From positions 1,664,001 through 1,728,000 of the forward strand of contig OX638340.1 in NCBI GenBank assembly GCA_951812955.1: a stretch of 64,000 bases of DNA, given 5' to 3'. The notes under the pieces were generated by a model that saw nothing but the letters and a program-made list of their open reading frames with translations, searched no databases and was not told the DNA's origin. Positions 1 through 64,000 of the stretch are shown here, one piece after another. Every line of letters starts with the position of its first letter. Within the stretch, counting starts at the first letter, position 1. This DNA is from an uncultured Gemmatimonadota bacterium (lineage in GTDB: Bacteria > JAAXHH01). Both the position numbers and the translations under genes were made by a program.

Positions 1-723
1 ACCGAAGGGGTAGCGCGCATCCTACCCGTACGCGCGGCCGGATTTCTCATGCAAAAGGAACTGGAATATCTCGCGGGTGCGATTGAATATCCCAAGGGGA
101 AACTGGTCGTCGTGCTTGGCGGCGCCAAGGTTTCGGACAAGATCCGGGCAACGCGCCGGTTCATCGAAATCGCCGACGCGCTGATCATCGGCGGCGGTAT
201 GGCCTATACCTTTCTCGCGAGCCGGGGCGAGGCGATTGGAAACAGCCTCGTGGAGAAAGGTCATCTGGACTTCGCTGGTGAGATCCTGGACAGGGCCGCC
301 GGACTGAGAACGCCGATCCTGCTGCCCGTGGATCATGTCGTCGCGGAAACGCTTGATCCGAACGGGGAAGCGAGGCGGGTCGGACAGATTCCGGACGGCT
401 TGATGGGGCTTGATATCGGTCCGAAGACACGTCGCCTGTTCGTTGAGATGATTGGCGAAGCAGGGACCATCCTCTGGAACGGCCCCATGGGTGTCTTCGA
501 AATCGCGGATTTTTCGGAAGGGACTGCGGCGGTCGCCCAAGCCATCTCGGACGCCACCGGCCGAGGCGCCGTGTCCACAATCGGAGGCGGGGATACGGCG
601 GCGGCTGTGAACACCCTCCGTCTCGCTGACCGGGTGAGCCACGTCTCTACGGGGGGCGGTGCATCGCTCGAGTTACTGGAAGGCAAAACGCTGCCGGGCG
701 TGCGCGCACTGGAACAAAGTTGA
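1..723 (+). CDS. pgk: phosphoglycerate kinase, C-terminal part (5' end lies outside the window)
   Basis: Frame 1 is open from base 1. Translation contains the PGK motifs GGAKVSDKI and GGGDT..GGGASLE. Stop at 721-723. Confidence 0.85.
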   Translation, partial: TEGVARILPVRAAGFLMQKELEYLAGAIEYPKGKLVVVLGGAKVSDKIRATRRFIEIADALIIGGGMAYTFLASRGEAIGNSLVEKGHLDFAGEILDRAAGLRTPILLPVDHVVAETLDPNGEARRVGQIPDGLMGLDIGPKTRRLFVEMIGEAGTILWNGPMGVFEIADFSEGTAAVAQAISDATGRGAVSTIGGGDTAAAVNTLRLADRVSHVSTGGGASLELLEGKTLPGVRALEQS

Positions 724-774
724 ATCGGTCAAGTAGGTTTGGAAACGACCCAGGCCCGGCATCGACCGCGAACA

Positions 775-1353
775 TCAATTCCCTATAAAGCTGAAGCGCA
801 CCAGGTTGTCGGGGAATCGACCGAAATGCTGGGGTATTATCTCGTAAGAGCGCCAGGCGCGTTGCCAGGCGTATCGGGGCGTGCCTATCCTCCTGGCAAC
901 CGGACCGGCTATGGGCTCAATCAGGGTCTTGTTTCCGCGGAAGTCGGTGACGCGGACTTTGATCTTCCCGGTTTCCATGGGCATGTCGCTGGCCAGCACC
1001 AATCTGATACTCCTGAACTGGTCATAGCGGCCGCCATAGATCGTCCCAACCAGGGAAACCCGTATACCCTCCAGCGTCTTATCGTGGGCGATCTCGACTT
1101 CCTCGGGCAGGGCCAGCACCTTGCAGCCTTCGAGGTCAGGTGATATGAACTCCACGCTCGTCAGGTTCTCCGCTCGTCTGGTCTGAATCGTGTACAACCA
1201 GTTGTCTGGTCCGGCCGGCAGGACGGTCACGTTCACAAGGTCCTTTGATTCTGCGAGCGTGGGCCGGTGCGTAGCGCAGCCGACGGCCGATATCACGACG
1301 AAGGACAGTGTGACGGCGACAACGGCGATTCGTTGGATGCTGAGGAGAGTCAT
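775..1353 (-). CDS. hypothetical lipoprotein
   Basis: N-terminal signal peptide with a lipobox-like VGCATH. No recognisable catalytic motifs. Confidence 0.45.
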   Translation of the reverse strand: MTLLSIQRIAVVAVTLSFVVISAVGCATHRPTLAESKDLVNVTVLPAGPDNWLYTIQTRRAENLTSVEFISPDLEGCKVLALPEEVEIAHDKTLEGIRVSLVGTIYGGRYDQFRSIRLVLASDMPMETGKIKVRVTDFRGNKTLIEPIAGPVARRIGTPRYAWQRAWRSYEIIPQHFGRFPDNLVRFSFIGN

Positions 1354-1587
1354 GTTTCACCTCCGGGCGTGTATTTAACTCCATTACGCAGCAGAATCCT
1401 CAAGGCAAACTTTATGCTTGTATGCAGTCATTATGGTTAGACGCGCGATTGCCTGGACAGTTCCCCCTTACAAGCCTGACCGGACTGCGTAGTTGGACGG
1501 GCCACCAAGGCTGACCAGGCCGCGGAATCGACCCGTCTTCCGGTGCCCGAAAACGACGCCGGCCGGACCACGGCCTCCAGAACCAAA

Positions 1588-2526
1588 TCAAGCCGCCGGC
1601 TTGCCCCGTTCCGCCGTGATCTTCCTCCCCGGCCTGAAGTACGTCTGCAGGACTTCCAGGAAACTCCGGGCCGCTCGTGACAGGTACCGCCCTTTTAGGT
1701 AGATCGCGCCCATCTTCTGCCGCGGACGGTTTCGAAAGTCGCTGATGGACACCTGCGCGAGCGTGCCGTTTTCCAGCTCTTCCTGGATGGCGACGGAGGG
1801 AACGATGGACAGGCCCGCCTCGATGCGCACGAAGTGCTTGATTACTTCGATCGAACTCAGTTCCATCGCCACGTCGAGCCGCACCCTGGATTGCTCGCAC
1901 AAATCGTCGATCAGCTTCCGGGAGGCGCAGTGCTGGTCGAGCAGGATCAGCGGATATTGCTCCATATCCTTGAGATGCACGGTCCGCCGGTCCGCCAGCG
2001 GATGACCTGGCGGCGTGATCAGCACGTCATGGCGGGAGAACAGCGGGATCGCCTCGATCTCCCGGGGCAGATAGGCCAGCGTGACCACGCCGAGGTCCAC
2101 CTCGCCGTCGACCACTGTCTGGATGGTCCGCAATGACGTGGCATTCTTTACGACGATGTCGATTCCGGGATAGCGGTCCTGGAAGGACTTGAGTATGGCC
2201 GGCAGGCGGTAGCATCCGGTGGTGTCCGACGTGCAGAGCACGAGACGGCCGGCCTCGAGGCGATCCAGGTCTTCCAGTTCCTGAACGGCCTCTTTCATCA
2301 GTCCTTCCATCTCACTCATGTATTTAAGCAGTACCTTCCCTGCCTCGGTGAGCGCGAGATGGCGGGTCGTCCGATGGAACAGTGGCTGGCCGATTTCGCC
2401 TTCGAGCTTGGCCACCTGGATGCTCACGGCCGACTGGGACCGGAAGAGGGCTTTTGCCGCCAGGGAAAAACTGCCGTGACGGGCTACGGCATGAAATGCG
2501 ACGGCTTGATCGTAGGACAGGTTCAT
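1588..2526 (-). CDS. LysR family transcriptional regulator
   Basis: N-terminal wHTH typical of LysR (YDQAVAFHAVARHGSFSLAAKALFRSQSAVSIQVAKLE). About 310 aa with a C-terminal substrate-binding domain. Divergent from the IMPDH-family gene. Confidence 0.85.
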   Translation of the reverse strand: MNLSYDQAVAFHAVARHGSFSLAAKALFRSQSAVSIQVAKLEGEIGQPLFHRTTRHLALTEAGKVLLKYMSEMEGLMKEAVQELEDLDRLEAGRLVLCTSDTTGCYRLPAILKSFQDRYPGIDIVVKNATSLRTIQTVVDGEVDLGVVTLAYLPREIEAIPLFSRHDVLITPPGHPLADRRTVHLKDMEQYPLILLDQHCASRKLIDDLCEQSRVRLDVAMELSSIEVIKHFVRIEAGLSIVPSVAIQEELENGTLAQVSISDFRNRPRQKMGAIYLKGRYLSRAARSFLEVLQTYFRPGRKITAERGKPAA

Positions 2527-2627
2527 TTATATATTATCTCAATAATGCATATTGATTTTATTAATTTGACTAATATATAAATCTGCATATTATGTCAAGA
2601 CGAAATCGGCGGAACGATGTATATTGA

Positions 2628-2688
2628 CTGACTCGATTGGTTGACTCGAAAGTTGACTCGAAAGTGGACTCGAAAGTGGACTCGAAGA
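2628..2688. repeat. 12-bp direct tandem repeat (TTGACTCGAAAG / TGGACTCGAAAG), about 4.5 copies, in the LysR / IMPDH-family divergent intergenic region
   Basis: Seen directly at 2641-2652, 2653-2664, 2665-2676, 2677-2688, plus a degenerate copy at 2628-2640. The flanks are AT-rich. Confidence 0.8.
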
Positions 2689-2784
2689 AGGACCCGTAAT
2701 CCGGATCAGCACAACCCTGGATAACCGTACCGGGAATCCAATAGGGGTAATGGAACCTCAAACGGTTTCCCACGGAGGACATAC

Positions 2785-4272
2785 ATGGCGCACATAGCCT
2801 CTACCGTTTCTCACAGTCTTAAGGAATACCGCCTTTTGCCGCGCCTTACTCAGGCCGATGCAAATGCCCAGCTCGTGTCGCTGGAGACGCGCCTTTGCCG
2901 GCACGGAGACGGCTACGTCACGCTGCGCACACCCTTTCTCAGCGCGGCCATGCAGGCGGTTACCAGCGTGGAACTGGCCATCGCAATGGCCCAGTTGGGT
3001 GGCATGGGCGTGTTCGCCGTGAGCCAGACTGTTGAAGAGCAGTGCACCAGGATCGACGCGGTGAAACGGTTCAAGGCCGGGTTCCAGACGGATATCGTGA
3101 CGCTGTCGCCGCAGCAGTCCATTGGTGAGGTGATCGGGATCATGAACGATACCGGTTATCACACCTTCCCCGTGACGGATACCGGCGTATTCCACGGCAA
3201 GCTGGTCGGCGTGATCACGGACAAGGACTTCGACGAACGGTACGACCAGGACATGCGCGTGGGCGACCGCATGAAGACGGACGTGCAGACCGGTGCCGCG
3301 GAAGACGACCTGAAGACCGCCAACACGCGAATGATCGAATACGGCCGCGGGTTCCTGCCCATGGTTTCCTCCGAAGGGACGCTGGTATCGGTCGTGTTCA
3401 AGCGGGACCTCGACAAGCACATCCGCCATCCCCACTCCACGGAAGACGCGCAAAAGCGCCTAGTGGTCGGCGCCGCCGTATCGACCCATCCGGAGGACCG
3501 CGAACGGGTGGAGGCGCTGATCGAACACCAGGCAGACGTGATCGTCATCGACGCCTCCGACGGCCACACGGAATACCAGGGCGAGACGCTGAAATGGATC
3601 AAGTCCCATTATGACATCCCCGTAATCGCGGGGAACGTGGTGACGCGGGACGGCTTCGACTACCTGGCCGGCAGCGGGGCGGACGCCGTGAAGATCGGCA
3701 TGGGCATCGCGTCCGGCTGCACGACGCAGATGGTGAAGGCCACCGGTCGCGGACAGGCTACCGCCATCCAGGAAGTCGCCGCGGCCCGGGACGAATGGGC
3801 GCGGACCACGGGCGACTACCTTCCACTCGTGGGCGATGGGAGCATACAGGGACCGGCGGATATGCTCATCGCCCTGTCCCTGGGCGCCGACACACTCATG
3901 ATGGGCAACCTCCTGGCGCGGTTTACCGAGAGCCATGGCGAACTCGTCCGAAACGCAGCCGGGGACCTGGTCAAGGAATACTGGATGGAGGGCAGCCGGA
4001 AGGCCTTCAACAACCGGCGCTACGCCCAGCTCGCAAGTACCTTCTTCGAGGAAGGCATAGTCGGCCAGGTGCCCCACTCGGGGTCGGTCTACGACAAGCT
4101 GCCCATCGTCGTCCAGATGCTTAAATCCGGCATGGCCTCGGCGGGCTGTGCCGACATTGAGGCACTGCACCGGGACGCCATCCTGGAACTGCAGTCCAAC
4201 GTGTCCCTTGAAGACAGCGGCGTGCACGACATGTCCGCCGTCCAGTCCATCCAGGAATTCGGGATTACCTAG
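2785..4272 (+). CDS. IMP dehydrogenase/GMP reductase family protein with a CBS pair
   Basis: TIM-barrel IMPDH-like motifs: the catalytic Cys loop KIGMGIASGCTTQ and GDGSIQGPADMLIALSLGAD. CBS-like region near the N-terminus. 495 aa. Confidence 0.75.
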   Translation: MAHIASTVSHSLKEYRLLPRLTQADANAQLVSLETRLCRHGDGYVTLRTPFLSAAMQAVTSVELAIAMAQLGGMGVFAVSQTVEEQCTRIDAVKRFKAGFQTDIVTLSPQQSIGEVIGIMNDTGYHTFPVTDTGVFHGKLVGVITDKDFDERYDQDMRVGDRMKTDVQTGAAEDDLKTANTRMIEYGRGFLPMVSSEGTLVSVVFKRDLDKHIRHPHSTEDAQKRLVVGAAVSTHPEDRERVEALIEHQADVIVIDASDGHTEYQGETLKWIKSHYDIPVIAGNVVTRDGFDYLAGSGADAVKIGMGIASGCTTQMVKATGRGQATAIQEVAAARDEWARTTGDYLPLVGDGSIQGPADMLIALSLGADTLMMGNLLARFTESHGELVRNAAGDLVKEYWMEGSRKAFNNRRYAQLASTFFEEGIVGQVPHSGSVYDKLPIVVQMLKSGMASAGCADIEALHRDAILELQSNVSLEDSGVHDMSAVQSIQEFGIT

Positions 4273-4283
4273 TTCGGGGGGAC

Positions 4284-4955
4284 ATGAAGACTGTCTTTTT
4301 CGATCTGTTCGAAACCCTGATTACCGAAAAAACAAGAAGCGCATACCGGACAAGAACCCCGATATACGTGAAACTGCGAACCACGCAGGATCGGCTTTCA
4401 AGGTATTGGGTGGACTTCGGTGATCGCGTTATGACCGGCGGGTTTCCGGATTTCACCGCCATGTTCTCACACATCCGGGAAGAAGTCGGATCACCGGTGA
4501 CTGACCGGGAAATTTCCGAGTTGGCTCAGGATTACGAGCGCAGGAAACAAATCGTATTGTCTACGGTTGATCCCCAGGTCTTCGAGATGTTGAACGAGGT
4601 AAGGACCCTGGGACTAAGCATCGGTGTCATCAGCAACGCCATGCCGGAGGAAGCGCTGGCGTGGAAATCCTGTCCGCTACAGGATCACGTGGACGACGTG
4701 GTATTCTCCTGCAAAGTCGGGTTGATGAAACCGGACAGCAAGATCTATGAGTTCGCCTGTACACGTATGGATATACGGCCGTCCGATGCGTACTTTGTCG
4801 GAGATGGCGGCTTTGACGAACTGCGCGGGGCGGCCTCTGTCGGCATGAAGGCTATACAGGCGGCCTGGTACCTGCAGCAGGAAGTGGCATGGCCCTGGGA
4901 CCATCCCCTGCCCCAGGCGGAATCGATGGAAGACCTGCCGGCCATGTTGAGATAG
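4284..4955 (+). CDS. HAD-superfamily hydrolase
   Basis: Motif I-like FFDLFETL and motif IV VGDGGFDE. ATG is 11 nt after the upstream stop, with a GGGGGGA ribosome-binding site. Confidence 0.65.
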   Translation: MKTVFFDLFETLITEKTRSAYRTRTPIYVKLRTTQDRLSRYWVDFGDRVMTGGFPDFTAMFSHIREEVGSPVTDREISELAQDYERRKQIVLSTVDPQVFEMLNEVRTLGLSIGVISNAMPEEALAWKSCPLQDHVDDVVFSCKVGLMKPDSKIYEFACTRMDIRPSDAYFVGDGGFDELRGAASVGMKAIQAAWYLQQEVAWPWDHPLPQAESMEDLPAMLR

Positions 4956-4981
4956 CGCCTGTTGAATTAGCGGACCGCGCC

Positions 4982-5428
4982 ATGAATATCCCCCAACTGA
5001 AGCGCAAACTGCGCCAACTCAAGCAGACCGAGTGTCGCATCCGGTTCAGGGCCCGTCCTCGTGAAGACCACCAGTCGCTGGTATGGGACGCCTTCTTCTC
5101 CACGCGGACCGCGAACGACACCCGGGTCGCTTATCCGCTGAATCGGCTGGTGAAAATGGATCAAGACGAGATCAAGACGGTTTACGAGGCCTTCTTCTAC
5201 CGGGTGTATTTCCAGTACTTCAAGGAGCATGGCCTTTCTATGGCCGATGCGTACGACCCCGGTCTGCTTTCTCTCCTGGGCCTGCAACCTTACGCGACGC
5301 TCCAGGACATCAAAAAGCGGTATCGCGAACTGGCCCAGGTCCACCACCCGGATCACGGCGGCGATCACGACGCCTTCATCGAGGTCGTGAACGCCTATGA
5401 ACGGTTGACGGACAATGGCCATCCTTGA
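4982..5428 (+). CDS. J-domain (DnaJ-like) protein
   Basis: C-terminal J domain with the HPD motif (KKRYRELAQVHHPDHGGDHDAFIEVVNAYERL). The internal ATG at 4982 was chosen to avoid overlapping the upstream HAD gene. Confidence 0.65.
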   Translation: MNIPQLKRKLRQLKQTECRIRFRARPREDHQSLVWDAFFSTRTANDTRVAYPLNRLVKMDQDEIKTVYEAFFYRVYFQYFKEHGLSMADAYDPGLLSLLGLQPYATLQDIKKRYRELAQVHHPDHGGDHDAFIEVVNAYERLTDNGHP

Positions 5429-5641
5429 TCTTCCCGCGGAATCCATCCATATTCCTGGTATCCGGTTCGAACCGCAAGCGCGGTCTTACGTCAAGATCGC
5501 ATCCGCGGTGTCACGATCTCATACGCGTTCGCGGCTCTGAGATCAGACCCGGCTAGTAAGTTCAAGCCGAATTCGCAGTTCCATTCGAACACCGCACAAC
5601 CCTTTCTGAAAACCGTTGCATTATTCCGCAGGAGTTTTTCA

Positions 5642-7525
5642 ATGAAACCCATGGCATGCCCCGTCTTCTTCGTAGGCCTGCTGGTCCTCTTCCTTCTCCC
5701 CGGTGTAGTCTCCGGCCAAACCAACGCCGACGCGCGGTACATAGTAGAGAACTATGAGAAGCTGGAGCGCTATGTCCCCATGCGCGACGGTACCAGACTG
5801 TTCACCTCCATCTACGTGCCGAAGGACGATTCGCGGACCTATCCCATCCTGCTGCAACGCACGCCTTACAGCGTGGCGCCCTACGGAGCGGCGTACAAAT
5901 CACGGATCGGTCCGTCCATGCTGTTCGCCCGGGAAGGGTACATCATCGCATACCAGGACGTGCGCGGCCGTATGATGTCGGAAGGCGAATTCGAAGCGGT
6001 GCGACCCCATGACCCTGACAAGGCATCGGACGCCGACATCGACGAAAGCACCGATACCCATGATACGGTGTCCTGGCTGCTGGGAAACGTGCCGGGCCAC
6101 AACGGCCGCGTGGGCGTATGGGGCATATCGGCACCGGGTTTCTACGCCACCCACGCCCTGATCGGCGCCCATCCCGCCGTGAAGATCGTATCGCCCCAGG
6201 CGCCCGTTACCGACTGGTGGATCGGCGACGACCGCCATCACAACGGCGCCTTCCAGCTGCAGGCCACCTTCAGTTTCCTGTCCTTCTACGGCGCCCCGCG
6301 CCCTGAGCCGACGACCCAGCGGGCATCGGGCTTTCGGGACTACGGCACGCCGGACGGCTACCAATGGTACCTCGATCTCGGGCCCCTGTCGAACATCAAC
6401 GAGAAATACCTCCACGGGAAAAACAAGATCTGGAACGACATGATGGAGCATCCCGATTACGACGAATTCTGGCAGGCCCGCACGCCGTTGCCCCACCTTA
6501 GAGACGTCAGGCCGGCTGTGCTCGTGGTCGGCGGTTTCTTCGACGCCCAGGACTTGTACGGTCCGCTGAAAACCTATGCAGCCGTGGAGGACAACAATCC
6601 CGGATCCGTAAATCACCTCGTCATGGGGCCGTGGTGGCACGGCGGGTGGGCGCGGGGAGACGGCCTGCGGTACCAGGACATCTATTTCGACCAGCCCACG
6701 GCGGCGCATTACCGGGAAACCATCGAACTGCCCTTCTTCAATCACTACCTCAAAGACGGTCCCGATCCGGAGCTGCCTGAGGCCAGCATCTTCGTCACGG
6801 GTTCGAACCGGTGGCACGCCTTCGACCACTGGCCGCCCAGGGAGGCGCGCGACGCGTACCTCTACCTTGCACCCGGCGGCGGACTGTCCTTCGACCGGCC
6901 GGCGGGTGTGGACGACTTCGCCGAATACGTCAGCGATCCAGCGAAACCCGTGCCCCACACGTCCCAGATCGTCATCAACCGGGACGACCGCTACCTCATC
7001 CAGGACCAGCGGTTCGCTTCAACCCGTTCGGACGTGCTCGTTTTCGAGTCGGATGTGCTGCAGGAGGACATAACCGTGACGGGAGATCTGTTCGCCAACC
7101 TGTACGTGACCACGACAGGCGAGGACGCGGATTTCATCGTAAAGCTGATCGACGTGTACCCCGATACGGCGAGCTACGTGGGAGAAAACCCCATGAACGT
7201 GAAGATGGGCGGATTCCAGCTCATGGTGCGGGGCGAGGTCATGCGGGCGCGGTACCGGAACAGTTTCACCTACCCAGAGCCCATGAGGCCGGGGGAAGTC
7301 ACGAATATCGAATTCGACATGCAGGACGTGGCCCACACATTCAAGGCGGGACACCGCATGATGGTCCAGGTCCAGAGCACGTGGTTCCCCATGGTGGACC
7401 GCAATCCCCAGACCTGGGTGCAAAGTATCTACGAGGCGAAGGAAGAGGACTACCAGGCGGCTACGCACCGGATCTACTTCTCACGGAACGCGCCTTCCCA
7501 CCTCAGGATGAAGCTGCTGGAATGA
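5642..7525 (+). CDS. CocE/NonD family hydrolase (S15 X-Pro dipeptidyl-peptidase-like), secreted
   Basis: Signal peptide, alpha/beta-hydrolase nucleophile elbow GISAPG, and a C-terminal beta-sandwich characteristic of CocE/NonD. AGGAG ribosome-binding site. Confidence 0.75.
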   Translation: MKPMACPVFFVGLLVLFLLPGVVSGQTNADARYIVENYEKLERYVPMRDGTRLFTSIYVPKDDSRTYPILLQRTPYSVAPYGAAYKSRIGPSMLFAREGYIIAYQDVRGRMMSEGEFEAVRPHDPDKASDADIDESTDTHDTVSWLLGNVPGHNGRVGVWGISAPGFYATHALIGAHPAVKIVSPQAPVTDWWIGDDRHHNGAFQLQATFSFLSFYGAPRPEPTTQRASGFRDYGTPDGYQWYLDLGPLSNINEKYLHGKNKIWNDMMEHPDYDEFWQARTPLPHLRDVRPAVLVVGGFFDAQDLYGPLKTYAAVEDNNPGSVNHLVMGPWWHGGWARGDGLRYQDIYFDQPTAAHYRETIELPFFNHYLKDGPDPELPEASIFVTGSNRWHAFDHWPPREARDAYLYLAPGGGLSFDRPAGVDDFAEYVSDPAKPVPHTSQIVINRDDRYLIQDQRFASTRSDVLVFESDVLQEDITVTGDLFANLYVTTTGEDADFIVKLIDVYPDTASYVGENPMNVKMGGFQLMVRGEVMRARYRNSFTYPEPMRPGEVTNIEFDMQDVAHTFKAGHRMMVQVQSTWFPMVDRNPQTWVQSIYEAKEEDYQAATHRIYFSRNAPSHLRMKLLE

Positions 7526-7614
7526 CGCCGGTGAAGACCGGACGAAGCCGTCTGGCGGGTAGGGAGACACAGTGGTTTGGGCTGGTCGATCGGCGCGATT
7601 GAATGCCGGGACCG

Positions 7615-8748
7615 TCAGACGAAATTAAATCCGTACCAGGGCAGTTGGAGGGGAAAGACGCTTTCCAGCGCGGTCCGAAGCGGTCCGGATGCAATCGCCT
7701 TGATCGGATCCTCATCGGGCGGCATCACGCCGAAGACCAGCGTGCCCAGATCGCCCGATGCGATCGTATGTTCCTGGCCACCACATCGAAGAACCACCGA
7801 TCCTTCCGTAACATCCCAGGCCAACGCGCCCGGTCCCAGTACATCGCCGATGTATTCCGCGAACAAGGTCAGCAGCCGCTCAGGCTGCAGGACGAGGACG
7901 GTACCCGTGAATCCCTGGGGTGACGGGGTAATACCACGGGATCGAAGGAGGGAAGCCAGTTCGAGGTCGGCGCCCGTCGTCACGATTTCGAGGGAACCCG
8001 CGCCGTATAGATCGAGGAGGGCAGGAAGCGCGCGGACGAGGGCGGCCCTGGAACCCGCGATCTCCACGATTCTTGCGCGTCCGGCTTCTTCTTCTTCACG
8101 GCCGGCCCTGGGTTTCTGGATGCCGGCATAGGCAACCGCGCGCCCATCCTGGCGGATCACCAAGGTTTCCCCGTCCCGGTCACAGATCCACGCCGCTTCC
8201 ACCACCTTCTTCAGATCGGCAGTAGACCGGACGTACCGGCTGGATTCCTTCGCGTATAGCCGCGTCATGGCGGTCAGATCCGACGGCTTCGCCGGCCTGA
8301 TGTCCGTCCGTGCCGAGGACAGAACGCCCCGTCGTACGGCATACGCGGCATACTGGCCGATCCGCTTCGCACCGAGGCGGGTGTACAGCCCTCGTCCTCC
8401 CGAAATCGGCATGAGCACTGCGTCCTGATCTTTGGCCTTCCGGATCGCCGCCGCCATCAACCGCGTCGCCAGGCCCTGGCCCCGGTGGGACTCGTAGGTC
8501 GCCACCGCGCCGATGCTCATGACGGTCATCCGGCTACCCATCACCGAGATGTCCCGCGTCAACGCGCCCACGTGGGAGACCACCCTGCCTTCGTCGACCA
8601 TGACAAGGAGGTGGTCGAAGTTCTCCGGCGCGAACAGGAGGGGATACTGTTCCTCCATCCGGCCAGCGCCGTCGCCGCGGAAAATGGTGTTGACCAGTTT
8701 GCACAGCGACTCGTACTCGGGCGCTTTCAGCCCACGTGGACCTTCCAT
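7615..8748 (-). CDS. GNAT family N-acetyltransferase (Eis-like, two-domain)
   Basis: Acetyl-CoA binding motif RGQGLATRLMAAAI. The ~377 aa length is typical of Eis-like GNAT proteins. GGAGGAG ribosome-binding site. Confidence 0.65.
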   Translation of the reverse strand: MEGPRGLKAPEYESLCKLVNTIFRGDGAGRMEEQYPLLFAPENFDHLLVMVDEGRVVSHVGALTRDISVMGSRMTVMSIGAVATYESHRGQGLATRLMAAAIRKAKDQDAVLMPISGGRGLYTRLGAKRIGQYAAYAVRRGVLSSARTDIRPAKPSDLTAMTRLYAKESSRYVRSTADLKKVVEAAWICDRDGETLVIRQDGRAVAYAGIQKPRAGREEEEAGRARIVEIAGSRAALVRALPALLDLYGAGSLEIVTTGADLELASLLRSRGITPSPQGFTGTVLVLQPERLLTLFAEYIGDVLGPGALAWDVTEGSVVLRCGGQEHTIASGDLGTLVFGVMPPDEDPIKAIASGPLRTALESVFPLQLPWYGFNFV

Positions 8749-9027
8749 ATAGCCGACTCCTCCAATTTACTTCCGACCTGCGACCCGGGGCGAGTCCCGG
8801 CCCAGCCGCGTCAAGACACACCTCAAAGCAGGACCCTGTCCCTCCGGGTTCTTTGACAAACAGTCCACGCTCTATATATTCCCGTTTGTCAGGGGTGTCA
8901 AGAACGGCGGCGTGTCGCCTTCTCGCGACCGTATGGACCGGTGGCAACCACCTGTCGGCAACCTGTAAAATCCGTGCGCATGTCCATCCAACCGCATCCT
9001 CGCCCAAACCGTGTACAATTCAAGCCC

Positions 9028-9714
9028 ATGTTCATCTCCGAGATCTTCCATTCCATACAGGGCGAGGGCCTGCTGACCGGCGTTCCGTCCGTTTTCATCC
9101 GCACCTCCGGATGCAACCTGCGCTGCCGCTGGTGCGATACACCCTACACCTCCTGGTCGCCCGAAGGAAAGGAGCGGTCCGTGGATGAGATCATGGCGGC
9201 AATCGGTGACTTTCCGTCTCGTCACGCCGTGATCACCGGGGGCGAGCCGCTGCTCATGAAGGACCTGCCTGAACTTACGAAAAGACTCGGCGACGGAGGA
9301 TACCACGTCACCATCGAAACCGCGGGTACCGTGTTTGGCGACCTGCGCTGTGACCTGGCCTCCATCAGTCCCAAGCTGTCCAATTCCACGCCGTGGGCCG
9401 AGGAGGACGGTAAGTTCGCCCGGAGTCACGAACGGCTCAGAATCAACCTCCCCGTCCTGGGCAGGTTCATGGCGGCCTATCCCTACCAGTTGAAATTCGT
9501 GGTCGACCACCAGGACGACCTGGACGAAGTCGAATCGCTGATTTTGGAGCTGGAAGGGGTCGACCGAACCCGGGTGCTGCTCATGCCCCAGGGGCGGACC
9601 GCCGGGGAGTTGAGCAGCAGGGGCGCCTGGGTTGCCGAGGCCTGCAAGTCGCGCGGCTTCCGGTACTGCCCCCGGGTGCACATCGATCTCTACGGGGACA
9701 CCCGCGGGACTTGA
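9028..9714 (+). CDS. queE: 7-carboxy-7-deazaguanine synthase (radical SAM)
   Basis: QueE N-terminus (IFHSIQGEG) and the CNLRCRWC radical-SAM cluster motif. Start set at MFISEIF; the ORF is open from 8941. Confidence 0.8.
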   Translation: MFISEIFHSIQGEGLLTGVPSVFIRTSGCNLRCRWCDTPYTSWSPEGKERSVDEIMAAIGDFPSRHAVITGGEPLLMKDLPELTKRLGDGGYHVTIETAGTVFGDLRCDLASISPKLSNSTPWAEEDGKFARSHERLRINLPVLGRFMAAYPYQLKFVVDHQDDLDEVESLILELEGVDRTRVLLMPQGRTAGELSSRGAWVAEACKSRGFRYCPRVHIDLYGDTRGT

Positions 9715-9955
9715 CTTCTTGCCAATTCTTGCTTGTCTGACGGCCCTTTCCGGCATATCTTGTGCGGTTGCGGGGAAACCGGCCGGATTGGCCGGATCGG
9801 CATGTTGACCAGGCCTGAACATCGACGTGCGGGAGCCCGCTGAATAACTCGCGGCCCGGAGGCTGCCGGGGCCTGGAGGCTGCCGGGGCGAGACGGGCCG
9901 CATCGAGACGGAACGGGCATCATCGGATCAAGACGCGCCTCATCAGGGAGCAGAT

Positions 9956-10924
9956 ATGGACGACCATGGCAGGGACTGGGACCGGGGACTCGTTAGCTAT
10001 CCGGATCCGAACGTCGAGATCATCGACGACCGGTTCAAACCCTACGTGATTCACACGGCGGGGATCGAGCGGCTGTTCACCGGTACTCGGTGGTCGGAAG
10101 GACCCGTGTGGATCGGCGACGCCCGGTGCCTGGTGTGGAGCGACATCCCGAACAACCGGATGCTCCGCTGGGACGAAGAGACGAGCGACGTCAGCGTCTT
10201 CCGGCTGCCGTCCAACAACACGAACGGCAATACGCGCGACCGTCAGGGCCGGCTGGTCTCCTGCGAACATGATTCCCGCCGGGTGACCCGCACCGAACAC
10301 GACGGGACGATTACCGTGCTGATCGATCGGTTCGACGGCAAGCGGCTCAACGCGCCGAACGACGTGGTGGTGCGTTCCGATGGTTCGATATGGTTCACCG
10401 ACCCGGGGTACGGCATCCTGATGAATTACGAAGGACACAAGGCCGAATTCGAACAGCCCACCCGCGTGTATCGCCTGGACCCGGTCACGGGCGATGCGAC
10501 GGTCATCGCGGATGACTTCCTGAGACCCAACGGCATTTGCTTCTCCCCCGACGAATCACGTCTATACGTTGTAGATACAGGCGCCTCCCACGATCCAGAC
10601 GGCCCCGCCCACATCCGGGTGCTGGATATCGATGGCGACCGGGTTACGAATTCGCGGGTGTTCGCCGACATGAAACCGGCCTCGTCCGACGGCGTTCGGA
10701 CGGACGTGGACGGCAACCTCTGGGCCGCTTCGGGTTGGGGCGGACCCGAAACGAACGGCGTGATCTGTTTTTCGCCGGAAGGCGACAGGCTCGGCATGAT
10801 CCACCTTCCCGAACCCTGCGCGAACCTTTGCTTCGGCGGCGTGAAGAAGAACCGCCTGTTCATGACCGCCAGCCAGTCCCTGTACGCCCTTTACTTAGAA
10901 ACCCAGGGAGCGCAACGGCCGTGA
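9956..10924 (+). CDS. SMP-30/gluconolactonase/LRE family protein
   Basis: Six-bladed propeller motifs (SEGPVW, NGICFSPDE, RSDGSIWFTDP). AGGGAG ribosome-binding site. Confidence 0.8.
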   Translation: MDDHGRDWDRGLVSYPDPNVEIIDDRFKPYVIHTAGIERLFTGTRWSEGPVWIGDARCLVWSDIPNNRMLRWDEETSDVSVFRLPSNNTNGNTRDRQGRLVSCEHDSRRVTRTEHDGTITVLIDRFDGKRLNAPNDVVVRSDGSIWFTDPGYGILMNYEGHKAEFEQPTRVYRLDPVTGDATVIADDFLRPNGICFSPDESRLYVVDTGASHDPDGPAHIRVLDIDGDRVTNSRVFADMKPASSDGVRTDVDGNLWAASGWGGPETNGVICFSPEGDRLGMIHLPEPCANLCFGGVKKNRLFMTASQSLYALYLETQGAQRP

Positions 10925-10953
10925 GCGATCTTCATGCATCCGATACCGGATCC

Positions 10954-11730
10954 ATGCTCTTATTCGATTTCGACGGGGTACTGCTGAACTCCGTCGTAGA
11001 GATGTCTATTACGGCTTACAACACGGTCACCGGCGGTCTCGCTACTTCTCCAGACGACCTGCCCGGCAACGCGGCGGAGCTGTTTGTGACCAACCGGTAC
11101 CACGTCCAACCGGCCGGTGACGCGATCAACCTGATGACCTGGTGTATAGACAATGCCGGCCTGCCCGGCGACCACCGGCTGGAACCGGAGGAATACCTGG
11201 CGATCCGCGAGGCGTCGGACGTCCCCCTGAAGGAACGTACGGGCAGTTTCTTCGCAGGCCGAAAGCGGTTAGTCACTCAAGATCCGGTCCAGTGGGCGTC
11301 GCTCAACACGGTGTACCAGCCGGTCTGGGATGTATTGAAAGGACAGGGCGCCGAAGGGATCGTGATCCTTACCAACAAAAACCGGGAAGCCACCGTGACC
11401 CTGTGTCACCACTTCGGCCTTGCCGTCCGGGACGGAAACGTGTACTCGGGCGATCACGGAACGACCAAGATCGAGAATCTGCTCGCGATCCGGGCGCGTT
11501 TCGAACGGGAACGCTACGGATTCATCGACGACTCCATCGGCAACCTGGAGGAGCTCGATGCCCATTTCAACAGGGATGAACCCCTTCTCGAACTGATGCT
11601 GGCTTCCTGGGGTTACATAGGACCGGACGACCACGCGGCGGCCCGCCGCGCCGGTTATGCCATCTACGAACAGGCCGACCTCATCGCGCGAGTCACCTCG
11701 ATGAAGGGCGTCGAACTGGGCAGCTCATAA
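10954..11730 (+). CDS. HAD-like hydrolase
   Basis: N-terminal LLFDFDGVL DxD motif. A GTG at 10921 overlapping the upstream stop is an alternative start. Confidence 0.6.
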   Translation: MLLFDFDGVLLNSVVEMSITAYNTVTGGLATSPDDLPGNAAELFVTNRYHVQPAGDAINLMTWCIDNAGLPGDHRLEPEEYLAIREASDVPLKERTGSFFAGRKRLVTQDPVQWASLNTVYQPVWDVLKGQGAEGIVILTNKNREATVTLCHHFGLAVRDGNVYSGDHGTTKIENLLAIRARFERERYGFIDDSIGNLEELDAHFNRDEPLLELMLASWGYIGPDDHAAARRAGYAIYEQADLIARVTSMKGVELGSS

Positions 11731-11789
11731 ATCGGAAACCAGGCAGCTCATGAATCGGAAACCAGGCAGCTCATGAATCGGAAACCAGA
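11721..11789. repeat. 23-bp direct repeat x3 (CAGCTCAT[A/G]AATCGGAAACCAGG) spanning the HAD stop and the kinase start
   Basis: Seen directly. Copy 1 carries the TAA stop of the upstream gene. Copy 2 carries an ATG that is out of frame with the kinase. Copy 3 carries the kinase ATG at 11773. Confidence 0.8.
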
Positions 11790-12831
11790 CAGCCACTCCG
11801 GCAGCGAGCTTGAGGTCATCGAACGTTTCCCGGAACTGCGCGCCCTCGTCGTCGGGGACATCATGCTCGACGTTTACGAGTTCTGCCGAACCGGGGACAG
11901 CAAGCCCATCGATTCGGAGAAGGCGGGAAAGCGGGCCTACAAGGCGCAGGAAACGATCAAGGTGCTCGGCGGCGCGGGCAACGTGGCGGCCAACCTGGCT
12001 TCCCTGGACGTGCAGACCACCCTCGTGGGCGTGACGGGCAACGACGAACATTACTTTAAGATCCGCGATCTCGCGGACGATCTGGAAATACGCCACGGCC
12101 TGATCCGGGACGAGCGCCGCCCCACCACGATCAAGGCCCGCCTGTACCTGGACGACGACTACCTGCTGCGGCGCGATACCGAGTGCGCCGACCGGATCGA
12201 CGGCGGCACCTCGGCCGCGCTGGCGAAGGAAGTCCTTCGCGCACTGCCGGAGACCGACGTCGTGATCCTCAGCGATTATGACAAAGGGGTCTTTACCGCG
12301 GCGAACACCGGTCAGATCATCCGCGAATGCCGCCTCAATGAAATCCCCGTCGTGGTTGATTTCAAGCCGGGCAACCGGGCGTTCTTCGCCGGCGCGGACA
12401 TCATCGCCCCGAACGCCGCCGAGGCCGCCGAGCTTATCGGCGGGTTTTCCATGGACCGGCTGGGTTCCGACTGCCGGCGGCTGCATGCTTCGCTGGGTTG
12501 CCGGAACACAGTCGTCACGCTGGGAGAGCAGGGACTCTGCGGCGTGGGGCCGGACGGCTTCTTCCATGTACGGGGCCATCGCGTCAAACCCGTGGACAAG
12601 GTCGGTTGCGGCGACACCGTGCGGGCGGGGCTGGCCATCGGCGCGGCGCTGGGGCTTCCCCTCGAGGAGTCGGGGGAACTCGCAAACGACGCGGCGACGG
12701 TCATCGTGCAGAAACCGGCTACCTCGGTCCTTTCCCGGGGAGAACTCAGGAATTTCGTATCGGGAAAACAAGAAGTCAGTCCACCACCCGCGGCGGCGCT
12801 GGTCGGACGCGGGGGAGCGTCCGACGGGTAA
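11773..12831 (+). CDS. PfkB/ribokinase-family carbohydrate kinase (heptose-7-phosphate kinase-like)
   Basis: GG motif KVLGGAGNVA and the C-terminal anion-hole motif GCGDTVRAG. Confidence 0.75.
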   Translation: MNRKPDSHSGSELEVIERFPELRALVVGDIMLDVYEFCRTGDSKPIDSEKAGKRAYKAQETIKVLGGAGNVAANLASLDVQTTLVGVTGNDEHYFKIRDLADDLEIRHGLIRDERRPTTIKARLYLDDDYLLRRDTECADRIDGGTSAALAKEVLRALPETDVVILSDYDKGVFTAANTGQIIRECRLNEIPVVVDFKPGNRAFFAGADIIAPNAAEAAELIGGFSMDRLGSDCRRLHASLGCRNTVVTLGEQGLCGVGPDGFFHVRGHRVKPVDKVGCGDTVRAGLAIGAALGLPLEESGELANDAATVIVQKPATSVLSRGELRNFVSGKQEVSPPPAAALVGRGGASDG

Positions 12832-12914
12832 GGACGGACGGCCTGGCTCGGGAACTACCCGCAGCCTGGGACGTAAAATCGTGTACATTCACCGCAAAAC
12901 GAGTTAGTATCGAC

Positions 12915-13802
12915 ATGAAAGTCAAAGCATACGAGAGGATATCCGGCAGGGGAGGGGTTGTGGTCCGTCTCATATTGTTTTTTGCAAGCTTCGCACTGGT
13001 ATCGACGGCCTGCGAATCCGGTCCCACCGTGGACGGGACGGACGCCGAAACCTTCGACGCATCCATCGCCGCGATCAAGGCGGCGCTTCCCGAGGAAGAC
13101 CAGGAGAAAATCGACGAAGTGATAGAGGCGTTCGAGTACCTCTATAGCGACAACGTGATCAGTTCGCTGAACGCTTCCGAGGCCATCCGGAACCGGATTC
13201 AGAGCCGTCTGGACGGCATGGACGTGGGGGAAATCTTCGCGGAGTGGACCGACCGGGTGGACAAGGCGATCGAATCCCTCGAGGCGAAGAAGCAAAATAC
13301 GGACTCCGCCATGGAGAACCTGAAGGACGTACGGGTCAGAGGACCCGAATACTACGTGCAGCGCGGGCAGTCCGTCGTGAAAATCAACATCCACAACCGG
13401 ACGGATCACACCATCTCCAGGGTGTATTTCCGCGGCACCCTATGGCAACAGCAGCCGAGAAAGTGGCTTCTTGAGGACGATTTCAACTACAATATCCGGC
13501 GTACGGAGGGCAAGAACCTGGGACCTGGCGATCGGGCCGAATGGAACTTCGCCCTGCTTTCACCCGTCTGGAAGCGAGCCCCGGAGGACGTGGACAACCT
13601 CTCCCTGAGCGTGATCGTGACACGGATCGACGGGGGGCAGGAACAACCCATCTTTGACGCGTTTACGGACCGTTTCACGACCAAGGACTCGCGCAGGCTC
13701 AGGAGGCTGGTCTCTCTCAAGGAATCTATCGGGACGCTTGAGCCGGAACCCGATCCCGAGGAGACATCCCAATCGCTCGGCTGGACCTCCAACATGAATT
13801 GA
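12915..13802 (+). CDS. hypothetical lipoprotein
   Basis: Signal peptide plus lipobox LVSTAC. No known catalytic motifs. The listed ORF 12498..13802 is an out-of-frame upstream extension overlapping the kinase. Confidence 0.5.
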   Translation: MKVKAYERISGRGGVVVRLILFFASFALVSTACESGPTVDGTDAETFDASIAAIKAALPEEDQEKIDEVIEAFEYLYSDNVISSLNASEAIRNRIQSRLDGMDVGEIFAEWTDRVDKAIESLEAKKQNTDSAMENLKDVRVRGPEYYVQRGQSVVKINIHNRTDHTISRVYFRGTLWQQQPRKWLLEDDFNYNIRRTEGKNLGPGDRAEWNFALLSPVWKRAPEDVDNLSLSVIVTRIDGGQEQPIFDAFTDRFTTKDSRRLRRLVSLKESIGTLEPEPDPEETSQSLGWTSNMN

Positions 13803-13878
13803 CAAGGGCAAGCCAGGCCGGTCCGTCCGTCACCGACGCGCTCCGCTGATATCTGTCTCCTTCGTCCGCTTTCCCCTG

Positions 13879-14747
13879 TTATCCCCTGTCGTCACCTTCC
13901 CTGGCTGATACAATATACCTGTCCACCGTATCGGCGAAGATCAGGAACTGCGGGTTGTTTCGGTGGGTTGCCCTCAGGGCCAGTACCGTAACGCCTTCCG
14001 ATCCCTCTGTATGTACGCCCCGGCAGTACGCCTCCATTAACGCGGGTTCAAGTGGTTCTCTCGAGTCGTGGAAGCTATCCGCGAAAAAGCCGAAAATCAT
14101 GCCCACGATACCGATGCCCACCATCATCATCAACACGCTGGCCCCCTGTCCCAGGGGGGTGACCGGGTACTTGTCGCCGTATCCCACGGTCGTGGAGGTC
14201 ACCACGGCCCACCAGATGCTGTCGCCGTATACACTGAAGACCTCAGGCTGGGCGCGGCGTTCCACCTCGTAGATCACGGTCGAGCTGATCATCAGGTACA
14301 TGATGGTGATAAGGAAAATCGGTATGATCCGTATCCGACTGTGGTACATGGACCGGGCGAACTCCGCCAGTTTTGGGCTGTATCGGAACATCTTGAGCAG
14401 CCGTAGTGTCCGGGCGCCCCGGACCAGTCCAAGCTGCTCCTGGGTCAGACCGGGGTAGAATCCGATCCAGAAGGGCAGGATGCTGATCAGGTCGATCACC
14501 CCCAGAGAACTGACCAGGTACCTGCCCTTGCGCGGCGACAGCCTGATGCGCAGCAGATATTCCAGGGTGAAGAACCCCGCGATGACCCGCTCGATCCAGA
14601 TAAACCCCGCCCAGGCGCCGGCGTCCAGACTGCTGCGCGTCTGGGTGTACTGGAGCTCGATGAAGTAGAGTATCATGTTGACGGCCAGTACGTAGGGTCC
14701 GAAACGGTGTACGGCCGCAAGCACGGAGGACAGGAATCCCGGCATGG
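13879..14747 (-). CDS. voltage-gated potassium channel (ion-transport family)
   Basis: K+ selectivity filter TTVGYGD. S4-like segment with a regular Arg repeat (LVRGARTLRLLKMFRY). Start at ATG 14747, with an AGGAGG ribosome-binding site 5 nt upstream. Confidence 0.8.
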
Positions 14748-14912
14748 CGTGCCTCCTTGGCGAATGTGATGGGCTTATTCCAATAGGTTTGTTTTTGATG
14801 CTACAAATACTGAGATGGTTTGGCCAATTTAGCGTAAGTGTCTCAAATAACAAAGGCCCACCGTCCGCCAACGCTTCGGGTGAGCCTTATAGGTGTGGGA
14901 CCGTCGAGTGAT

Positions 14913-15683
14913 TCAGGACTTTTTCGATCGAAGGGCCGCCAGCCGGTCCCGCGTCGAGGAATCGGCCAGCGCGGGTTTCTCGGCCGCTTCTAGGGCCGCG
15001 GCAATGTTGGGATCGTCGGAGATCTCGGTCTTGCCGAAAGCGCCGATTTTGAGTTCCGCCGCACGGGACGTCGTTTCAGCCTTCTCCGTCTCCTTGTCCA
15101 TGGCGTTCAGGGCCGTGTCCAGTCCGCCCAGGGAGCTGCTCAGCCCCGCGGCCTGCCGCACGCCTTCGGCGCGTTCGACGGCCCGCTCCTTCTTCATCCT
15201 TGCCTGCTCCATGCGCCGCTGGGCCTGCTTGAGTTGGGTCTGCGCCTGCTTCAGTTTTTCCGCGGCCACGTCGTAAGCCTGGCGAAGCTCCGTCGCGAAA
15301 GCCTCCGCTTCCTGGTCCTCCTGGCGCTCCCGTTCGATCTCCGGGTTCAGACGCTCCAGTTCAGAGACCAGCTTGTCCAGGCTCTCCTCCAGCTTGGCGC
15401 GCTGCCCCTCTTCCGCCCCTTCGAGCTGGCCTTCGAGCCGTTCGGCAGCGGCCAGGTACCTGTCGTACTGCGTCAACAGCGCCTGCGTCTCTTCGTGGTC
15501 CTTCTTCACGTCCATCTCGGCCTTGCCGACCCGTTTCCCGAGCTTGTCGAGTTCCTCTTCCATGAGAGAAATCTGTGCCTCGGACGCGGTTTCCGGATCG
15601 AAGGCCACCACTGCCTGGGTAAAAGACTCCAGGGCGTTGCCGGCCTGTTTCTTGCCGACGCGGGAAAGAAATTTCCAGATCAT
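14913..15683 (-). CDS. PspA/IM30 (phage-shock protein A / Vipp1) family protein
   Basis: All-alpha coiled-coil of ~250 aa with a PspA-like N-terminus. It is the last gene of a three-gene minus-strand operon. Confidence 0.75.
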   Translation of the reverse strand: MIWKFLSRVGKKQAGNALESFTQAVVAFDPETASEAQISLMEEELDKLGKRVGKAEMDVKKDHEETQALLTQYDRYLAAAERLEGQLEGAEEGQRAKLEESLDKLVSELERLNPEIERERQEDQEAEAFATELRQAYDVAAEKLKQAQTQLKQAQRRMEQARMKKERAVERAEGVRQAAGLSSSLGGLDTALNAMDKETEKAETTSRAAELKIGAFGKTEISDDPNIAAALEAAEKPALADSSTRDRLAALRSKKS

Positions 15684-15699
15684 GTCCTATCCTTTCTCT

Positions 15700-16401
15700 T
15701 TAAATAACCTTTACTTCCTCAAGCATCAGTTCCACGCCCAGGTACAGTTCTATAACTCCGTCGCCCGCGCTGATCAACAGGAATTCGTCCACGCGCTCGG
15801 GATCCTCCGGGTTGTAGGGGTCCCCACTCGCCACGCGGAAATAGGACATGGCCTGCTGGGTTTCCTCGTAGACCTGCTCTCCGTACGAATCCCGGATGAT
15901 CCGCTCGCTGACCTGCACCGGCACGGTCTGCCCGTCGCCATCCATCCATTCGCGGAGGTAGGACTGCTCCTCGCCGTCGCCATGGAGTACTTCCGGAGAT
16001 CCAATGATACCATCCTCATCGTTCAACCAGGTTGCCCAGATCTCCTCCGAATGGGGATACAGGTCCCGATCGAGCACGTACAGGCGGCATTCCACGGGTT
16101 CCCCGTGCTCCGCGACCACCTGGAGGAAGGCCGAGGTGCCCTGAAGGTAGCAGCGATAGGCCATGGCGCCTTCGCCCAGGTCGATCTTGCCGATGGCTTC
16201 GACGGCCAGGGGGAAGGATGGGAAGTTGAACTGGACGAGGCCGATGAAGGTGGACAGTCCGGCGCCGTCGATGTCGACCAACCGGTCGATGGCGACACCG
16301 AGGGGAAGATCCTGGTCAACCCGTGTGGGTTTCTTCCGAAAAAAACCAGCCGCCTCTTTCGCCTGTTTCTTCGCTACGGAACGAATAATGTGGAAGCTCA
16401 T
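15700..16401 (-). CDS. hypothetical protein, possibly a DUF2491/YjfK-like partner of PspA
   Basis: Acidic soluble protein. The call rests on adjacency to a PspA-family gene, as in the E. coli yjfJ-yjfK pair, and is inference only. Start set at MSFHIIR (ATG 16401). Confidence 0.4.
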   Translation of the reverse strand: MSFHIIRSVAKKQAKEAAGFFRKKPTRVDQDLPLGVAIDRLVDIDGAGLSTFIGLVQFNFPSFPLAVEAIGKIDLGEGAMAYRCYLQGTSAFLQVVAEHGEPVECRLYVLDRDLYPHSEEIWATWLNDEDGIIGSPEVLHGDGEEQSYLREWMDGDGQTVPVQVSERIIRDSYGEQVYEETQQAMSYFRVASGDPYNPEDPERVDEFLLISAGDGVIELYLGVELMLEEVKVI

Positions 16402-16412
16402 CGGGTCCTGCG

Positions 16413-18233
16413 CTACTCCTCGCCCACGATGGGCTTGATGTCGTCGATGGACCGCCAGAGGGCGTCTTCGAAGAGCGTCATGGGCTTGCTGCCATAGGTA
16501 TCCACCCATTGCTTCGACAGGATCAGGATGGCGTCCACCGTCAACGTCTCCACGCTGCTGTCGAGATAGCCGAAGAGCCAGCCCTCCTGAAGTTCCGGGT
16601 AGGTCTCGTGGGGGATCGACGCCACCTCGTAGATCGTGTTGCCGAACTGATCCACGGCCGTGCTGAAATAGTGCTCGTCCACGGCGACCATGCTCAGCTG
16701 TCCACCGTATTGCCGGTCCGCATCCTTCAGCAGTTCGGAGTTTAACCCGGCGACGAACAACATGACCGAGTTGGGATCCCCGGCCACCTGGCTCAGGGCC
16801 TCATCGTAGCTGGCGAACCGCGTGTTGAACTCCCCGTACCTGGGATCCTGGAGGACGAATCCTTCCCAGGCCCTGTGGGTACCAGAACCGCGGGGACCGA
16901 CGTACACGATATGGGTGTTCGGCTGGAGGTCCGAGACGCTTGCGATGCCCCCGCCCTCATTGACGATCAACTGCACGTACTCGGTGTACAGGGTGGACTG
17001 CAGCCCGACCAGTTGTTCCGCCGAAGCCGGGTTCTTCCTCAGGTAGGAGTTCAGAATGTCGCTTTGCACGAGCACCGCGTCGGCCTGGTTCTGGACCAGG
17101 TTGTTCAGGTTTTCTTCCGAACCGGCCGTCGTCTGGAGCATCACGTCGAAATCAGGCAGGTGAGACTGCAGGATCTGGCCGAATCGATGGTAGTTGCCGT
17201 TCTCCACCCCGGTGTTCACCGTGATGCGCGGCTGGTTCGGATCGGCGGTGGCCACGACTTCGGCGGCCAGGGCGATCGCCGGGGTCACCCCTGGCGGCAG
17301 GTATTCGGGATCTCTGGGCGTGCCTTCCAGCGTGGCGACCTGCTTGTCCAGTTCATCCAGCTTCGCGCGCAGTTCCGCGTTGTCCTCGGCCAGGCGTTCG
17401 GCCTCGCCGCGCCACTCCTTGTAACCCGGATCATTGGCGTGATGGTGGGCCATGGCGTAGTGACGGCGGCTGCTCATCATGTCCAGCATAGACCACATGA
17501 ACAGGGCGTCCCACATCCCAAAGCTGGGATAGGACATGAAGGCGTATCCCGGCGTGCGCCAGCCCATGCCCCCGTAGTAGCTGTCCCGGCCGGCATAGTA
17601 ATTGTCGTAGGAGGTGCGGTTCTGCGAGCCCCGTTGGTATATCCCGTTGTCCCGGTACGTGCTCGTGTTTGCGGCCGAGTTGGACGACCGGGCGAATCCG
17701 GACTGTCGCGACTGGTGGGTGTTCAGCGACCTGCGGGCCGTCTCGCTCTGTACCCGCCTGCCCATGACCGATGACCGGGCCGTGGCCCGTCCGGTCGAAG
17801 CGCCCGAGACCGCACCGCCGGCCCGGGTGGACCTGGCCGCGGTGGCCGTGGACCGCTGGGCGGACGTGCTTCGTGCCGGCGTGGCGGACTGGCCCGTTGT
17901 GCGGGCGGGTGTCTGCCGCGTGGCGGTGGTTGTACTTTTCCGTGAGAAAATGCTGCGGCGGCCGAATGAACTGCGGCGGTTCCAAAGCGACCGCGAACTG
18001 CGGAATCCACCGAAACCGCGGCGTGCGTAGGCTTCTTCAGGGCTGAACAGTCCGGTGATCTGCCGTATCGTTCGGTCCGCGTTATCCGCGCTTTCCACGG
18101 GTGGCACGGCATCGTCGATCGACCGCACACGGTCCGTCAATCCGGGACTGTTGCCACCCGGACTGATCTGCAGAAACCCGCCTGTCAGCACGAGCAAGCC
18201 GGCAATCATAAGCAGTTTTAATTTTCGAGACAT
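16413..18233 (-). CDS. secreted protein with an Arg/Ser/Thr-rich disordered linker and a C-terminal TAXI-like (TRAP-type) periplasmic binding domain
   Basis: Signal peptide. About 150 aa of low-complexity R/S/T-rich sequence. The C-terminal ~300 aa resembles TAXI-family solute-binding proteins. A coiled-coil segment (AERLAEDNAELRAKLDELDKQVATLEG) lies in between. Confidence 0.5.
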   Translation of the reverse strand: MSRKLKLLMIAGLLVLTGGFLQISPGGNSPGLTDRVRSIDDAVPPVESADNADRTIRQITGLFSPEEAYARRGFGGFRSSRSLWNRRSSFGRRSIFSRKSTTTATRQTPARTTGQSATPARSTSAQRSTATAARSTRAGGAVSGASTGRATARSSVMGRRVQSETARRSLNTHQSRQSGFARSSNSAANTSTYRDNGIYQRGSQNRTSYDNYYAGRDSYYGGMGWRTPGYAFMSYPSFGMWDALFMWSMLDMMSSRRHYAMAHHHANDPGYKEWRGEAERLAEDNAELRAKLDELDKQVATLEGTPRDPEYLPPGVTPAIALAAEVVATADPNQPRITVNTGVENGNYHRFGQILQSHLPDFDVMLQTTAGSEENLNNLVQNQADAVLVQSDILNSYLRKNPASAEQLVGLQSTLYTEYVQLIVNEGGGIASVSDLQPNTHIVYVGPRGSGTHRAWEGFVLQDPRYGEFNTRFASYDEALSQVAGDPNSVMLFVAGLNSELLKDADRQYGGQLSMVAVDEHYFSTAVDQFGNTIYEVASIPHETYPELQEGWLFGYLDSSVETLTVDAILILSKQWVDTYGSKPMTLFEDALWRSIDDIKPIVGEE

Positions 18234-18544
18234 GAGGTACTTCCCCTTTGTAGTCGATAGGATGGTTCGGATTCTGGCTTCCTAAAGATAAGGACTTCGC
18301 ATCCTGCAGGCAAGTTGCAAACCTTTATGGAACCGGTGATCCGGTCGAATGTGTAGCCGTTTTGCCAGTCTGCGGTCCGCCGCGTACGATTTTCGGCGTG
18401 GCTCGGGCATGAAGATACCGAAGATACCATTGACCGGGTAGTCCGCCGGCCATACCATATCGGATCGCGTTTCAGACCAAGGCTAAATACCAAAGACGCC
18501 ACATAGCAGACCGGTTCACCGATCCTGTAAAGGAAAGAACACGC

Positions 18545-19747
18545 ATGCCCATCACGGAGGTCCGCGTTCGGCAGGTTGCCGTCCCGAGGATCTATGACAC
18601 TTATTGCGCGGACCCCAAGCACTTGAAGGCTACCATCGACCACGGCCGGTCTACCTACCAGATCATCGAACTGAAGACCCATGATGGCCTGACCGGAATC
18701 GGCGAGGTCTCCGATATCGCGCCGCGGATGGACGCGCCTTCACCCGGATCATTGCAGGACATAGTGTCCAGCGTGCTGGAAGGCGGTGACCCTGCCGCGT
18801 GGCGCAACCTGCATGACCGGGCCGGGGAAGCGCTTCCCGGAGACCTGTACCCGGAACTCAGGCAGTTGATTCTCTTCGGTTTGGAAAGTTCATTGCTCGA
18901 CCTGGTCGGCAAGGCGTACGGCATTCCTCTTTACGAGCTCCTGGGCGGACGATGCCGGCACGCCGCCGCTGTCTCGTGGGTAGCCTACCTGCGCGGCGAC
19001 GCCGCCCTCGAAGATGAGCTGCAGGCGCTCGAGCTGGAGATGGCAGACCAGGTGGGATCGGGCATGAAGGCCTTCAAGCTCAAGGTGGGCGAGGACCACG
19101 AACGCGACCTGGAGAGGGTCCGGCTGGCACGGAGGATCGCGGGAGCCGGAGCGTACATCAAGGTGGATGCCAGCGGTTTCTGGGAAGAAGACGAGGCCCT
19201 GTCCAGGCTGCACGACATGGCGGAGGCCGGCGCCGACGCGTGCGAGACGCCGATTCGCGCGCTCTCGAGACCCATGTCGCGGGAGGATCCCGCCCGAATC
19301 GAATCAGAAGCGGACGGGATTGCCGAAGCGCTGGCAGGTGTCCGCGGCAGTTCCCCCATACCGATCATCGAGCATGTCGCCGATCTCGGAGATGTATTCC
19401 TGACGGCCCTGATCCGGCGTCGCGCCGTGGACATCGTCAACGTCGTTCCCTGCCAGGCCGGCGGGCTGCGCCGCGCCAAGCGACTGCTCCACGCCGCAGA
19501 GACCGCGGGCATGCCCGCATTGCTGGGCAGCACGATCGAATTGGGACCCGGAACGGCGGCGGCGGTACATCTCGCCGTTTCGTCGGCAAGCGTCAACGTG
19601 CCCTCGGACCTGGTGGGTCCCGGACTGCTCCAGGACGACGTGTGCACCACCCCATTCACCCTCGAAGGAGGTGAGCTTTCGCCTTTCAAGGGGCCGGGAC
19701 TCGGCATCGAGCTGGATGAAGAGAAACTGGCGCGGTGGACGGGTTAA
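18545..19747 (+). CDS. enolase-superfamily enzyme (mandelate racemase/muconate lactonizing family)
   Basis: Capping domain plus barrel motifs KLKVG and KVDASG. Confidence 0.8.
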   Translation: MPITEVRVRQVAVPRIYDTYCADPKHLKATIDHGRSTYQIIELKTHDGLTGIGEVSDIAPRMDAPSPGSLQDIVSSVLEGGDPAAWRNLHDRAGEALPGDLYPELRQLILFGLESSLLDLVGKAYGIPLYELLGGRCRHAAAVSWVAYLRGDAALEDELQALELEMADQVGSGMKAFKLKVGEDHERDLERVRLARRIAGAGAYIKVDASGFWEEDEALSRLHDMAEAGADACETPIRALSRPMSREDPARIESEADGIAEALAGVRGSSPIPIIEHVADLGDVFLTALIRRRAVDIVNVVPCQAGGLRRAKRLLHAAETAGMPALLGSTIELGPGTAAAVHLAVSSASVNVPSDLVGPGLLQDDVCTTPFTLEGGELSPFKGPGLGIELDEEKLARWTG

Positions 19748-19829
19748 GATAATCCGGTGGGATTCACCAGGAACGTAGGCATCCTGCCACGTCCCGAAGA
19801 ACGCTTAATGTCACCGGAAGTCCAAAGCC

Positions 19830-20276
19830 TCACCGCCTGAATCTGCCAGAACCGCCTCGCCCCATTTGCGATGCTTCCTCCACCAGTTTATCGAACGTCT
19901 TCATCGCGTCCGGCGAAAGCACACCCTTCAGGTTCGTCTTGAACTGCTTTTCGTTTTCCTCCAGTTGTTCACGCAGCCATTTCCAGTCTTCGGTCTTCCT
20001 GGCCTGTTCCAGCAGCGCGTCCTTCTGCGTTGATGCTTCCTTGACCATGGCGCGCAGTTGCAGCACCTGATCGTCGGTCGTATCCATGCGTATACTAAGC
20101 ACGTGCCAGATCTGATCGACACGGAAGGTGTTCATCGCTTGCATTTGTTCCAACATGGCACTGTTCTGTCCCCGGCCGCCCATTCGGCCGAATCCGCCTC
20201 GCTGCGCGGCCGCGTCGTTGGCGATATAGGCAATCATCATCAGGCCGATTACGGCAAGGTGAAGACGGTATTTCAT
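19830..20276 (-). CDS. Spy/CpxP-family periplasmic protein (LTXXQ motifs)
   Basis: Signal peptide MKYRLHLAVIGLMMIAYIA. Helical protein with LTXXQ-like motifs. Start is ATG 20276. Confidence 0.6.
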   Translation of the reverse strand: MKYRLHLAVIGLMMIAYIANDAAAQRGGFGRMGGRGQNSAMLEQMQAMNTFRVDQIWHVLSIRMDTTDDQVLQLRAMVKEASTQKDALLEQARKTEDWKWLREQLEENEKQFKTNLKGVLSPDAMKTFDKLVEEASQMGRGGSGRFRR

Positions 20277-20369
20277 GCTATGACTCCCTTCAATTAGATG
20301 CCGCGGTCGGACTGGGGATCCTTCCGCGGCGGGTTCTCGCTCCAATAACCAGCGGTCAGCTAACAATTG

Positions 20370-20424
20370 AACGGTGAACTTTCATTCTAACGGTGGACTT
20401 TCATTCTAACGGTGGACTTCACTT
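20370..20424. repeat. 19-bp tandem repeat x3 (AACGGTGGACTTTCATTCT) between two Spy/CpxP-like genes
   Basis: Seen directly at 20370-20388, 20389-20407 and 20408-20424 (last copy degenerate). Confidence 0.75.
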
Positions 20425-21088
20425 AACGCCGGTCGCGGAATGATTCACGGCCTCCCCGGCGTCCGCGCATCCCGGAATCCCGGCGTCCGTCGCGCCGGTC
20501 GCGGAATGATTCGCGCAGCTCTTCCTGCTGTTCCGGTGTCAGCACGTTCTTGACCTCGGCGCGGAAGACGGCGCCTCGCTCGAACACGCTGCCCTGCGCC
20601 CTGGACACGGCCGCGGCCAGCTCTTTCACTTTTTCCAGGTCCGGGCTGGTCTCGCCCATCAACTCGTTCAGATCAATCCGTGCGAGCCTCGAATCGGCGC
20701 GAAGCTGGACCATGTCCCGTGCATACGCTGAACGCAGCGTGCTGATCTGTTCCTGTTGCTCGTCTGTGAGTTCGATATTGTTCAATGCCCTGCGGGACAG
20801 GTCGTTCCCGCGCGACCGGTCGTTCCCGCGGGACCTGCCGGTACGTGCTGCGTCGTTATCGGCAAGATTGTGGTCCAGGGCGTCGGCGAACTCTCCCGCT
20901 GATCCTGATTCCGCGAACTCGGCAATTAGCTCGAATTCGGATTCTGCCTCGTGCTCCGCGCCCGCCGTGGCGGCTTCGTGATGGCCGCCGCCCTCATTAT
21001 GACTGATCTTTCCCGCAGCATCGAAAGCCCAGGCCAGAACGGCCACGGACAGCGTGCCTGCGAAGATTCCTGTAATCATCTTTTTCAT
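20423..21088 (-). CDS. Spy/CpxP-family periplasmic protein
   Basis: Signal peptide MKKMITGIFAGTLSVAVLAWA. Two clear LTXXQ motifs (LTDEQQEQI, LTPEQQEEL). AGGAG ribosome-binding site. Arg/Asp-rich repetitive tail. Confidence 0.7.
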   Translation of the reverse strand: MKKMITGIFAGTLSVAVLAWAFDAAGKISHNEGGGHHEAATAGAEHEAESEFELIAEFAESGSAGEFADALDHNLADNDAARTGRSRGNDRSRGNDLSRRALNNIELTDEQQEQISTLRSAYARDMVQLRADSRLARIDLNELMGETSPDLEKVKELAAAVSRAQGSVFERGAVFRAEVKNVLTPEQQEELRESFRDRRDGRRDSGMRGRRGGRESFRDRR

Positions 21089-21163
21089 GCTGTAGCTCCT
21101 TTCGAAATACACCCTGACTGAAATGGTCGCGATCTCCGGAGACCGTTTTCGTGCTTCTCTACA

Positions 21164-21195
21164 TGATTAGACTGGAATCGACGGAGTTTTATTCC
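21164..21195 (-). promoter_or_regulatory. putative ECF-sigma-type promoter (GGAATAAAA-N15-TCTAATCA) about 75 nt upstream of the Spy/CpxP-like gene at 20423-21088
   Basis: A minus-strand motif identical to the one upstream of the ECF sigma gene (22851-22882). The -35-like GGAAT and -10-like TCTAA elements are at ECF-typical spacing. Confidence 0.5.
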
Positions 21196-21286
21196 CTTTT
21201 TCTTTCGATTGCCTTTTCTTCTCATCTCCTATACCGGGCCCGGCATCCACAGCCGATCCCCAAGCCCGTTCCGGCGGCTCGAAGTT

Positions 21287-21766
21287 TTAATCGCCGTTGT
21301 TTCTCCGGTGCTCATCCGTCCGATCGTTCTCGTGGCTGCCGGATCCGTTACGTCCACCCGGCCTGTTGCGCTCCCGGCGCAAGTCGGGACCACCTTCCCG
21401 GCGGAACTCACGGGCGCGTTCGCGGCGCTGGCGGATACTCTTTATCCGCTCCAGCTGCCTTTCGGTGAGGATGGGTTCCAGGTCCCGATGCAACGAATCG
21501 ACCAGGGTCTGCATCTCGCGCCGGTGACGCATGTAATTCTCCCGGAATCCCGGTTCGTGTTCACCCACCACTTCCCTGATCCTTCGTATCTGCTCCTGGT
21601 CCGGACGCACCATTCTGACCCAGCGATCCACGAAGCGTTCCCGGGTCATCTGGGGCGGCGGCTGCAGGCGGTCCCGGGCGAAGGCGCCCAGGATCAACGC
21701 ACCGCATACCATGCCGATGATCAGCGTGGCCAGCAGAATGGCCGCGGTCTTCAAGTGGATGTTCAT
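21287..21766 (-). CDS. membrane-anchored periplasmic LTXXQ-motif protein (CpxP/Spy/ZraP-like)
   Basis: N-terminal TM anchor. LTERQLERI and PDQEQIRRI motifs. Its start overlaps the anti-sigma stop by 4 nt, so it sits in an operon with sigma and anti-sigma. Confidence 0.6.
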   Translation of the reverse strand: MNIHLKTAAILLATLIIGMVCGALILGAFARDRLQPPPQMTRERFVDRWVRMVRPDQEQIRRIREVVGEHEPGFRENYMRHRREMQTLVDSLHRDLEPILTERQLERIKSIRQRRERAREFRREGGPDLRRERNRPGGRNGSGSHENDRTDEHRRNNGD

Positions 21767-22227
21767 AATGCGCCCTCCGTTTCCAGTGCGATCCGCGCGT
21801 CATAGAGGTCTTCAGGGTACAGTTCCTCGGTCAGGCCGAAGGAAGCCGTGAAGGAGACGTTTCCGGTCGTGGCCAGGTTGTAGGTCAACAGCAGCATAGC
21901 GGCGATGGACGCGGCCACCGCCATTCTACGGAACATGAGGGACAACGCAGTCTGGAAATCATGCGTTGCTTCGGCGGTGGAATTCGACACCGGACCGGCC
22001 GCGGACTCCGTCGCCAGACGCTCCATGACCCGGTCGGTGAAGCCCGCCTGGAACGCCGGCGACTCCTGGCCTTCGACGAGACCGCGCAGGTGCATCAATC
22101 GTTCGTATTCTTCCCGAAGGCCCTGGTCGCGCAGGAGCGCCGCGTCCAGGCGGCTTCGTTCACCGGGCGTCAGGGACGTATCGAGCGACCGGTACAGCAG
22201 GTCCAGCTCAGACCGTTTCATGGACAA
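21763..22227 (-). CDS. putative anti-sigma factor (single-pass membrane protein)
   Basis: Sits immediately downstream of the ECF sigma gene and overlaps it. About 150 aa with one predicted TM (MAVAASIAAMLLL). Confidence 0.5.
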   Translation of the reverse strand: MSMKRSELDLLYRSLDTSLTPGERSRLDAALLRDQGLREEYERLMHLRGLVEGQESPAFQAGFTDRVMERLATESAAGPVSNSTAEATHDFQTALSLMFRRMAVAASIAAMLLLTYNLATTGNVSFTASFGLTEELYPEDLYDARIALETEGAL

Positions 22228-22798
22228 GCTCCCTGTTGGAGTACAGAAGTAATCGTTTCAGCTTCTCCTGGGACCGCCTCAGACGGGAAAGGACCGTCCC
22301 GACGGGAATCCCCAGGATCTCGGCGGTTTCTTTCGTGGAATAGCCTTCCATCAGCCGGAGTACGATAACGGAACGGAATTCCGGTTTCAGTTCCTGCAGC
22401 GCCTGTTGAATCCGGTCGGCCGTGTCGTCGTATTCGGCGCTGGCCCGGGGGTCCGCATAATCCGCCTCCGGTTCGTTGCGGTCCCTGCCTGGCACGGCGA
22501 GGGGTACAATGATCGATCGGCGGCGACGTTTTCTGAGTTCGGAAATCGCCAGGTTGACGGCGATGCGAGTCAGGTAGGTGCCGACCGACGCCTGACCGCG
22601 GAACCCCCGGAGGCCGCGGTAAAAACGGATGAAGGTCTCCTGCCCCACGTCCTCCGCATCGGCGGTGTTCCCGAGCATGCGGATGACGACGGACGCCACG
22701 CGGTCCTTGTGACGTTCCACCAGTTCCCGGAAGGCATCTTCGCTTCCGTCGCGGGCGGCGTCGACCAATGCGGCGTCTTTCAAGGCGTCTTCCCTCAT
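22208..22798 (-). CDS. RNA polymerase ECF (sigma-70 family) sigma factor
   Basis: Sigma-70 region 2 (ETFIRFYRGLRGF) and region 4 (SVIVLRLMEGYSTKETAEILGIPVGTVLSRLRR). Start set at ATG 22798 (GAGGGAG ribosome-binding site), downstream of the promoter motif. Confidence 0.85.
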   Translation of the reverse strand: MREDALKDAALVDAARDGSEDAFRELVERHKDRVASVVIRMLGNTADAEDVGQETFIRFYRGLRGFRGQASVGTYLTRIAVNLAISELRKRRRRSIIVPLAVPGRDRNEPEADYADPRASAEYDDTADRIQQALQELKPEFRSVIVLRLMEGYSTKETAEILGIPVGTVLSRLRRSQEKLKRLLLYSNRELVHETV

Positions 22799-22850
22799 CC
22801 CGTCTCCCTCGAATAACCGTTTTCCGGTCAAGTCCGATTCCGCTGCCTAC

Positions 22851-22882
22851 TGATTAGACCCCGCCGGCGCCGATTTTATTCC
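22851..22882 (-). promoter_or_regulatory. putative autoregulated ECF promoter (GGAATAAAA-N15-TCTAATCA) upstream of the sigma / anti-sigma / LTXXQ operon
   Basis: Same motif and spacing as at 21164-21195. Confidence 0.5.
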
Positions 22883-22974
22883 CACAAAATCGAGAACCCA
22901 TGTTATTTCTATTGCAAAGAACCTGGCCGTACTTACCGGTATGTTCATAGTCGCGTTGTGAAAGGAGGCTTCTG

Positions 22975-23550
22975 GTGCGGGGCGTATGTCTAGCAATCGC
23001 GTGGCTGTTCTCGCCGCTGTTGGCCGAAGGTCAGGCAAATGCCCGGTTAGGCGGTGGACCCGGCATGCCTGTCGGCGACCTGTCGGACGGTACAGAAGCT
23101 GCAGGCTCTTCATTTCTGGTCGGCGTGGCTATTCCTGTCGACGTTGGTTACTTCCTGCTGCTTGAGGGTCATCACAGTCGTTTCGGAATTAACGAGGAGG
23201 AGCTTCCAGATACGAATGAGCGGGTGAATCCAGATGCCGACATAAAGCTGACGGGCGGCAACGTGGGACTGCTGATTCAGGGCGTGGCGGATCCCGTGGG
23301 ATTCTATGGCCACGGGGGCGTGGGATGGGCCAGAGGTACGGGTAATGGCGAACGCTCTAACGAGGGTGAAGACGCGCGCTTTAATTCGGGCGATAACTCG
23401 TTCATGTTTGTATTTGGTCTCGGGGTCAACTTGACGGTCAGCGACCACGTGAGGCTGTCACTGGAGGCCAGGTACAACCATGCGTTCGATGTGTTCGATG
23501 AAAGTGCCCGGTGGATACCCGTTACCGCCTCCGTGGTGATTCAACTGTAG
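22975..23550 (+). CDS. outer-membrane beta-barrel protein (OmpW/OmpA-like barrel)
   Basis: GTG start preceded by an AAAGGAGG ribosome-binding site. Signal peptide. Alternating amphipathic beta strands with Gly-rich loops. Confidence 0.55.
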   Translation: MRGVCLAIAWLFSPLLAEGQANARLGGGPGMPVGDLSDGTEAAGSSFLVGVAIPVDVGYFLLLEGHHSRFGINEEELPDTNERVNPDADIKLTGGNVGLLIQGVADPVGFYGHGGVGWARGTGNGERSNEGEDARFNSGDNSFMFVFGLGVNLTVSDHVRLSLEARYNHAFDVFDESARWIPVTASVVIQL

Positions 23551-23675
23551 CCCTGGGATGTCAAAGATAATGAAACACAGGAGCCATCTTTAAATATATT
23601 GACTTTGAATGGACGAATCATCACAGTTGGAGACAGTTTCCCGTTCGCGGAATACACCCTGACAAGCGTGGTATA

Positions 23676-24149
23676 ATGGCTTTCGATCACATGGATCAAC
23701 GGCGGATCATGGGGCATTTCGCGACCGGCGTGACCGTCGTAACCACCTGGCATGAAAATAAACCCCAGGGCATGACCGCAAACGCGGTGGCTTCGCTTTC
23801 TCTTGACCCTCCACTCGTCCTCGTATCGGTGGACGTCAAGGCCCAGATGAACGGCTGTCTCAAGGAAAGCAACTGCTTCGCCGTCAACATACTGACAGAG
23901 GCACAGGAAGCATGGTCCGTACGATTCGCTAAACACGGTCCGAAGGATTTCTCAGACATCGATTACCGTACCGAAACCACAGGCTCCCCCGTTCTCGAGC
24001 AGGCACTGGCCTATGTCGACTGCAGGGTCAAGGATATACTGCCGGGGGGGGACCACGACATCTTCATCGGCGAGATTGTAGCGGGAGGCGCCCGGGAAGG
24101 GCGCCCGCTGGTCTTCTACGGCGGTCAGTACGGCAGTCTTTCCGGCTGA
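23676..24149 (+). CDS. flavin reductase family protein (FMN-binding split barrel)
   Basis: Flavin-reductase motifs (FATGVTVVTT, GMTANAVASLSLDPPLVLVSV, DHDIFIGEIV). Confidence 0.8.
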   Translation: MAFDHMDQRRIMGHFATGVTVVTTWHENKPQGMTANAVASLSLDPPLVLVSVDVKAQMNGCLKESNCFAVNILTEAQEAWSVRFAKHGPKDFSDIDYRTETTGSPVLEQALAYVDCRVKDILPGGDHDIFIGEIVAGGAREGRPLVFYGGQYGSLSG

Positions 24150-24195
24150 AACGCAACTGCTACTGTTCCGCCGACCCGTTTAATCCGGAGCGTTC

Positions 24196-25839
24196 ATGCA
24201 ATACGGTTTCATCATCGACAACAGGAAATGTATCGGGTGCCACGCCTGCACCGTCGCGTGCAAGGCCGAGCACGAGGTGCCCCTCGGCGTCAACCGGACC
24301 TGGGTGAAATACATCGAGAAGGGGACCTATCCGAACACGACCAGGCATTTCTCGGTCATGCGGTGCAATCACTGCGAGGACGCCCCCTGCGTGGAGATCT
24401 GCCCGGTGACGGCGCTGTATACGCGGAAAGACGGCATCGTGGATTTCGATCCACGCAGATGCATCGGATGCAAGGGCTGCATGCAGGCCTGCCCGTACGA
24501 CGCGCTCTACATCGACCCGGACACCCATACGGCGGCAAAGTGCAACTACTGCGCCCATCGGGTGGATATCGGCCTCGAACCCGCCTGCGTGAACGTCTGC
24601 CCTGAACACGCCATCATATCCGGCGACATGGACGATGATTCCACGGAGATCGCCCAGTTGCTCGCGAAGGAACAGGTGACGGTCCGCAAGGTGGAAAAGG
24701 ACACGAAACCCCGCCTGTACTATATCGACGGCGACGAAGCCTCGTTGACGCCCGGGGAAACCGCGACGTCCGACAATTACATGTGGAGCTCACAATCGGA
24801 CGGCGTGGGCCACTTCGCAAGATACATCGAGGAAAGGACCGCCCGCGCGAATCCGGAGGACATGGTCAGACAGCTTGGTGGGGAGAACCAGGGCGGACAG
24901 GTTGGCGGCGGGCAAGATGGCGCCGGCGTACGCGGCGAACAAGATAGCGACAAAGATGAGAGATCCGGCAAAGGCGCCGCGGCGCGCAGGGTCTACGACG
25001 CGCCGGACAAGGGCGTGCTGTGGGGAAACGACGTAGCCGCATACGTTTGGACCAAGGCCATCTCGGCGGGTGCTTTCCTCCTTCCCTTCGCGGCCTCGGT
25101 CCTGGGCATGACGATAGATCCTTTTCTTTCCTGGTTCGGAAGTACCATCGCCCTGACCTTTCTCCTGGCCACGACGATCCTCCTGGTGAGCGATCTGACC
25201 CAGCCCAGACGATTTCTCTATGTACTGCTCCGTCCTCAGTGGAAATCCTGGCTCGTGCTCGGAGGCTACGCGTTGACCCTCTACGGGCTGGCGCTCACGC
25301 TGTGGGCCGTGGCAATGTGGACCGGCCGAACCGGGGCTGCCGAAATCATCGGCTGGATCGCGGCCGTACTGGCGGTCCTTACGGCTGTATATACGGCCTT
25401 TCTATTCGCCCAGGCCAAAGGACGGGATTTCTGGCAAAGCCCCACGCTCGTCCTGCACATGCTGCTCCACGCGGTGCTCGCCGGCGCGGGGGTTTTCGCT
25501 ATCGCGCTTCTGTTCAGTGCGTCGGGCGAAGCGTGGACCGCCTTCGTCCGGAATACGCTGATCGTCGCCATCATCCTGAACCTGCTCGTAATCGCATCTG
25601 AAATGCTGACCCCCCATCCGACCGCCGACGCGCGGAAAGCCGTGCAGGCCATCGTCCGCGGCCGGTACCGGGGGTATTTCTGGATCCTGGGCATCGCCCT
25701 GGGCAACATAGCGCCCGTCGTACTGGCCTGGGCCGGTGGCGAAACGATGCTCGCCGCGGCCGGCGTGGGCGTGCTGATCGGCCTGTACGCGACCGAGTAC
25801 GTCTGGGTCAGGGCGCCGCAGGACATACCGCTGAGTTGA
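24196..25839 (+). CDS. fusion protein: 4Fe-4S dicluster ferredoxin domain (DmsB/PsrB-like) plus NrfD/PsrC-like 8-TM membrane anchor
   Basis: N-terminal domain has four Cys clusters (CIGCHACTVAC, CNHCEDAPCVEICP, CIGCKGCMQACP, CNYCAHRVDIGLEPACVNVCP). Gly-rich linker. Eight predicted TM helices in the C-terminal ~280 aa. Confidence 0.75.
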   Translation: MQYGFIIDNRKCIGCHACTVACKAEHEVPLGVNRTWVKYIEKGTYPNTTRHFSVMRCNHCEDAPCVEICPVTALYTRKDGIVDFDPRRCIGCKGCMQACPYDALYIDPDTHTAAKCNYCAHRVDIGLEPACVNVCPEHAIISGDMDDDSTEIAQLLAKEQVTVRKVEKDTKPRLYYIDGDEASLTPGETATSDNYMWSSQSDGVGHFARYIEERTARANPEDMVRQLGGENQGGQVGGGQDGAGVRGEQDSDKDERSGKGAAARRVYDAPDKGVLWGNDVAAYVWTKAISAGAFLLPFAASVLGMTIDPFLSWFGSTIALTFLLATTILLVSDLTQPRRFLYVLLRPQWKSWLVLGGYALTLYGLALTLWAVAMWTGRTGAAEIIGWIAAVLAVLTAVYTAFLFAQAKGRDFWQSPTLVLHMLLHAVLAGAGVFAIALLFSASGEAWTAFVRNTLIVAIILNLLVIASEMLTPHPTADARKAVQAIVRGRYRGYFWILGIALGNIAPVVLAWAGGETMLAAAGVGVLIGLYATEYVWVRAPQDIPLS

Positions 25840-26009
25840 GTAGGACTTACCGCTGAGTTAAGAAGGACATAGCACCGAGCTGACATAAACGCTGCCTGGC
25901 CCGTTCCGGGAATCGGCACGGCCGGAAACTGCCCCGGGTTCGACGACATTCCACTGCCGCGGGCTCGACGACACAATGAAGGAAGACACAGCAGACAGGA
26001 ATCACCAAC

Positions 26010-28871
26010 ATGTCCATACGCCATAAACCGGGACTGATCGAATCGCTGGCCGAGAAAGTCGGCCTGATTCCCAACCTGCACGAAGAGGACGGACCGGATC
26101 TGCCCAGTCTCACCGAAGGCGGCGCGCTCACGGACTATCCGCCCCCTGACCAGTGGGACGACTGGGTGGAGTACGAGGCGCAGGACTGGCCGAAACAACA
26201 GGCCAAACACTACATGGTGGTGCCGACGGCCTGCTTCAACTGCGAGGCCGGGTGCGGACTCCTCAGCTACGTCGACAAGGAGACGATGGAAGTCCGCAAG
26301 TTCGAGGGGAACCCCTACCATCCCGCCAGCCGGGGACGCAATTGCGCCAAGGGTCCAGCGACCATAAACCAGATCCGTGACACGGACCGCATACTATACC
26401 CCATGCGCCGGTCCGGCGCCCGGGGAAGCGGGGAGTGGGAGCAGGTGTCCTGGGATACGGTGCTGGACGACATCGCGGCCCGGATACGGGAGCGGCTGCA
26501 ACAGGGCGCGAACAACGAAATCGCCTATCACGTGGGCCGGCCCGGGGCCGAAGGCTACATCGACCGCGTGCTCAAGGCCTGGGGCGTCGACGGGCACAAC
26601 AGCCACACCAACATCTGCTCGTCGGGCGCCCGCTTCGGCTACGCCCTATGGCATTTCTTCGACCGGCCGTCGCCCGACCACGCCAATGCGCGGTTTATCC
26701 TGCTGATCAGCGCTCACCTGGAATCGGGGCACTACTTCAATCCCCACGCACAGCGGATCATCGAGGGCATGATGAACGGCGCGAAGCTTGCCGTCATGGA
26801 CCCGAGACTGTCCAATACGGCCAGCATGGCCGACCACTGGTTGCCCACCTATCCCGGCAGCGAGGCCGCGGTATTGCTGGCCATGGCCAACGTCATCCTG
26901 CAGGACGGCCTTTACGATGCGGAGTTCATGAAGACGTGGGTGAACTGGCAGACCTACCTGGAGAAGGAACACCCGGAAGCACCGCGCACCTTCGATCGGT
27001 TCATCGAAGCGCTCAAGTCGGTCTACAGCGAGTACACGCCCGAGTTCGCCGAACAGGAGAGCGGCGTGCCGGCTGCCCAGATTGCCGAGATCGGCCGCGA
27101 GATCGGCCGGGCGGGATCGCGGTTCGCCACCCACAACTGGCGCAGCGCGGGTAGCGGAAACGCCGGCGGCTGGGCCGTGGCCCGCTGCCTCCACTTCCTG
27201 AACGTACTCACCGGCAGCGTGGGCACGGAGGGTGGGACCTCGCCGAGCGGGTGGAACAAGTTCAAACCCAACGTATTCGACCATCCCCCGGATCAGAAGT
27301 TTTGGAACGAACTGCATTTCCCGAAGGAATACCCCCTCTCCCACTACGAGATGAGTTTTCTCCTCCCCCATTTCCTGAAAGAAGGACGGGGGAAGCTGGC
27401 TGTCTACTTCACCCGGGTGTTCAATCCCGTGTGGACGTACCCGGACGGGTTTACCTGGGTCGAAGCGCTCCGCGATGAGGAGAAGGTCGGGCTGCACGCG
27501 GCCCTGACGCCTACGTGGAACGAGACCGCCTTTTTCGCCGACTACGTACTGCCCATGGGCCACGCCAGCGAACGCCACGACATTATCAGCTACGAGACCC
27601 ACTCGGGCACCTGGATCGGTTTCCGCCAGCCCGTCCTGCGCGAGGCCCGGCGTCGCATGGGCGACCCGGTGGATTTCACCTACGAGGCGAACCCCGGCGA
27701 GGTATGGGAAGAGGACGAGTTCTGGATCGAGCTGTCCTGGCGCATCGATCCCGACGGCAGCCTGGGGATCAGGGACCACTTCATCTCGCCGTACAGGCCG
27801 GGTGAGAAAATCACCATCGACGAATACTACCGGTACATCTTCGACAACGTGGACGGACTGCCCGAGGCCGCCGCGAAAGAGGATCTTTCAACTCTGGATT
27901 ACATGCGAAAGTACGGCGCCTTCGAGGTGGAGAAGACGGCCTACGCGAAACATCTCAAGACACTGGACGACGAGGCCGTCGCGGGCGCTAAGGTCGATCC
28001 GGAGACCAATGCCCTGGTCGCAGGCGGCAAGACCGTGGGCGTGATGGTGGACGGCGCGCCGCGGGCGGGCTTCCCCACGCCGTCTCTGAAGCAGGAGTTC
28101 TATTCCCAGACCATGGTGGACTGGGGCTGGCCGGAGTACGCCATACCCACCTACATCAAGAGCCACGTGCATCCCGACGAACTCGACCGTGAGAACGGCG
28201 AGTACCCGCTGGTGCCCACCTTCAGGCTGCCCACACTGATCCACTCGCGGTCCGGCAACGCCAAGTGGCTCAACGAGATCTCCAACCGCAATCCCGTGTG
28301 GATGCACCGGCGGGACGCCGAAAAGATGGGCATTGGCACGGACGACCTGGTCCGGGTGACCACCGAAATCGGCCATTTCGTCGACCGCGTCTGGGTCACC
28401 GAGTCCATGAAACCCGGAGTCGTCGCCTGCTCCCACCATCTCGGGCGCTGGCGGCGCAAACAGGACGCGGACGGAAACCGCTGGTCGGTGAACCTGGTGG
28501 ATATCCAGGAAGAGGACGGCGGGAAGTGGCGCATGCGTGTGATGGACGGAATCAGACCCTATGAAAGCGCAGACCGCGACTCCTCGCGCATCTTCTGGCG
28601 GGACGGCGGCGTGCACCAGAACATCACCTTCCCCGTGCACCCAGATCCCGTGAGCGGCATGCACTGCTGGCACCAGAAGGTCAAAGTGGAAAAGGCCCGC
28701 GAAGAGGACGCCTACGGGGACGTGATGGTGGATACGGAGAAGTCCTTCGAAGTCTACCGCGCATGGCTGGACCAGACCCGGCCCGCGCCAGGTCCGGGCG
28801 GCCTGCGCCGTCCCCTCTGGTTCAACCGACCCCTGCGTCCGGCCGAAGAGACCTTCTACCTGCCTGAATAG
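26010..28871 (+). CDS. molybdopterin oxidoreductase catalytic subunit (DMSO-reductase family, Psr/Phs/Ttr/Soe-like), no Tat signal
   Basis: N-terminal FeS motif C-x2-C-x3-C-x33-C (CFNCEAGCG...CAKG). 953 aa. An in-frame TGA sits 33 nt upstream of the ATG, so an N-terminal twin-arginine extension is not possible. Confidence 0.85.
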   Translation: MSIRHKPGLIESLAEKVGLIPNLHEEDGPDLPSLTEGGALTDYPPPDQWDDWVEYEAQDWPKQQAKHYMVVPTACFNCEAGCGLLSYVDKETMEVRKFEGNPYHPASRGRNCAKGPATINQIRDTDRILYPMRRSGARGSGEWEQVSWDTVLDDIAARIRERLQQGANNEIAYHVGRPGAEGYIDRVLKAWGVDGHNSHTNICSSGARFGYALWHFFDRPSPDHANARFILLISAHLESGHYFNPHAQRIIEGMMNGAKLAVMDPRLSNTASMADHWLPTYPGSEAAVLLAMANVILQDGLYDAEFMKTWVNWQTYLEKEHPEAPRTFDRFIEALKSVYSEYTPEFAEQESGVPAAQIAEIGREIGRAGSRFATHNWRSAGSGNAGGWAVARCLHFLNVLTGSVGTEGGTSPSGWNKFKPNVFDHPPDQKFWNELHFPKEYPLSHYEMSFLLPHFLKEGRGKLAVYFTRVFNPVWTYPDGFTWVEALRDEEKVGLHAALTPTWNETAFFADYVLPMGHASERHDIISYETHSGTWIGFRQPVLREARRRMGDPVDFTYEANPGEVWEEDEFWIELSWRIDPDGSLGIRDHFISPYRPGEKITIDEYYRYIFDNVDGLPEAAAKEDLSTLDYMRKYGAFEVEKTAYAKHLKTLDDEAVAGAKVDPETNALVAGGKTVGVMVDGAPRAGFPTPSLKQEFYSQTMVDWGWPEYAIPTYIKSHVHPDELDRENGEYPLVPTFRLPTLIHSRSGNAKWLNEISNRNPVWMHRRDAEKMGIGTDDLVRVTTEIGHFVDRVWVTESMKPGVVACSHHLGRWRRKQDADGNRWSVNLVDIQEEDGGKWRMRVMDGIRPYESADRDSSRIFWRDGGVHQNITFPVHPDPVSGMHCWHQKVKVEKAREEDAYGDVMVDTEKSFEVYRAWLDQTRPAPGPGGLRRPLWFNRPLRPAEETFYLPE

Positions 28872-28872
28872 T

Positions 28873-29742
28873 TCAGACCGTATCTCCCCGCAGGATGTCC
28901 CGGACGGCGGAGCACACCGCCTCGTCGGCATCCGGCATGGCACCGGTGCGCGACGCCACCCAGGCGCCGAGCCGGTTGGCGGCTTCGCTGACGCGTGCAA
29001 GCGGCACGCCACGCAGGAGGCCAGTTGCCAAAACCGCGGTGAAGGCGTCTCCGGCTCCGATGGTATCGACTACGTCCGCCGGGACACCCGGGTGGCCCAC
29101 GGTCTCAGACGAGGTAACCAGCAGGCTGCCTTCGGAGCCACGGGTGACGCAGACCAGATCCAGTTCGTAGGCCTTCAGCAACCGCCGGGCCATGGACTCG
29201 AGACCGGCATCCCCGAGGTCCAGCAGGGGACAGACGGTGCGCAGTTCTTCGTCGTTCAGCTTGACTGCGTGAGCACGCTGGAAAGAATCGTGCAGCAGGG
29301 CCGGAGAGTAACGGTCCTGCCTGAGGTTCACGTCGAAGAGCCGCAGGGCGGAGGGCCGCAGGGCGTCGAGAAACGCCGTGACGGCGGCGGTCGATTCCGC
29401 TTCATGCCGGGACACCGTCCCGAAGCATACGGCGTCCGAACGCGCGGCCAGCGCGGACCATTCGGGCGTCCACGCCATGTGCTCCCAGGCGACGACGCCG
29501 TTGATCGTGAAATCCGGCTGTCCGTCCGCCCCAATAGTTACGCCGACCGTCCCGGTGGGATGGGCGTCGTCCCGCTGAATCGCTGCGGTGGACAGCCCCT
29601 TGCCGGTAATGCGGTTCACGGCTTCGTTGCCGAGGTCATCCTGTCCGACCCGGCTCGCGACGATCCCCTCTTCGCCCAGGAGTGACGCGAAATAGGCGAA
29701 GTTCGCCGGGGCGCCGCCGAGTTGGGAACCCGACGGCAGCAA
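28873..29742 (-). CDS. PfkB-family sugar kinase (fructokinase / KDG-kinase-like)
   Basis: GG motif GGAPANFA and the C-terminal GAGDAF anion hole. PfkB N-terminal homology (KDRYVIVGLGELLWD) continues in frame upstream of the first canonical start up to the neighbouring gene's stop, so the start is uncertain. Confidence 0.65.
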   Translation of the reverse strand: MLPSGSQLGGAPANFAYFASLLGEEGIVASRVGQDDLGNEAVNRITGKGLSTAAIQRDDAHPTGTVGVTIGADGQPDFTINGVVAWEHMAWTPEWSALAARSDAVCFGTVSRHEAESTAAVTAFLDALRPSALRLFDVNLRQDRYSPALLHDSFQRAHAVKLNDEELRTVCPLLDLGDAGLESMARRLLKAYELDLVCVTRGSEGSLLVTSSETVGHPGVPADVVDTIGAGDAFTAVLATGLLRGVPLARVSEAANRLGAWVASRTGAMPDADEAVCSAVRDILRGDTV

Positions 29743-29786
29743 GTCCCACAGCAGTTCGCCCAGGCCGACGATAACGTAGCGGTCTT

Positions 29787-30752
29787 TTATTTTAGTTCCA
29801 CCTCGATCGTGCCCAGCGTCGTGTAGCTCATCACGGACTTGCTGCCGGCGCCCGCGCGGGGCGGCGGGAAGACCGTGCCGGTGATTACCACGTCTCCTGC
29901 CCGGAGATATTCGTCGCTGTAGGTAGTCAACTCGTTGGCCAGCCAGGTCAGCGCTTCGAGGGGGTCGACGCCCATATTCATGGTGGCCAGCGCAGAGGCC
30001 CTTTCCTCGCCGTCGATCTCTACGGTCGCGGTTTCCTTCGTGAAATCCATCTCGGCGAGGGGCACGCGCGTCTCGCCCAGGATGATGCCTACGTGAAAGA
30101 CATTGCCTGTGACATCATGGTCACGTGTGGACGGGTTTTCCTCGGAGCCACTGGTCCAGGAGGAAAGCAGCTCGATCACGCCACCGACCGCAGAGACCGC
30201 ACTGCCGACCTGCTCCCGGGTAAGATCGGGACCGGGCAGGTCCTCGCCGATCCAGAAGGCGAATTCGCCTTCCACGACCGCCGAGTCCGCTACGAAGGAC
30301 GCCGCTTCCACGGGCGTTCCGGGCTCAAACACGTTAGACGCCATGATATGGCCGTATATGGGGTCCAGCGTGGCCGGGTCCTCGGGCATGCGTGAAAAGC
30401 CGATCTTCCAGCCGACCCGTTCTTCGGTCTTGAGCTTCTCGGCCAGGATGTCCGCCTGGATGTCGTAGGCGGTCTGGCGGTCCAGATCGGGGAAATTTAC
30501 CGCCATGGCCTCGGTATTGATCTTCTTCCCTTCGGCCTCCAACAGGTGAGCTACGATGGCGGCCCGGTCGGAGTCTGGCGAGAGGGTGGTGGTGAGGGAC
30601 TCGGAGGCGGGTGCGGTTTCAGCGTCGGCCGCGGATTCGGACTCGGCTGGAGGCGCTGCCGTTTCCTCTTCTGTAGTCGCACACGCCATGCAGACCGACA
30701 ACATGGTCACCAACGCGCCACCCGCGAGTATTGCCGACAGATTCCGGTACAT
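29787..30752 (-). CDS. 2-keto-4-pentenoate hydratase / FAH-family (MhpD-like) protein with an N-terminal signal/lipoprotein-like peptide
   Basis: MhpD/HpaH-like hydratase-decarboxylase core. Start set at MYRNLSAILAGGALVTMLSVCMAC (ATG 30752). Confidence 0.6.
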   Translation of the reverse strand: MYRNLSAILAGGALVTMLSVCMACATTEEETAAPPAESESAADAETAPASESLTTTLSPDSDRAAIVAHLLEAEGKKINTEAMAVNFPDLDRQTAYDIQADILAEKLKTEERVGWKIGFSRMPEDPATLDPIYGHIMASNVFEPGTPVEAASFVADSAVVEGEFAFWIGEDLPGPDLTREQVGSAVSAVGGVIELLSSWTSGSEENPSTRDHDVTGNVFHVGIILGETRVPLAEMDFTKETATVEIDGEERASALATMNMGVDPLEALTWLANELTTYSDEYLRAGDVVITGTVFPPPRAGAGSKSVMSYTTLGTIEVELK

Positions 30753-30787
30753 AATGACTCCTGTGAAAGTGTGTATATCCGTCAGTG

Positions 30788-31324
30788 TTACTGAAAAAGT
30801 CCCATGATTGAAAATACCAGGACGAGGAGGAATGCAGCCGTCAACACCCAGGTCAACCACCTTTTACCGGGTTGACGAACCCAGTAGAATACGAGCACGG
30901 ACAGGGTCAGCGCCTGGGCGAATGTCTCGATACTGCCGCCACCGAACTGAGCGCTTAACGGGATCGTTGTATAGATCAGACCTTCTATGGAACCCGGTGA
31001 CGGACCAAAGGTACTCAACATGCCGATCACCACCAAAACCACCCACATGGTCAGCCAGCCGTATTCCCGACCGAAATACTCAAGGCGCAACAGGTAGAAT
31101 ACGACACCGAACAATACCCCACGTACGGGCTGAAAAAGTGGTCCGGCCAGTAACAAAGGATCGTCCATACGCCGCATGTAGACGTTGAAGACCGGTTCGT
31201 CCCAGAGCGCCCTGTAGTCGAAAAACGCAAATGCCAGCGCACCCGCGGCAAAGTACGTCACGGTGTGAACTACAGTGGTTTTCGTGACGATACCCGCCAG
31301 AGTCAGATGAGAGGCATGAACCAT
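30788..31324 (-). CDS. hypothetical integral membrane protein
   Basis: Five to six hydrophobic helices. ATG 31324 with an AGGAG ribosome-binding site. Confidence 0.5.
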   Translation of the reverse strand: MVHASHLTLAGIVTKTTVVHTVTYFAAGALAFAFFDYRALWDEPVFNVYMRRMDDPLLLAGPLFQPVRGVLFGVVFYLLRLEYFGREYGWLTMWVVLVVIGMLSTFGPSPGSIEGLIYTTIPLSAQFGGGSIETFAQALTLSVLVFYWVRQPGKRWLTWVLTAAFLLVLVFSIMGLFQ

Positions 31325-31529
31325 TTTCGCTCCTGAAGCACCTACGGACACGATGACGGCGGTACTTGCGGGTACTATGGCGACAATATCTGGAGTTTAA
31401 CCATAACATACCGGCTGTCAAGTCTTTACCCTTGATTCACCGCGGTCCTGAAGGTACTATTTCACCCATAGAATCCCTATTGCCACGACGCGGCACGGAA
31501 CAGCCGCATGCCACCCAAGGGAGCGATCC

Positions 31530-32597
31530 ATGACCACTGACGACCGCCTCGTATCTCTGCTCCAGGAACTCGTGTACGCCCGGGGACCTTCAGGCCAGGA
31601 GGACGAGGTCCGGACGGTCTGTGAACGGGAACTGCAAACTCTTTGCGACGAGACCCGGGTCGACGCCGCCGGCAACGTCATCGGCCTGATGAAGGGTCTA
31701 AAGGCGGACGCCCCGGTAATCCGTGTGATGGCGCACCTGGACGAACTGGCCCTGGTCGTCAAGCGCGTCAACGAGGACGGAACCCTCCGGGTCAATCCAC
31801 TCGGAGGCATCTACCCGGCGAACTACGGGCAGGGACCTGTCGAGATCCTGGCGGACAGCGGCATCCTTCCCGGCGTGCTCTCTGTCGGACCGCAGCATAC
31901 AACGGCCGATTCCGCCCGGATCTGGGAGACCAAGATCAAGGGCGGCAACGTGGCCATGGATTGGAATCACGTGTACGTGTTCACGCGCATGACGCCGGCG
32001 CAGCTGCGGGAAGCGGGCGTGCACGCCGGCACCCGCGTGGTCATCGCCCGGTCACGGCGAGCATTCCTGGAAGTCGAAGACTGCATCGGCGGGTATTTCA
32101 TGGACAATCGGGCGGCCATCGCCATCGCCATCGGCGCGGCCGCGCGTATGAGGGACCAGGGCGTCCGGCCCGCTGGCGACGCCTACCTGGTGATGACCAC
32201 CTGCGAGGAGATCGGCGGCCACGGCGCCGCGTACGCCGCGCGGACCCTGCCCGGCGACGTGTCCCTGGCCGTGGATTCAGGACCGGCCTGCGAAGAATAC
32301 GGGGTGGCCCTTTCCGACGACCCCGTCGTAGTATACGGCGACGCCGGGGGACTCTACGACAAGTCCGTCGCGGACCGCCTGCTGGCATGCGGGCGGGAAC
32401 TGGGCATGGACCCCCAGTGCGCGTACTGGCAGAGCTACGCCTCCGACGCGTCCATGGCGAAGTCCGTGGGCCAGACGCCCCGGGCCGGCCTGCTCTGCAT
32501 CCCCACGGAGAACACCCACGGATACGAGATCATACCCCGCAACGGGTTGAACCGGTGCGTCGCCCTGCTGGCGGCCTACCTTGAAAAACCGGAGTAG
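31530..32597 (+). CDS. M42 family metallopeptidase (glutamyl aminopeptidase / FrvX-like)
   Basis: M42 motifs (DDRLVSLLQELV, AHLDELAL, GGYFMDNRAAIA, EEIGGHGA). Confidence 0.8.
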   Translation: MTTDDRLVSLLQELVYARGPSGQEDEVRTVCERELQTLCDETRVDAAGNVIGLMKGLKADAPVIRVMAHLDELALVVKRVNEDGTLRVNPLGGIYPANYGQGPVEILADSGILPGVLSVGPQHTTADSARIWETKIKGGNVAMDWNHVYVFTRMTPAQLREAGVHAGTRVVIARSRRAFLEVEDCIGGYFMDNRAAIAIAIGAAARMRDQGVRPAGDAYLVMTTCEEIGGHGAAYAARTLPGDVSLAVDSGPACEEYGVALSDDPVVVYGDAGGLYDKSVADRLLACGRELGMDPQCAYWQSYASDASMAKSVGQTPRAGLLCIPTENTHGYEIIPRNGLNRCVALLAAYLEKPE

Positions 32598-32619
32598 CCG
32601 AGAGGAGCGGAGGACCTTC

Positions 32620-33885
32620 ATGTCCCTGAAAGTCACCAACGTGGAAAGATTCACCGTCACCGTGCCCTTCACGCAGGGTCAACGGCCCATGGCCGAGCGA
32701 ACGGTATACAACTGGTCCGTCTTCGAACTGTGCAAGGTCTCAACCGACGCCGGGCTCGTGGGCTGGGGCGAGACCATCGTCCATTACATCCATGCGCGGG
32801 TGACCGACCGGAGCGTGGAACGCGTCATGGGAAAGAGCCCTGCGGACTTCATGCAGGACGATACGATTGGCGCCGGGCTGCAGATGGCCCTGTACGACGT
32901 GGTGGGCAAAGCGCTCGAGGTGCCCTGCCACAAGCTCCTGGGCAACAAGGTGCGTGACTGGGTGCCCATTTCCTGGTGGTCCAACGAAGGGCCTCCAGAC
33001 GACTGGGTCCGACAGGCGCGGGACGCTGTAGACAACGGGTACACCACCATCAAGCTCAAACAGCGGCCCTGGCATGACATCAACGAACAGATGGAGGCGA
33101 TCGACGCATCCGTGCCGCGCCACTTCCGGGTGGATCTCGACGCCAACGGTTCCATGCACAACGCGGCGGCGGCCATGCCCGTCATGCGCGGCCTGGAGCG
33201 ATTCGACATCGTGGCCATGTTCGAGACGCCCATACCGCAGACCGACATCCTGGGGAACCGCCAGCTCCGGCAGGTCATCAACCGTCCCATCGCCATGCAT
33301 TTCGGCTCGCCGCCCTACACCACGGTGGTCCGCGAAGCGGTATGTGACGGTTTCGTCGTCGGTGGAGGCGCCTCGCGGGTGATGTACCAGGGGATTCTCA
33401 GCGCGGAAGCCAACATGCCCTTCTGGCTCCAGATGGTCGGCAACGGACTTACCACCACGTGGGCCGCCCATCTCGGCGCCGTGCTCACCCACGCCACCTG
33501 GCCCGCCATCACCTGTATCAACCTGTACCGCCACCACCTGCTCAAAAGTCCCATCGAAGTCGTGGGCGGCTTCCACCGCGTGCCCGACGGACCGGGTCTG
33601 GGCGTGGAAGTGGACGAAGAGGCCATGCACGGCTTCCTCGTTCCAAACGACGTGATGCGGCCATTCCACGACCGGGACGAGCCGTACGACTTCCCGAGGC
33701 CCCGGTTTATCCGCACGGCGGTGTTTCCGGATGGGCGCCGCGTCCATTTTGGGAATATCCGCCACGGGTGGGAACTGGAGGCCTACACGCCCGGCGTACG
33801 CACGGAATACTGGCGGGAAGACGGCACCGAAGGTTTCGAAGACCTCTGGAGCCGTACGCAGGAACGGCCCGTATCCGAGGGATGA
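32620..33885 (+). CDS. enolase-superfamily enzyme (mandelate racemase/muconate lactonizing family)
   Basis: KLKQ and VDLDANGS barrel motifs. Start ATG 32620 with a GAGGAGCGGAGGA ribosome-binding site. The stop lies inside the first unit of the 21-bp repeat array. Confidence 0.75.
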   Translation: MSLKVTNVERFTVTVPFTQGQRPMAERTVYNWSVFELCKVSTDAGLVGWGETIVHYIHARVTDRSVERVMGKSPADFMQDDTIGAGLQMALYDVVGKALEVPCHKLLGNKVRDWVPISWWSNEGPPDDWVRQARDAVDNGYTTIKLKQRPWHDINEQMEAIDASVPRHFRVDLDANGSMHNAAAAMPVMRGLERFDIVAMFETPIPQTDILGNRQLRQVINRPIAMHFGSPPYTTVVREAVCDGFVVGGGASRVMYQGILSAEANMPFWLQMVGNGLTTTWAAHLGAVLTHATWPAITCINLYRHHLLKSPIEVVGGFHRVPDGPGLGVEVDEEAMHGFLVPNDVMRPFHDRDEPYDFPRPRFIRTAVFPDGRRVHFGNIRHGWELEAYTPGVRTEYWREDGTEGFEDLWSRTQERPVSEG

Positions 33886-34052
33886 ACGACCGGGGTGGTC
33901 GGACGAACGACCGGGGTGGTCGGACGAACGACCGGGGTGGTCGGACGAACGACCGGGGTGGTCGGACGAACGACCGGGGTGGTCGGACGAACGACCGGGG
34001 AGGTCGGACCAAACGACCGGGGAGGCCGGACCGAGCGACCGGGGAGGCCGGA
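33884..34052. repeat. 21-bp tandem array x8 (GAACGACCGGGGTGGTCGGAC), each unit an internal palindrome CGACC-N5-GGTCG
   Basis: Seen directly: five perfect copies at 33884-33988 and three degenerate copies to 34052. No unique spacers. Intergenic, between the enolase-family gene and the SDR gene. Confidence 0.9.
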
Positions 34053-34172
34053 CCAGACCGCATGGTGAGAACGGTGCCACGTTGACACGTAACCAGGGAT
34101 CGGTAAACTGCCGGCAAGACGGGCATTTCTTAAAAATTCGTATAAGGAAGACCAGGTAACCGGAGCAGAACC

Positions 34173-34922
34173 ATGAGACTGGAAGACAAGACTGCGATCG
34201 TAACCGGCGCGGCATCGGGCATTGGACGAGGCACCGCGGAGATGATGGCGCGGGAAGGCGCCCGGGTAGTGGCCGTGGACATCAACGAAGTGGGACTGGA
34301 ACAGACGGTCGAATCGATCCGCCTGGAAGGCTGGGCGGCCACGGCCTGCGTCGCAGACGTGGGGCGGGACGATCAGGTTCGACGCATGATTCAGTGCGCG
34401 GTCGACACCTATGGCGGACTGCAGATCCTGCACAACAACGCCTACTGGCACGCGCCCGGTCCGGTCTGCGACCTCCCGGAAGCCGACTGGGACCGGACGC
34501 TGAACGTCTGCCTGAAGGCTATCTACCTGGGCAGCAGGCACGCCATTCCGGTCATGAAAGATTCGGGCGGCGGCGCGATCGTAAACACGGCGTCTGTGCA
34601 CAGTCTGGTTGGTTTCCGGGACTACGCCGCCTACGACGCGGCCAAGGGCGGGGTGATCGGGATCACGCGCTCCGTGGCCGTGGACTACGGGCCCGAGATC
34701 CGAAGCAACGCGGTGCTGCCCGGCGCCATCCTGACGCATGCCTGGGACGGTCTCGACGAAGCGATTCAACGGCCCTATATCGACCGGCCTCCCATGAAAC
34801 GGCTGGGACTGCCGGAAGACATCGCCTCAGCCGTGGTGTTTCTCGCCTCCGACGAGGCGTCCTTCATCACCGGCGCCAGCCTCGTGGTCGACGGCGGCCT
34901 GACCATCGTCGGCGACGCGTAA
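34173..34922 (+). CDS. SDR family oxidoreductase
   Basis: TGAASGIGRG Rossmann motif, NNAY, and the catalytic YDAAK. Confidence 0.85.
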   Translation: MRLEDKTAIVTGAASGIGRGTAEMMAREGARVVAVDINEVGLEQTVESIRLEGWAATACVADVGRDDQVRRMIQCAVDTYGGLQILHNNAYWHAPGPVCDLPEADWDRTLNVCLKAIYLGSRHAIPVMKDSGGGAIVNTASVHSLVGFRDYAAYDAAKGGVIGITRSVAVDYGPEIRSNAVLPGAILTHAWDGLDEAIQRPYIDRPPMKRLGLPEDIASAVVFLASDEASFITGASLVVDGGLTIVGDA

Positions 34923-35120
34923 CCTTTCCCGGCTGGAGCGTGCGATGTATATGAAGTTCAACACTTTCTTGCGGGATATGCATGGCCTGTTTCGACTGAA
35001 TAGTGAGTTGGAATGGTGTCTGAACCCTTACGTGAGCTGCGTAACCGCGAGGAACGTGACCCGCCGTGCCGTCGTCCCTCGCAATGCGCCATGTGATTCC
35101 GCCACAGTCCCTGAAAGAAC

Positions 35121-36503
35121 ATGAGCGTATCCGAATCATCGAAACCTGAACTTCAGGATCCCGTACCCGCCATCCATCCGTCCGCGGGAAGCGTGAACCG
35201 AGTCTGGCTGCTGGCCTATCCGATCATCCTGGCCAACATGTCCGAGACCCTTCTGGGCGTGGTCGACACTTACATGGTCGGCCAGCTCGGCGTGGCTGAG
35301 ATCGGCGCCGTGGGTCTCGGGTCCATGCTCGCGTGGCTCTTCTACCTGCCGGTCCTGGGTCTGGCGATGGGGTTGAATACCTTCGTCGCCCAGAGCTACG
35401 GCGCCGGAAACCGGAAGGAATGCGGGTACATGACCTGGCAGGGGCTGTACATGGCCGTGGCAAGCGGCTTATTGATCCTGCTCGTCATCCCCTTCGTACC
35501 GCTTCTGTTCGATATCGCGGGACCTTCCGCAGAAGTTCGACGCCTGGGTGTCACCTACCTGCAGTGGCGCCTGATCGACGGCCCGGCCTTCATGGTCGCC
35601 ATGACGGCCGCCAGCTTCTTCCGCGGTATCGGCGATACGAAAACGCCGATGAAGATCGGCATAACCATCAATATCATCAACGTCATCCTGAATTACGGAC
35701 TGATCTACGGCAATTTCGGCCTGCCCCGCCTCGAAGTGCAGGGATCGGCCATCGGATCGGCGCTGGCCGGCATGCTGGGCGGAGGGATTTACCTCGTCCT
35801 GTTCCTGTCCAGACGACTGCATCCTTACGCCAACCGGACCGTTCCCCGGCCCCGGTGGCTGGACCAGGTCCGGCTTTTAAAGGTTGGCGCGCCGATCGGC
35901 CTGCAACGGTTCCTCGATATCGGCAGCTTCGTGATATTCGCCGCCTTCATCGGCAGATTGGGAAATGCCCAGCTGGCCGCGAACCAGATCGCCATCCAGC
36001 TGATGTCCATCTCGTACATGATCGGCCTGGGTATCGGCATGGCCGCTTCCACGCTCGTGGGCCAGTATATCGGCGCGAAACGCATCGAACTGGCCGAGCG
36101 CAGCGCATACAGCGCCTTGAAACTGGCCATGGGCATCATGGTTTTCATCGGCCTGTGCTTCCTGTTGTTCCCCGAGCCGCTCGTTTCACTTTTTAACGGC
36201 GACCCGGCCGTCATACGCTACGGAAGGCAGGGACTCTTGTTCGCGGCGCTCTTCCAGGCCTTCGACGCCCTCGCCGTCATATACATCGGCGCTCTTCGCG
36301 GCGCCGGCGACACCCGGTGGTCCGCCGTGGCCGCCTTCATAGGTGCATGGGTCATCTTCCTGCCAATGACCTACCTGTTCGCCTTCACGATGGGTCTGGA
36401 TTTCTGGGGGGCCTGGCTGAGTGCGACGATCTATATCTGTCTCCTCGGCATTGCCTGCGTTTACCGGTTCCGGCAGGGTGTATGGAAGCGGATGGTCATA
36501 TAG
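35121..36503 (+). CDS. MATE family efflux transporter
   Basis: Twelve TM helices and a MATE N-terminal signature (AYPIILANMSETLLGVVDTYMVGQLG). Confidence 0.85.
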   Translation: MSVSESSKPELQDPVPAIHPSAGSVNRVWLLAYPIILANMSETLLGVVDTYMVGQLGVAEIGAVGLGSMLAWLFYLPVLGLAMGLNTFVAQSYGAGNRKECGYMTWQGLYMAVASGLLILLVIPFVPLLFDIAGPSAEVRRLGVTYLQWRLIDGPAFMVAMTAASFFRGIGDTKTPMKIGITINIINVILNYGLIYGNFGLPRLEVQGSAIGSALAGMLGGGIYLVLFLSRRLHPYANRTVPRPRWLDQVRLLKVGAPIGLQRFLDIGSFVIFAAFIGRLGNAQLAANQIAIQLMSISYMIGLGIGMAASTLVGQYIGAKRIELAERSAYSALKLAMGIMVFIGLCFLLFPEPLVSLFNGDPAVIRYGRQGLLFAALFQAFDALAVIYIGALRGAGDTRWSAVAAFIGAWVIFLPMTYLFAFTMGLDFWGAWLSATIYICLLGIACVYRFRQGVWKRMVI

Positions 36504-36518
36504 CAGAGCGTTTTTCAA

Positions 36519-37610
36519 ATGCCGTTTTTCAACAAGGGAATGGAGTGCCAAGTGTCCAATAAGAAGAAATGCCTGATGATCGGCGCCGGCGGCATGGCCG
36601 GCGGTTGGATTCGCAGTTTCTACCCGCGGTTCAAGGACCGGCACGAGATCGTCGCACTGGTGGATATCAACGCGGATATTCTCCACGACGCGGGGGATTT
36701 CCTGGGGCTTCCCCGGAGTCACAGGTACACGGACATGGAGAGCGCTTTCGGGGAGGTGGACGCGGACTACTGCACAATCGTCATTCCCCCGGCCGTTCAC
36801 CGGGACGCCGTGATGCTGGCGGTGGAGCATAAGCTGGACATCCTGAGTGAAAAACCGATTGCCGACACGTGGTCCGCATGCGTAGATATATACAGGGCGG
36901 TAATGGATGCCGGCCTGAAGATGCACGTGATTCAAAACTACCGCTATTCCAGCCGCATGCTGACGATGCGGCAGGTATTGCGAGACGGAGCGCTTGGACG
37001 GATCAACTACATCCAGGGCCGATTTGCCGCGGACTACCGGGAATACGGCGCCTGGGGCGCCTTCCGCTACGAAATACCGCACACCCTGCTCGTGGAAGGC
37101 GCCGTGCATCACTTTGACATGATGCGGAATCTTTCGGGGGGAGACTGCAAGACGATCGCCGGTTGGGAGTGGAACCGGCCGTGGAGCACCTTCCAGGGGG
37201 ATTGCTGCGCCATGTACGTGATGGATATGACCAACGGGGTGAAGGCGGCCTACGAGGGGTCGTGCCTGGGCGCCGCCGAACAGAACAGCTGGCACGGGGA
37301 GTACTACCGGGCGGAATGCGAAGAGGGTGCCGTCGCCATTGGAAGCGACGGGGTCACGCGCATGTATAGACATACGCCCGGAAAGGGTATGTGCGTCGAA
37401 GACGTCAGCCCCGTCGTTCCCGAATACGACGGACACCAATGGCAGATCAACGAGTTTCTCGACTGGATCGACGGGGGACCCGCACCCGATACATGCCTGG
37501 AGCACAACATCCGGAGCGTGGCCATGGTCTTCGCCGCCATCGAAGCTTCGAAGACAGGAGAGTCGATCGACGTGGAGGAAATGGTCGGGCAGGTCGTAAA
37601 CACCGCTTGA
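36519..37610 (+). CDS. Gfo/Idh/MocA family oxidoreductase
   Basis: N-terminal Rossmann GAGGMAGG and a dehydrogenase C-terminal domain. Alternative start at ATG 36540. Confidence 0.75.
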   Translation: MPFFNKGMECQVSNKKKCLMIGAGGMAGGWIRSFYPRFKDRHEIVALVDINADILHDAGDFLGLPRSHRYTDMESAFGEVDADYCTIVIPPAVHRDAVMLAVEHKLDILSEKPIADTWSACVDIYRAVMDAGLKMHVIQNYRYSSRMLTMRQVLRDGALGRINYIQGRFAADYREYGAWGAFRYEIPHTLLVEGAVHHFDMMRNLSGGDCKTIAGWEWNRPWSTFQGDCCAMYVMDMTNGVKAAYEGSCLGAAEQNSWHGEYYRAECEEGAVAIGSDGVTRMYRHTPGKGMCVEDVSPVVPEYDGHQWQINEFLDWIDGGPAPDTCLEHNIRSVAMVFAAIEASKTGESIDVEEMVGQVVNTA

Positions 37611-37722
37611 AGGAGAGAACGGGAACTGCCTGAAGGAGAAAACGGGAACTGCCGTTGACGGGGAGAAAGTGATTGGACCGGTGACGGGCGCCGCCTGAGA
37701 GAGGTACGGGTACCAAATTCAT

Positions 37723-38949
37723 ATGCAGAACCAGAAAATCCCTTTTATAAACGCATTTTTGAGACTGGAATCCGCCAGCGGCATTCTGCTGATGCTCGCG
37801 ACCGCCCTGGCCATGGTGTTCGCGAACTCGTTCCTCGAACCGCTCTATCATCGATTGCTGGAGATAGAGATCGAGATCCGCATCGCCGCCCTGGATATCA
37901 ACAAACCGCTGCTCCTCTGGATCAACGACGGTCTGATGACCATCTTCTTCTTCCTCGTGGGACTGGAATTGAAGCGGGAATTCCTCGAGGGCGAGCTGTC
38001 GAACCGGCGCAACATCATCCTGCCCGGCATCGGCGCCGTCGGCGGTATGGTGGTCCCCGCGCTGATCTATCTCCTCATCAACAGCGACGACCCCTCCGCC
38101 TGGCGGGGCTGGGCCGTCCCGGTCGCTACGGACATCGCCTTTACCCTGGGCGTATTGACCTTGTTGGGTACGCGCGTGCCCATTTCGATCAAGGTCTTCC
38201 TGACCTCGCTGGCCATCCTGGACGACATCGGCGCGATCTTGATCATCGCGGTATTCTACACGGCGGAAATTTCGATGACCGCCCTGATAGTGGCCGCGGG
38301 TTGCGTACTCGTGCTGGTCTTCCTGAACAACAGGAACTGGGTCTCCCACAGTTCGTACATGATGGTCGGCATAGTCCTCTGGATCGCCTTGCTTAAATCC
38401 GGAGTGCACGCAACGCTTGCGGGCGTGATCCTGGCCGCGTTCATCCCCATGCGTTCCAGGACCGACCCCGACGTCTCGCCACTCAAGATCCTGGAGCACG
38501 ATCTGCACACCGTCGTGGCCTTCGTCATCCTTCCCGTGTTCGCTTTCGCCAACTCCGGTGTCATGTTGAGCGGCATTACGGCCGAACAGGCGCTTCACGG
38601 CGTACCCGTCGGGGTCGCCCTCGGACTGTTCCTGGGCAAGCAGATCGGGATATTCGCACTGTGTTGGCTGTTCATCAAGATGAAAGTGGCCGCGCTGCCG
38701 AGGGGGATGTCCTGGGCTGGCCTCTATGGGGCAAGTACCCTGTGTGGGATCGGATTCACCATGAGCCTGTTCATCGGTTCGCTGGCCTTCGGCGAAACCG
38801 ATATTCACGCCATGTTCGACGAGCGGCTGGGGATCATCGTGGGATCGCTACTGTCGGGGGTGTTGGGCTATGCCATCCTCCGATACAGCCTGCCGCCCGC
38901 CGACAAGCCGGAAGAGGTCGTCGAGCAAGAGGTCGAGCAGGTGGTTTGA
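37723..38949 (+). CDS. nhaA: Na+/H+ antiporter NhaA
   Basis: Full-length NhaA signature across 12 TM helices, including the conserved ATDIAF and the paired-Asp region. Confidence 0.9.
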   Translation: MQNQKIPFINAFLRLESASGILLMLATALAMVFANSFLEPLYHRLLEIEIEIRIAALDINKPLLLWINDGLMTIFFFLVGLELKREFLEGELSNRRNIILPGIGAVGGMVVPALIYLLINSDDPSAWRGWAVPVATDIAFTLGVLTLLGTRVPISIKVFLTSLAILDDIGAILIIAVFYTAEISMTALIVAAGCVLVLVFLNNRNWVSHSSYMMVGIVLWIALLKSGVHATLAGVILAAFIPMRSRTDPDVSPLKILEHDLHTVVAFVILPVFAFANSGVMLSGITAEQALHGVPVGVALGLFLGKQIGIFALCWLFIKMKVAALPRGMSWAGLYGASTLCGIGFTMSLFIGSLAFGETDIHAMFDERLGIIVGSLLSGVLGYAILRYSLPPADKPEEVVEQEVEQVV

Positions 38950-39152
38950 GGGGGATGATAGCAAAGATGACAGTTCATATATTCGAATTTAAGCATAAAC
39001 TGACTAGCATTCTCTACGTTGCAATTCCCAATTCATACACGCAAGCCTTACGCTGACCGGTCGTACATAGCTAGTTTGGAAAGGCACACATCTATCTAAC
39101 ACTTCACGATAGATCCATTTGGCCATTTCTGTAAGAAAACTGCAGTTTCTTT

Positions 39153-40835
39153 TTAGCTATTGGGCATAGATGTAGGATGTATCTGGTCAAGTGAAGTCTT
39201 AAAGTCCTTTATTTCATAAAGTATAAATCGATCCGCATCATTCAATAAACCACGTAAACGATTCCCATAGTCTATATCGAGATGTTTCTGGCCACCGTGT
39301 ATTATTGAGTGTATTAAAAAACTCCTCATGTATCCTTCATCACCACTTTCATTAAGACGACTGACTTCTCTAAGTACAACTTCGAACATTTCAACAATAA
39401 ACCTATACTCAAATCGCTCAGATTCCAAGATTGTGGCGAGACAAGTCCCAAGTGCAACTGCAGAAGACAAAGGGATGTTATCGTTTGGAAGTGACCAAGT
39501 ATTCCAATCAAGAATTACCCCGTTGTTTTGCTTTGGTAGGTTTCTATGGTGTGAGTCATCTGGTAATTCAGAAACTAGATGAATCCAACTACATAAAGTG
39601 CTTAATACCACATAAACCAATCTAGCCGATCGTGTTGGGAATTCGTCTGTAGTATCCACAGATGGATCAGACGAATCATAGGAACCTTCCAAAGCATCGA
39701 TAACAGACGTCATGTAATAAAGCCACATATGCCATGTAACACCCTGATAGGCTGCGGCTTTAACCATAAGGTCGAAAAACACAACTCCGACAAACACACC
39801 ATTCTCCCAACACTCATAATCGAATTCAACCGCAGTACCCTGTAAGTAATCTACAAAATCAGAAGACTTGTTTGGATTCAGTAACTGTAGGATATGCTTC
39901 CCAACCGGTTGCCATACTTCCAGTTGTAGCGCTATGTTTGCATTCGAAAAGAGAAAATACAAGAGACGATTGCTTACAGGAAACTCATAGCCATGTTGGT
40001 AAGAAATGTTCTGGTTGTATTGGATTTCTTGGTATAGAACGCTTCCTGTGTCAGCGATTAACAGGCTTAAGTATTTTTCAGAAAACTGACGACTACCAAA
40101 TATGTCCTGGTAAATCAGCGGAATCGCAAAGTACGGTCTATTTGTTGCGATATAAACCCGAAGTTCTTCGGACTGAAAAAACACGCGCGCGATGTTTTCC
40201 GCAGAATCTTGAGCACTGTACTGACTAGGTACAATAAACGCTAGTTTACCAAGCCATCGTCGCCCCACTTTAAACAAACCACTTCGATGTGTTGCTGCAG
40301 ATTGTGATTCCTGATCCAAAACCGTGTATCTTAATGCCGCAATATCTCCTTGCATGGCCCCCAAATTGTCATGATGTCGTTGTAAAAACAGCTTTCGATG
40401 TGATGCCTTCCCAATTACTGGTAAATAGGGTTCGATGAATTCAAGCAATTCAGAATACCGCTTTTCAAGCGATAACCGATCTACTATTCGAGCGATTCTT
40501 ACTAGCAAAAAGGACGAGAATAGCCTCGGGATGCTCAAGTGTATTACTATAGCAAAGATGATCCAAAACAAGACTACGAAAAAGGCAACACCGGAGGGAG
40601 AAAGTGGGCTGGATTCTTTGAAAACAATCCACGTGCATAAACTACCTAGAACAGCTGGGCAAGGTTGCCCAAAAACTTCGAAAAACTCAAGATAAACTAC
40701 TATGAAAAGCGAAACTAACGCTAGTGGGATCTGAAGGACAATGACCAGCTTAGCACGTAGTTTATCAACATGCGTGGCAAGTGTATATGCAGCTAGTACT
40801 AGAGTTAAGAATGTTAGAAAACCGTCTAGGGTCAT
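39153..40835 (-). CDS. hypothetical protein: N-terminal multi-TM segment plus a ~400-aa soluble domain, in an AT-rich islet
   Basis: Long ORF whose GC (~40%) is far below the contig's. Four to five N-terminal TM helices. No recognisable motifs. Confidence 0.55.
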   Translation of the reverse strand: MTLDGFLTFLTLVLAAYTLATHVDKLRAKLVIVLQIPLALVSLFIVVYLEFFEVFGQPCPAVLGSLCTWIVFKESSPLSPSGVAFFVVLFWIIFAIVIHLSIPRLFSSFLLVRIARIVDRLSLEKRYSELLEFIEPYLPVIGKASHRKLFLQRHHDNLGAMQGDIAALRYTVLDQESQSAATHRSGLFKVGRRWLGKLAFIVPSQYSAQDSAENIARVFFQSEELRVYIATNRPYFAIPLIYQDIFGSRQFSEKYLSLLIADTGSVLYQEIQYNQNISYQHGYEFPVSNRLLYFLFSNANIALQLEVWQPVGKHILQLLNPNKSSDFVDYLQGTAVEFDYECWENGVFVGVVFFDLMVKAAAYQGVTWHMWLYYMTSVIDALEGSYDSSDPSVDTTDEFPTRSARLVYVVLSTLCSWIHLVSELPDDSHHRNLPKQNNGVILDWNTWSLPNDNIPLSSAVALGTCLATILESERFEYRFIVEMFEVVLREVSRLNESGDEGYMRSFLIHSIIHGGQKHLDIDYGNRLRGLLNDADRFILYEIKDFKTSLDQIHPTSMPNS

Positions 40836-40933
40836 TTCAACAATCCTTCTCTTAGTAAATGGGTTTACTTCCAGTCAGGAACTCTAAAGAGCATATAAAA
40901 TAGAGTTTTTAAAAAGATCATATGGTTCTTTTA

Positions 40934-42100
40934 CTACGCTTTCTCCAACGCCTGGTCCAGATCGGCGATGATGTCGTCCGGGTCTTCCAGGCCCACCGAA
41001 ACGCGCGCTCTAAAACCGCCATCCGCGCTCTCGCCCGAGGGCAGGATCAACGTCTCCACATCGCCCAGACTATACCACGGCTTGCACATCTTTAGCCGGC
41101 CTAAAAAGCGGTCGAGCGAGACGCCGGGCTTGGAGACGAACCGCATCATTCCCCCAAAACCGTGCAGGTATCCGGTCGCGACCTCGTGATTCGGGTGTGA
41201 GGTCAGGCCCAGGTAGTCGACACGGGTGATCTTTTTGTGCTGGTCCAGGTACTCCGCCACCTTCTGGCCGCTGCCGCAGTGCCGCTCCATCCTGAAGGCC
41301 AGCGTCTTGAGGCCCCGGTGTACGAGGAAGGCGTTCATGGGCGCCAGCACGCCACCCATGAGGATCCGCATAAAATGTATCTGCTTCCTGATCTCTTCGT
41401 CGCGGCCGGAGACGATCCCGGCAAGGGCGTCACCGTGCCCGGCCATGTACTTCGTCATGGCGTGGAGGACCACGTCGGCGCCGTAGTGCAGAGGCCGCAG
41501 CAGGTAGGGCGATAGAAAGGTGTTGTCGACCACCACCAGGGCTCCAGCTTCATGGGCCATGTCCGTGGCGCGTGCTAGATCGATGAATTCCATGGAGTGG
41601 GCGTACGGTTCGAAATAGACCATCCTGGTCGGCTTTTTAAGCGCGGTTTCGAGTGCGTTCAGTTCGCACAGGTTTACCATCTGGACTTCCACGCCCCACT
41701 TCGTCGGCAGCACGTCCTGGAACAGCATGTGGGTCCCGGCATAAACGGTCTCGTGACAGACCACCCGGTCGCCGCTTTTAAGCAGGCCGAACAAGGTCTG
41801 GCTGACCGCCGACATGCCGCACGAGGTCGCCTGCGCCCACTCCGCGCCTTCGAGGATCCGCACCTGTTCTTCGAGCGCGCCGCTGGTGGGACCGCCCGCC
41901 TTGTCCAATCCCCGGCCGTAGGAGTTCGTCCCCTCGTAACCCTCGCGGTAGTTGGTGTTTCCCTGGTAGATCGGCACCGAAGACGACGTGCCATGGTACC
42001 CGCCGTGGATGGCGTCCGTGGTAAAATCCCGGTTGTCGGCCGACTGGTAGTCATCGGCTGCGAAACGGAGGTCGTTACGGAGGTCGTGGTTGTTGGGCAT
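40934..42100 (-). CDS. Cys/Met-metabolism PLP-dependent enzyme (methionine gamma-lyase / cystathionine gamma-synthase family)
   Basis: PLP-lysine motif AMTKYMAGHGD and the trans-sulfuration fold family. Confidence 0.8.
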   Translation of the reverse strand: MPNNHDLRNDLRFAADDYQSADNRDFTTDAIHGGYHGTSSSVPIYQGNTNYREGYEGTNSYGRGLDKAGGPTSGALEEQVRILEGAEWAQATSCGMSAVSQTLFGLLKSGDRVVCHETVYAGTHMLFQDVLPTKWGVEVQMVNLCELNALETALKKPTRMVYFEPYAHSMEFIDLARATDMAHEAGALVVVDNTFLSPYLLRPLHYGADVVLHAMTKYMAGHGDALAGIVSGRDEEIRKQIHFMRILMGGVLAPMNAFLVHRGLKTLAFRMERHCGSGQKVAEYLDQHKKITRVDYLGLTSHPNHEVATGYLHGFGGMMRFVSKPGVSLDRFLGRLKMCKPWYSLGDVETLILPSGESADGGFRARVSVGLEDPDDIIADLDQALEKA

Positions 42101-42242
42101 AGTAAGAATCCCTCAGTTAAACACTACGGGGCTATGGTGGAGTCTGGACCAATGCAGAACCAGTGGACAAACAGATCGAGAAAGAACCCGGGTTCTTGAC
42201 TGGTTTAAGGTAAATGGGGGTTAAAGGGGGTCAAGCCATATC

Positions 42243-42325
42243 AGTCGTGCTTCGTGGGATGTCGAGATCATGATTCCACGCTATATCATTCAGGTTATTA
42301 CGATTTCATTCGGCATTAACGTTTG
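42243..42325 (+). pseudogene. remnant of a HigB-family toxin C-terminus (…ASWDVEI…) upstream of an orphan HigA
   Basis: A short open frame encodes SRASWDVEI, which resembles the conserved HigB C-terminal (A)WDVEI(x)DYH block. The frame is closed by an upstream TAA, so no full toxin ORF exists. Confidence 0.35.
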
Positions 42326-42347
42326 ACGTTAATAACACGTAACGTTA
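42315..42347. promoter_or_regulatory. palindromic operator-like sites (ATTAACG-N5-CGTTAAT and TAACGTTA) upstream of the HigA-family gene
   Basis: Perfect inverted repeats seen at 42315-42333 and 42340-42347, in an AT-rich stretch ~80-110 nt upstream of the HigA ATG. Confidence 0.4.
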
Positions 42348-42426
42348 TTATTGTATTAGCATGATGATATCGTTCAAAGACCATTTTCGTACAGTCGAAC
42401 TTGTCGATTACCATTAGGAGTCAGAT

Positions 42427-42732
42427 ATGCCTTCCGACTTGATGCACCCAATTCATCCCGGTGAGATCCTCAAGGAAGAGTTTCTGGAACCATTAGGCCT
42501 GAGTCAGTATCGTGTCGCTGTGGACATTTCAGTTCCACCGCGCCGTATAAACGAAATCGTTCACGGCAAACGCTCTATATCCGCTGACACGGCATTACGG
42601 CTGGCACGCTATTTCGGAACTACGGATCGTTTCTGGCTGAACCTACAGACACACTACGACCTGGAGAAGGAAAGAGATCGCTTAGGAAATCGATTGGAGA
42701 CCGAGGTACTTGTACTGGAGCGATCGAACTGA
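42427..42732 (+). CDS. higA: HigA-family antitoxin / XRE-type HTH protein (COG3093-like)
   Basis: Canonical HigA N-terminus HPGEILKEEFLEPLGLSQYRVA...PRRINEIVHGKRSISADTALRLARYFGT...FWLNLQTHYDL. Confidence 0.8.
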   Translation: MPSDLMHPIHPGEILKEEFLEPLGLSQYRVAVDISVPPRRINEIVHGKRSISADTALRLARYFGTTDRFWLNLQTHYDLEKERDRLGNRLETEVLVLERSN

Positions 42733-42746
42733 AGCCGCAAAAGTTT

Positions 42747-43751
42747 ATGTCTCAACACCCGGCATCTCTTACCAAACTACTGCACAAAGCCAGTATTAAG
42801 CGCGGGGGCATTCGATGCGTAGAACCGATCGGCGATGGCGTAACCAACCGGACCCTATTGGTTACTCTGAAGGACGGCAAGCGCTACGTCCTACGCGAAT
42901 ACGATTGGCCTTACCCTTCAAGTGATAATCTCCAAAGACTCGATAAAGAGGTTTATCTACACAATCTGCTTCTAAAATACGATGTACCGGTTCCGTCCAT
43001 CGTTGCCAGTCACGACGATGGAAGTAACTGTGCCGTGCTGATGGAGTATATGCCAGGATTGCTTCTTGGAAATGTTGTAGATACCCTGACTGAAGTACAA
43101 CGGGCTCAAGCCTGGCGGGCTGCCGGAACAGCTTTACGGAATGTTCATTCGATCCGGCTGCTTGATGGCTGTTCGGGCGTGATCGTCGGTGAGCGCGTCC
43201 AGCCTTTTGAAGAAGGATCCTGGGGAGACTTTCATTTCCATCAGGCTATACAGCATGCGAATCACCTACTGAAGCGGGATGTGGGATTGCATTTCGACCT
43301 GCCGTCGATGAAGAACGTATTGAAACAGGCGGTTCCCCTGCTGAACGAATCTCCGGTGGTCCTGCTGCACAACGACCCCCATCCCTGGAATGTGCTTGTT
43401 AACGAGGTAGCCGGCCATTGGACCTGTTCAGCATGGCTTGACTGGGAATACGCCTGGTCAGGAGACCCGGTCTGGGACCTTGTTCGGACCGATCTGTTCC
43501 GGTTGAAACGGATCGGTCCCACGCCGGACGCCTTCTACGAGGGATATGGCGCTTTCCCTCGAGAACCGAATCGAAGTATCTACGAACTTTCCATTAACCT
43601 TTGGATGGCCGACCAGTACCTGGATGGAGAAATAGACGAGGAACGGGTACTCATGCCCACCTACGAGGCGGCGATGCAGTACCTGGGCCGGATCGACGAA
43701 GCGGTGGTAAGGATCGGAAACGAGCTTGAAAGGGCTGACCGGCTGCCTTGA
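42747..43751 (+). CDS. phosphotransferase-family (APH/choline-kinase-like) kinase
   Basis: Brenner motif HNDPHPWNVLV and the D-x-E/D motif LDWEYAWSGDP. Starts 15 nt after the HigA-like gene. Confidence 0.75.
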   Translation: MSQHPASLTKLLHKASIKRGGIRCVEPIGDGVTNRTLLVTLKDGKRYVLREYDWPYPSSDNLQRLDKEVYLHNLLLKYDVPVPSIVASHDDGSNCAVLMEYMPGLLLGNVVDTLTEVQRAQAWRAAGTALRNVHSIRLLDGCSGVIVGERVQPFEEGSWGDFHFHQAIQHANHLLKRDVGLHFDLPSMKNVLKQAVPLLNESPVVLLHNDPHPWNVLVNEVAGHWTCSAWLDWEYAWSGDPVWDLVRTDLFRLKRIGPTPDAFYEGYGAFPREPNRSIYELSINLWMADQYLDGEIDEERVLMPTYEAAMQYLGRIDEAVVRIGNELERADRLP

Positions 43752-43789
43752 AACGGGTGAGGAGTTGGTAGTCTTACTGTAAAAGGAAT

Positions 43790-44227
43790 GTGATCATGGA
43801 TTCGGTTTTCACAAGGATTATCCGAGGGGAGTTGCCCGCTTACTTCGTATGGCGTGATGACCAAGTGGTCGCGTTCCTTTCCAAGTCGCCCTACAGTACT
43901 GGGCATACGCTGGTTGTCCCGCGATTGGAGGTCGATCACTGGATTGATCTTGAACCGGCGCTGCTGCGACGGATCATGACGGTCTCGCAGGAGGTGGGAA
44001 AGGCTATTCAGCAGGCGTTCAACCCGGCCAAAGTGGGCATGCTGATCGGGGGATTGGAAGTCCGCCACGTACATGTGCATCTGTCACCGGTGAATTCCGT
44101 CCACGACTTTGACTATGATCGCCAGCAATTGAGCCCGGTTCCAGAGTCACTCGAGCAGGCCGCTAGAAAGATCCGTGCCGCGCTAGTGGAACTGGGACAT
44201 GCTTCGGTTGTACCAGGAGATGATTGA
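43790..44227 (+). CDS. HIT (histidine triad) family protein
   Basis: HIT motif RHVHVHL and an N-terminal IIRGELPA. Confidence 0.8.
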   Translation: MIMDSVFTRIIRGELPAYFVWRDDQVVAFLSKSPYSTGHTLVVPRLEVDHWIDLEPALLRRIMTVSQEVGKAIQQAFNPAKVGMLIGGLEVRHVHVHLSPVNSVHDFDYDRQQLSPVPESLEQAARKIRAALVELGHASVVPGDD

Positions 44228-44440
44228 TCAGCCCCGATCAGGTTTCCACTCTTCCCTCTCCGCTCCCTAGCCCCGATCCGTGCCGCATTGGCCTATGAGA
44301 CTATCTGAACGGTTTTCCCTCTCGTATTCCTTGACATATACTAAACAAATGATTAGTTTATCTGTAGAATGAGTTCCAGTATGGCGTTCCCATATCTCGT
44401 CCCGCCGACGTCCTGGGCAACCACTACGAGAGGAGATTAA

Positions 44441-45367
44441 ATGTACACCGCGTACACGGGGAGCAGCCACTACTGCTATAGCAACAGTCTTCACATGTGC
44501 CTGAAGCAGGCAGGTATGGTCGATCTCCCGGAGCCCGGCCTGTTGGAATGCATGACAGGCATGCCGTTCGGTACCCTTTTCCTGAAGTTTGAAACGCCTC
44601 TGTTCTTCCCAAGTCACGCCGACCTAAACCCACACAGTGGGCTGTCCCGTGCCCTAAGCATCCTGGGCTGGAACTGTACCTTGTGGCAGGGTGACAATGC
44701 TGAATCTGCCCTCGATGCATTGAAGGAAAACCTGAAGAAGGGTCCCGTGCTGCTTGGTCCCCTGGACCTGGGCTACCTTCCCTATGATCCGAATCACAAG
44801 ATGAAGCGCGGGGGAGACCATTTCATTGTAGTCCTGAAACTCGAAGGCGACCGGGTGCAAGTGCATGACCCGCAGTTCTATCCTTTCGCCGTACTGCCGG
44901 TAGATGACCTCATGCGCGCGTGGAATGCCACTAATCTCGGCTACGCGACTTGCGCATATACCCTGCGCGGCGATTTTCGGGAAGAGCGTCGGGTGTCGAC
45001 CGATGACATGCTGAAGGATATCCTGGAATACGCACGGGAGCTGATACATGCGGCCCCCTCCGGTCCGGTCTTTTTTGGCGGTTCGAAGGCCTTCCGCCTG
45101 GCTGCAGAAGTGATCCGGGGTAAACCGCCGCAAGGTTTCGCTGGCATGCTGGTCCATTTCGTCCTTCCGATAGGCGCCCGACGCACCCTGGATGCGGCTG
45201 ATTTCATGAAGTCGGCGGGCCAGACGGAAGCCGCGGAGTGGATGGTAAAGAAAGCCGAGTCATACGGCCTGGCGCAATATCATGCCACGCAGGAGGACTG
45301 GAAACGCACGGAAGCGCTTTTCGAAGAGTTGGCGGAGATTGAAGACAGCATCGCGGAGTGTGTCTGA
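44441..45367 (+). CDS. BtrH N-terminal domain-like protein (papain-like fold, DUF4872-type C-terminus)
   Basis: N-terminal HYCYSNSLHMCL resembles the BtrH_N Cys-containing block. Length ~308 aa. Confidence 0.5.
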   Translation: MYTAYTGSSHYCYSNSLHMCLKQAGMVDLPEPGLLECMTGMPFGTLFLKFETPLFFPSHADLNPHSGLSRALSILGWNCTLWQGDNAESALDALKENLKKGPVLLGPLDLGYLPYDPNHKMKRGGDHFIVVLKLEGDRVQVHDPQFYPFAVLPVDDLMRAWNATNLGYATCAYTLRGDFREERRVSTDDMLKDILEYARELIHAAPSGPVFFGGSKAFRLAAEVIRGKPPQGFAGMLVHFVLPIGARRTLDAADFMKSAGQTEAAEWMVKKAESYGLAQYHATQEDWKRTEALFEELAEIEDSIAECV

Positions 45368-45433
45368 TTGAATAGCCTGGCACGACCACCAGGTATTTTA
45401 TATTTGCTCTTCATCCTTAACTAGGGTCAGTAC

Positions 45434-45853
45434 ATGAAGATCAACCATCTCTCCATTACAGCCAGAAATCCGGAACAGGTCGCCATGATCCTGGCGGAGC
45501 TTACGGGCGGGACCGCAAGCCCCTTCCCTTCCAAGACCATGGAAGGTGCGTGGTTGTGTGTATGGGACAAGCAGGCAGGCGAATTGATCGAGGTGATACC
45601 GGACCGTTACTTGCTCCAACCGGGCAAATACGCCGCAGAATACCGGTTGCTCGAAGTCGGTCAGAACTTCAACTCAACACATTTTATGCTTGAAACAGAG
45701 CAAAGCCTCGACCACTTGAAAGCAGTGGCAGATAAACATGAACTCTACCACCGATTTCGGCCGAGGCTAGGCGGACCTCTCTATGAAATTTGGATCGAAT
45801 CCCAGATCCTGGTTGAATTCGTGTCCGACGAGATCAGGAACCTCGAGTCCTGA
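45434..45853 (+). CDS. VOC (glyoxalase/bleomycin-resistance-like) family protein, tentative
   Basis: Small beta-alpha-beta-beta-beta-like protein beginning MKINHLSI. Weak assignment. Confidence 0.4.
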   Translation: MKINHLSITARNPEQVAMILAELTGGTASPFPSKTMEGAWLCVWDKQAGELIEVIPDRYLLQPGKYAAEYRLLEVGQNFNSTHFMLETEQSLDHLKAVADKHELYHRFRPRLGGPLYEIWIESQILVEFVSDEIRNLES

Positions 45854-45886
45854 ATTCAAGGTCGAATCAAGGTCGAACTCGGCTGA

Positions 45887-46462
45887 TCATTCCTCGATCA
45901 TACCCAGGATCTCTACCAGGTGATCGGTTGACGGCCGGTCAAAGGGATCGGAACCCACATACTTGAACCGAAGGACGCCTTCCTTGTCGATGATGAAGGC
46001 GGTGGGAATGACTTCCTCTCCTTTGTCGGTAGCTTTTTGAATCTTGAACTTCGTGGGTATGGCCCGGTCCGGGTCGGCAAGTACGGGGAAGGAAAGCGCT
46101 TCCCGGGTGACTTTCGACTTGGCGACGAAGTCTCTGGTCTGATCGAGATCTTCGGGATTGATGAAGAGTAGTTCCGTGCCCGTTTCAGCTATGCGTTCGT
46201 AGTCGGATTGCAACTGCCCCAGTTGCCGTAAGCAAAGGGGTCACCAGTAGCCGATCCAGCCACGGTCGACAACCACCAGGAGGTTCTTGCTGCCCCTGTA
46301 ATCGGCGAAGTTGACCGTCTCACCGTTGACGTCCTGCAGGCTGTACTCCGGCGCGGGCTGGCCTACCCTCGGAGCCAGATTTCTGGGTTGAGCGTCGGCG
46401 GTTTCCGCCACCAGGCCGACCAGCGCCAGGGCGAAGCACCACCGCGCTAATGCACGTACCAT
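45887..46462 (-). CDS. secreted redoxin (AhpC/TSA / thioredoxin-fold) protein with an in-frame TGA at the first position of the C-x-x-C motif: candidate selenoprotein (U-P-L-C)
   Basis: The two listed ORFs 46241..46627 and 45887..46213 share one frame and are separated only by a TGA (plus 46241-46243). Read through, the translation gives ...LLVVVDRGWIGYW-[TGA]-PLCLRQLGQ..., the W-C-P-x-C redoxin active site with TGA in place of TGC. Start at ATG 46462 with an AGGAGG ribosome-binding site and a signal peptide. A GCAACUG-GGG-CAGUUGC hairpin starts ~15 nt after the UGA. Confidence 0.55.
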
Positions 46463-46613
46463 AGTCTTCCTCCTCGATTGGATGTCATCCTTCTCGTTTC
46501 TATAGCAATTCGCTTGCGTTTTGTTCCCTTTAATATAACCTACCCCGGTACGCCTGTGAACTTCATTTTTAATGATACGCTGCATTGTGAAGGATAGGGA
46601 GGAGCCGTTTTCC

Positions 46614-47405
46614 ATGACACCGGGCATAACCCAACTCTGTCTCGGCCGCCAGGATCTTGAAGAGGATCTTTCCAGGACCCGTAACCTGGGCTATGAGGCC
46701 ATCGAACTGGTGTTTTCCGATGAGGGATCGCCGAACATAGACGCTTCGACATCGGAAATCGCCGCGGTCGCCGAAGCCTGCCGTAGACACGGACTCGATC
46801 TGTGTTCCATGATCGCCATCAGGAAAGATGCCGGTTCCCTGTTATCGCCGTCCGCGGCCGAACGGGCGAAGCGGGTCGCCATCCTCGAGCGGGGCTTTGA
46901 AATTGCCGAGATCCTTGGTGTGGACGCCCTGCTCCTGCATCCCGGGGCACTCGATCCGAAGAGTTCCTACAGCACGACCTGGGACAACTTCCGCGACGCC
47001 CTCCGCGATCTCGCCCCCTCAGCGGAGCGCCACGGTACCCGTATCGGCATCGAGAACGTGTGGAACCAGTTCTTGCTGAGTCCCCGGGAAGCCCGTCAAC
47101 TCGTCGACGAGGTCGGGTCGTCCGCCGTTGGGATCTACCTGGACACAGCCAACATGATCCTCTACGGATATCCGGACATGTGGATCCGGGAACTCGGAAG
47201 CCGGATATTCAAGGTGCACGTGAAGGATTTCCGCCGCGGGGAAGGCGCCTGGGTCCAGCTGATGGACGGCGACACGGACTGGCCGGCGGTCATGGCCGAA
47301 TTGCGCGGCATCGGATTCGACGGCGCCCTGGTGAGCGAAGTCGGCGGCGACGATGTCGCCATGCGGGAAACCGCCGAGCGCATCAGGCGGATCATCGCCC
47401 TGTAG
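46614..47405 (+). CDS. sugar phosphate isomerase/epimerase (xylose isomerase-like TIM barrel)
   Basis: AP-endonuclease-2 / XI-like TIM-barrel motifs (GYEAIEL, GIENVWN, YLDTANM). GGGAGGAG ribosome-binding site. Confidence 0.75.
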   Translation: MTPGITQLCLGRQDLEEDLSRTRNLGYEAIELVFSDEGSPNIDASTSEIAAVAEACRRHGLDLCSMIAIRKDAGSLLSPSAAERAKRVAILERGFEIAEILGVDALLLHPGALDPKSSYSTTWDNFRDALRDLAPSAERHGTRIGIENVWNQFLLSPREARQLVDEVGSSAVGIYLDTANMILYGYPDMWIRELGSRIFKVHVKDFRRGEGAWVQLMDGDTDWPAVMAELRGIGFDGALVSEVGGDDVAMRETAERIRRIIAL

Positions 47406-47517
47406 AACATGCGCTCCCCGGACCTCGACCGCGACTTTCTCACCGTCCAGACCAGCTGGCTTCTCACCACGCTTCCGACGGCAGACAGCCATCAGGGGGC
47501 CGAGTAAGGAACCGACG

Positions 47518-48495
47518 TCACCGTCTCGCCCAGACGGCTTCCGCGTACTTGATTACACCGTTTACGTAGGAGTCAATAGGGTTGTAACTGAAGATGGCCT
47601 TTCGTCGCGCGGCGTCGGCTGCACCGTATTTACCTCGTTCATTGAGGTATTTCGCGACGCTCATGATGGCGTCCGGCCACGAATGGAGATTGATCGTGCC
47701 GTCTCCATCACCGTCGGCCGCATGAGGCATGCTGGCCGGCATGAACTGCGGGTATCCGATGGCGCCGGCCCATGACCCGTGGAGGGACAGCGGGTCGACA
47801 CCCGTCGCCTTGCTGTGGCGGAGAAGCGCCACCAGGTTGCCTACGCACCTTCTACGTATCTTGGCAAAGCGTTCTTCCTGCTTCTTTGCTACCTCGGCGG
47901 AGGCCAGCGGATCGGCTTCGCCTCGCGCCGTAATCCGGCGGACCGCTGCCTGCTGCGCTTCTTCCATGTACAGCAACTGGGCGATCAGGACGTTGAACAC
48001 GCGGTAGTTGCCCGTGAACTCTCCCAGGCCCGATTCCCACATCAGAATAGACACGATATCCTTCCGGGCAACGCCGTACTTCTGTTCCGCCGCGTCCAGC
48101 AGGTCCTTCTTTTCTTCGAGAAAATCAACACCGCGCTTCACCCGCTTTTCAGTCAGGAACACGCGAGAGAAATCCTCGTGGGCCTTGTTCTGAATCGCGA
48201 CACTGCGGGGCGTGGCTACCTTGATCAACTGCGACGCGTAGACTTCACGGCTTTCGGGGCGGTCGAACAAGGCCAGGAATTCCGCCTCGGATACCGGCTG
48301 GCCGCCGCCCTGGGTGGACGCCAGGCGCTTGACGAGGTCCGGCAGGTAGGACGCTGCAGGATGGTTGCGCGGCAGGTCGACAATTGCCGATTTCTGAATC
48401 TCCCAAGACTGGGGTGGCTCCATGGCCGCGACGGCGTCCGGCCGATCAAGGAACGACGATACCAGGACAGCTAAGGCAACAGACCAGGTTTTCAT
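47518..48495 (-). CDS. mltB: lytic murein transglycosylase (MltB-like)
   Basis: Signal peptide and the MltB motifs (ILMWESGLGEFTG catalytic Glu region, GAIGYPQFMP, YNPIDSYV). Confidence 0.8.
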   Translation of the reverse strand: MKTWSVALAVLVSSFLDRPDAVAAMEPPQSWEIQKSAIVDLPRNHPAASYLPDLVKRLASTQGGGQPVSEAEFLALFDRPESREVYASQLIKVATPRSVAIQNKAHEDFSRVFLTEKRVKRGVDFLEEKKDLLDAAEQKYGVARKDIVSILMWESGLGEFTGNYRVFNVLIAQLLYMEEAQQAAVRRITARGEADPLASAEVAKKQEERFAKIRRRCVGNLVALLRHSKATGVDPLSLHGSWAGAIGYPQFMPASMPHAADGDGDGTINLHSWPDAIMSVAKYLNERGKYGAADAARRKAIFSYNPIDSYVNGVIKYAEAVWARR

Positions 48496-48688
48496 TCTGA
48501 AGGGCCTTTCATTATTCGGGTTCCCGTGGCGTTAAGTCCATCTCAGAAATTACTCATTCTATTTACCGGGTTCGGACCGGATCTGTCAAGGTCATTGTAC
48601 CGCCTCGTAGGATTTACCTTATACTTCATATTTTCAATTATTTAGAGCCATAACTACTGTGCTCCGGCATTTGCTTTTCTTTATATGT

Positions 48689-50518
48689 TTAACACAGTTT
48701 TTTCAACTCGTGCTTTTTCGTGAAATAGACTCCATCCCTGTCCATCGGGCCGGTATTCTGGAAGGCGGCCGGTTCTTGGTGAACCGTGGTCACTACGCCG
48801 GCATCGGGATCGAAACGGTAGAAGCAGCCGGTTGTGAATCCGTAAACGCCGCCATCCGGTCCGACCTGAACTCCGCCGTCGAGAGCCCGCCCGCCGGGCA
48901 GCGTAACGAGATGGGCAAACCTGCGGCCGGCCGGATCGAAAACGAATATGAGTGATTCCGTTCCTGAATGGACCGTCCCGCACAGCAGGTCGCCATCAAT
49001 GACCGCCAGTGCGTTAACCGACGTAACCGCAACTGGAAGCCGGCCTTCCCACACCTTTTCCTCCGCCGCGCAGTCCCATAGGAACAACGATGCCTGGTCT
49101 ACCCGGGGCTGCGTTCCCGAACCACCCTGAATCGTCGTCCCGACGGCCAGGAGACCATAGGATTCCAGCCATGCCAGCGCCCAGCAACTGGCTTCCCCGG
49201 CAATATCCCGATAGGATCCGAATTCCTCGGTGGCCGGATCGTACCAGGACAGCGGCCCGCCCCACATGCCGTAGTCCGGTACGGAGGCCGTCCACACACG
49301 GCCCAGGGGACCGGCGACCATGGAGCGTGGACGATAGGAGATCTCGTCCATTCGGCCGAGTTCACGGGGGTTGCTGTCGGCTTCATTGCCGAAGTCATAG
49401 GGCCGGGATGGATCGTAAACGGACAGATTGGCGCCGGGATAGGAGCAGATGTAGAGCTTTCCGTCCATGTTGGCCATGGAATAGGCTTCGCCGGCCGCGG
49501 TAGTGCACATGCCCAGGTCGTCCATGGCCTGCGAAGAAGGATCGAAACGAAACAGGTGCAAGGGCAGAATGCTCGAGCCGTAGATTTTGTCGTCGGGGCC
49601 GCGATGCACCAGGAAGATCTCGCTGCCCGCGGACTCGTAGGTAACAGGAATCGTACGCGTCGTACCTGAATCCGGATGGGTAATGGCCAATTCGTGAAAC
49701 ATCTGCGTCGCCCGGTCCGCGAAGTCAGCCGTGGAACCGTCGGACAGGGCCGGGGGCGGCGCCGGGGCGGGAAGGTCATCCACAGGCTCTGCTTCGAAAC
49801 CGTCCAGTTTGAAATCTCCCCCGGTCGACCGGATGTAGAGTTGACCGTCGGCAGCCCGGTACAGCGTTAGAGACCCGCCATCCTCCGTGACCACTACGGG
49901 TCCCACGGTCCTGCGCACGCCCGACTCCGGATGGTAGACTACCACGTGCGGGCGGGTCACCCTGATGTAGCATGCGATCGTGCCGCCGGCGCCGACGTAG
50001 GGATAACAGTACATGTCGGTCTCGTCCATCCGTCCGTGCCGGACGAACTCACCGGTCGCCGGATCGTAGCTCGTCAGGCCGGCCGATCCGTAGCAACCGA
50101 TCCAGATTACGCCGTTGTCGTCCTCGTCCATGTTGCAGGGGAAGGTGTCGTCTGGCAGATTAATGGCTCCGAGGTCATCCAGTTGCTCAGATGCCGGATC
50201 GTACCTATACAGGTGCCCGGCATAGGCCGCGCCAATGTAGACGCGGCCGTCGCGGGTGCGGAGGGCGCCTGTGGGGAAATTGGCTGTGGGATCGGTCGAG
50301 GTCGCCTGGGACGTCGCGCCGGTGACGGGGTCGATTTTAACGACAGTGAATCCCGCCGCCTGCTGTCCCATAACGGCAACCAGGCAGTCCCGGCCTTCAC
50401 CGTCCATGGTGGGGAAGACGCGGACCCAGTTGACGCTGCGGACCGGAATACCAATGGTCTGGATCGATGTGATGGTATTATCCTTTCTGGTTTTCTTTGC
50501 GGTCACGGCGCGCTTCAT
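48689..50518 (-). CDS. hypothetical beta-propeller repeat protein
   Basis: Repeated YDP / G-x-x-Y-x-x-D blades. No catalytic motif recognised. Start uncertain: M1 overlaps the upstream gene by 41 nt, and ATG 50407 is an alternative. Confidence 0.5.
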   Translation of the reverse strand: MKRAVTAKKTRKDNTITSIQTIGIPVRSVNWVRVFPTMDGEGRDCLVAVMGQQAAGFTVVKIDPVTGATSQATSTDPTANFPTGALRTRDGRVYIGAAYAGHLYRYDPASEQLDDLGAINLPDDTFPCNMDEDDNGVIWIGCYGSAGLTSYDPATGEFVRHGRMDETDMYCYPYVGAGGTIACYIRVTRPHVVVYHPESGVRRTVGPVVVTEDGGSLTLYRAADGQLYIRSTGGDFKLDGFEAEPVDDLPAPAPPPALSDGSTADFADRATQMFHELAITHPDSGTTRTIPVTYESAGSEIFLVHRGPDDKIYGSSILPLHLFRFDPSSQAMDDLGMCTTAAGEAYSMANMDGKLYICSYPGANLSVYDPSRPYDFGNEADSNPRELGRMDEISYRPRSMVAGPLGRVWTASVPDYGMWGGPLSWYDPATEEFGSYRDIAGEASCWALAWLESYGLLAVGTTIQGGSGTQPRVDQASLFLWDCAAEEKVWEGRLPVAVTSVNALAVIDGDLLCGTVHSGTESLIFVFDPAGRRFAHLVTLPGGRALDGGVQVGPDGGVYGFTTGCFYRFDPDAGVVTTVHQEPAAFQNTGPMDRDGVYFTKKHELKKLC

Positions 50519-51380
50519 CCGCGAATATGGCCACCGTTTCTTCCAGGGTGCGGTTGCGGTCCACGGTCTCGGGCCGTTCGTGGCCGATGGGACTTTCGGC
50601 TATGAGGCGGAAAATGTGTTCCGCGCCTTCGTGAAAACCGGGCGATACCCCGGCCTGGTCGTAGGTAGCCGCGATCTCCTGCATTTCGCCGATCCAGCGA
50701 AAGGCCTTGGCCGATAGGCTACGGACACCATCCATCGCCTTGAGCCGATGTGACTGGCTTTCGGAGAATTCCGCCAGCAGTTCCTCACCCAGACCCATGA
50801 CCTCCGCCGCGGTCAGCGCGGCGGCATGGAGGGCGGATGTCCCCTTGGTGACCGAGGCGTAGCACATCTTTATACCCGACGCCCTGCCCACCTCACCGCC
50901 CAGCGTCCGGACGAGGATGCCGTGACCGTCGAGTCGGGAAAGGACTTTTTCGTGGGGACCCGAAGCATAGAAACGGGTCTTTTCGCGGCCGCCCGGGGGC
51001 CCACCGATGATGCCCGCGTCTATGAAGCGCCCTCCAGCGCCGGTGATGACCATGTCGATCTCTCTCACCGAATCCGGCGAGATGGCGTTGCAGTCGGCGT
51101 AGGCCGGCGTGGATCCGGTCCGCTTCAATACGTCCGCCACCTGAAGGGCAAGCGCGTGGGCCTGGTCAGGTACCAGGATGGCGAGGATCAGATCGGATTC
51201 CCGTACCAGTTCATCCAGGTCCGGCACGTCCCGGATACCCGCGGCCGCAGTCAGCGTACGGGTCCTTTCGCTCCGGCCCGCCAGACAGGTGGCCACGTCA
51301 AATCCGCCCGCAATGAGGCATCGCCCCACGGAATGGCCCATCTCCCCGGGGCTCAGTATGGCGATTCGGTGCGTTTTCAT
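50478..51380 (-). CDS. NAD(P)-binding oxidoreductase (6-phosphogluconate-dehydrogenase-like N-terminal domain)
   Basis: Rossmann motif IAILSPGEMGHSVG and a 3-hydroxyisobutyrate-dehydrogenase-like fold. Confidence 0.6.
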   Translation of the reverse strand: MKTHRIAILSPGEMGHSVGRCLIAGGFDVATCLAGRSERTRTLTAAAGIRDVPDLDELVRESDLILAILVPDQAHALALQVADVLKRTGSTPAYADCNAISPDSVREIDMVITGAGGRFIDAGIIGGPPGGREKTRFYASGPHEKVLSRLDGHGILVRTLGGEVGRASGIKMCYASVTKGTSALHAAALTAAEVMGLGEELLAEFSESQSHRLKAMDGVRSLSAKAFRWIGEMQEIAATYDQAGVSPGFHEGAEHIFRLIAESPIGHERPETVDRNRTLEETVAIFADEARRDRKENQKG

Positions 51381-51400
51381 CCTCGTCTCCCTGCCGGGTG

Positions 51401-52017
51401 TCAGGTCTGGGTCCGTCTGGCCACCATGCGCCGGATCACGCGGTGGCCTTCATCGATGTCTTCTTCGTGCAGCACGGAGAATCGGCCGGCGGGCAGGCGG
51501 TCGGCCGGTTCACCTTCTTTGATACACCAGTCCGGATTCTGCGAAGCCCGGTAGCGCAGATGGTCGAGCGTAAAGCCCTGCCACGCGATGAGCCCGCCAT
51601 CAGCGACCACGGGCCAGGCGTAGTCGAAGACCGCCTGCTCCCAGTACATCACGCAGATTACGAGCGCGAATTTACGATCAGCGGGCGGACGCCAGGCATT
51701 CAGGTCCGCTTCCACACAGGTCAGCCGGGTCCCAAGGCCCTGCTCCGCGGCCTCCGTACGAAGCCGGTCCAGGGCCACGTTCGATATGTCGACGGCAAGC
51801 ACCTCGCGTCCGGCCCCGACCTGGGCCAGTGCCTGGGCTGACATGCCGCACGCGAGTTCCAATACGGGTCCTTCCGGATATCCCAGCTTGGCCGCCTGTT
51901 CGTACAGCGGGCATGATTCTCGCGGCGCCAGGCGCTTCGGCTCCCGGTATCGCGCGTTCCACTTCAGCCGGTCGGGATGGTCTTCGAAGGGTTGCGTGCG
52001 GGGCTCCGTGTTATTCA
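51401..52017 (-). CDS. class I SAM-dependent methyltransferase
   Basis: Motif I VLELACG and post-I DIS. The listed ORF to 52300 overlaps the upstream gene. Start set at the in-frame TTG 52017, just after that gene's stop; the start is uncertain. Confidence 0.55.
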
Positions 52018-52068
52018 AAACGAAAATGCTTCCGTTTGCTGATCGAACCGGGACAACTACGAAGGAAT

Positions 52069-53103
52069 CTACCGTGCCTGAACTTCCTGCGCCACGACGA
52101 GAATGTGGCTGCCCTGCCTGACCGGCTGGCGGAAAGACTGCGACAGAACATAGCCGTCCACGCCCGCGCGCACCGGCCAGGGCGGGTCGTCCATGCGATA
52201 GAAATCGTGCAGGTTGCCCACGACCTGTCCCGCTTTCACGAGGTCGCCGCAGGCCATCAGTGGTTCGTAGTGTCCTGGAAAGGGCGCAGGTACGTAACAT
52301 TCCCGGTCGATAATCGCGGTTAGTTTCTGGGTGCCGTCGGCGTGGTGGGCGATGGGCCGGATATCCCCGACAAGCTGGCCGTGATGAATGGCCGCGGCGC
52401 GTATGCCGTGCCGCGCGTACCGCACGCCGTCGGGATTGACCGATTCGCCCCAGCCCAGTTCCGTTCCGATCGTGATCTTTCCCAGCCTTTCCGCCTCGCT
52501 GACCATCAGCCCAGGGGTCTCGTTCTGGTACACCATAATGAAGGGCGTACCGAACCAGCGGGCCGTGTCTTCGATGACGGCCGACTGGTCAGGATCATCC
52601 ACTTCGTGAAAACTCGAGCACTGTGCAAAGTCGAGTTCGGCGCCACCGGAATGGATGTCCGTCACGACGTGCACACGGGGCCATAGATATTCCCGTACGA
52701 AACGGGCGATACGGTGCGTGATGCCCGCGAGGGCCGGCGACGTCCCTGCGCCGTCCACGAAAGCCCGGTTCAGGTTAACCCCGTCATCTGCGTCGCTTGC
52801 CCGCCGGCCCACGTGGAACGCCCCGGGGTTGAGCACGGGGATGAGGATCAGCCGGCCCCTTACCGCCTCCAGCTCGATCTCCTGAAGCAGTCCCTTGATC
52901 GCGACCGGTCCTTCGTATTCGTTACCGTGATTGGACCCGCTGGCCATGAGCCCCTGGCCTTCTCGGGCGTCGGGCCCTACCAGGACCGTTAAGGGGATGA
53001 GATGATCCGCCCAGAGCGAATCGTGTTCCAGGGCGACCCAGTAGTCCCTGCGCCCCGGGGAATCGAGATCGAGCCTGTCGGGTCGTACCACTTCACGGGG
53101 CAT
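52069..53103 (-). CDS. succinylglutamate desuccinylase / aspartoacylase (AstE/AspA) family zinc hydrolase
   Basis: Zn-binding HGNE motif (GSNHGNEYEG) and DIHSGG. First ATG at 53103. Confidence 0.75.
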   Translation of the reverse strand: MPREVVRPDRLDLDSPGRRDYWVALEHDSLWADHLIPLTVLVGPDAREGQGLMASGSNHGNEYEGPVAIKGLLQEIELEAVRGRLILIPVLNPGAFHVGRRASDADDGVNLNRAFVDGAGTSPALAGITHRIARFVREYLWPRVHVVTDIHSGGAELDFAQCSSFHEVDDPDQSAVIEDTARWFGTPFIMVYQNETPGLMVSEAERLGKITIGTELGWGESVNPDGVRYARHGIRAAAIHHGQLVGDIRPIAHHADGTQKLTAIIDRECYVPAPFPGHYEPLMACGDLVKAGQVVGNLHDFYRMDDPPWPVRAGVDGYVLSQSFRQPVRQGSHILVVAQEVQAR

Positions 53104-53184
53104 GCCGGTCTCCAAAATCTACGGGTTTATCGTGCAACAAGAGTCAGAACGAATGGCCAGGCATGGCACAGATTACTCGCGCCC

Positions 53185-53336
53185 CACCGAGACGCCGAGC
53201 AATCCGCGATCATCGCGCCCCACACCGAATTGCCGAGCAGTCCGCGATCATCGCGCGTCACACCGAAACGCCGAGCAGTCCGCGGCCACCGCGCGTCACA
53301 CCGAGACGCCGAGCAGTCCGCGAGTAATTTGGAAAT
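53185..53336. repeat. 38-bp tandem repeat x4. The 3'-most copy on the minus strand encodes the C-terminus of the UxaA-like gene; the other three lie just past its stop.
   Basis: Seen directly: units at 53185-53222, 53223-53260, 53261-53298 and 53299-53336 (CACCGAGACGCCGAGCAGTCCGCG…). The stop of the 53296..56037 gene is the last triplet of copy 3. Confidence 0.8.
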
Positions 53337-56037
53337 CCGTGTTGCCGAGGGCCTCGGCCCGGGGCGTATGAATACTGGCGGCCGTGCGTCGGATCAGGTC
53401 CAGGATGTCTTTCCGCTGTGCCTCCGGTCCACCTTCCAGGATGTGGTCCACGTCTTCGCGGAAAGGTCCGGGCAGGTCCTCCGCACCGACCAGGAGTACT
53501 GGAATCATGGGATGGCCGGGCAGTGGATGGCTGCCGACCCCAGCGACGACCAGCTCCACGCCGGAAGCGCCCAGCCCGGTCATGGTCTCCACCCAGTGCG
53601 TAGTCTGTGACTCCATGACGTGCAGCCCGGGCACGGTAAAAGGTTCGCCATAGGCCAAAGTAGGCTTTGCCGGTCCGTCCGCCAGGTGACGCACGAAGGA
53701 CGGATGACCAAGCAACGCCGAGTTGTCCGGCACGACGACCGTTCCACCCTCGCTTACGACATCGAGGATCAGCCGTGAAAGCGCTTCGGAAAGGTCATCG
53801 GAGAGCGGATCGGCCGCGGACACACCCAGCCTGAGATCGGACAGACCGGTATTGCCCGCGACAGGACCATCGCAATCTTCCAGGGTCTCGGCGAACCAGG
53901 TTTCGATGCGATCGATTGCCTTTTCGATACCGCCATCGAGCTGTACGCTGGCCCAGCCGAATCCCGCTGGATCTATGCCGCGGTCCAGCAACTGCTGCCG
54001 ATAGAAGTCGTTGTGCGTGCGTTCGCAGCCATGCTCCAGAAGCAGGGCGGCCCCCGTCATCGGGTGGGTCAGGTAGCCGGTCATGGTGCGGATGTACATC
54101 TCCTCCGACACGCCGCCCGATACGCCGCACCCCTCGGTGTGTACCAGGGTGACGAATCGGGATATGCCGGCCCCGCACCCAACACCTTTCGCACTCAGCC
54201 GCTCCGCGGCCATCCGGGCGATCTGTCCGGAGCACAGGCTGGTGGGTAGAATCAGGCCGACGCGGTCTGTGGCGAGGTTTCCGTTCACTTCGTACATGGG
54301 CAGTTCGAAAGGCGGTGGAGGCGTCGACGCCTCGTTCGAGCGGACCGCCAGCGGTTCTCCCATCGGCGCTGGCCTGTCGCGGAGGACCTGCAGCCGACTC
54401 CCGTCTGTCTGGCGCCAGTCGCGCCAGATCTGGGTCTGGCTGTGACCCGCCTTTTCGCCGCGGGTCAGTTCGCCCGAGGCCGTTCGCAATGTCAGGTCAA
54501 GAGTCCTTCGTCCCAGTTCGTCCATGGATTCGCCGTCCAGGTAGGCGCCGGCGTTGACGTCCATTTCGCCCGAAAGCATTTCGTACCGTTTCGTAGTCGT
54601 CACGATTTTGATCGTAGGGACAAAAGGAAAGTTGGTGATGGATCCGTTGCCGGTTATGAAGAAGATGACATTGCCGCCGGACGCTACCTGGCCGGCGATA
54701 GCTTCCAGGTCGTTGCCGGGACTGTCCATGAAGTAGTACCCCGGCTCCTTCATCGGTACCGCGTAGTCGATGGCGTAGTCGAGTCGTACGTCGGGGTGGC
54801 GCTTCCGGGCCGCGCCGATGGATTTGAGCACGATGTTGTAAATCCCCCTGAGCTTGTTGCCCCCGGAGGGGTTGGCATCCACCGACTGGCCATGCCACGC
54901 CGTTCGCTCCTGGAAACGCTCGATCATGTGGAGGAACGTGCGGGCCGTCTCGATATCCCGGACATTCTGCAGCACATAGGGTTCGCCGCCGATGAGCTCG
55001 TCAGTTTCGGCAAGACTGGCCTTGCCTCCGAAGCGGATGATCTCCCGTGCGACGAGCGCGGCCAGCGGATTGCCCGATATGCCCGAAAACGAATCCGAAC
55101 CACCGCACTGAAGCACGATGTTGAGATGGGACGCGGAAGCCGGCATCCGTGCGACGCGGTTAACCGTCTCGAACCAGCCGGTGACGAACCTCGCACTACG
55201 CTCAAGTTCCTCGTCAAATCCGCCTTTGAGCGTTTCAAAACGGTGCAGCACCTCGTTCAGCGGATAGCCGTTAAGCCGCATGTAGTTTTCCAGCATCCGG
55301 TCCGTCACGATTTCTGTTCCGCGGTCCACCGCGTAGACCGCACCCACATTGGGATGGACCATGAAGCCCGCCAGCGTCCGCAGCACCAGTTCCCGGTTAT
55401 TGGGGTCCACCCCGGCGCCGCCCTCGGTATGTGCCACGGCCACGACGCCATCTATATTCGGATACCGTTCCACCTTTTCCTTCAGTCTGGATTCCAGCCG
55501 CCGCACGAATCCTGCCGTCTGCGACGTAATGCCCAGGAGGACGATGAAGTTCCGGGTTCCGACGCCCCGCGCCTTCCCTCTGTCATATCCATCGAAGGTC
55601 GGAGGCTTGTCGCTGACAGGAATCTGCTCGCCCGGTGTGAAGGTGGATTCGTCCAGCTCGTAGGGTACCACGCGGTCTTCGAAGTTCGGCTGATCCGGGA
55701 GGGCGAAATCTACCTGCCGTACGCGGAGGGCGTTGAGAATGTCGCCGTTGCAGATGTAATCGCCCGGCGCGATGTCCCGGGTCGCCCGTCCGAAAGGCTG
55801 TCCCCAGGACAGGACGTACTCCCCGGCAGGTATGGCCCGGATGGCGAAACGATGCCCTTCCAGCAGTGAATGGGCGACGGAAAAGGAGTTGCCGGTTTCG
55901 TTGGCAACGCGCGTGCCGGCCTCCAGCCTTCGGGACACGATGGCCACGTTGTCGCCGGGTTCGGCAAGGCGCGCAATGTCTTTCAGGCGGCAGACGGACA
56001 CGATGCCAGGATCCTTGCTGTTAGCATATCTAACCAT
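53296..56037 (-). CDS. UxaA-family (altronate/galactarate dehydratase-like) protein, extended to 913 aa
   Basis: N-terminal SAF domain (VCRLKDIARLAEPGDNVAIV) plus a dehydratase large-domain motif. Roughly twice the usual length; the C-terminal half is Cys-rich. Confidence 0.65.
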   Translation of the reverse strand: MVRYANSKDPGIVSVCRLKDIARLAEPGDNVAIVSRRLEAGTRVANETGNSFSVAHSLLEGHRFAIRAIPAGEYVLSWGQPFGRATRDIAPGDYICNGDILNALRVRQVDFALPDQPNFEDRVVPYELDESTFTPGEQIPVSDKPPTFDGYDRGKARGVGTRNFIVLLGITSQTAGFVRRLESRLKEKVERYPNIDGVVAVAHTEGGAGVDPNNRELVLRTLAGFMVHPNVGAVYAVDRGTEIVTDRMLENYMRLNGYPLNEVLHRFETLKGGFDEELERSARFVTGWFETVNRVARMPASASHLNIVLQCGGSDSFSGISGNPLAALVAREIIRFGGKASLAETDELIGGEPYVLQNVRDIETARTFLHMIERFQERTAWHGQSVDANPSGGNKLRGIYNIVLKSIGAARKRHPDVRLDYAIDYAVPMKEPGYYFMDSPGNDLEAIAGQVASGGNVIFFITGNGSITNFPFVPTIKIVTTTKRYEMLSGEMDVNAGAYLDGESMDELGRRTLDLTLRTASGELTRGEKAGHSQTQIWRDWRQTDGSRLQVLRDRPAPMGEPLAVRSNEASTPPPPFELPMYEVNGNLATDRVGLILPTSLCSGQIARMAAERLSAKGVGCGAGISRFVTLVHTEGCGVSGGVSEEMYIRTMTGYLTHPMTGAALLLEHGCERTHNDFYRQQLLDRGIDPAGFGWASVQLDGGIEKAIDRIETWFAETLEDCDGPVAGNTGLSDLRLGVSAADPLSDDLSEALSRLILDVVSEGGTVVVPDNSALLGHPSFVRHLADGPAKPTLAYGEPFTVPGLHVMESQTTHWVETMTGLGASGVELVVAGVGSHPLPGHPMIPVLLVGAEDLPGPFREDVDHILEGGPEAQRKDILDLIRRTAASIHTPRAEALGNTDFQITRGLLGVSV

Positions 56038-56083
56038 TTCCTACGCAATTAAATCGACGGAAGAATAAACTATAGAAACAAGA

Positions 56084-57334
56084 CTACGTATCTTTGGAGA
56101 GCATCAACTGGATTTTGGGATGGAGATGGCTAACAAGCCTATTCAAGTGATCCCTCATCCAGGAAACAGCGTTCTCGAAATCCGGGGTTTCCCCTTCTTG
56201 TGACAGAAACGACATATCACAGTCCAGATAAAACCCAATTCTTGGTCTATCGGCCGTGTTGTACCACTGGTCGAGGTTATTACCAAGTACTTTTTTAAGA
56301 TCCTCAAACGAGGCATTGATTTCTTCAAAGATCCTGACTTCTCGAGTCTGGTTTTTACGAACTGTAAGATAGCATCCGATTGCCCCGTTTTGTCGGTACA
56401 GATAACCCACAAAACTCAATGCCCAACCGTTGAATGATGAATTCTTTACTGGTAAATATAGAGTTGGATCTTTAGGTGGTTTGGGCCATAACTCAGTCAG
56501 TGAATCTATGGTTGAATCCGAAAACGAGAAATCTTTCAAAACTGCATTCCAAAATCGCAGGTTTTCCTTTTCATATGGTGATTCTTGATAATCATCATCA
56601 CTAGATTCGTCCAGGTCTGCAGGTACGACAGCTCCATTATCACTCTCAATTACGAAACGTCGTACGATTTCAGTACGCGCAAGTACACGAGGATGAACAA
56701 ACAGATTGTGGGCTTTATCGCGGTAAAGGGCCGCTTCCACTAGTGCCAGGTTGAAGTGTAATCCACTGTGGCGCTGTACGAAATCTACTATGTTTTCCAC
56801 ACCTTCCCGAATACCATCGCCAACTATCAATAGTAGGAATTCCCCGCGTTTCAGGTGACGTGAGACATTGTCAACGAATTCAGCTTCATTCAGGTTTGAT
56901 TTTTCTTTACGCACTTTTACGTAGAGAACATTCCCATTCATGCCGGTATTCAGAGATACTTCACGTTGCAAATCTTCGTAATCCCACGAAGCTACTTCCT
57001 TCGTGTAGTCGAGTATTTGGCCAATAACCTCTCGCCGTGCCTGCTGGTTACGCCAGAGTTTGAACTCAACTAGTACAAGTTTTCCTAAGTGGTTTGCGTA
57101 TAACGCGTCTAAGTATCCAGCATTAGTATTCAACTCTCGACAGATTGGAACTAATCCTTCGTATGCAGGATCGATGGCTGTTATTGGTAGAGCTTGTGGA
57201 TGACAAAAAAGAAGCTTTTGTAGCTTTTCTTCGTAAATGCTCCCGTCAGATACTCCAGTATCAAGTGGGACACGAGTTACAACTTCTGGATCTTCGTCTT
57301 CGACATTATTCACAATGATCAGTTTATCTGACAT
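56084..57334 (-). CDS. hypothetical protein with a PD-(D/E)xK-like nuclease motif, in an AT-rich islet
   Basis: ORF GC is ~40%. The block D-x11-LVLVEFK (…YLDALYANHLGKLVLVEFKLW…) resembles restriction-endonuclease-fold motifs II/III. No other domain recognised. Confidence 0.45.
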   Translation of the reverse strand: MSDKLIIVNNVEDEDPEVVTRVPLDTGVSDGSIYEEKLQKLLFCHPQALPITAIDPAYEGLVPICRELNTNAGYLDALYANHLGKLVLVEFKLWRNQQARREVIGQILDYTKEVASWDYEDLQREVSLNTGMNGNVLYVKVRKEKSNLNEAEFVDNVSRHLKRGEFLLLIVGDGIREGVENIVDFVQRHSGLHFNLALVEAALYRDKAHNLFVHPRVLARTEIVRRFVIESDNGAVVPADLDESSDDDYQESPYEKENLRFWNAVLKDFSFSDSTIDSLTELWPKPPKDPTLYLPVKNSSFNGWALSFVGYLYRQNGAIGCYLTVRKNQTREVRIFEEINASFEDLKKVLGNNLDQWYNTADRPRIGFYLDCDMSFLSQEGETPDFENAVSWMRDHLNRLVSHLHPKIQLMLSKDT

Positions 57335-57601
57335 TTACACACTCCAAATTTTGTCACGATTACAGATCCTGATACTTCCTTGCGCCAAAAGTATCTGAAG
57401 TAGATTTCAAATTTCGACACTTTCAGGCCATTCTTGTATTGAGAACGTAATTGATGAAATCCTCGATTCCCGGACTGGCAAGGTACCACTCGCCCCGACT
57501 CCGTGTCAAAGGTAATTCGGCGGCCGCCGATCCGCCCGCCGGATGCCGCGAGCGGCACAGTTGACGCTGCGGCCGAACGGTGTACATTGTCTTCCGGACT
57601 T

Positions 57602-57687
57602 GGTTCGTCTCACGGGCCGGACGCGGTTTCGTCTCACGGACCATTCACGGTTTCATCTCAATCGACGGTCGCGGTTTCATCCAGCGG
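57602..57687 (+). promoter_or_regulatory. four iteron-like direct repeats (GGTTTC[G/A]TCTCA…) with ~23-bp period, upstream of the dimethylformamidase-like gene
   Basis: Seen at 57602, 57625, 57648 and 57673. They lie 55-140 nt upstream of ATG 57741. Confidence 0.45.
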
Positions 57688-57740
57688 AACCCCTCGCTTC
57701 CAGATTCCGATCCAGAACATCCGCCAGCCGGAGGTCCAAA

Positions 57741-59333
57741 ATGCTTGTAGGGTACGTCAGCGACGAACGATATGTTGCCATTCCTGAAGTCCTGCTCGAA
57801 TTCGAAGCCGGCGGGGAATCCATCGAAGCGCGCTCGCGGGCTACGGGGGCGGTCTACGCGGACGTAACGCCCGGACGGGAATACAGGGTCACGCTGGCAT
57901 GCAGGGATTTCGGATTCAAGAGCGTGTACATGACACCGCGCGAAGACCAACCCTACCATTTCCGGCTGTTGCGGGACGACCTGCTGGGCTACATGTGGCC
58001 CAAGTGGGTCCGTACCGGGGAGAAATCGGAATTCCGCGTGCACGCCGTGGAGGCCTACCAGTTGGAACTCTACCGCTACGGATGGAAGAAGGAATACATC
58101 CGGAACATCGGCTGGTACGACGAGCACGGCCCCCGCGCCACGATGCAGATCACGCCCGATGGCGATTACACGCGGTCCGGGGTGAAGTGGAACACCCAGG
58201 GCTATACCAATCCCGCCCACAAACAATACATCGAGGCGCCGGAACGGTCCGGCCTGTACTACCTGCACGCTTCCACTGAGAACGGCGGTTTCTTTTCCTT
58301 CCCCTGGATCGTCGCACCGGCCGCGCCGTCAGCCGACGTCGCCGTACTGGCCGCCAACATCAACTGGAACGCCTACAACAACTTCGGGGGCCGTAGCAAT
58401 TACATCCACGCCGACGAGTTTCCGCCGACCCCCACGGTCAACGCCCGCTACGACCTGAAGCGGTACACCGATCCCTCGCACCGGATGTACAGCGCGGAAG
58501 ACTATGCGCCGCTCTCCTTCGACCGGCCGGAACCGATAAACCACGTTCCCGAGGACGACGAAGCGATGGACATGATCGCGGGTCGCGCGGCGTGCCACGT
58601 CGCGCCCGCGGAGTGGCGTTACCTGGCCTGGATGGAACGGGAGGGATTCGGCTACGACCTATATGCGGAGACGCAGTTCCATGACGGCACGCTGCCCCTT
58701 GACCGGTACCGGGTGCTGATCACCACTACCCACCCGGAATACTGGTCGAAGGACATGTATTTCCGGCTCAAGGCCTGGGTATTCGAATCAGGTGGCAGGC
58801 TCATGTATCTGGGCGGCAATGGCCTGAATTGCGAGGTCGTGTTCGTCGACGAGTACACCATGAAGGTCATGAACGGCAACATCGATTCTCTCGACCGGCC
58901 AGGGGTGGGCATTGAAAGCCGTTTCAACATCTACAACGAATCGGAAGCCAACCTGCTCGGCGTCGCCTTCACGCGGACGGGGATCATGACCAGCGCGCCT
59001 TACCGCGTGATCGACGCAGGCCACTGGGTCTTCGAAGGTACCGGGGTACAGGAAGGAGATATCTTCGGCGAAGCCAGCCTGCACGAACGGGTCCCCGGCG
59101 GCGCGTCGGGACACGAGACCGACAAGATTACCCCGAGTTCACCGCCGAACACCCACCTGATCGCCAAGGGCACCAACGTGGATGATGGCGGCGCCGAGAT
59201 GGTCGTGCATGAGACGGAAAGCGGCGGGATGGTCTTCTCGGCGGGATCGATCACCTATCCGTCGTCGATCCTCGTCGACGACGTGGTGTCGCGGGTCACG
59301 TCCAACGTGCTGAAGCGGTTTCTGGTGGACTGA
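57741..59333 (+). CDS. N,N-dimethylformamidase large-subunit-like (DmfA2-like) protein
   Basis: Long conserved blocks typical of this family (ANINWNAYNNFGGRSNY, LYGNG-like YLGGNGLNCEV). GGAGG ribosome-binding site 9 nt upstream. Confidence 0.7.
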   Translation: MLVGYVSDERYVAIPEVLLEFEAGGESIEARSRATGAVYADVTPGREYRVTLACRDFGFKSVYMTPREDQPYHFRLLRDDLLGYMWPKWVRTGEKSEFRVHAVEAYQLELYRYGWKKEYIRNIGWYDEHGPRATMQITPDGDYTRSGVKWNTQGYTNPAHKQYIEAPERSGLYYLHASTENGGFFSFPWIVAPAAPSADVAVLAANINWNAYNNFGGRSNYIHADEFPPTPTVNARYDLKRYTDPSHRMYSAEDYAPLSFDRPEPINHVPEDDEAMDMIAGRAACHVAPAEWRYLAWMEREGFGYDLYAETQFHDGTLPLDRYRVLITTTHPEYWSKDMYFRLKAWVFESGGRLMYLGGNGLNCEVVFVDEYTMKVMNGNIDSLDRPGVGIESRFNIYNESEANLLGVAFTRTGIMTSAPYRVIDAGHWVFEGTGVQEGDIFGEASLHERVPGGASGHETDKITPSSPPNTHLIAKGTNVDDGGAEMVVHETESGGMVFSAGSITYPSSILVDDVVSRVTSNVLKRFLVD

Positions 59334-59420
59334 TCGGCGAGCGTTGCCCCGGACTTGAGAGCTTGGGAGCGAGGATCGCGCGGTTTTTCGCACCATCGGA
59401 TCAAGACGCGCACCTCAATC

Positions 59421-60371
59421 CTACAACTTCCTCTGGTAGACCCCCGTCACCCGGTGGTTCATTCCCTTCTCGAGGATCAGGTCCGCCCGTTCTCGGGTTG
59501 GAATGATGTTATCGCGCAGGTTCACCAGGTTGATGTCCCGCCAGATTCCCCTGGCCGTTTCCACGGCCTCTTCCGTACTCAGGCCAGCATAGTGATGGAA
59601 GTAGGACTCGGGATTTTGAAAAGCGGTATCCCGTAGCCTCAGGAACCGGTCGACGTACCACTGCGCCAGATCGTGTTCCTCGGCTTCCACGTAAATCGAG
59701 AAATCGATGAAGTCGGATACGAAGACACGAGGCGACGCGTCGCCGGCCAGGTGATGGCCGGTCTGCAGGATGTTCAACCCCTCCAGGATGATGATATCGG
59801 GCTGCGTGATCGTCTTTTCGACGCCGGGCACGATATCGTAGATCAGATGCCTGTACACCGGAACGGTGACCGTCTCACGGCCCGACTTCACGTCCGCCAT
59901 CATCCGCACCAGACGCCGGAGATCGTAGCTCTCCGGAAAGCCCTTCCGCTGCATGAGTCCTCTTTCCTCAAGGACCCGGTTGGAAAACAGGAATCCGTCC
60001 GTGGTGACCAGGTCCACCCGGGGATGGTTCGGCCAGCGGCTCAGCAGGGCCTGCAGGATACGCGCCGTCGTGCTCTTACCCACCGCCACGCTGCCTCCGA
60101 TACCGATTACGTAGGGCACTTTGGCGGCCGGTTTGCCGAGGAAGGTGTCCATTACCCGGTACAGGTGCTGCGCCGCGCCAACATGCAGGTTGAGAAACCG
60201 CGACATGGGCAGGTACACCTCGGCGACCTCGTCGAGGTGTACCATCTCGTTGATGCCGTGCAGTTCCTTCAGGTCTTCTTCCGACAGCGTCAGCGGCGTA
60301 GCGGCGCGCAGTTCCGACCACTCGTCGCGGGACATGTAGTTGAAAGGGGAAAGAGAAGACGATGGGGACAT
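59421..60371 (-). CDS. coaA: type I pantothenate kinase
   Basis: P-loop [12 protein letters not shown] and full-length CoaA similarity (~316 aa). Confidence 0.85.
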
Positions 60372-60441
60372 GGCTTCCTTCCGAATGGTTCCAATGGGAC
60401 CACTGATCTATCGCGGGGATGCCCGCGGACCGGCCGGCCGA

Positions 60442-61551
60442 TCAGTCTATCACGGCCCTTTCGACCATCTGTTGTTCGAGCAGTTCCGGCACGGGTTCCG
60501 CCCCCGCGCCGGGCGTATCAGAAAGGACCATTTGCGATGGGCCCGAAAGTTCCAGTCGCGGCGCGCTCAGGTCCCGCTCGTAGAACCTGGTACTGGGAAA
60601 AACGTCCGATGGGTATTTCATATTGGGCAGCGTCGCCAGCGCCATGCAGAACGAAGCGCCCAGGGCCGATTCGAGCATGCCGCCCGTCCAGCAGGGAACG
60701 CCCTCCTCTTCGCATATCCGGTTCACCTCGAGCGCCTGGGTCACCCCGCCGACCCGGGCGGGCTTGATGTTGATCCACCGGGCCGCGCCTATGCTGATCG
60801 CCTTTCGGGCCCTGTCGGGTGACGTAATGCTCTCGTCCAGGCATATCGGCGTCTCGATCGCGCTTTGCAACTCGGCGTGGTCGACCAGGTCGTCCCGCAT
60901 CAGCGGCTGCTCGATCATGGCCAGGTTGTACCGGTCCAGTTTCCTGAACATGGGCAGGTCGTCCAGCGTGTATCCGCTGTTGCAGTCGATGTGAAAAACG
61001 GAGTCCGGGAAGGCCGATCGGACCGCCGCGATCATGTCCAGATCCCATCCCCGGCTGTACTTCAGCTTGATCCGCTTGAAGCCCGCCTCCACGGCCTGCT
61101 CGATATTGCCCAGCAGCATGTCGATACTGTCCTGCACGCCGAAGTCCGCGCCAACCTCGATGACCGGCCCTTTGCCGCCAATCACCTGCCAGAGCGGCTT
61201 GCCCTCCATCCGGGCGTGCAGGTCCCACCACGCCGCGTCCAGGCCTCCCTTGGCGAAGTAGTTGCCCGCGACCCAGGCGCAGGTCTCGTGCAGATCCCGG
61301 CCGCTGTCGACCCGCCTGCCCACCAGCAGGGGAGCGAGCACGTCACGGGTCACGGCGTATACACCGGCCGTGTATTCCGGGCTGTAGGTTGGCCGGGCGA
61401 GGGGAGTCGTCTCGCCCCAGCCCACGGCATCGCCGGCATGCATCTTCACGATGACGCTCTCGATGACGTCGTCACTGCCGTAGGCCGTGCGCCACGGATA
61501 GATCAGGGGCATGGCGACGTGATATAGCTCGACTGCGTCGATGACGGGCAT
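60442..61551 (-). CDS. enolase-superfamily enzyme (o-succinylbenzoate synthase / N-acylamino-acid racemase subgroup)
   Basis: KLK, DCN and D-E-S barrel ligands (RIKLKYS, HIDCNSGY, CLDESI). Confidence 0.75.
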   Translation of the reverse strand: MPVIDAVELYHVAMPLIYPWRTAYGSDDVIESVIVKMHAGDAVGWGETTPLARPTYSPEYTAGVYAVTRDVLAPLLVGRRVDSGRDLHETCAWVAGNYFAKGGLDAAWWDLHARMEGKPLWQVIGGKGPVIEVGADFGVQDSIDMLLGNIEQAVEAGFKRIKLKYSRGWDLDMIAAVRSAFPDSVFHIDCNSGYTLDDLPMFRKLDRYNLAMIEQPLMRDDLVDHAELQSAIETPICLDESITSPDRARKAISIGAARWINIKPARVGGVTQALEVNRICEEEGVPCWTGGMLESALGASFCMALATLPNMKYPSDVFPSTRFYERDLSAPRLELSGPSQMVLSDTPGAGAEPVPELLEQQMVERAVID

Positions 61552-61557
61552 AGCGTC

Positions 61558-62769
61558 CTACCCTCTCAGATCGGACAGCAACCGGCCGGTGACCGCCTCC
61601 GCGAAGGCGGGATCGTTGATGTTGCAGTCCATCTCCGTCACCGTCACGTCGCCGGATACGTTCGATTTGATGGCGTCGTAAAGGGCCTGGTCGGCATCGG
61701 GCCACCAGAACTCGTTCCCAGGGCTGTCCAGGATGGACACGCCCTTCAAGGGGAGAAAGATCGACACCGGCCCACCGGAGGCGTTGGCCTTCTCCGCGAT
61801 AATCTCGCCGAGACGGACATTCTCCTCCACGTTGGTCCGCATCAGGGTGATGTTCGGATTCCATTTGTGCAACCTGCGGTTCCGGTACTTCTCCGGCACC
61901 GTGTCCGGCGCCCAGAAGTTGACCATATCCAGGCAACCCGGCACGATCACCTGTGGAATGCCCGCCCTGCCCGCGGCATCCATACGTTCGGGACCCGCTG
62001 TCAGGACGCCTCCGGCCAGTTCGTCGGCCCATTCCGTGGTGGTGATGTCGAGTACGCCCTCGATCAGGCCCTCGTCGATCAGGCCCTCCATGGTTCGGCC
62101 GCCCGCGCCGGTGCAGTGGAAGACAAGCACCTCATAGCCCGCTTCCTCCATGATGGCCCGGGCCAGGTCCACGGCCTCGGTGGTGTTGCCGAACATGCTG
62201 GCGGTGATCAGCGGCTTGTCTTCTGCCGCTTCCTGTACGTCGGTTTCAACCATCCCCGCGATCGCGCCCGCGGCGTTGGCAAAGATCCGCCGGCTGATGC
62301 GGTTGATTCCGGCCACGTCCACGACGGAGGGGATCATCACCACGTCCTTGATCCCCACGTAGTTGGTCGTATCTCCGGCAGCCACGGTGGACACCATCAC
62401 CTTGGGCACCCCGACGGGCAGCGCCCGCATAGCGCTCGTGCCTACCGCGGTACCGGCGGAACCGCCCATGCTTATGATTCCATCGAACACGCCGGCTTCA
62501 TACAGGCCCTGCGCGATCTCCGCGACGCCTGCCGCCATGGCGTCAATAGCCTCGCCGCGGTCGCCGCGCTTCTTCAACGCTGCTATCGTCGTGCCGGCGG
62601 CCTCTGCGACCTGGTCCTTCGACACGTCCGCTTCGAAAGCGGAATCCCCGATGACACCCGTATCGATGATCAACGTCCCGTGTCCGTGTCGTTCTATCTC
62701 GTCTTTCACGAAGGCGAATTCGTCTCCCTTGGTATCGAGCGCGCCTACGATGGCAATGGTTTTAGGCAT
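61558..62769 (-). CDS. UPF0261 (Tm-1-like) family protein
   Basis: Characteristic N-terminus MPKTIAIVGALDTKGDE. ATG 62769 with a GGAGAGGGA ribosome-binding site. Confidence 0.65.
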   Translation of the reverse strand: MPKTIAIVGALDTKGDEFAFVKDEIERHGHGTLIIDTGVIGDSAFEADVSKDQVAEAAGTTIAALKKRGDRGEAIDAMAAGVAEIAQGLYEAGVFDGIISMGGSAGTAVGTSAMRALPVGVPKVMVSTVAAGDTTNYVGIKDVVMIPSVVDVAGINRISRRIFANAAGAIAGMVETDVQEAAEDKPLITASMFGNTTEAVDLARAIMEEAGYEVLVFHCTGAGGRTMEGLIDEGLIEGVLDITTTEWADELAGGVLTAGPERMDAAGRAGIPQVIVPGCLDMVNFWAPDTVPEKYRNRRLHKWNPNITLMRTNVEENVRLGEIIAEKANASGGPVSIFLPLKGVSILDSPGNEFWWPDADQALYDAIKSNVSGDVTVTEMDCNINDPAFAEAVTGRLLSDLRG

Positions 62770-63123
62770 TGCATTCCCTCTCCAAGTCTGGTATCGATTT
62801 GCGATATAATCCTTCTTAATCCGACTAATCAAGTTACAGGTACGCGAAGATATTGTACATACCTTTATACCAAGTGTTTCGAGTTCATAACGCCGCGACC
62901 ACAACGCTCCCGGACACCGTTTGTGCCAGGTAAATTGATGGCTCCGGACGGCAAACCATTAGATTATTACGACCTGAGGAGGACAATACGGCATCGTGTG
63001 CGCAATGCAGGAATAAGTACCTTGACATGGATGGTAAATCATTACTTATTACGTAACGAATTATGTATCAGTCAGCCTTAGCATGAGGATGTGGAAAGCG
63101 GTGAGTGGTTCAACTTGCATTGA

Positions 63124-63471
63124 ATGGTTCAACTCTTGGATATCGTCTTCAAATCACAAAAGCTTGCTCAGATATTCAATTCAGAGAACAACCTCAAGAA
63201 GAAGTACGGGACAAAGTGTTCGCGTACCATAATGATAAGAATGTCCGTTTTGAGAAACGCCAGTACTTTGGAAATTGTACCGAAAACCCCGCCTGACCGG
63301 TGCCACCAGTTAAAAGGGCGTCGTAAGGGGCAATTCGCGGTGGAACTGGATGCAACGCGAAGGCTCGTCTTCAAACCGAACCATGAACAGACTCCACTTT
63401 CAAACGATGGCGGTATAGACTTGAATGGCGTGACAGCAATAATGATCCTCGATGTAACGGAATATCATTGA
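63124..63471 (+). CDS. higB: HigB-family toxin (RelE/ParE superfamily, COG3549-type)
   Basis: Conserved block HQLKGRRKGQFAVELDATRRLVFKP…DVTEYH. AT-rich local context. Confidence 0.75.
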   Translation: MVQLLDIVFKSQKLAQIFNSENNLKKKYGTKCSRTIMIRMSVLRNASTLEIVPKTPPDRCHQLKGRRKGQFAVELDATRRLVFKPNHEQTPLSNDGGIDLNGVTAIMILDVTEYH

Positions 63472-63510
63472 AGGTGGAGATACGAGGGACTATCTCCGCA
63501 GGAGGAAACC

Positions 63511-64000
63511 GTGGAGTCGCAGAAATATCAGTACCGGCCGGACTACGCAGTGCAGCCAGGATGGGTCTTGGAAGAGAGATTGGACGCGCATGGCATGACG
63601 CACGCTGAATTCGCACGCAGGTGTGATCGTTCACCGAAGCTCATCAGCGAAATCATCGCTGGGAAGGCTCCGATCGTACCAGAGACTGCTTTTCAATTTG
63701 AATTGGTGTTAGGCGTTGATGCCAGTATCTGGTTAGGTATAGAGGCTGACTATCGTCTATACTTGATCCGTGCTATTGCCGAAAAAAGAGCAGAAGCCGC
63801 TGGCACGTGGTCCAGATCATTTCCAGTTAGAGACCTAGCCAAACGAGGGGTAATCCGCAAATCGGCATCTACGGGTAAGGCGGCATCTGAGCTACTGGCT
63901 TTCTTCGGTGTAGCATCAGTAAATGCATGGAAGATGAAGTACGAAAACGTAAATGCCGCCTTTCGTCAATCACCGTCATTCGAAAGCGACAGAGCTGCAT
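63511..64000 (+). CDS. higA: HigA-family XRE-HTH antitoxin (long form), 3' end outside the window
   Basis: My own translation from GTG 63511 (GGAGGA ribosome-binding site at 63501-63506) gives …QPGWVLEERLDAHGMTHAEFARRCDRSPKLISEIIAGKAPIVPETAFQFELVLGVDASIWLGIEADYRLY…, the COG3093 HTH. The frame is still open at 64000. Confidence 0.7.
   Translation, partial: MESQKYQYRPDYAVQPGWVLEERLDAHGMTHAEFARRCDRSPKLISEIIAGKAPIVPETAFQFELVLGVDASIWLGIEADYRLYLIRAIAEKRAEAAGTWSRSFPVRDLAKRGVIRKSASTGKAASELLAFFGVASVNAWKMKYENVNAAFRQSPSFESDRAA

Follow-up and report, generated by a model that had tools for sequence, protein, structure and literature searches.

The 12-nt tandem array between a lysR gene and a divergently transcribed IMPDH-family gene in the window (the whole stretch of 64,000 nt analysed here) is probably, at a moderate level of confidence, a slippage-generated, weakly constrained minisatellite (VNTR) in the 5' leader of the IMPDH-family gene, where it would act at most as a quantitative modulator. 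On the best explanation of the sequence, the array would be neither an operator nor part of a promoter.

The genes on either side of the spacer were assigned by their Pfam domains and are the divergent LysR and IMPDH/CBS genes named in an earlier note on this DNA:

1588-2526, minus strand: LysR-family regulator gene (PF00126 and PF03466)
2785-4272, plus strand: IMPDH/CBS-family gene (PF00478 and PF00571)

The IMPDH-family protein scored below all NCBIfam equivalog cut-offs (PRK07107, 417.6 bits against 585). A gene for a HAD-family hydrolase with weak matches to nucleotidase-type models (4284-4955) follows 11 nt after the IMPDH-family gene and, because of this short gap, is probably co-transcribed with it. 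The GC content was about 0.37-0.44 across the lysR/IMPDH spacer, against about 0.60 in the surroundings. The AT-rich portion of this spacer lies mainly at 2527-2625, upstream of the array.

The array was defined by reading of the sequence, TRF, shuffles and the series of alleles, and its units are as follows:

2628-2700, plus strand: 12-nt tandem array of six head-to-tail units
2628-2640, plus strand: array unit 1, CTGACTCGATTGG
2641-2652, plus strand: array unit 2, TTGACTCGAAAG
2653-2664, plus strand: array unit 3, TTGACTCGAAAG, missing in strain L161 in the alignment
2665-2676, plus strand: array unit 4, TGGACTCGAAAG
2677-2688, plus strand: array unit 5, TGGACTCGAAGA
2689-2700, plus strand: array unit 6 (degenerate), AGGACCCGTAAT

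GACTCGA starts at 2630, 2643, 2655, 2667 and 2679 and is followed by GACCCGT at 2691, giving core spacings of 13, 12, 12, 12 and 12 nt. TRF reported a period of 12 at 2643-2686 (3.7 copies, 96% matches, score 81). The self-similarity of the array segment at offset 12 was 0.52, a value equalled at any offset by none of 300 segment shuffles. The regularity of the array is far beyond chance. Spacings, TRF and shuffles agree with the earlier count of about 4.5 head-to-tail 12-bp copies at 2628-2688; the end coordinate needs correction, one further degenerate unit carrying the array to 2700. The 3' end of the array is 84 nt from the ATG of the IMPDH-family gene.

The exact GACTCGAAAG core was searched for in the whole 64-kb window and found in three copies, all inside the array. 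The motif was seen neither in the rest of the window nor in 167 of the 169 loci compared (described below), and two adjacent units occurred among these loci in L161 and L167 only. Viral contigs searched for the motif gave no match, and a mobile-element or phage origin was rejected on that result.

Promoters and a LysR-type dyad were located upstream of the array:

2539-2555, no strand assigned: LysR-type dyad, TCAAT-N7-ATTGA
2566-2593, plus strand: predicted sigma-70-type IMPDH promoter (TTGACT at 2566-2571, 16-nt spacer, TATTAT at 2588-2593)
2570-2598, minus strand: predicted divergent lysR promoter (-35 TTGACA, complement of 2593-2598)

The hexamers of the IMPDH promoter match the consensus at 10 of 12 positions; sites with at least 10 of 12 sigma-70 matches number four in the window on both strands, three of them intergenic. 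TTGACT, TATTAT and the 16-nt spacing were invariant in 26 loci with the lysR arrangement, and the spacer sequence varied. Because this invariant -35/-10 pair implies a transcription start near 2600, the array would occupy roughly +29 to +101 of the predicted IMPDH-family mRNA, whose leader would be about 185 nt long. It therefore starts some 29 nt downstream of the predicted transcription start and would be outside the core promoter; the earlier note had placed it in the promoter region.

For the lysR promoter the -10 element is uncertain, the candidates being TATTAG (complement of 2570-2575, 17-nt spacer) and TATATT (complement of 2572-2577, 15-nt spacer); GTCAAG and AATATAT of this promoter block were invariant in relatives. 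The lysR and IMPDH-family genes thus appear to use overlapping divergent promoters. In the region 2539-2598 these promoters are face to face, the -35 of each overlapping the -10 region of the other, with an inverted repeat TTGACTAATA...TATTATGTCAA. The dyad and the two promoters form a compact divergent control region (2539-2598) that was invariant in 26 relatives.

The dyad has its centre some 53 bp before the predicted start of IMPDH transcription, and its arms co-vary, relatives having TTAAT-N7-ATTAA or similar in the same place. From knowledge of LTTR boxes, TCAAT-N7-ATTGA at 2539-2555 is a candidate that we take to be the likely LysR recognition site. The distinction drawn earlier between the array and LysR T-N11-A dyads is upheld: the array consists of direct repeats, and the dyad with its co-varying arms is separate from it. 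As an LTTR operator the array was rejected, since it is made of direct repeats downstream of the predicted start and is not an interrupted dyad near -65/-35. Its units were likewise rejected as LysR half-sites: they have only TTGA in common with a dyad arm, and the leader motif does not change along with the arms in relatives. Extra promoters arising from the TTGACT units were discarded, no -10-like hexamer being present 16-18 nt downstream of any unit. The segment between the array and the ATG held no promoter-like sites.

It is quite unlikely that a factor other than LysR binds the direct repeats cooperatively, in the manner of MetJ or the omega repressor. Such a factor would either form a roadblock to transcription on the downstream side of the IMPDH promoter or act on the lysR promoter from an upstream element. 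Short dyads are present in the direct repeats (ACT-CGAA-AGT and AGT-NN-ACT), relatives have a TGRAC-like core at periodic intervals, and the site is beside two divergent promoters, with the lysR -35 30-100 bp away. Yet repeats with a period of 12 bp do not keep in phase with the turns of the DNA helix, and the array is not over the promoter. The absence of the motif elsewhere also counts against an operator, as weak evidence drawn from 64 kb of the genome and the other loci. Known tandem operators (MetJ metboxes, omega-repressor heptads, MraZ boxes) are, like the array, short head-to-tail repeats near a promoter. The cores of such operators are conserved, their arrays overlap the promoter, and the same sites are used again at other targets. 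The 12-nt array is poorly conserved, begins past the predicted start and has no second copy in the sequence searched.

The comparison set was assembled from three sources. A scan of species-representative genomes with the IMPDH-family protein gave 80 loci, a metagenome scan contributed loci L081-L160, and strain-level contigs L161-L169 were obtained by exact-protein look-ups with the LysR protein and members of its 90% cluster. In L001-L018 and L021 the IMPDH-family protein was 92-99% identical to that of the window and the divergent lysR arrangement was common to all; these loci come from uncultured MAGs, largely sponge-associated and labelled Gemmatimonadota or Latescibacterota. The distance from the -35 hexamer to the ATG was 167-292 nt in close relatives. 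In the species-level group around the window the nucleotide identity of lysR was 95.6-98.8%, with a dS of 0.04-0.18.

Strains of this group differ in copy number by whole units. The 258-nt spacer of L161 differs from that of the window by one SNP and exactly one missing TTGACTCGAAAG unit; the units at 2641-2652 and 2653-2664 have the same sequence, so that the extra copy may be assigned to either. TRF accordingly counted 3.7 copies in the window and 2.7 in L161. Alleles of four units were present in L001, L081, L002, L163, L165, L166, L168 and L169, and L162 has four more diverged units followed by a 23-nt deletion. Five units were found in L161 and L167, and the six units of the window are the longest allele in the species-level group. 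By lysR, L161 is at dS 0.043 and L167 at dS 0.175 from the window, and L165, at dS 0.08, has four units; this distribution of the 5-unit allele suggests recombination across the locus or parallel expansions. The single unit change between the window and L161 over dS 0.043 suggests a modest rate of change. We infer slippage as the mechanism by which the array arose.

The length variation expected of the phase-variable tract suggested in the earlier note is present between strains (4-, 5- and 6-unit alleles, L161 being one unit shorter than the window). Classical ON/OFF phase variation is unlikely at this placement, because neither promoter spacing nor reading frame changes: the array is at least 35 nt downstream of the -10, so that unit changes cannot alter the -35/-10 spacing, and the tract is non-coding with a unit that is a multiple of 3, so that they cannot shift a frame.

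Divergence of the array was compared with that of its flanks and with the synonymous rate of lysR. Compared with L001, the array of the window had 11 mismatches over 51 aligned positions, where the lysR synonymous rate (dS 0.08) would give 4.1 (P = 0.003), and the 3' leader had 2 differences in 84 positions, against 6.7 expected. Between the window and L161 the flanks had no differences in 183 nt, against about 8 expected. For alleles of equal length the divergence of the array was 0.35-1.3 times dS, with a mean slightly below the neutral rate. In L003, L017 and L021 the array was absent from the leader. The array is the least constrained part of an otherwise constrained spacer, and its evolution is near-neutral or faster. 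It therefore combines a non-coding head-to-tail structure, whole-unit differences between strains, conserved flanks and little purifying selection, as in intergenic VNTRs. The same evolution near or above the neutral rate, the relatives without an array (L003, L017 and L021) and the non-recurrence of the motif speak against an operator in general and against the iterated binding sites for another regulator that the earlier note had proposed. A 12/24-nt periodicity with a T(G/T)GAC-like core was kept in many relatives, the units being otherwise diverged; shared ancestry may explain this core, and selection on it could also do so.

Within the leader, the array occupies a variable part between the 5' strand of one helix (helix A) and a hairpin next to the start codon (hairpin B):

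2604-2612, plus strand: 5' strand of helix A, AAUCGGCGG
2725-2775, plus strand: leader hairpin B, CCGU/GGGAA/CC/GGGGU, loop AAUGGA, ACCUC/GG/UUCCC/ACGG
2774-2779 and 2785-2787, plus strand: Shine-Dalgarno sequence GGAGGA and ATG, in invariant alignment columns

In 10 of 25 relatives AAUCGGYGG pairs at 9 of 9 positions with a homologous YYGYCGRUU segment. Pairing is reduced to 7 of 9 in the window, L161 and L167; in the window the best ungapped 9-mer partner of AAUCGGCGG is CGAUUGGUU (2635-2643, 7 of 9 pairs), and what is left of the partner is a weakened CUCGAUU (2632-2638) inside the first array unit. Read on the plus strand, the differences among the ten fully paired helices preserve pairing (G-C/G-U or A-U/G-U); read on the minus strand, they would leave A-C mismatches. 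Transcription of the plus strand is supported because these differences are wobble-compatible on that strand only. Such wobble-type changes in the helix adjacent to the array point to constraint at the level of RNA rather than DNA, a further argument against an operator. In the expanded alleles the old 3' helix strand was lost, CGCCGAU being replaced by CGACGAU, CGACGAA and then CGAAGAA.

These comparisons are consistent with the following origin of the array as a minisatellite. It would derive from an older degenerate segment of 12/24-nt periodicity, downstream of the 5' helix strand of the leader, which in relatives would provide the 3' strand and the apical part of helix A. In the lineage of the window, slipped-strand mispairing would have duplicated units singly (from 4 to 5 to 6) and homogenised them, and the expansion would have overwritten the old 3' helix strand in the steps from CGCCGAU to CGAAGAA.

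RNAalifold gave a weak consensus on the MAFFT alignment of the leaders, so the structure of hairpin B was set by hand before it was tested. Single-sequence folds of relatives contain this hairpin as well. In the hand-specified structure 84.5-85.3% of cells were paired, against 36-63% with the partners slid, and its covariation score was reached by 1 of 500 shuffles. Matches to a covariance model of the hairpin were confined to the region upstream of this gene in the close clade. Rfam 15 gave no match at gathering scores in the whole window, and between 2500 and 2850 the sole match at E < 10 was a chance snoRNA (E = 9.2); a known RNA family was rejected at both thresholds. The 3' end of hairpin B overlaps the first two G of the Shine-Dalgarno sequence. 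Conserved beside that sequence, the hairpin is a candidate translational control element. The ACCUC strand of hairpin B could alternatively pair with GGAGG.

The array itself folded no better than dinucleotide shuffles (z = +0.85), nor did the whole leader (z = +0.60), and with z-scores of at least 0 (plus strand) and -0.35 (minus strand) a structured repeat RNA was rejected. For alleles of 0-12 units modelled in silico, the accessibility of the Shine-Dalgarno sequence was 0.41-0.59 with no trend, and control of its exposure by copy number was set aside. On these models, copy number would have little or only a quantitative effect on expression, through leader length or folding.

A better-characterised repeat in a comparable position is the (ATCTTTC)n tract in the 5'-UTR of H. 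influenzae hmw1A, an RNase III-processed hairpin of great length in which the repeats make up one arm and a G-rich partner the other; at least 11 repeats occur in nature and expression falls with length (PMC12721329). The array resembles hmw1A in lying between promoter and start codon, in being predicted to be transcribed and in having a copy number that varies with the strain. It differs from hmw1A in having 4-6 units, in folding no better than shuffles and in lacking a long hairpin arm.

It is rather unlikely that the array is a selected contingency or rheostat locus of the hmw kind, at which frequent and reversible gain and loss of units would tune expression of the IMPDH-family gene. Such a locus would be consistent with strain differences of whole units between flanks that stay identical, with three perfect units as a good substrate for slippage, and with the occurrence of the 5-unit allele in two lineages (dS 0.043 and 0.175) that lysR does not place as nearest neighbours; hmw is itself the precedent for a transcribed 5'-UTR repeat that sets the expression level (PMC12721329). 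Nevertheless, the window and L161 differ by a single unit at dS 0.043, which points to a modest rate of change, the array makes no long hairpin of the hmw kind (in which 10 repeats are one arm), and the modelled accessibility of the Shine-Dalgarno sequence was independent of copy number. The IMPDH-family protein is, moreover, a housekeeping-type nucleotide enzyme, and genes of this type are not typical contingency genes. With the simple-sequence contingency loci of Neisseria, Haemophilus and Campylobacter, which are in promoter spacers or coding sequence, the array has in common a slippage-mutable repeat next to the regulated gene; unlike theirs, it is neither between -35 and -10 nor in frame, and its unit is 12 nt long, against 1-7 nt.

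The position of the array in a predicted leader also bears on RNA-binding proteins. The leader is rich in GGA, and through its U(G/U)GAC units sites might be gained or lost for a CsrA/Rsm-like or other multimeric RNA-binding protein, which would control translation jointly with the GGA of a hairpin loop and the Shine-Dalgarno GGAGGA; we consider this unlikely. In a set of 20 related leaders no trinucleotide was more over-represented than GGA, with 166 occurrences where 119 were expected; the z-score of 6.5 is inflated by the relatedness of the sequences. The leader of the window has 10 GGA, 12-22 nt apart except for two that overlap in the Shine-Dalgarno sequence, and the hairpin B loop AAUGGA has an invariant GG about 20 nt upstream of GGAGGA. 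As in CsrA/Rsm leaders, several GGA are present, of which one is in the loop of a hairpin and another overlaps the Shine-Dalgarno sequence, and a GGA in a hairpin loop together with a GGA in the Shine-Dalgarno sequence is the usual geometry of CsrA sites. GGA was also found on the sense strand of the downstream gene in 6 of 7 intergenic arrays of the window, a count made post hoc. Within the array, however, three of the six units are (U/C)UGAC without GGA, and the unit sequences are not conserved. A tblastn search for csrA in the loci and in 64 kb of a genome of about 3.8 Mb gave nothing convincing and is uninformative.

A coding repeat or leader peptide was rejected, as the frames through the array are not conserved and the leader-length differences of relatives are not multiples of 3. 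On the minus strand a 70-aa ORF (2570-2782), which contains FESTFEST, runs through the array and reads FESTFESTFESTFEST there. Its frame is not conserved, because of the same length differences, and it is most likely spurious. A small ORF, ATG-TAT-ATT-GAC-TGA at 2617, was missing in L004, L006 and L013. A Rho loading site, with one UC per 12 nt, came into consideration through the spacing preference of Rho and was put aside: rut sites are C-rich, and in the unit G outnumbers C (3 G, 2 C).

At least six further intergenic minisatellites were found in the window:

11719-11793: intergenic array, 23 nt x 3.3
20370-20419: intergenic array, 19 nt x 2.6
25820-25871: intergenic array, 22 nt x 2.4
33880-34053: intergenic array, 21 nt x 8.2
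37608-37653: intergenic array, 23 nt x 2.0
53178-53323: intergenic array, 38 nt x 3.8

Several of these six start at, or a few bases from, the stop codon of the upstream gene. Exact-protein look-ups with five other window proteins returned no records of a second strain for these arrays. Unrelated tandem duplications were found in the same leader in other lineages: 24 nt in L082, 15 nt in L005, 6 nt in L009 and about 48 nt in L007 and L010. The last of these is CTGGAGCAGCACAACCCTGGATAAC...GATCGCGRACC, with repeated GCAGCAC motifs, and through it the leader of L010 reaches about 259 nt. Because of the other arrays in the window and the independent leader duplications in other lineages, slippage-prone spacers appear to be a general trait of these genomes.

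In a sister clade whose IMPDH-family protein is 79% identical, the two divergent 5' UTRs both hold repeats of a single 8-mer, each time in sense orientation. In L086 (about 1046-1111 and about 1297-1332), 8.2 copies of GTGATTTG run up to the lysR start codon; in this clade 4.5 copies of the reverse complement, AATCACCA, stand shortly before the IMPDH Shine-Dalgarno sequence. Mirrored 8-mer arrays were also present at the equivalent positions of L085, L088 and L020, and L087 (about 1454-1482) has GTTTCGTA x 3.6 in place of the 8-mer of the clade. The mirrored arrays are not easily explained by neutral or simple slippage and hint that at this locus repeats in a leader can have a function. In L085 and L088 the leader contains two hairpins some 80-130 nt before the IMPDH ATG, of which the second, GAGCCCuucgGGGUU, is followed by the U-rich GAUUUUGUUUUU and looks like an intrinsic terminator or attenuator. 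It is very unlikely that leader repeats throughout this sponge-associated group, with their short sense-strand motifs (GGA-containing units in the window, AAUCACCA in the two UTRs of the 79% clade), are selected, tunable multi-site platforms for a global RNA-binding regulator or for ribosome loading.

Among known repeats, the intergenic VNTRs or minisatellites used in MLVA (e.g. mycobacterial MIRU-VNTR) resemble the array in being non-coding, with conserved flanks and whole-unit differences between strains, and also in unit drift, partial homogenisation and the presence of several arrays per genome. The array departs from a typical VNTR in its short 12-nt unit and few copies and in its position inside a long, conserved, structured leader, from a helix of which it appears to be derived. 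The TAACTGA direct repeats of Beggiatoaceae were found at 169 loci, within a few nt of start codons, and were proposed to be post-transcriptional sites in 5' regions (PMC4679880). The array has in common with them that it consists of short direct repeats in a 5' region; in contrast, its unit is locus-specific and 84 nt separate its end from the ATG. Closer to TAACTGA than the array of the window are the AATCACCA arrays that the 79% clade has just upstream of start codons.

If the array is only a VNTR, its length can serve to tell strains of an uncultured sponge symbiont apart, and the case cautions that regular repeats next to a regulator gene may be something other than operators. Its context is somewhat more useful, first for the long IMPDH leader with a conserved hairpin outside the known RNA families, and second for the compact, overlapping divergent promoters with their LysR dyad. 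If leader repeats were selected platforms, gain and loss of units would re-tune individual genes, including the IMPDH-family gene; the repeats that arise repeatedly in these leaders would deserve attention if genome-wide analysis shows their orientation and conservation.

Follow-up and report, generated by a model that had tools for sequence, protein, structure and literature searches.

A conserved gene trio resembling the E. coli yjfJ-yjfK module, with a divergent PspA-like protein, a DUF2491 protein and an exported TAXI-fold partner

In a 64-kb stretch of DNA from an uncultured Gemmatimonadota bacterium (the window), we find three adjacent genes, g1-g3, that probably constitute a conserved cell-envelope module. 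At its center would stand g3, a YjfJ-type PspA/ESCRT-III protein of very divergent sequence, together with g2, its DUF2491 partner (Table 1). The arrangement is more than chance, as dozens of genomes across several phyla share it. The pairing of PspA with DUF2491 is already known; the exported partner, comprising a helical module that we name CORE and a TAXI domain, and the g3 family appear to be undescribed.

Table 1. Coordinates of the genes, domains and regions discussed in the text (window positions)
Feature	Position	Strand	Description
g1	16413..18233	-	606-aa ORF, predicted to be exported; leading gene in the operon
Signal peptide or signal anchor (putative), g1 residues 1-25	18159..18233	-	MSRKLK, then a 15-19-residue hydrophobic stretch
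Disordered region (predicted), g1 residues 26-189	17667..18158	-	Basic, Ser/Thr/Gly-rich, low complexity
CORE, g1 residues 190-325	17259..17666	-	Conserved, unannotated helical module of ~100-130 aa
TAXI-fold ligand-binding domain (predicted), g1 residues 326-606	16416..17258	-	Pocket conserved
g2	15700..16401	-	233 aa; acidic DUF2491 (YjfK-family) protein
g3	14913..15683	-	256 aa; all-helical; probable remote relative of the YjfJ branch of PspA/IM30
g4	13879..14745	-	288 aa; predicted six-helix K+ channel; linked in the window's clade only
Region between g1 and a divergent enolase-superfamily gene	18234..18544	.	Presumed operon promoter region

The three genes are co-directional, and the gaps between them measure 11 nt (g1-g2, 16402-16412) and 16 nt (g2-g3, 15684-15699), in agreement, down to the coordinates, with an earlier sequence-only reading that had described a tightly spaced trio. 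A Shine-Dalgarno-like purine run precedes every start, including AAGGGGAAG before the ATG of g1; that of g2 is an ATG located 36 codons inside the listed 269-aa ORF, a position kept in relatives. Besides g2 and g3, the neighbors of g1 are a K+ channel gene (g4) and the divergent enolase-type gene. According to the window's ORF list, the region separating g1 from the latter carries a gene on neither strand; no sigma-70-like site was found on its minus strand, and an ECF-type pattern occurs in it once, without being enriched in the window.

To assess how widely this organization is shared, we compared 81 loci encoding a g3 relative, drawn from 80 species-representative genomes and one metagenome contig. 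The order CORE-TAXI, DUF2491, g3 is present in 44 of them (including two with g1 truncated at a contig edge and one with g3 duplicated), which belong to genomes labeled Gemmatimonadota or Latescibacterota, to Desulfomonilaceae and to Verrucomicrobiota metagenome-assembled genomes (MAGs). The conservation of the neighborhood anticipated by the sequence-only reading is thus borne out, and the g1-g2-g3 order persists in at least three distant lineages whose other neighbors differ. Approximately 24 loci, all alphaproteobacterial, instead encode a CORE-transmembrane-DUF2491 fusion followed by g3, without TAXI; a few of these fusions are split over two adjacent ORFs, and one locus (L081) has no detectable CORE. 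At 12 loci, eight of them Pelagibius-type, g3 stands alone, and at one CORE-TAXI is followed by g3 with no DUF2491 gene between. DUF2491 adjoins the g3 relative at 69 of the 81 loci. A third form, in which CORE with a transmembrane helix is followed by separate DUF2491 and g3 genes, is found at L091, and L095 has CORE with a transmembrane helix and DUF2491 but no g3. The fused proteins contain a signal peptide, one strong transmembrane helix, subsequent Arg residues and then DUF2491. As a single transmembrane helix joins CORE to DUF2491 within one polypeptide, both halves, periplasmic and cytoplasmic, would act at the same membrane site.

The central protein of the trio, g3, is not a recognizable member of PF04012 (PspA_IM30), and its probable, distant kinship with the YjfJ branch emerges only from more sensitive comparisons. 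Its initial designation as PspA/IM30 survives in a weakened form: Pfam is blind to the relationship, whereas a YjfJ-branch profile and structure searches point to it. PF04012 gave no match to g3 at E<0.1 and a weak one in only 2 of 26 g3 relatives (best E 0.005), and a precomputed Pfam domain is assigned in none of 120 listed relatives. Comparison of the g3 and YjfJ families by hhalign yielded a score of 29.3 (P 0.0019; 31 controls, with 15.3 for the reversed template and 18.5 for the best of 30 column shuffles) at an HH-suite probability of only 14%; as a calibration, the comparison of YjfJ with E. coli PspA gives 40.6. The alignment is end to end, with 219 columns (residues 1-255 versus 2-230) spanning from the N-terminal amphipathic helix to a C-terminal DRLAALR/DVLARLQ. 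Against E. coli PspA alone, the profile match of the g3 family is not significant. JGI annotations label g3 relatives "chromosome segregation ATPase," as is typical of coiled-coil noise.

Structural modeling is consistent with this placement. In the AlphaFold2 model, g3 forms helices at residues 3-27, 35-88, 92-179, 189-211, 225-233 and 244-255, with a hairpin pLDDT of ~85-93, and this predicted plan of an N-terminal amphipathic helix, a long hairpin and shorter C-terminal helices fits the PspA family. Residues 2-19 have a hydrophobic moment of 0.47, compared with 0.42 for PspA and 0.45 for YjfJ, and the invariant D29-P30 falls at the position of the PspA E-D-P turn. The top 13 Foldseek matches to the model are Vipp1/PspA proteins aligned over 219-256 columns (E 3.5e-3 to 0.2, with low TM-scores).

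Profile evidence indicates that g2 is a true DUF2491 member, of the family of E. coli YjfK, as its acidic composition (pI 4.37) and DUF2491-like sequence had suggested at the outset. PF10679 (DUF2491) matches residues 24-191 at 60.3 bits (cutoff 25), a YjfK profile derived from five operons matches at E 5e-21, and E. coli YjfK itself shares 21% identity (E 6e-7). No hydrophobic or transmembrane segment was found in g2, its homologs or E. coli YjfK. The N terminus of g2 is amphipathic, and in this respect its N-terminal helix is like that of g3. We know of no established function for DUF2491.

The g1 product is predicted to be exported, with a signal peptide or anchor followed by a basic disordered region, CORE and a TAXI domain; the exported protein with a low-complexity region recognized in the sequence-only reading was recovered. 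Its homologs (29-98% identity) nearly all carry PF16868, and the AlphaFold2 model is confident for residues 190-606. A Kyte-Doolittle peak at residues 5-23 marks a hydrophobic N-terminal segment, modeled as a helix at residues 2-17, and in alphaproteobacterial homologs clear A-x-A-type sites lie directly upstream of the Ser/Arg-rich region; this segment is a putative cleavable signal peptide or anchor. Residues 71-225 contain 28 Arg/Lys against 4 Asp/Glu, together with 47 Ser/Thr, and pLDDT is below 50 across residues 19-161. The charge of the disordered region is positive in all 64 homologs (median +15, minimum +6), with Ser, Thr and Gly making up ~36%.

Several comparisons show that the C-terminal domain of g1 has a TAXI fold, which it matches better than that of other type II binding proteins, in line with its first description as TAXI-like. 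TAXI binding proteins fill its best seven Foldseek positions (E 6e-13 to 6e-11), and the match after them has E 9e-8. The g1 family profile matches 1US4 at E 2e-18, and Pfam NMT1_3 reaches 41.5 bits (cutoff 27); NCBIfam TIGR02122, at 64.6 bits, falls below its cutoff of 84.35. Relative to TAXI TRAP substrate-binding proteins (Thermus thermophilus 1US4/8U79; Vibrio cholerae VcGluP 8S4J/9IBO), g1 shares the fold (Foldseek E 6e-13, TM ~0.68 on the target) and keeps the residues that bind the ligand backbone. Six residues invariant among 43 family members (Y348, Q390, D392, E418, G451 and G496) and S372, present in 34 of the 43, align with Y45, Q93, D95, E125, G156, G203 and S75 of VcGluP, in which Y45, Q93, E125 and G156 contact glutamate (PMC11574862). 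In contrast, the g1 family differs from VcGluP at the positions that read the glutamate side chain, with V/Q, H/D/N, Y and F replacing S40, Y46, H123 and Y200. Further distinctions from TAXI TRAP proteins are the ~320 residues of disordered region and CORE that precede the domain, an operon shared with DUF2491 and PspA-like genes, and the lack of a TRAP membrane component nearby. The 64-kb window encodes no TRAP permease, its only polytopic proteins being NrfD-type, MATE and NhaA, and no TRAP membrane component was found at a Pfam-annotated relative locus (L002). The domain may serve as a sensor; the observations themselves are the fold, the conserved pocket and the absence of a nearby TRAP permease.

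That part of the original proposal, a periplasmic TAXI-like sensor, requires qualification: the fold and pocket hold, sensing is an inference, and TAXI is absent from approximately one third of loci, where CORE is fused to DUF2491 or merely anchored by a transmembrane helix. Across the loci, the constant periplasmic partner is CORE, not TAXI. CORE consists of a Tyr/Arg-rich lead-in and a hydrophobic FGMWDALFxWxxLD helix, then NDPGYxEWRxEAxxLAxDNAELxAKLDxLD and PRDPxYLPPGV. It is modeled at pLDDT ~80-95 and is conserved in alignments across Gemmatimonadota-type, Desulfomonilaceae, Verrucomicrobiota and alphaproteobacterial sequences, with relatives in 587 cluster representatives at E<=0.001. 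Searches of Pfam and the PDB with CORE returned coiled-coil noise only, and no Pfam family. The coiled coil ascribed to g1 by the sequence-only reading corresponds to modeled helices at residues 269-282 and 286-300, but these are part of the larger conserved module.

Downstream of the trio, g4 begins 167 nt after g3, with its ATG at 14745 following AAGGAGG. It matches Ion_trans (101.3 bits) and Ion_trans_2 (55 bits), and TVGYGD and RGARTLRLLKMFR can be read in its translation, in keeping with a K+ selectivity filter and an Arg-rich S4-type helix; these features identify it as a probable voltage-sensor-type K+ channel. The channel gene follows g3 at all 22 loci of the Gemmatimonadota/Latescibacterota-labeled clade, a single group of close relatives (73-99% identity), and is adjacent at none of the other loci; the versions in Desulfomonilaceae, Verrucomicrobiota and Alphaproteobacteria lack it.

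The nearest described counterpart is the E. coli yjfIJKLMC operon with its plasmid-borne relatives, known as the CesT/Tir-PspA plus polyamine group and encoding YjfI (DUF2170), YjfJ (PspA family), YjfK (DUF2491), YjfL (DUF350), YjfM (DUF1190) and YjfC (a peptide-spermidine ligase) (PMC11237479). We found yjfJ and yjfK adjacent in E. coli and on plasmids. Both systems place a PspA-type gene beside a DUF2491 gene and combine cytoplasmic with periplasmic components; in addition, g2 is a DUF2491 member, and the best profile match of g3 is YjfJ. Some versions of each also include an ion channel, as described for some yjf-type operons (PMC11237479) and seen in one on a Rhizobium plasmid. The differences are equally clear. 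Gene order is reversed in the window, with DUF2491 ahead of the PspA-like gene, and g3 lies outside PF04012. Profiles from five yjf operons detected no YjfI, YjfL, YjfM or YjfC homologs among window ORFs of at least 50 aa (E<=10), so that the 64 kb lacks YjfI, DUF350, DUF1190 and the ATP-grasp/glutathionylspermidine-synthase-like ligase. In the periplasm, CORE, sometimes accompanied by TAXI, takes the place of DUF1190; CORE does not match DUF1190 (hhalign P 0.6), and the nearest g1-DUF1190 match is a 12-residue motif in the disordered region (P 0.039). Finally, g4 is predicted to be of a six-helix voltage-sensor type, unlike the ligand-sensing two-helix yjf channel.

Comparison with the pspF-pspABCDE and Lia (LiaIH) systems reveals a likeness: in each case a PspA-superfamily protein begins with an amphipathic helix and is presumably recruited to the membrane by an adjacently encoded partner. 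None of the three neighboring genes is of the PspB, PspC, PspF, LiaI or LiaF type, and the presumed recruiter is DUF2491, which in some lineages is membrane-anchored and fused to a periplasmic module. The sequence-only reading was correct that this is not the classical pspABC arrangement, but PspA beside DUF2491 was already known as yjfJ-yjfK (PMC11237479).

As an alternative, g3 could be a generic coiled-coil scaffold in a module centered on DUF2491, for instance on the enzyme predicted in yjf-type polyamine operons, with no membrane remodeling. The failure of Pfam, the JGI label, the low HH-suite probability, the predicted enzymatic activity of DUF2491 (PMC11237479) and the retention of DUF2491 without g3 at L095 would all fit. 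We nevertheless regard this as unlikely, given that the YjfJ profile match is collinear and far above its reversed and shuffled controls, that Vipp1/PspA proteins occupy all 13 best Foldseek positions, that the amphipathic helix and D-P turn are correctly placed, and that DUF2491 is also the partner of YjfJ, a bona fide PspA-family protein.

Two other explanations concern g4 and g1. The genes might serve mainly ion or membrane-potential homeostasis: g4 would be the effector, and g1-g3 would tune it according to a periplasmic ligand, a parallel being the K+ channel found in yjf-type polyamine operons. Loss of proton-motive force is a signal to which PspA systems respond, and we detected no terminator-like site between g3 and g4. 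The invariable linkage of the channel within its clade and the recurrence of ion channels in yjf-type operons (PMC11237479; Rhizobium plasmid) lend this idea further appeal. It is, however, a distinctly minor prospect: the other lineages do without the channel, the 167-nt gap could house a promoter for g4 itself, and the Rhizobium channel is of another type, similar in the pore region alone (E 3.5e-5). Most improbable is that g1 is an ordinary TAXI substrate-binding protein working with a transporter, TRAP or otherwise, whose genes lie elsewhere, so that the position of g1 beside g2 and g3 would be functionally meaningless. Its fold and conserved ligand pocket would suit such a role, and TAXI proteins with non-TRAP membrane partners, as well as others with roles outside uptake, are reported (PMC12344293, PMC12718363). 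Against it stand the recurrence of the gene order amid otherwise different neighbors, the constant presence of CORE in g1 and its fusion to or position beside DUF2491 where TAXI is lacking, the subthreshold TIGR02122 match and the absence of a TRAP permease from the window.

Under the envelope-module interpretation that we favor, g2 and g3, which have no transmembrane segments and share similar amphipathic N-terminal helices, would reside at the cytoplasmic face of the inner membrane. The exported g1 would expose to the periplasm its basic disordered tail, CORE with its short leucine-zipper-like helix and, in the window's lineage, TAXI, whose pocket retains the residues by which solved TAXI proteins grasp an amino-acid ligand at its amino and carboxyl groups. 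The mechanism we consider most likely is that g1 reports a periplasmic condition, namely a small amine/carboxylate ligand via TAXI and the state of the envelope via CORE and the basic tail. A point against this reading is that the window's g1 has no transmembrane helix after CORE by which it could communicate with cytoplasmic g2 and g3; the 12 loci with g3 alone and L095, which has no g3, also count against it. The DUF2491/PspA-like pair would respond on the inner face by binding and stabilizing or reshaping the membrane, in the manner of PspA-family proteins, and in the window's clade the module may be coupled to a voltage-sensor-type K+ channel. As a whole, the trio resembles the membrane-stress module yjfJ-yjfK of E. 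coli, itself poorly understood, and would be a variant of it not described before.

The three genes form a compact minus-strand unit in which g1 encodes a protein with a TAXI domain (the ligand-binding domain fold of TRAP substrate-binding proteins), g2 a DUF2491 (YjfK family) protein, and g3 a PspA-like protein of the YjfJ type. Gaps of 11 and 16 nt separate them, and a purine-rich, ribosome-binding-like run precedes the start of each; for g2, the start conserved in relatives was adopted. Because 311 nt of non-coding sequence and a divergent enolase-superfamily gene lie upstream of g1, it is the first gene of the unit. At the other end, no terminator-like site was found in the 167-nt interval between g3 and g4, a K+ channel gene. 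An envelope-stress-looking cluster on the minus strand (19830-22831) lies 1.6 kb upstream of g1, with the enolase-superfamily gene standing between it and the operon. The ECF sigma gene of this cluster raised the idea of an ECF-sigma promoter upstream of g1, which the motif count does not support: the window has 19 copies of GAAC-N15-18-CGTC versus 15.6 expected.

Operon genes and neighboring features (window coordinates)
Feature	Position	Strand	Remarks
g1	16413-18233	minus	606 aa; ORF listing
g2	15700-16401	minus	233 aa; ATG 36 codons inside the listed 269-aa ORF
g3	14913-15683	minus	256 aa; ORF listing
g4, K+ channel gene	13879-14745		Downstream of g3; ATG after AAGGAGG
Enolase-superfamily gene	18545-19747		Divergent; upstream of g1
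ECF sigma factor	22208-22831	minus	In the envelope-stress-looking cluster
Likely anti-sigma gene	21763-22227	minus	Overlaps the ECF sigma gene; no Pfam match
Spy/CpxP-like LTXXQ/Metal_resist protein	20423-21112	minus	
Small ORF	21287-21766	minus	No meaningful Pfam match
Small ORF	19830-20366	minus	No meaningful Pfam match
PfkB-family sugar kinase	11773-12831		
Long ORF	12498-13802		Weak DUF6694 match (23.2 bits, just below the 24.3 cutoff); real start probably well inside the listed ORF
Fused 4Fe-4S/NrfD-type membrane protein	24184-25839		Met during the TRAP permease check
MATE efflux protein	35115-36503		Met during the TRAP permease check
NhaA Na+/H+ antiporter	37699-38949		Met during the TRAP permease check

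We classified 81 loci at the domain level with custom-built profiles: 80 from a g3-profile scan of one genome per species and one contig with a 42%-identical g1 relative. The three-gene arrangement first noticed in the sequence-only reading is real and conserved across several lineages, as 44 of the 81 loci encode a protein joining TAXI to CORE (the conserved, unannotated helical module between the disordered basic region and the TAXI domain of g1), followed by DUF2491 and then g3. These loci belong to metagenome-assembled genomes (MAGs) labeled Gemmatimonadota or Latescibacterota, to Desulfomonilaceae, and to Verrucomicrobiota; g1 is cut by the contig end in two, and g3 is duplicated in one. 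The K+ channel is also present in 22 of the 44, all of them Gemmatimonadota- or Latescibacterota-labeled MAGs with g3 identities of 73-99%; samples containing this clade are sponge and marine metagenomes. About 24 loci, from Alphaproteobacteria, lack TAXI and instead encode CORE, a transmembrane helix, and DUF2491 in a single protein ahead of g3. A few of these are split over two adjacent ORFs, and one (L081) has no detectable CORE. Carriers of the fusion include the cultured Craurococcus roseus, Paeniroseomonas aquatica, and Lacibacterium aquatile, and the TAXI-bearing form was seen in MAGs only. In 12 loci g3 stands by itself, eight of them Pelagibius-type and the others short or cut contigs; in the one remaining locus (L035), CORE-TAXI precedes g3 without DUF2491.

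Two variants concern g3 itself. A Desulfomonilales MAG (L048) carries tandem g3 copies after the DUF2491 gene (6382-7173 and 7995-8786). Solitary homologues from Pelagibius-type and related Alphaproteobacteria (L025-L032, e.g., L027 7917-8801), about 45% identical, adjoin a divergent LysR-type regulator gene and have neither CORE nor a DUF2491 gene in their flanks; one Pelagibius-type locus was inspected directly.

The segment common to g1 and the alphaproteobacterial fusion is CORE, which comprises a hydrophobic FG-x-WD-x-L-F-L-W helix, NDPGY-x-EWR-x-EA, a leucine-zipper-like DNAEL-x-AKLD-x-LD segment, and PRDP-x-YLPP. Over g1 residues 228-321, identity to the alphaproteobacterial segment reaches 53%, and searches of CORE against Pfam and PDB returned leucine-zipper and coiled-coil noise, nothing more. 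The alphaproteobacterial fusion begins with a signal peptide with an A-x-A-type site and a Ser/Arg/Gly/Pro-rich region, and continues with CORE, one strong transmembrane helix with Arg residues after it, and DUF2491. An exhaustive CORE profile search recovered 587 cluster representatives at E<=0.001. Among the best 150, 70 combine CORE with TAXI, 14 have the transmembrane helix and DUF2491, about 49 have CORE and then a transmembrane helix only, and 17 show no clear C-terminal helix or partner and are probably fragments. One CORE-TM protein (L091) sits in a trio of separate genes, ahead of DUF2491 and then g3. Taken with the census, these architectures identify CORE and DUF2491, usually with g3, as the constant elements, to which individual lineages add TAXI and the K+ channel. 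Among less typical loci, one (L095 398-2925) encodes a CORE-TM protein with a very long Pro/Ala-rich region upstream of DUF2491, with g3 absent, and another (L093 237-2293) a CORE-TM protein after a CsbD general-stress gene, with neither DUF2491 nor g3 nearby. Verrucomicrobial g1 homologues (L041 598-2385) have an additional C-terminal transmembrane helix beyond TAXI.

The g1 protein has a single hydrophobic segment (residues 5-23), and residues 19-161 are disordered in its AlphaFold2 model. Residues 71-225 contain 28 Arg/Lys, 4 Asp/Glu, and 47 Ser/Thr; the sequence of this low-complexity region varies among homologues, and its net charge is positive in 64 of 64 (median +15). The model is confident from about residue 190, with a short-helix bundle at 197-300 and a two-lobed alpha/beta domain at 336-603. 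Pfam NMT1_3 matches the C-terminal domain at 41.5 bits (cutoff 27), and 1US4, a TAXI protein from Thermus, is hit by a g1-family profile with E 2e-18; the score for the stricter NCBIfam TIGR02122, 64.6, falls below its cutoff of 84.35. In Foldseek, TAXI proteins take the first seven places (E 6e-13 to 6e-11; next match 9e-8). By its Pfam and profile matches and by predicted fold, the domain is TAXI, and the domain calls made from the DNA were largely right.

We mapped the glutamate-contacting residues of Vibrio cholerae VcGluP (PMC11574862) onto 43 g1-family members. Those holding the ligand amino and carboxyl groups (Y348, Q390, E418, and G451) are invariant, with S372 kept in 34 of 43, so the pocket looks functional. 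At the positions where VcGluP recognizes the side chain of glutamate, the residues have been replaced, and the specificity is probably for something other than glutamate. No TRAP permease is encoded in the 64-kb window, where the polytopic proteins met are of NrfD, MATE, and NhaA type; as far as gene context shows, the TAXI domain of g1 stands outside any TRAP transporter.

The basic region of g1 opens with the motif GFGGFRSSRSLW (residues 73-84, window 17982-18017), which resembles the C-terminal SRGG(F/Y)G...AR..WGG of DUF1190/YjfM, the periplasmic lipoprotein of yjf operons. An hhalign query built from the signal peptide, low-complexity region, and CORE alignment aligned 12 columns at P 0.039, which is not significant. 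BLASTP found nothing and CORE alone gave P 0.6 by hhalign, and we rejected a DUF1190/YjfM relationship for the low-complexity region or CORE. The likeness may reflect a short linear motif common to both proteins, or composition alone, and we retain it as a motif-level lead, not as homology.

Assignment of g3 required more sensitive comparisons. Members of its family are about 255-270 aa long, and none has a Pfam domain. Searches against PDB by single sequence and by profile gave nothing meaningful, as did hhalign of the family against one YjfJ sequence; a ten-member YjfJ alignment was needed. This drew on E. coli, other enterobacteria, and plasmids of Pseudomonas, Vibrio, Photobacterium, Rhizobium, and Halomonas, the plasmid-borne proteins being included for diversity since a search with E. 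coli YjfJ returned near-identical enterobacterial sequences. Against this profile, the 109-sequence g3 profile aligned end to end over 219 columns (1-255 versus 2-230; score 29.3, P 0.0019), pairing the N-terminal amphipathic helices and a C-terminal DRLAALR/DVLARLQ helix. The reversed template scored 15.3 and 30 column-shuffled templates 10.4-18.5; for scale, YjfJ and E. coli PspA give 40.6. The E-D-P turn that follows the first PspA helix is matched in g3 by the invariant D29-P30, and N-terminal hydrophobic moments are alike (g3 0.47, PspA 0.42, YjfJ 0.45). The g3 model is all-helical: helix 3-27 at the N terminus precedes a long hairpin (35-88 and 92-179), after which come shorter helices at the C terminus. 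Its top 13 Foldseek matches in PDB are Vipp1/PspA proteins aligned over 219-256 columns, at E values of only 3.5e-3 to 0.2. We consider it quite likely that g3 belongs to the PspA superfamily as a remote member, standing nearest to YjfJ. The earlier PspA label survives as remote homology, but not as family membership by the curated sequence test, which g3 fails, with no match to the Pfam PspA model. A role in anti-phage defense was discarded: PADLOC had no match for g1, g2, or g4, and its matches to g3 were coiled-coil noise only.

The g2 protein is acidic (pI 4.37), has no hydrophobic segment, matches DUF2491 at 60.3 bits, and shares 21% identity with E. coli YjfK. Its N terminus and that of g3 form similar amphipathic helices ('SFHIIRSVAKKQAKEA' and 'IWKFLSRVGKKQAGNA', respectively) with a KKQA core in the first ~20 residues (hhalign, 21 columns, P 0.036; hydrophobic moments 0.34 and 0.47); a helix for binding the membrane or a partner may be common to both. 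Fused proteins have the transmembrane helix in place of the DUF2491 amphipathic helix, which fits a role in membrane attachment.

On the domain identities, gene linkage, and CORE-DUF2491 fusion established here, a working model can be built. The fusion is predicted to place CORE outside and DUF2491 inside, owing to its N-terminal signal peptide, the positive residues after the transmembrane helix, and the lack of an export signal in YjfK and g2. By this topology, g1 past its N-terminal segment should be periplasmic and g2 and g3 cytoplasmic. We favor a model in which DUF2491 would act as the membrane-proximal partner of the PspA-like protein, and the CORE protein would supply periplasmic input: a ligand via TAXI where present, with the basic tail perhaps contacting anionic envelope components. 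The output would be PspA-type membrane protection or remodeling, tied in this clade to K+ flux. The weakest point of the model is that no membrane-spanning segment connects the window's g1 with g2; g1 may be kept at the membrane by an uncleaved N-terminal anchor, or may act via the membrane or g4.

A more far-reaching reading is a trans-envelope, ligand-controlled ESCRT-III-like system, in which an amino-acid-like ligand on TAXI, or envelope damage sensed via CORE and the basic tail, would be relayed across the inner membrane to DUF2491 as a dedicated membrane adaptor that nucleates or releases polymers of the PspA-like family, with K+ channel gating in this clade. We consider this reading unlikely. 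The DUF2491 alignment has invariant R83, E166, and Y187 and four residues (W122, R150, W152, and E206) that 90% or more of its sequences share, and comparison with PDB by single sequences and profiles gave nothing meaningful. Similarly unlikely is a system in which DUF2491 is an enzyme and g3 no more than a coiled-coil scaffold. In the g4 protein, an Ion_trans domain (101 bits) is accompanied by a TVGYGD filter and an S4-like helix with Arg at every third residue. The module may be a channel-centered ion-homeostasis device, which we regard as improbable. That g1 is an unrelated transporter subunit is very unlikely, being opposed by the CORE-DUF2491 fusions and the cross-phylum synteny.

PspA, Vipp1, and ESCRT-III proteins are ancient membrane-repair and remodeling machines. 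Among described systems, the closest to this module is E. coli yjfIJKLMC with its plasmid-borne relatives, in which the gene for YjfJ (PspA family) adjoins that for YjfK (DUF2491), along with DUF2170, DUF350, DUF1190, and a spermidine ligase. Some yjf versions include an ion channel (PMC11237479), as does a yjf-type operon on a Rhizobium plasmid. Only the PspA-like/DUF2491 pair is common to the two, plus, in one clade, a channel of different type; no homologues of YjfI, YjfL, YjfM, or YjfC were found in the window. The module also differs from the classical pspABC and lia systems. The arrangement is non-classical, as proposed; its PspA/DUF2491 pairing was already known from yjf operons. The PMC11237479 survey makes no mention of TAXI, NMT1, or TRAP, and a full-text search for DUF2491 returned no other paper. 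What appears to be new is the g3 family, the CORE module, its fusion to DUF2491, and the recruitment of an orphan TAXI domain.

These loci reveal a PspA-like family missed by standard models and stably paired with DUF2491 across several phyla. DUF2491 can be membrane-anchored with a conserved periplasmic module, which argues for an adaptor or signal-receiver role at the membrane. In many cases, a TAXI domain without a transporter partner follows that module. The locus is also a lead on an orphan use of TAXI domains. Cultured carriers of the fusion open the CORE-DUF2491-g3 link to genetics and biochemistry, while access to the ligand of the TAXI form would require recombinant protein. If the trans-envelope reading is true, it would provide the first concrete role for DUF2491/YjfK and, by extension, for E. 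coli YjfJ-YjfK, and a periplasmic input domain would join the known controls of PspA-type proteins.

Follow-up and report, generated by a model that had tools for sequence, protein, structure and literature searches.

A conserved, probable envelope-stress switch built on an ECF sigma factor, a plausible single-pass anti-sigma factor and Spy/CnrX-like proteins

Five genes on the minus strand span positions 19830-22798 (ORF analysis) of the window, the whole 64-kb stretch of DNA that was analysed (Table 1). They encode an ECF sigma factor, a candidate anti-sigma factor, a membrane-anchored protein (P3) and two secreted proteins (P4 and P5). The start of the anti-sigma gene overlaps the end of the sigma gene by 14 nt, and the start of the P3 gene overlaps the anti-sigma stop codon by 4 nt (ATGA). 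The layout given in the preliminary description, in which an ECF sigma factor, an overlapping single-TM anti-sigma candidate, a P3 translationally coupled to it and two secreted genes lie within 3 kb on the minus strand, was thus confirmed. The order of all five genes is kept in 21 further species of the MAG clade to which the window belongs, whose species labels read Gemmatimonadetes or Latescibacterota, and these species together with the window form the set of 22 sequences compared here. The sigma, anti-sigma and P3 genes are co-inherited as a triad from this clade through to relatives with just 30-50% identity.

Table 1. Genes and predicted regulatory features of the locus, with positions in the window.
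Feature	Position	Strand	Size or basis
ECF sigma factor	22208-22798	-	196 aa
Anti-sigma candidate, single-pass	21763-22221	-	152 aa
P3, membrane-anchored LTXXQ-like protein	21287-21766	-	159 aa
P4, secreted Spy/CpxP/ZraP-like LTXXQ protein	20423-21088	-	221 aa
P5, secreted helical protein	19830-20276	-	148 aa
Predicted ECF-type promoter, sigma operon	22851-22882	-	exact motif, conservation and likeness to sigma-E promoters
Second copy of the predicted ECF-type promoter motif, 5' of P4	21164-21195	-	exact motif and conservation
16-bp palindrome CGATCTCCGGAGATCG, P4 5' leader	21130-21145	.	one mismatch in the window
Inverted repeat GCCGCGG-N17-CCGCGGC, between P4 and P5	20300-20330	-	arms invariant

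The sigma factor has sigma-2 and sigma-4 domains only, the composition that defines the ECF group (group 4), and it matches Pfam Sigma70_r2 (5.4e-20), Sigma70_r4_2 (5.6e-14) and Sigma70_ECF (7e-7) as well as TIGR02937 sigma70-ECF (2e-32, 112 bits, cut-off 42.9), which upholds the identity first given to it. The co-encoded candidate anti-sigma factor and the predicted promoter upstream of the operon are also as expected of an ECF system. Among solved structures its nearest relatives are SigW (the closest, 5wuq_A, E 1e-26), Mtb SigE, a Pseudomonas sigma-H factor (6in7) and E. coli RpoE (1or7, E 2e-21), and no CnrH structure fell below 1e-10 in this search. Translation starts at an ATG with a GAGGGA Shine-Dalgarno sequence, both kept in 22/22 sequences, and a TTG at 22831 that appears in the mechanical ORF list was rejected as the start.

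The sequence GGAATAAAA-N15-TCTAATCA lies upstream of both the sigma operon and P4, with no mismatch at either site, as had been reported. The window holds exactly these two sites where 0.05 would be expected by chance, and still just these two when up to 3 mismatches are allowed; none of 100 shuffles gave two or more matches, and a looser form of the motif returned the same two sites (0.00 expected). Its frequency in the window exceeds chance. At the sigma operon the -35 element reads GGAAT(AAAA) and the extended -10 element G-TCTAAT. An A/T-rich GATTTT is also present upstream of this promoter. With no more than one variant base tolerated in each hexamer, GGAAT-N18-GTCTAA precedes both the sigma gene and P4 in all 22 sequences, with fixed spacing, a spacer that diverges in sequence and a distance of 107-110 nt to the P4 ATG. 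Both elements resemble those of E. coli sigma-E promoters (GGAACTTTT / (T/C)GGTCAAAA, with an A/T-rich upstream region). A sigma-70-like promoter was not found in the region, nor did a PWM scan of the window and 254 kb of fetched loci (L001-L028) return a third site. P5 has no copy of its own; the window does show a TCTAA 5' of P5, but other species have not kept it.

Outside the clade, the distant metagenomic relative L025 carries the triad (sigma 52%, anti-sigma 35% and P3 37% identity, with overlapping genes) followed by GGAAT-N18-GTCTAAT and then by the gene for a secreted Metal_resist protein. In L024 the motif comes directly after a P3-like gene, and the triad is followed by an LTXXQ protein in L028 and by OEP-MFP-ABC efflux genes in L026. 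As in the window, P3 is encoded at +2 in L025, L026 and L028. Judged by resemblance and conservation, on which the promoter assignment is based, the motif has the profile of a conserved ECF promoter both 5' of the sigma operon and 5' of P4. Since it is conserved at both sites and is the same in a distant relative, an autoregulated sigma factor that would also drive a secreted Spy-like gene, as the preliminary description proposed, is the best reading. It is very unlikely that the motif is instead read by another ECF sigma factor, or by a DNA-binding regulator encoded elsewhere, and that its adjacency to this sigma gene is incidental. Although the link between sigma factor and motif is one of sequence and position, and the palindrome in the P4 leader points to a probable role of further factors at this site, the motif is built like an ECF promoter, in two blocks with the matching spacing, and is similar to sigma-E sites. 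It also stands 5' of the very operon that encodes the sigma factor, a position typical of ECF sigma factors, and it travels with the triad into a relative of about 50% sigma identity. That palindrome is near-invariant in the 22 sequences and unique in the window; as RNA it is not unusually stable (z +0.97), and the element is possibly an operator.

P4, the predicted target of the second promoter, is the sole module protein that matches the LTXXQ and Metal_resist models directly. It exceeds the Pfam cut-offs for both Metal_resist (2.2e-10, 41.2 bits, cut-off 29.2) and LTXXQ (6.2e-7, 30.5 bits, cut-off 24.3), and its LTXXQ motifs, LTDEQ and LTPEQ, are conserved, so that its description as Spy/CpxP-like stands. 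It was rejected as an ortholog of either Spy or CpxP, falling far below the equivalog cut-offs of NCBIfam Spy (1.8e-8, 34.8 bits against 174) and CpxP (4e-6, 26.7 bits against 148), and is instead a member of the superfamily. P4 also carries a signal peptide, its linker is variable and rich in His and acidic residues, and its tail is rich in Arg; in the ortholog alignment the His-rich linker becomes a series of GHAEA repeats in L008 and is missing in L006, L009 and L013.

P3 and P5 have no direct match to these models and thus need evidence from remote homology. For P5 the best PDB fold matches are CnrXs and NccX, and it probably has a divergent LTXXQ/CnrX-like fold, by weaker profile and fold evidence than for the other two proteins. 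Like P4 it has a signal peptide, and Arg/Gly-rich tails are common to P3, P4 and P5; its link to the Spy/CpxP-like family, in which it was earlier listed as a secreted paralog, is weak. P5 is without its own promoter and a conserved GC-rich hairpin lies between the two genes, so that co-expression of P5 with P4 is an assumption; the two are likely co-transcribed. This inverted repeat, whose arms are invariant in the 22 sequences and which is unique in the window, folds as RNA at -23.5 kcal/mol (z -1.7). It may terminate transcription in part, form an intercistronic hairpin or serve as a binding site.

The gene that follows the sigma gene encodes a helical cytoplasmic N-domain, a TM segment at about residues 99-121 and an acidic periplasmic tail of 31 residues. 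All of its family matches fall below curated cut-offs, including those to NF052375 'antisigma' (1.8e-7, 31 bits, cut-off 100) and RseA_N (E 0.13). Residues 7-75 weakly match the anti-sigma domain of RsiW (residues 9-77, E 0.21), which is the sole PDB hint for the N-domain, and the ortholog in L025 weakly matches zf-HC2 (E 0.004). A zinc anti-sigma (ZAS) identity was rejected because Cys, and with it the zinc motif HxxxCxxC, is absent from the protein and its orthologs. More of the tail (18/31 residues) than of the N-domain (26/75) is invariant. The overlap with the sigma gene, the weak family matches and the co-inheritance with the sigma gene in distant loci make it plausible, as first suggested, that this gene encodes a single-pass anti-sigma factor. 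The comparison with Bacillus subtilis SigW/RsiW, the system that supplies both the closest solved sigma factor and this structural hint, extends only so far: RsiW is a zinc anti-sigma factor whose extracytoplasmic domain is larger, the promoter consensus of SigW is not the same as the motif of the module, and SigW/RsiW is not known to have an LTXXQ partner. Similarly, the large periplasmic domain of E. coli RseA, which is bound by RseB, contrasts with the 31 periplasmic residues found here.

P3, a shortened LTXXQ-like protein, has no direct Pfam match, including to PF13801 and PF07813. A search with its family profile reached 937 clusters, and 27 of 68 P3 relatives match LTXXQ (best 2e-12) while 18 of the 68 match Metal_resist. 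An hhalign comparison of P4 with the P3 family gave 93.7% (E 2e-7) over 75 columns spanning both motif positions, against 6-10% in reversed controls, which places P3 in the LTXXQ/Metal_resist superfamily by remote homology. Of the three LTXXQ proteins originally claimed, P4 is thus recognised directly and P3 remotely, while the case for P5 is weak. In P3, 30 of the 35 residues of the N-terminus and TM are invariant, and the GxxxG carried by the TM is invariant in 69/69 family members. The protein seems to be a signalling partner of the anti-sigma factor rather than the third chaperone-like paralog it had been taken for, and is best described as its putative partner or modulator.

The side of the membrane on which P3 would act is less clear. 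A positive-inside count across the family finds 1.7 K+R in the N flank vs 3.8 in the 15 residues after the TM, the C flank being the higher in 62/69 members; this predicts a cytoplasmic P3 domain, in conflict with a model in which P3 shields the anti-sigma factor in the periplasm. The charge bias argues against a CnrX-type N-in/C-out anchor, although it does not disprove one, and the N-terminus of CnrX is basic. P3 might then be an N-out/C-in protein, a GxxxG-tethered co-anti-sigma or anti-anti-sigma factor acting from the cytoplasm and not a periplasmic sensor or chaperone. The basic cluster immediately after the TM and the lack of a signal-peptidase-type motif kept across the family agree with this orientation, and tight translational coupling together with invariant TM helices would fit a stoichiometric complex. 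However, the P3 domain shares homology with LTXXQ/Metal_resist domains, of which all characterised members known to us (Spy, CpxP, ZraP and CnrX) are periplasmic. Moreover, P4 and P5, which have signal peptides, end in the same Arg/Gly-rich tails, the near-invariant acidic tail of the anti-sigma factor needs a periplasmic and probably basic partner, and Lys6 in the short N-terminal segment of P3 is kept in 65/69 members. On balance a cytoplasmic P3 appears unlikely, and a periplasmic P3 is preferred here, even though that location is not secure.

CnrYXH of Cupriavidus metallidurans (ECF291) is one of two experimental precedents for the arrangement. It is likewise an ECF sigma factor under a small single-pass anti-sigma factor and a membrane-anchored protein of Metal_resist/LTXXQ fold, and its autoregulation from ECF promoters, with CnrH-dependent transcription from cnrYp, has been shown experimentally. 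The output of CnrYXH is an RND efflux pump, whereas Spy-like proteins would take that place here; the gene order also differs, and the anti-sigma factor of the module is longer, with its weak RsiW-like match. This likeness raises the alternative of a CnrYXH-type metal switch, in which P3 would be a metal sensor, the signal a transition metal, and P4 and P5 ZraP-like periplasmic metal buffers and not chaperones. Metal_resist is the best-scoring Pfam family of P4 and is matched by the P3 relatives noted above, but it is an annotation name and not a tested function. The His-rich P4 linker and its GHAEA form would suit metal binding, yet the linker is missing in three orthologs. Similarly, His70, His81 and His93 of P3 are invariant in the clade, and His81 is the majority residue in the wider family (39/69 members). 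The metal ligands of CnrX, however, are His42, His46, Glu63 and His119 (and Met123), and direct reading of the P3 sequence finds no HxxxH pair of the His42/His46 type. The fold matches of P5 to CnrXs and NccX also favour a metal signal, as do the efflux genes that follow the orthologous triad in L026 and the literature that ties the ECF281, ECF290 and ECF291 groups to heavy-metal stress. Against it stand the kinship of the sigma factor with SigW, SigE and RpoE rather than CnrH, the weak RsiW-like match of the anti-sigma factor, the position of the latter after the sigma gene where CnrY lies at -2 of CnrH, and the finding of no efflux pump adjoining the module in this clade. A metal switch of the CnrYXH type is on balance unlikely.

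In gene context the module agrees with ECF281 and ECF290 of ECF classification 2.0, in which position +1 is taken by an anti-sigma factor and position +2 by a PF13801 protein of heavy-metal resistance (Casas-Pastor et al. 2021, PMC7826278); the module and the loci L025, L026 and L028 have this order too. ECF281 is, however, described with a zinc-finger anti-sigma factor (PMC7826278), unlike the Cys-free one here, and neither PF13801 nor PF07813 picks up the P3 of this clade. The module also adds a downstream secreted LTXXQ gene with its own copy of the promoter, plus P5. The second experimental precedent is cirYZ-spy of Phocaeicola vulgatus, in which a sigma/anti-sigma pair is co-transcribed with a Spy-like gene, deletion of the anti-sigma gene induces cirY and spy, autoregulation by CirY is experimental, and the genome holds a second paralogous sigma/anti-sigma/spy locus (PMC13114119, 2026). 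This likeness is by description: P. vulgatus belongs to a different phylum and its Spy is a periplasmic chaperone homologue, unlike the TM-anchored P3 with its GxxxG (PMC13114119). In E. coli, in contrast, control of spy and cpxP lies with the two-component systems Bae and Cpx and not with an ECF sigma factor (PMC13114119). Given the ECF281/ECF290 contexts, CnrYXH and cirYZ-spy, the earlier view of the arrangement as unusual had to be abandoned.

Taken together, the locus is probably an autoregulated three-component ECF module (sigma factor, anti-sigma factor and P3) with P4, and probably P5, as its main local output. The cytoplasmic N-domain of the anti-sigma factor would tether the sigma factor to the membrane. 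Because the periplasmic part of the anti-sigma factor is a 31-residue acidic tail without a sensor domain, sensing would be delegated to a partner, and P3, with its invariant GxxxG-bearing TM and basic LTXXQ-like domain, would be that partner. It may bind the anti-sigma factor and either shield or stabilise it, as CnrX does CnrY, CpxP does CpxA and RseB does RseA; this part of the model follows CpxP/CpxA, where a membrane sensor is held inactive by a basic LTXXQ protein that can be titrated away. A stress ligand, either unfolded envelope proteins or a metal, would release the LTXXQ protein or proteins, after which the exposed short-tailed anti-sigma factor would lose its activity, with intramembrane proteolysis as the most plausible route. 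Transcription of the sigma operon and of P4(-P5) by the freed sigma factor would follow, and fresh basic Spy-like proteins would handle the stress and might also shut the system down again by CpxP-like feedback. The locus is a real, conserved module and probably an envelope-stress switch, in which an ECF sigma factor with its anti-sigma factor and the Spy/CnrX-like P3 would turn on a secreted Spy-like gene, and since the same design has already been described in other bacteria, it is a new example rather than a new kind.

The five consecutive minus-strand genes within 19830-22882 are a real, conserved and well-delimited ECF module for envelope stress (or metal stress). In order of transcription they encode an ECF sigma factor, an anti-sigma candidate, a membrane-anchored LTXXQ-like protein (P3), a secreted Spy/CpxP-like LTXXQ protein (P4) and a secreted helical protein (P5). 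All five are present in identical order in 21 species-level genomes, in a syntenic setting with a flavin-reductase-like gene on one side and an enolase-superfamily gene on the other. The upstream TTG of a mechanical ORF list was rejected as the sigma start in favour of the conserved ATG and its Shine-Dalgarno sequence. The genome comparison shows sigma, anti-sigma and P3 as a triad that is co-inherited and, judged from the gene overlaps, translationally coupled.

Features of the module and its flanks, in window coordinates
Feature	Position	Strand	Remarks
Sigma factor	22208-22798	minus	ATG and GAGGGA Shine-Dalgarno kept in all orthologs
Anti-sigma candidate	21763-22221	minus	152 aa; start 14 nt ahead of sigma stop
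P3	21287-21766	minus	159 aa; ATG overlaps preceding anti-sigma stop (ATGA)
P4	20423-21088	minus	221 aa
P5	19830-20276	minus	148 aa
Motif ahead of sigma	22851-22882		exact match
Motif ahead of P4	21164-21195		exact match
Palindrome, P4 5' leader	21130-21145		16 bp
Tandem repeat within P4	20792-20835		18 bp, 2.4 copies
Tandem repeat, P4-P5 spacer	20370-20419		19 bp, 2.6 copies
Inverted repeat, P4-P5 spacer	20300-20330		GCCGCGG-N17-CCGCGGC
Outer-membrane beta-barrel gene	22975-23550	plus	divergent from sigma promoter; PF13505, 32 bits (cut-off 28.7)

The preliminary description had reported one identical motif ahead of both the sigma operon and P4, and this is borne out. The sequence GGAATAAAA-N15-TCTAATCA occurs without mismatch at both sites, which are the sole matches in the window when three mismatches are tolerated (0.05 expected by chance; none of 100 shuffles gave two), and looser forms of the motif return the identical two sites. 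Across the window and 21 related species, GGAAT-N18-GTCTAA lies ahead of sigma and of P4 in 22 of 22 sequences, no block differing at more than one base, with a fixed spacing, a divergent 18-nt spacer and the P4 ATG 107-110 nt away; as read from these alignments, this conservation amounts to a classical phylogenetic footprint. In sequence the motif is similar to the E. coli sigma-E consensus (-35 GGAACTTTT, -10 (T/C)GGTCAAAA and an A/T-rich upstream region), with the site reading GATTTT-n-T-GGGAATAAAA ... GGGGTCTAAT. A position weight matrix made from 44 motif sites, on which known sites score at least 26 bits, found no further site of at least 10 bits in the window and none of at least 14 bits in 254 kb of fetched relative loci (L001-L028), and no sigma-70-type promoter was found in the module region. 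The comparison shows two predicted RpoE-like promoter motifs that are conserved and positioned for autoregulation and for expression of P4.

Other elements accompany these promoters. The P4 -10 box is followed about 20 nt downstream by a palindrome, CGATCTCCGGAGATCG, near-invariant across 22 species, perfect elsewhere and with one mismatch in the window, which may be the operator of a dimeric regulator acting atop the ECF promoter. A REP-like dispersed repeat was rejected as its identity (it is unique within the 64-kb window), as was an RNA hairpin role (RNA stability is not unusual, z +0.97), and no Rfam family was found in the module region. In the sigma 5' leader (about 3850-3960 in the relative loci), around half of the species (L005, L006, L007, L009, L010, L013, L014, L018, L019 and L020) have 70-100 nt inserted downstream of the predicted start site and ahead of the sigma Shine-Dalgarno sequence, with conserved blocks GGCCGC...GCCGGCCGA...GACCATATTGTTCC. 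This insertion is missing from the window; a leader element and a small ORF are both possible readings. Of 21 species, about 10 have the divergent beta-barrel gene intact; in L003, L007 and L012 it is a fragment, and the remaining species lack it. The gene thus cannot count as an obligatory module component, and it has no ECF motif facing it.

The sigma factor is accepted by the ECF superfamily model, with Sigma70_r2 and Sigma70_r4_2 as its only domains, its closest solved relatives being B. subtilis SigW, M. tuberculosis SigE, a Pseudomonas sigma-H factor (6in7) and E. coli RpoE. For the anti-sigma candidate all family matches are below threshold (NF052375 'antisigma' 1.8e-7; RseA_N 0.13), the RsiW anti-sigma domain matches residues 7-75 weakly (E 0.21), and a PDB sequence search with its profile gave noise or E of at least 0.1. 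The protein lacks cysteine and is therefore no zinc anti-sigma. It has a single transmembrane segment at about residues 99-121, with Arg-Arg ahead of it and none behind, and a predicted periplasmic tail of 31 acidic residues, SFGLTEELYPEDLYDARIALETEGAL, which is the best-kept part of the protein (18 of 31 positions invariant vs 26 of 75 in the cytoplasmic domain).

P3 has no direct match in Pfam, NCBIfam or PDB. A search of 1.84 billion representative proteins with a profile built from close P3 homologs recovered 937 clusters; the family (about 940 clusters at 50% identity) is mostly unannotated, and the MAGs that yielded P3 homologs bear the label Gemmatimonadetes or Latescibacterota. Among 68 sampled relatives, 27 match LTXXQ (best 2e-12) and 18 match Metal_resist. 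With alignments too shallow for the purpose (Neff about 1.5-2), clade-level profile comparisons of P3, P4 and P5 did not reach significance; the comparison became informative once a deep P3-family alignment was built. The P4 profile aligns with 45 single-domain P3-family sequences over 75 columns (93.7%, E 2e-7; reversed-sequence controls 6-10% probability), covering both motif positions and pairing LTDEQ of P4 with PDQEQ of P3 and LTPEQ with LTERQ. From this alignment and the relatives' domain matches it follows that P3 is a shortened, membrane-anchored LTXXQ-family protein. Hallmarks of the family are Lys6, Thr14, an invariant transmembrane G18xxxG22, a basic juxtamembrane cluster, P55-D-x-x-Q59, D90-S91 and L100-T-x-E-Q104, and within the clade 30 of 35 positions of the N-terminus and transmembrane segment are invariant. 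Among P3-family relatives such as P0223, P0133, P0138 and P0157, some have a Met/Gly/Pro-rich linker past the transmembrane segment (GPGQGMMRGPGMGPG...), and others line up two or three LTXXQ-like domains in tandem after this GxxxG anchor.

P4 combines a signal peptide with a variable His/acid-rich linker and an Arg-rich tail, and its domain exceeds the Pfam cut-offs for Metal_resist and LTXXQ; it falls far under the Spy and CpxP equivalog cut-offs and is therefore a superfamily member, no ortholog. The tandem repeat within P4 duplicates the peptide RSRGND, and this duplication looks recent because it is present only in the window and L001. For P5, direct Pfam and NCBIfam scans are empty and no member of its family matches LTXXQ or Metal_resist; PDB sequence searches with the P3 and P5 profiles gave noise or E of at least 0.1. 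Profile comparison links P5 to the P3 family (87.9%, E 3e-6), the two motif positions of P5 reading TTDDQ and LSPDA, and the top Foldseek PDB match of its AlphaFold model (pLDDT 71) is CnrXs, weakly (E 0.36, prob 0.66, TM 0.45). In both predicted models the motif positions lie at helix N-termini. Profile and model together suggest that P5 is probably, not securely, of LTXXQ/CnrX-like fold. Of the three LTXXQ paralogs initially claimed, P4 is supported by its Pfam matches and P3 by remote homology; P5 is the weakest of them, probable but not secure.

Between P4 and P5 lies an inverted repeat whose arms are invariant in 22 species; its RNA fold has -23.5 kcal/mol (z -1.7), and its candidate roles are attenuator, stabilising hairpin and binding site. 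A REP-like dispersed element was rejected, the repeat occurring once in the 64-kb window; its right-arm unit GACCGCGGCAT is present in 2-4 copies in L007, L012, L014 and L018. Two further readings of the region ahead of P5 were rejected: a third ECF promoter (GGAAG...TCTAAT in the window), which is unconserved in other species and has no matrix score, and a sigma-54 reading of the conserved element, rejected by eye since the -24 box in the window lacks its GG and the -12 box matches poorly. In many species the repeat ends 10-20 nt before the P5 Shine-Dalgarno sequence and so leaves no room for a separate promoter; with the TCTAA unconserved, P5 is inferred to be co-transcribed with P4, perhaps with hairpin attenuation between them.

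More distant relatives delimit the core of the system. A metagenome scan with a smaller alignment returned only four loci. On a low-GC metagenomic contig (L025), overlapping sigma (52% identity), anti-sigma (35%) and P3-like (37%) genes precede GGAAT-N18-GTCTAAT and the gene for a secreted protein over the Metal_resist cut-off. In L024 the motif directly follows the P3-like gene, and in L028 the triad precedes a 313-aa LTXXQ protein. The triad of L026/L027 (4596-9336), with a two-domain P3-like protein, is followed by genes for OEP, membrane-fusion and MacB-like ABC efflux proteins, an arrangement which recalls cnrYXH-cnrCBA; GGAAT-N18-GTCTAA is absent from its expected positions there. These contexts indicate a core of sigma, anti-sigma and membrane-anchored LTXXQ protein, with output genes that vary.

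In the proposed mechanism, the anti-sigma would sequester sigma; having no more than a short, acidic, near-invariant peptide in the periplasm, it would hand signal perception to a partner. P3, which combines a basic domain with an invariant GxxxG helix for transmembrane packing, would be the obvious partner candidate; P4 and P5, both secreted and basic, may be extra ligands of the tail, giving CpxP-like feedback. A periplasmic P3 conflicts with the positive-inside rule, which predicts a cytoplasmic domain: K+R is 1.7 before the transmembrane segment and 3.8 over the following 15 residues, with the C flank the higher in 62 of 69 family members. However, characterised LTXXQ proteins, to which P3 is homologous, are periplasmic, its Arg/Gly tail is shared with the signal-peptide-bearing P4 and P5, and the acidic tail of the anti-sigma needs a partner; for these reasons a periplasmic P3 is judged more likely and a cytoplasmic domain unlikely.

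Site-2 proteases accept anti-sigma factors already cleaved at site 1, as in RseA/RseP and RsiW/RasP. With its periplasmic part of about 30 residues, the anti-sigma resembles such a site-1-cleaved form, and speculatively a bound LTXXQ protein could protect it: like an already-trimmed RseA, it would escape intramembrane proteolysis only while the LTXXQ protein covers the acidic tail, and client proteins or metals would remove this cap. There is a hint of metals as the inducing signal in the His-rich P4 linkers, the conserved His residues of P3, the efflux pump of L026 and the Metal_resist label, although P3 lacks an HxxxH pair like the His42/His46 ligands of CnrX and the His-rich linker of P4 is not universal. 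The boldest reading, in which such a cap formed by the P3-family member at +2 is a general 'chaperone-titration' input of ECF sigmas, or the LTXXQ domain faces the cytoplasm, is judged unlikely.

The arrangement was at first considered unusual, which is not borne out given the known contexts of ECF classification, CnrYXH and the cirYZ-spy locus of Phocaeicola vulgatus. In the ECF classification (PMC7826278), groups ECF281 and ECF290 place an anti-sigma at position +1 and a heavy-metal-resistance protein (PF13801) at +2; group ECF291 includes CnrH. In the worked example, CnrYXH, an ECF sigma is under an anti-sigma and a membrane-anchored protein of the LTXXQ/Metal_resist fold. In P. vulgatus, a spy gene is co-transcribed with cirYZ, cirY and spy are induced when the anti-sigma is deleted, and there is another sigma/anti-sigma/spy locus (PMC13114119). 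Together with the two conserved motifs, these precedents support the earlier reading in which sigma would be autoregulated and drive the Spy-like gene. Specific to this module are a +2 protein missed by current domain models, a second promoter copy for a secreted paralog encoded separately, a third helical protein that has diverged very far and an extremely short conserved anti-sigma tail.

The analysis provides a comparatively validated motif, GGAAT-N18-GTCTAA, and a minimal regulon for the ECF sigma of an uncultured MAG clade. It also identifies the +2 proteins of such modules as a large, mostly unannotated family of membrane-anchored, shortened LTXXQ proteins which co-evolve with their sigma and anti-sigma. 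If the more radical topology were true, the cytoplasmic LTXXQ-like domain of P3 would be the first of its fold acting inside the cell, as a co-anti-sigma. Apart from the question of LTXXQ input, the module is an ordinary envelope-stress system; its compact set of five genes lets it be tested whether proteins of the Spy/CpxP/CnrX fold are a general sensing input of ECF anti-sigmas, beyond CnrX and nickel.
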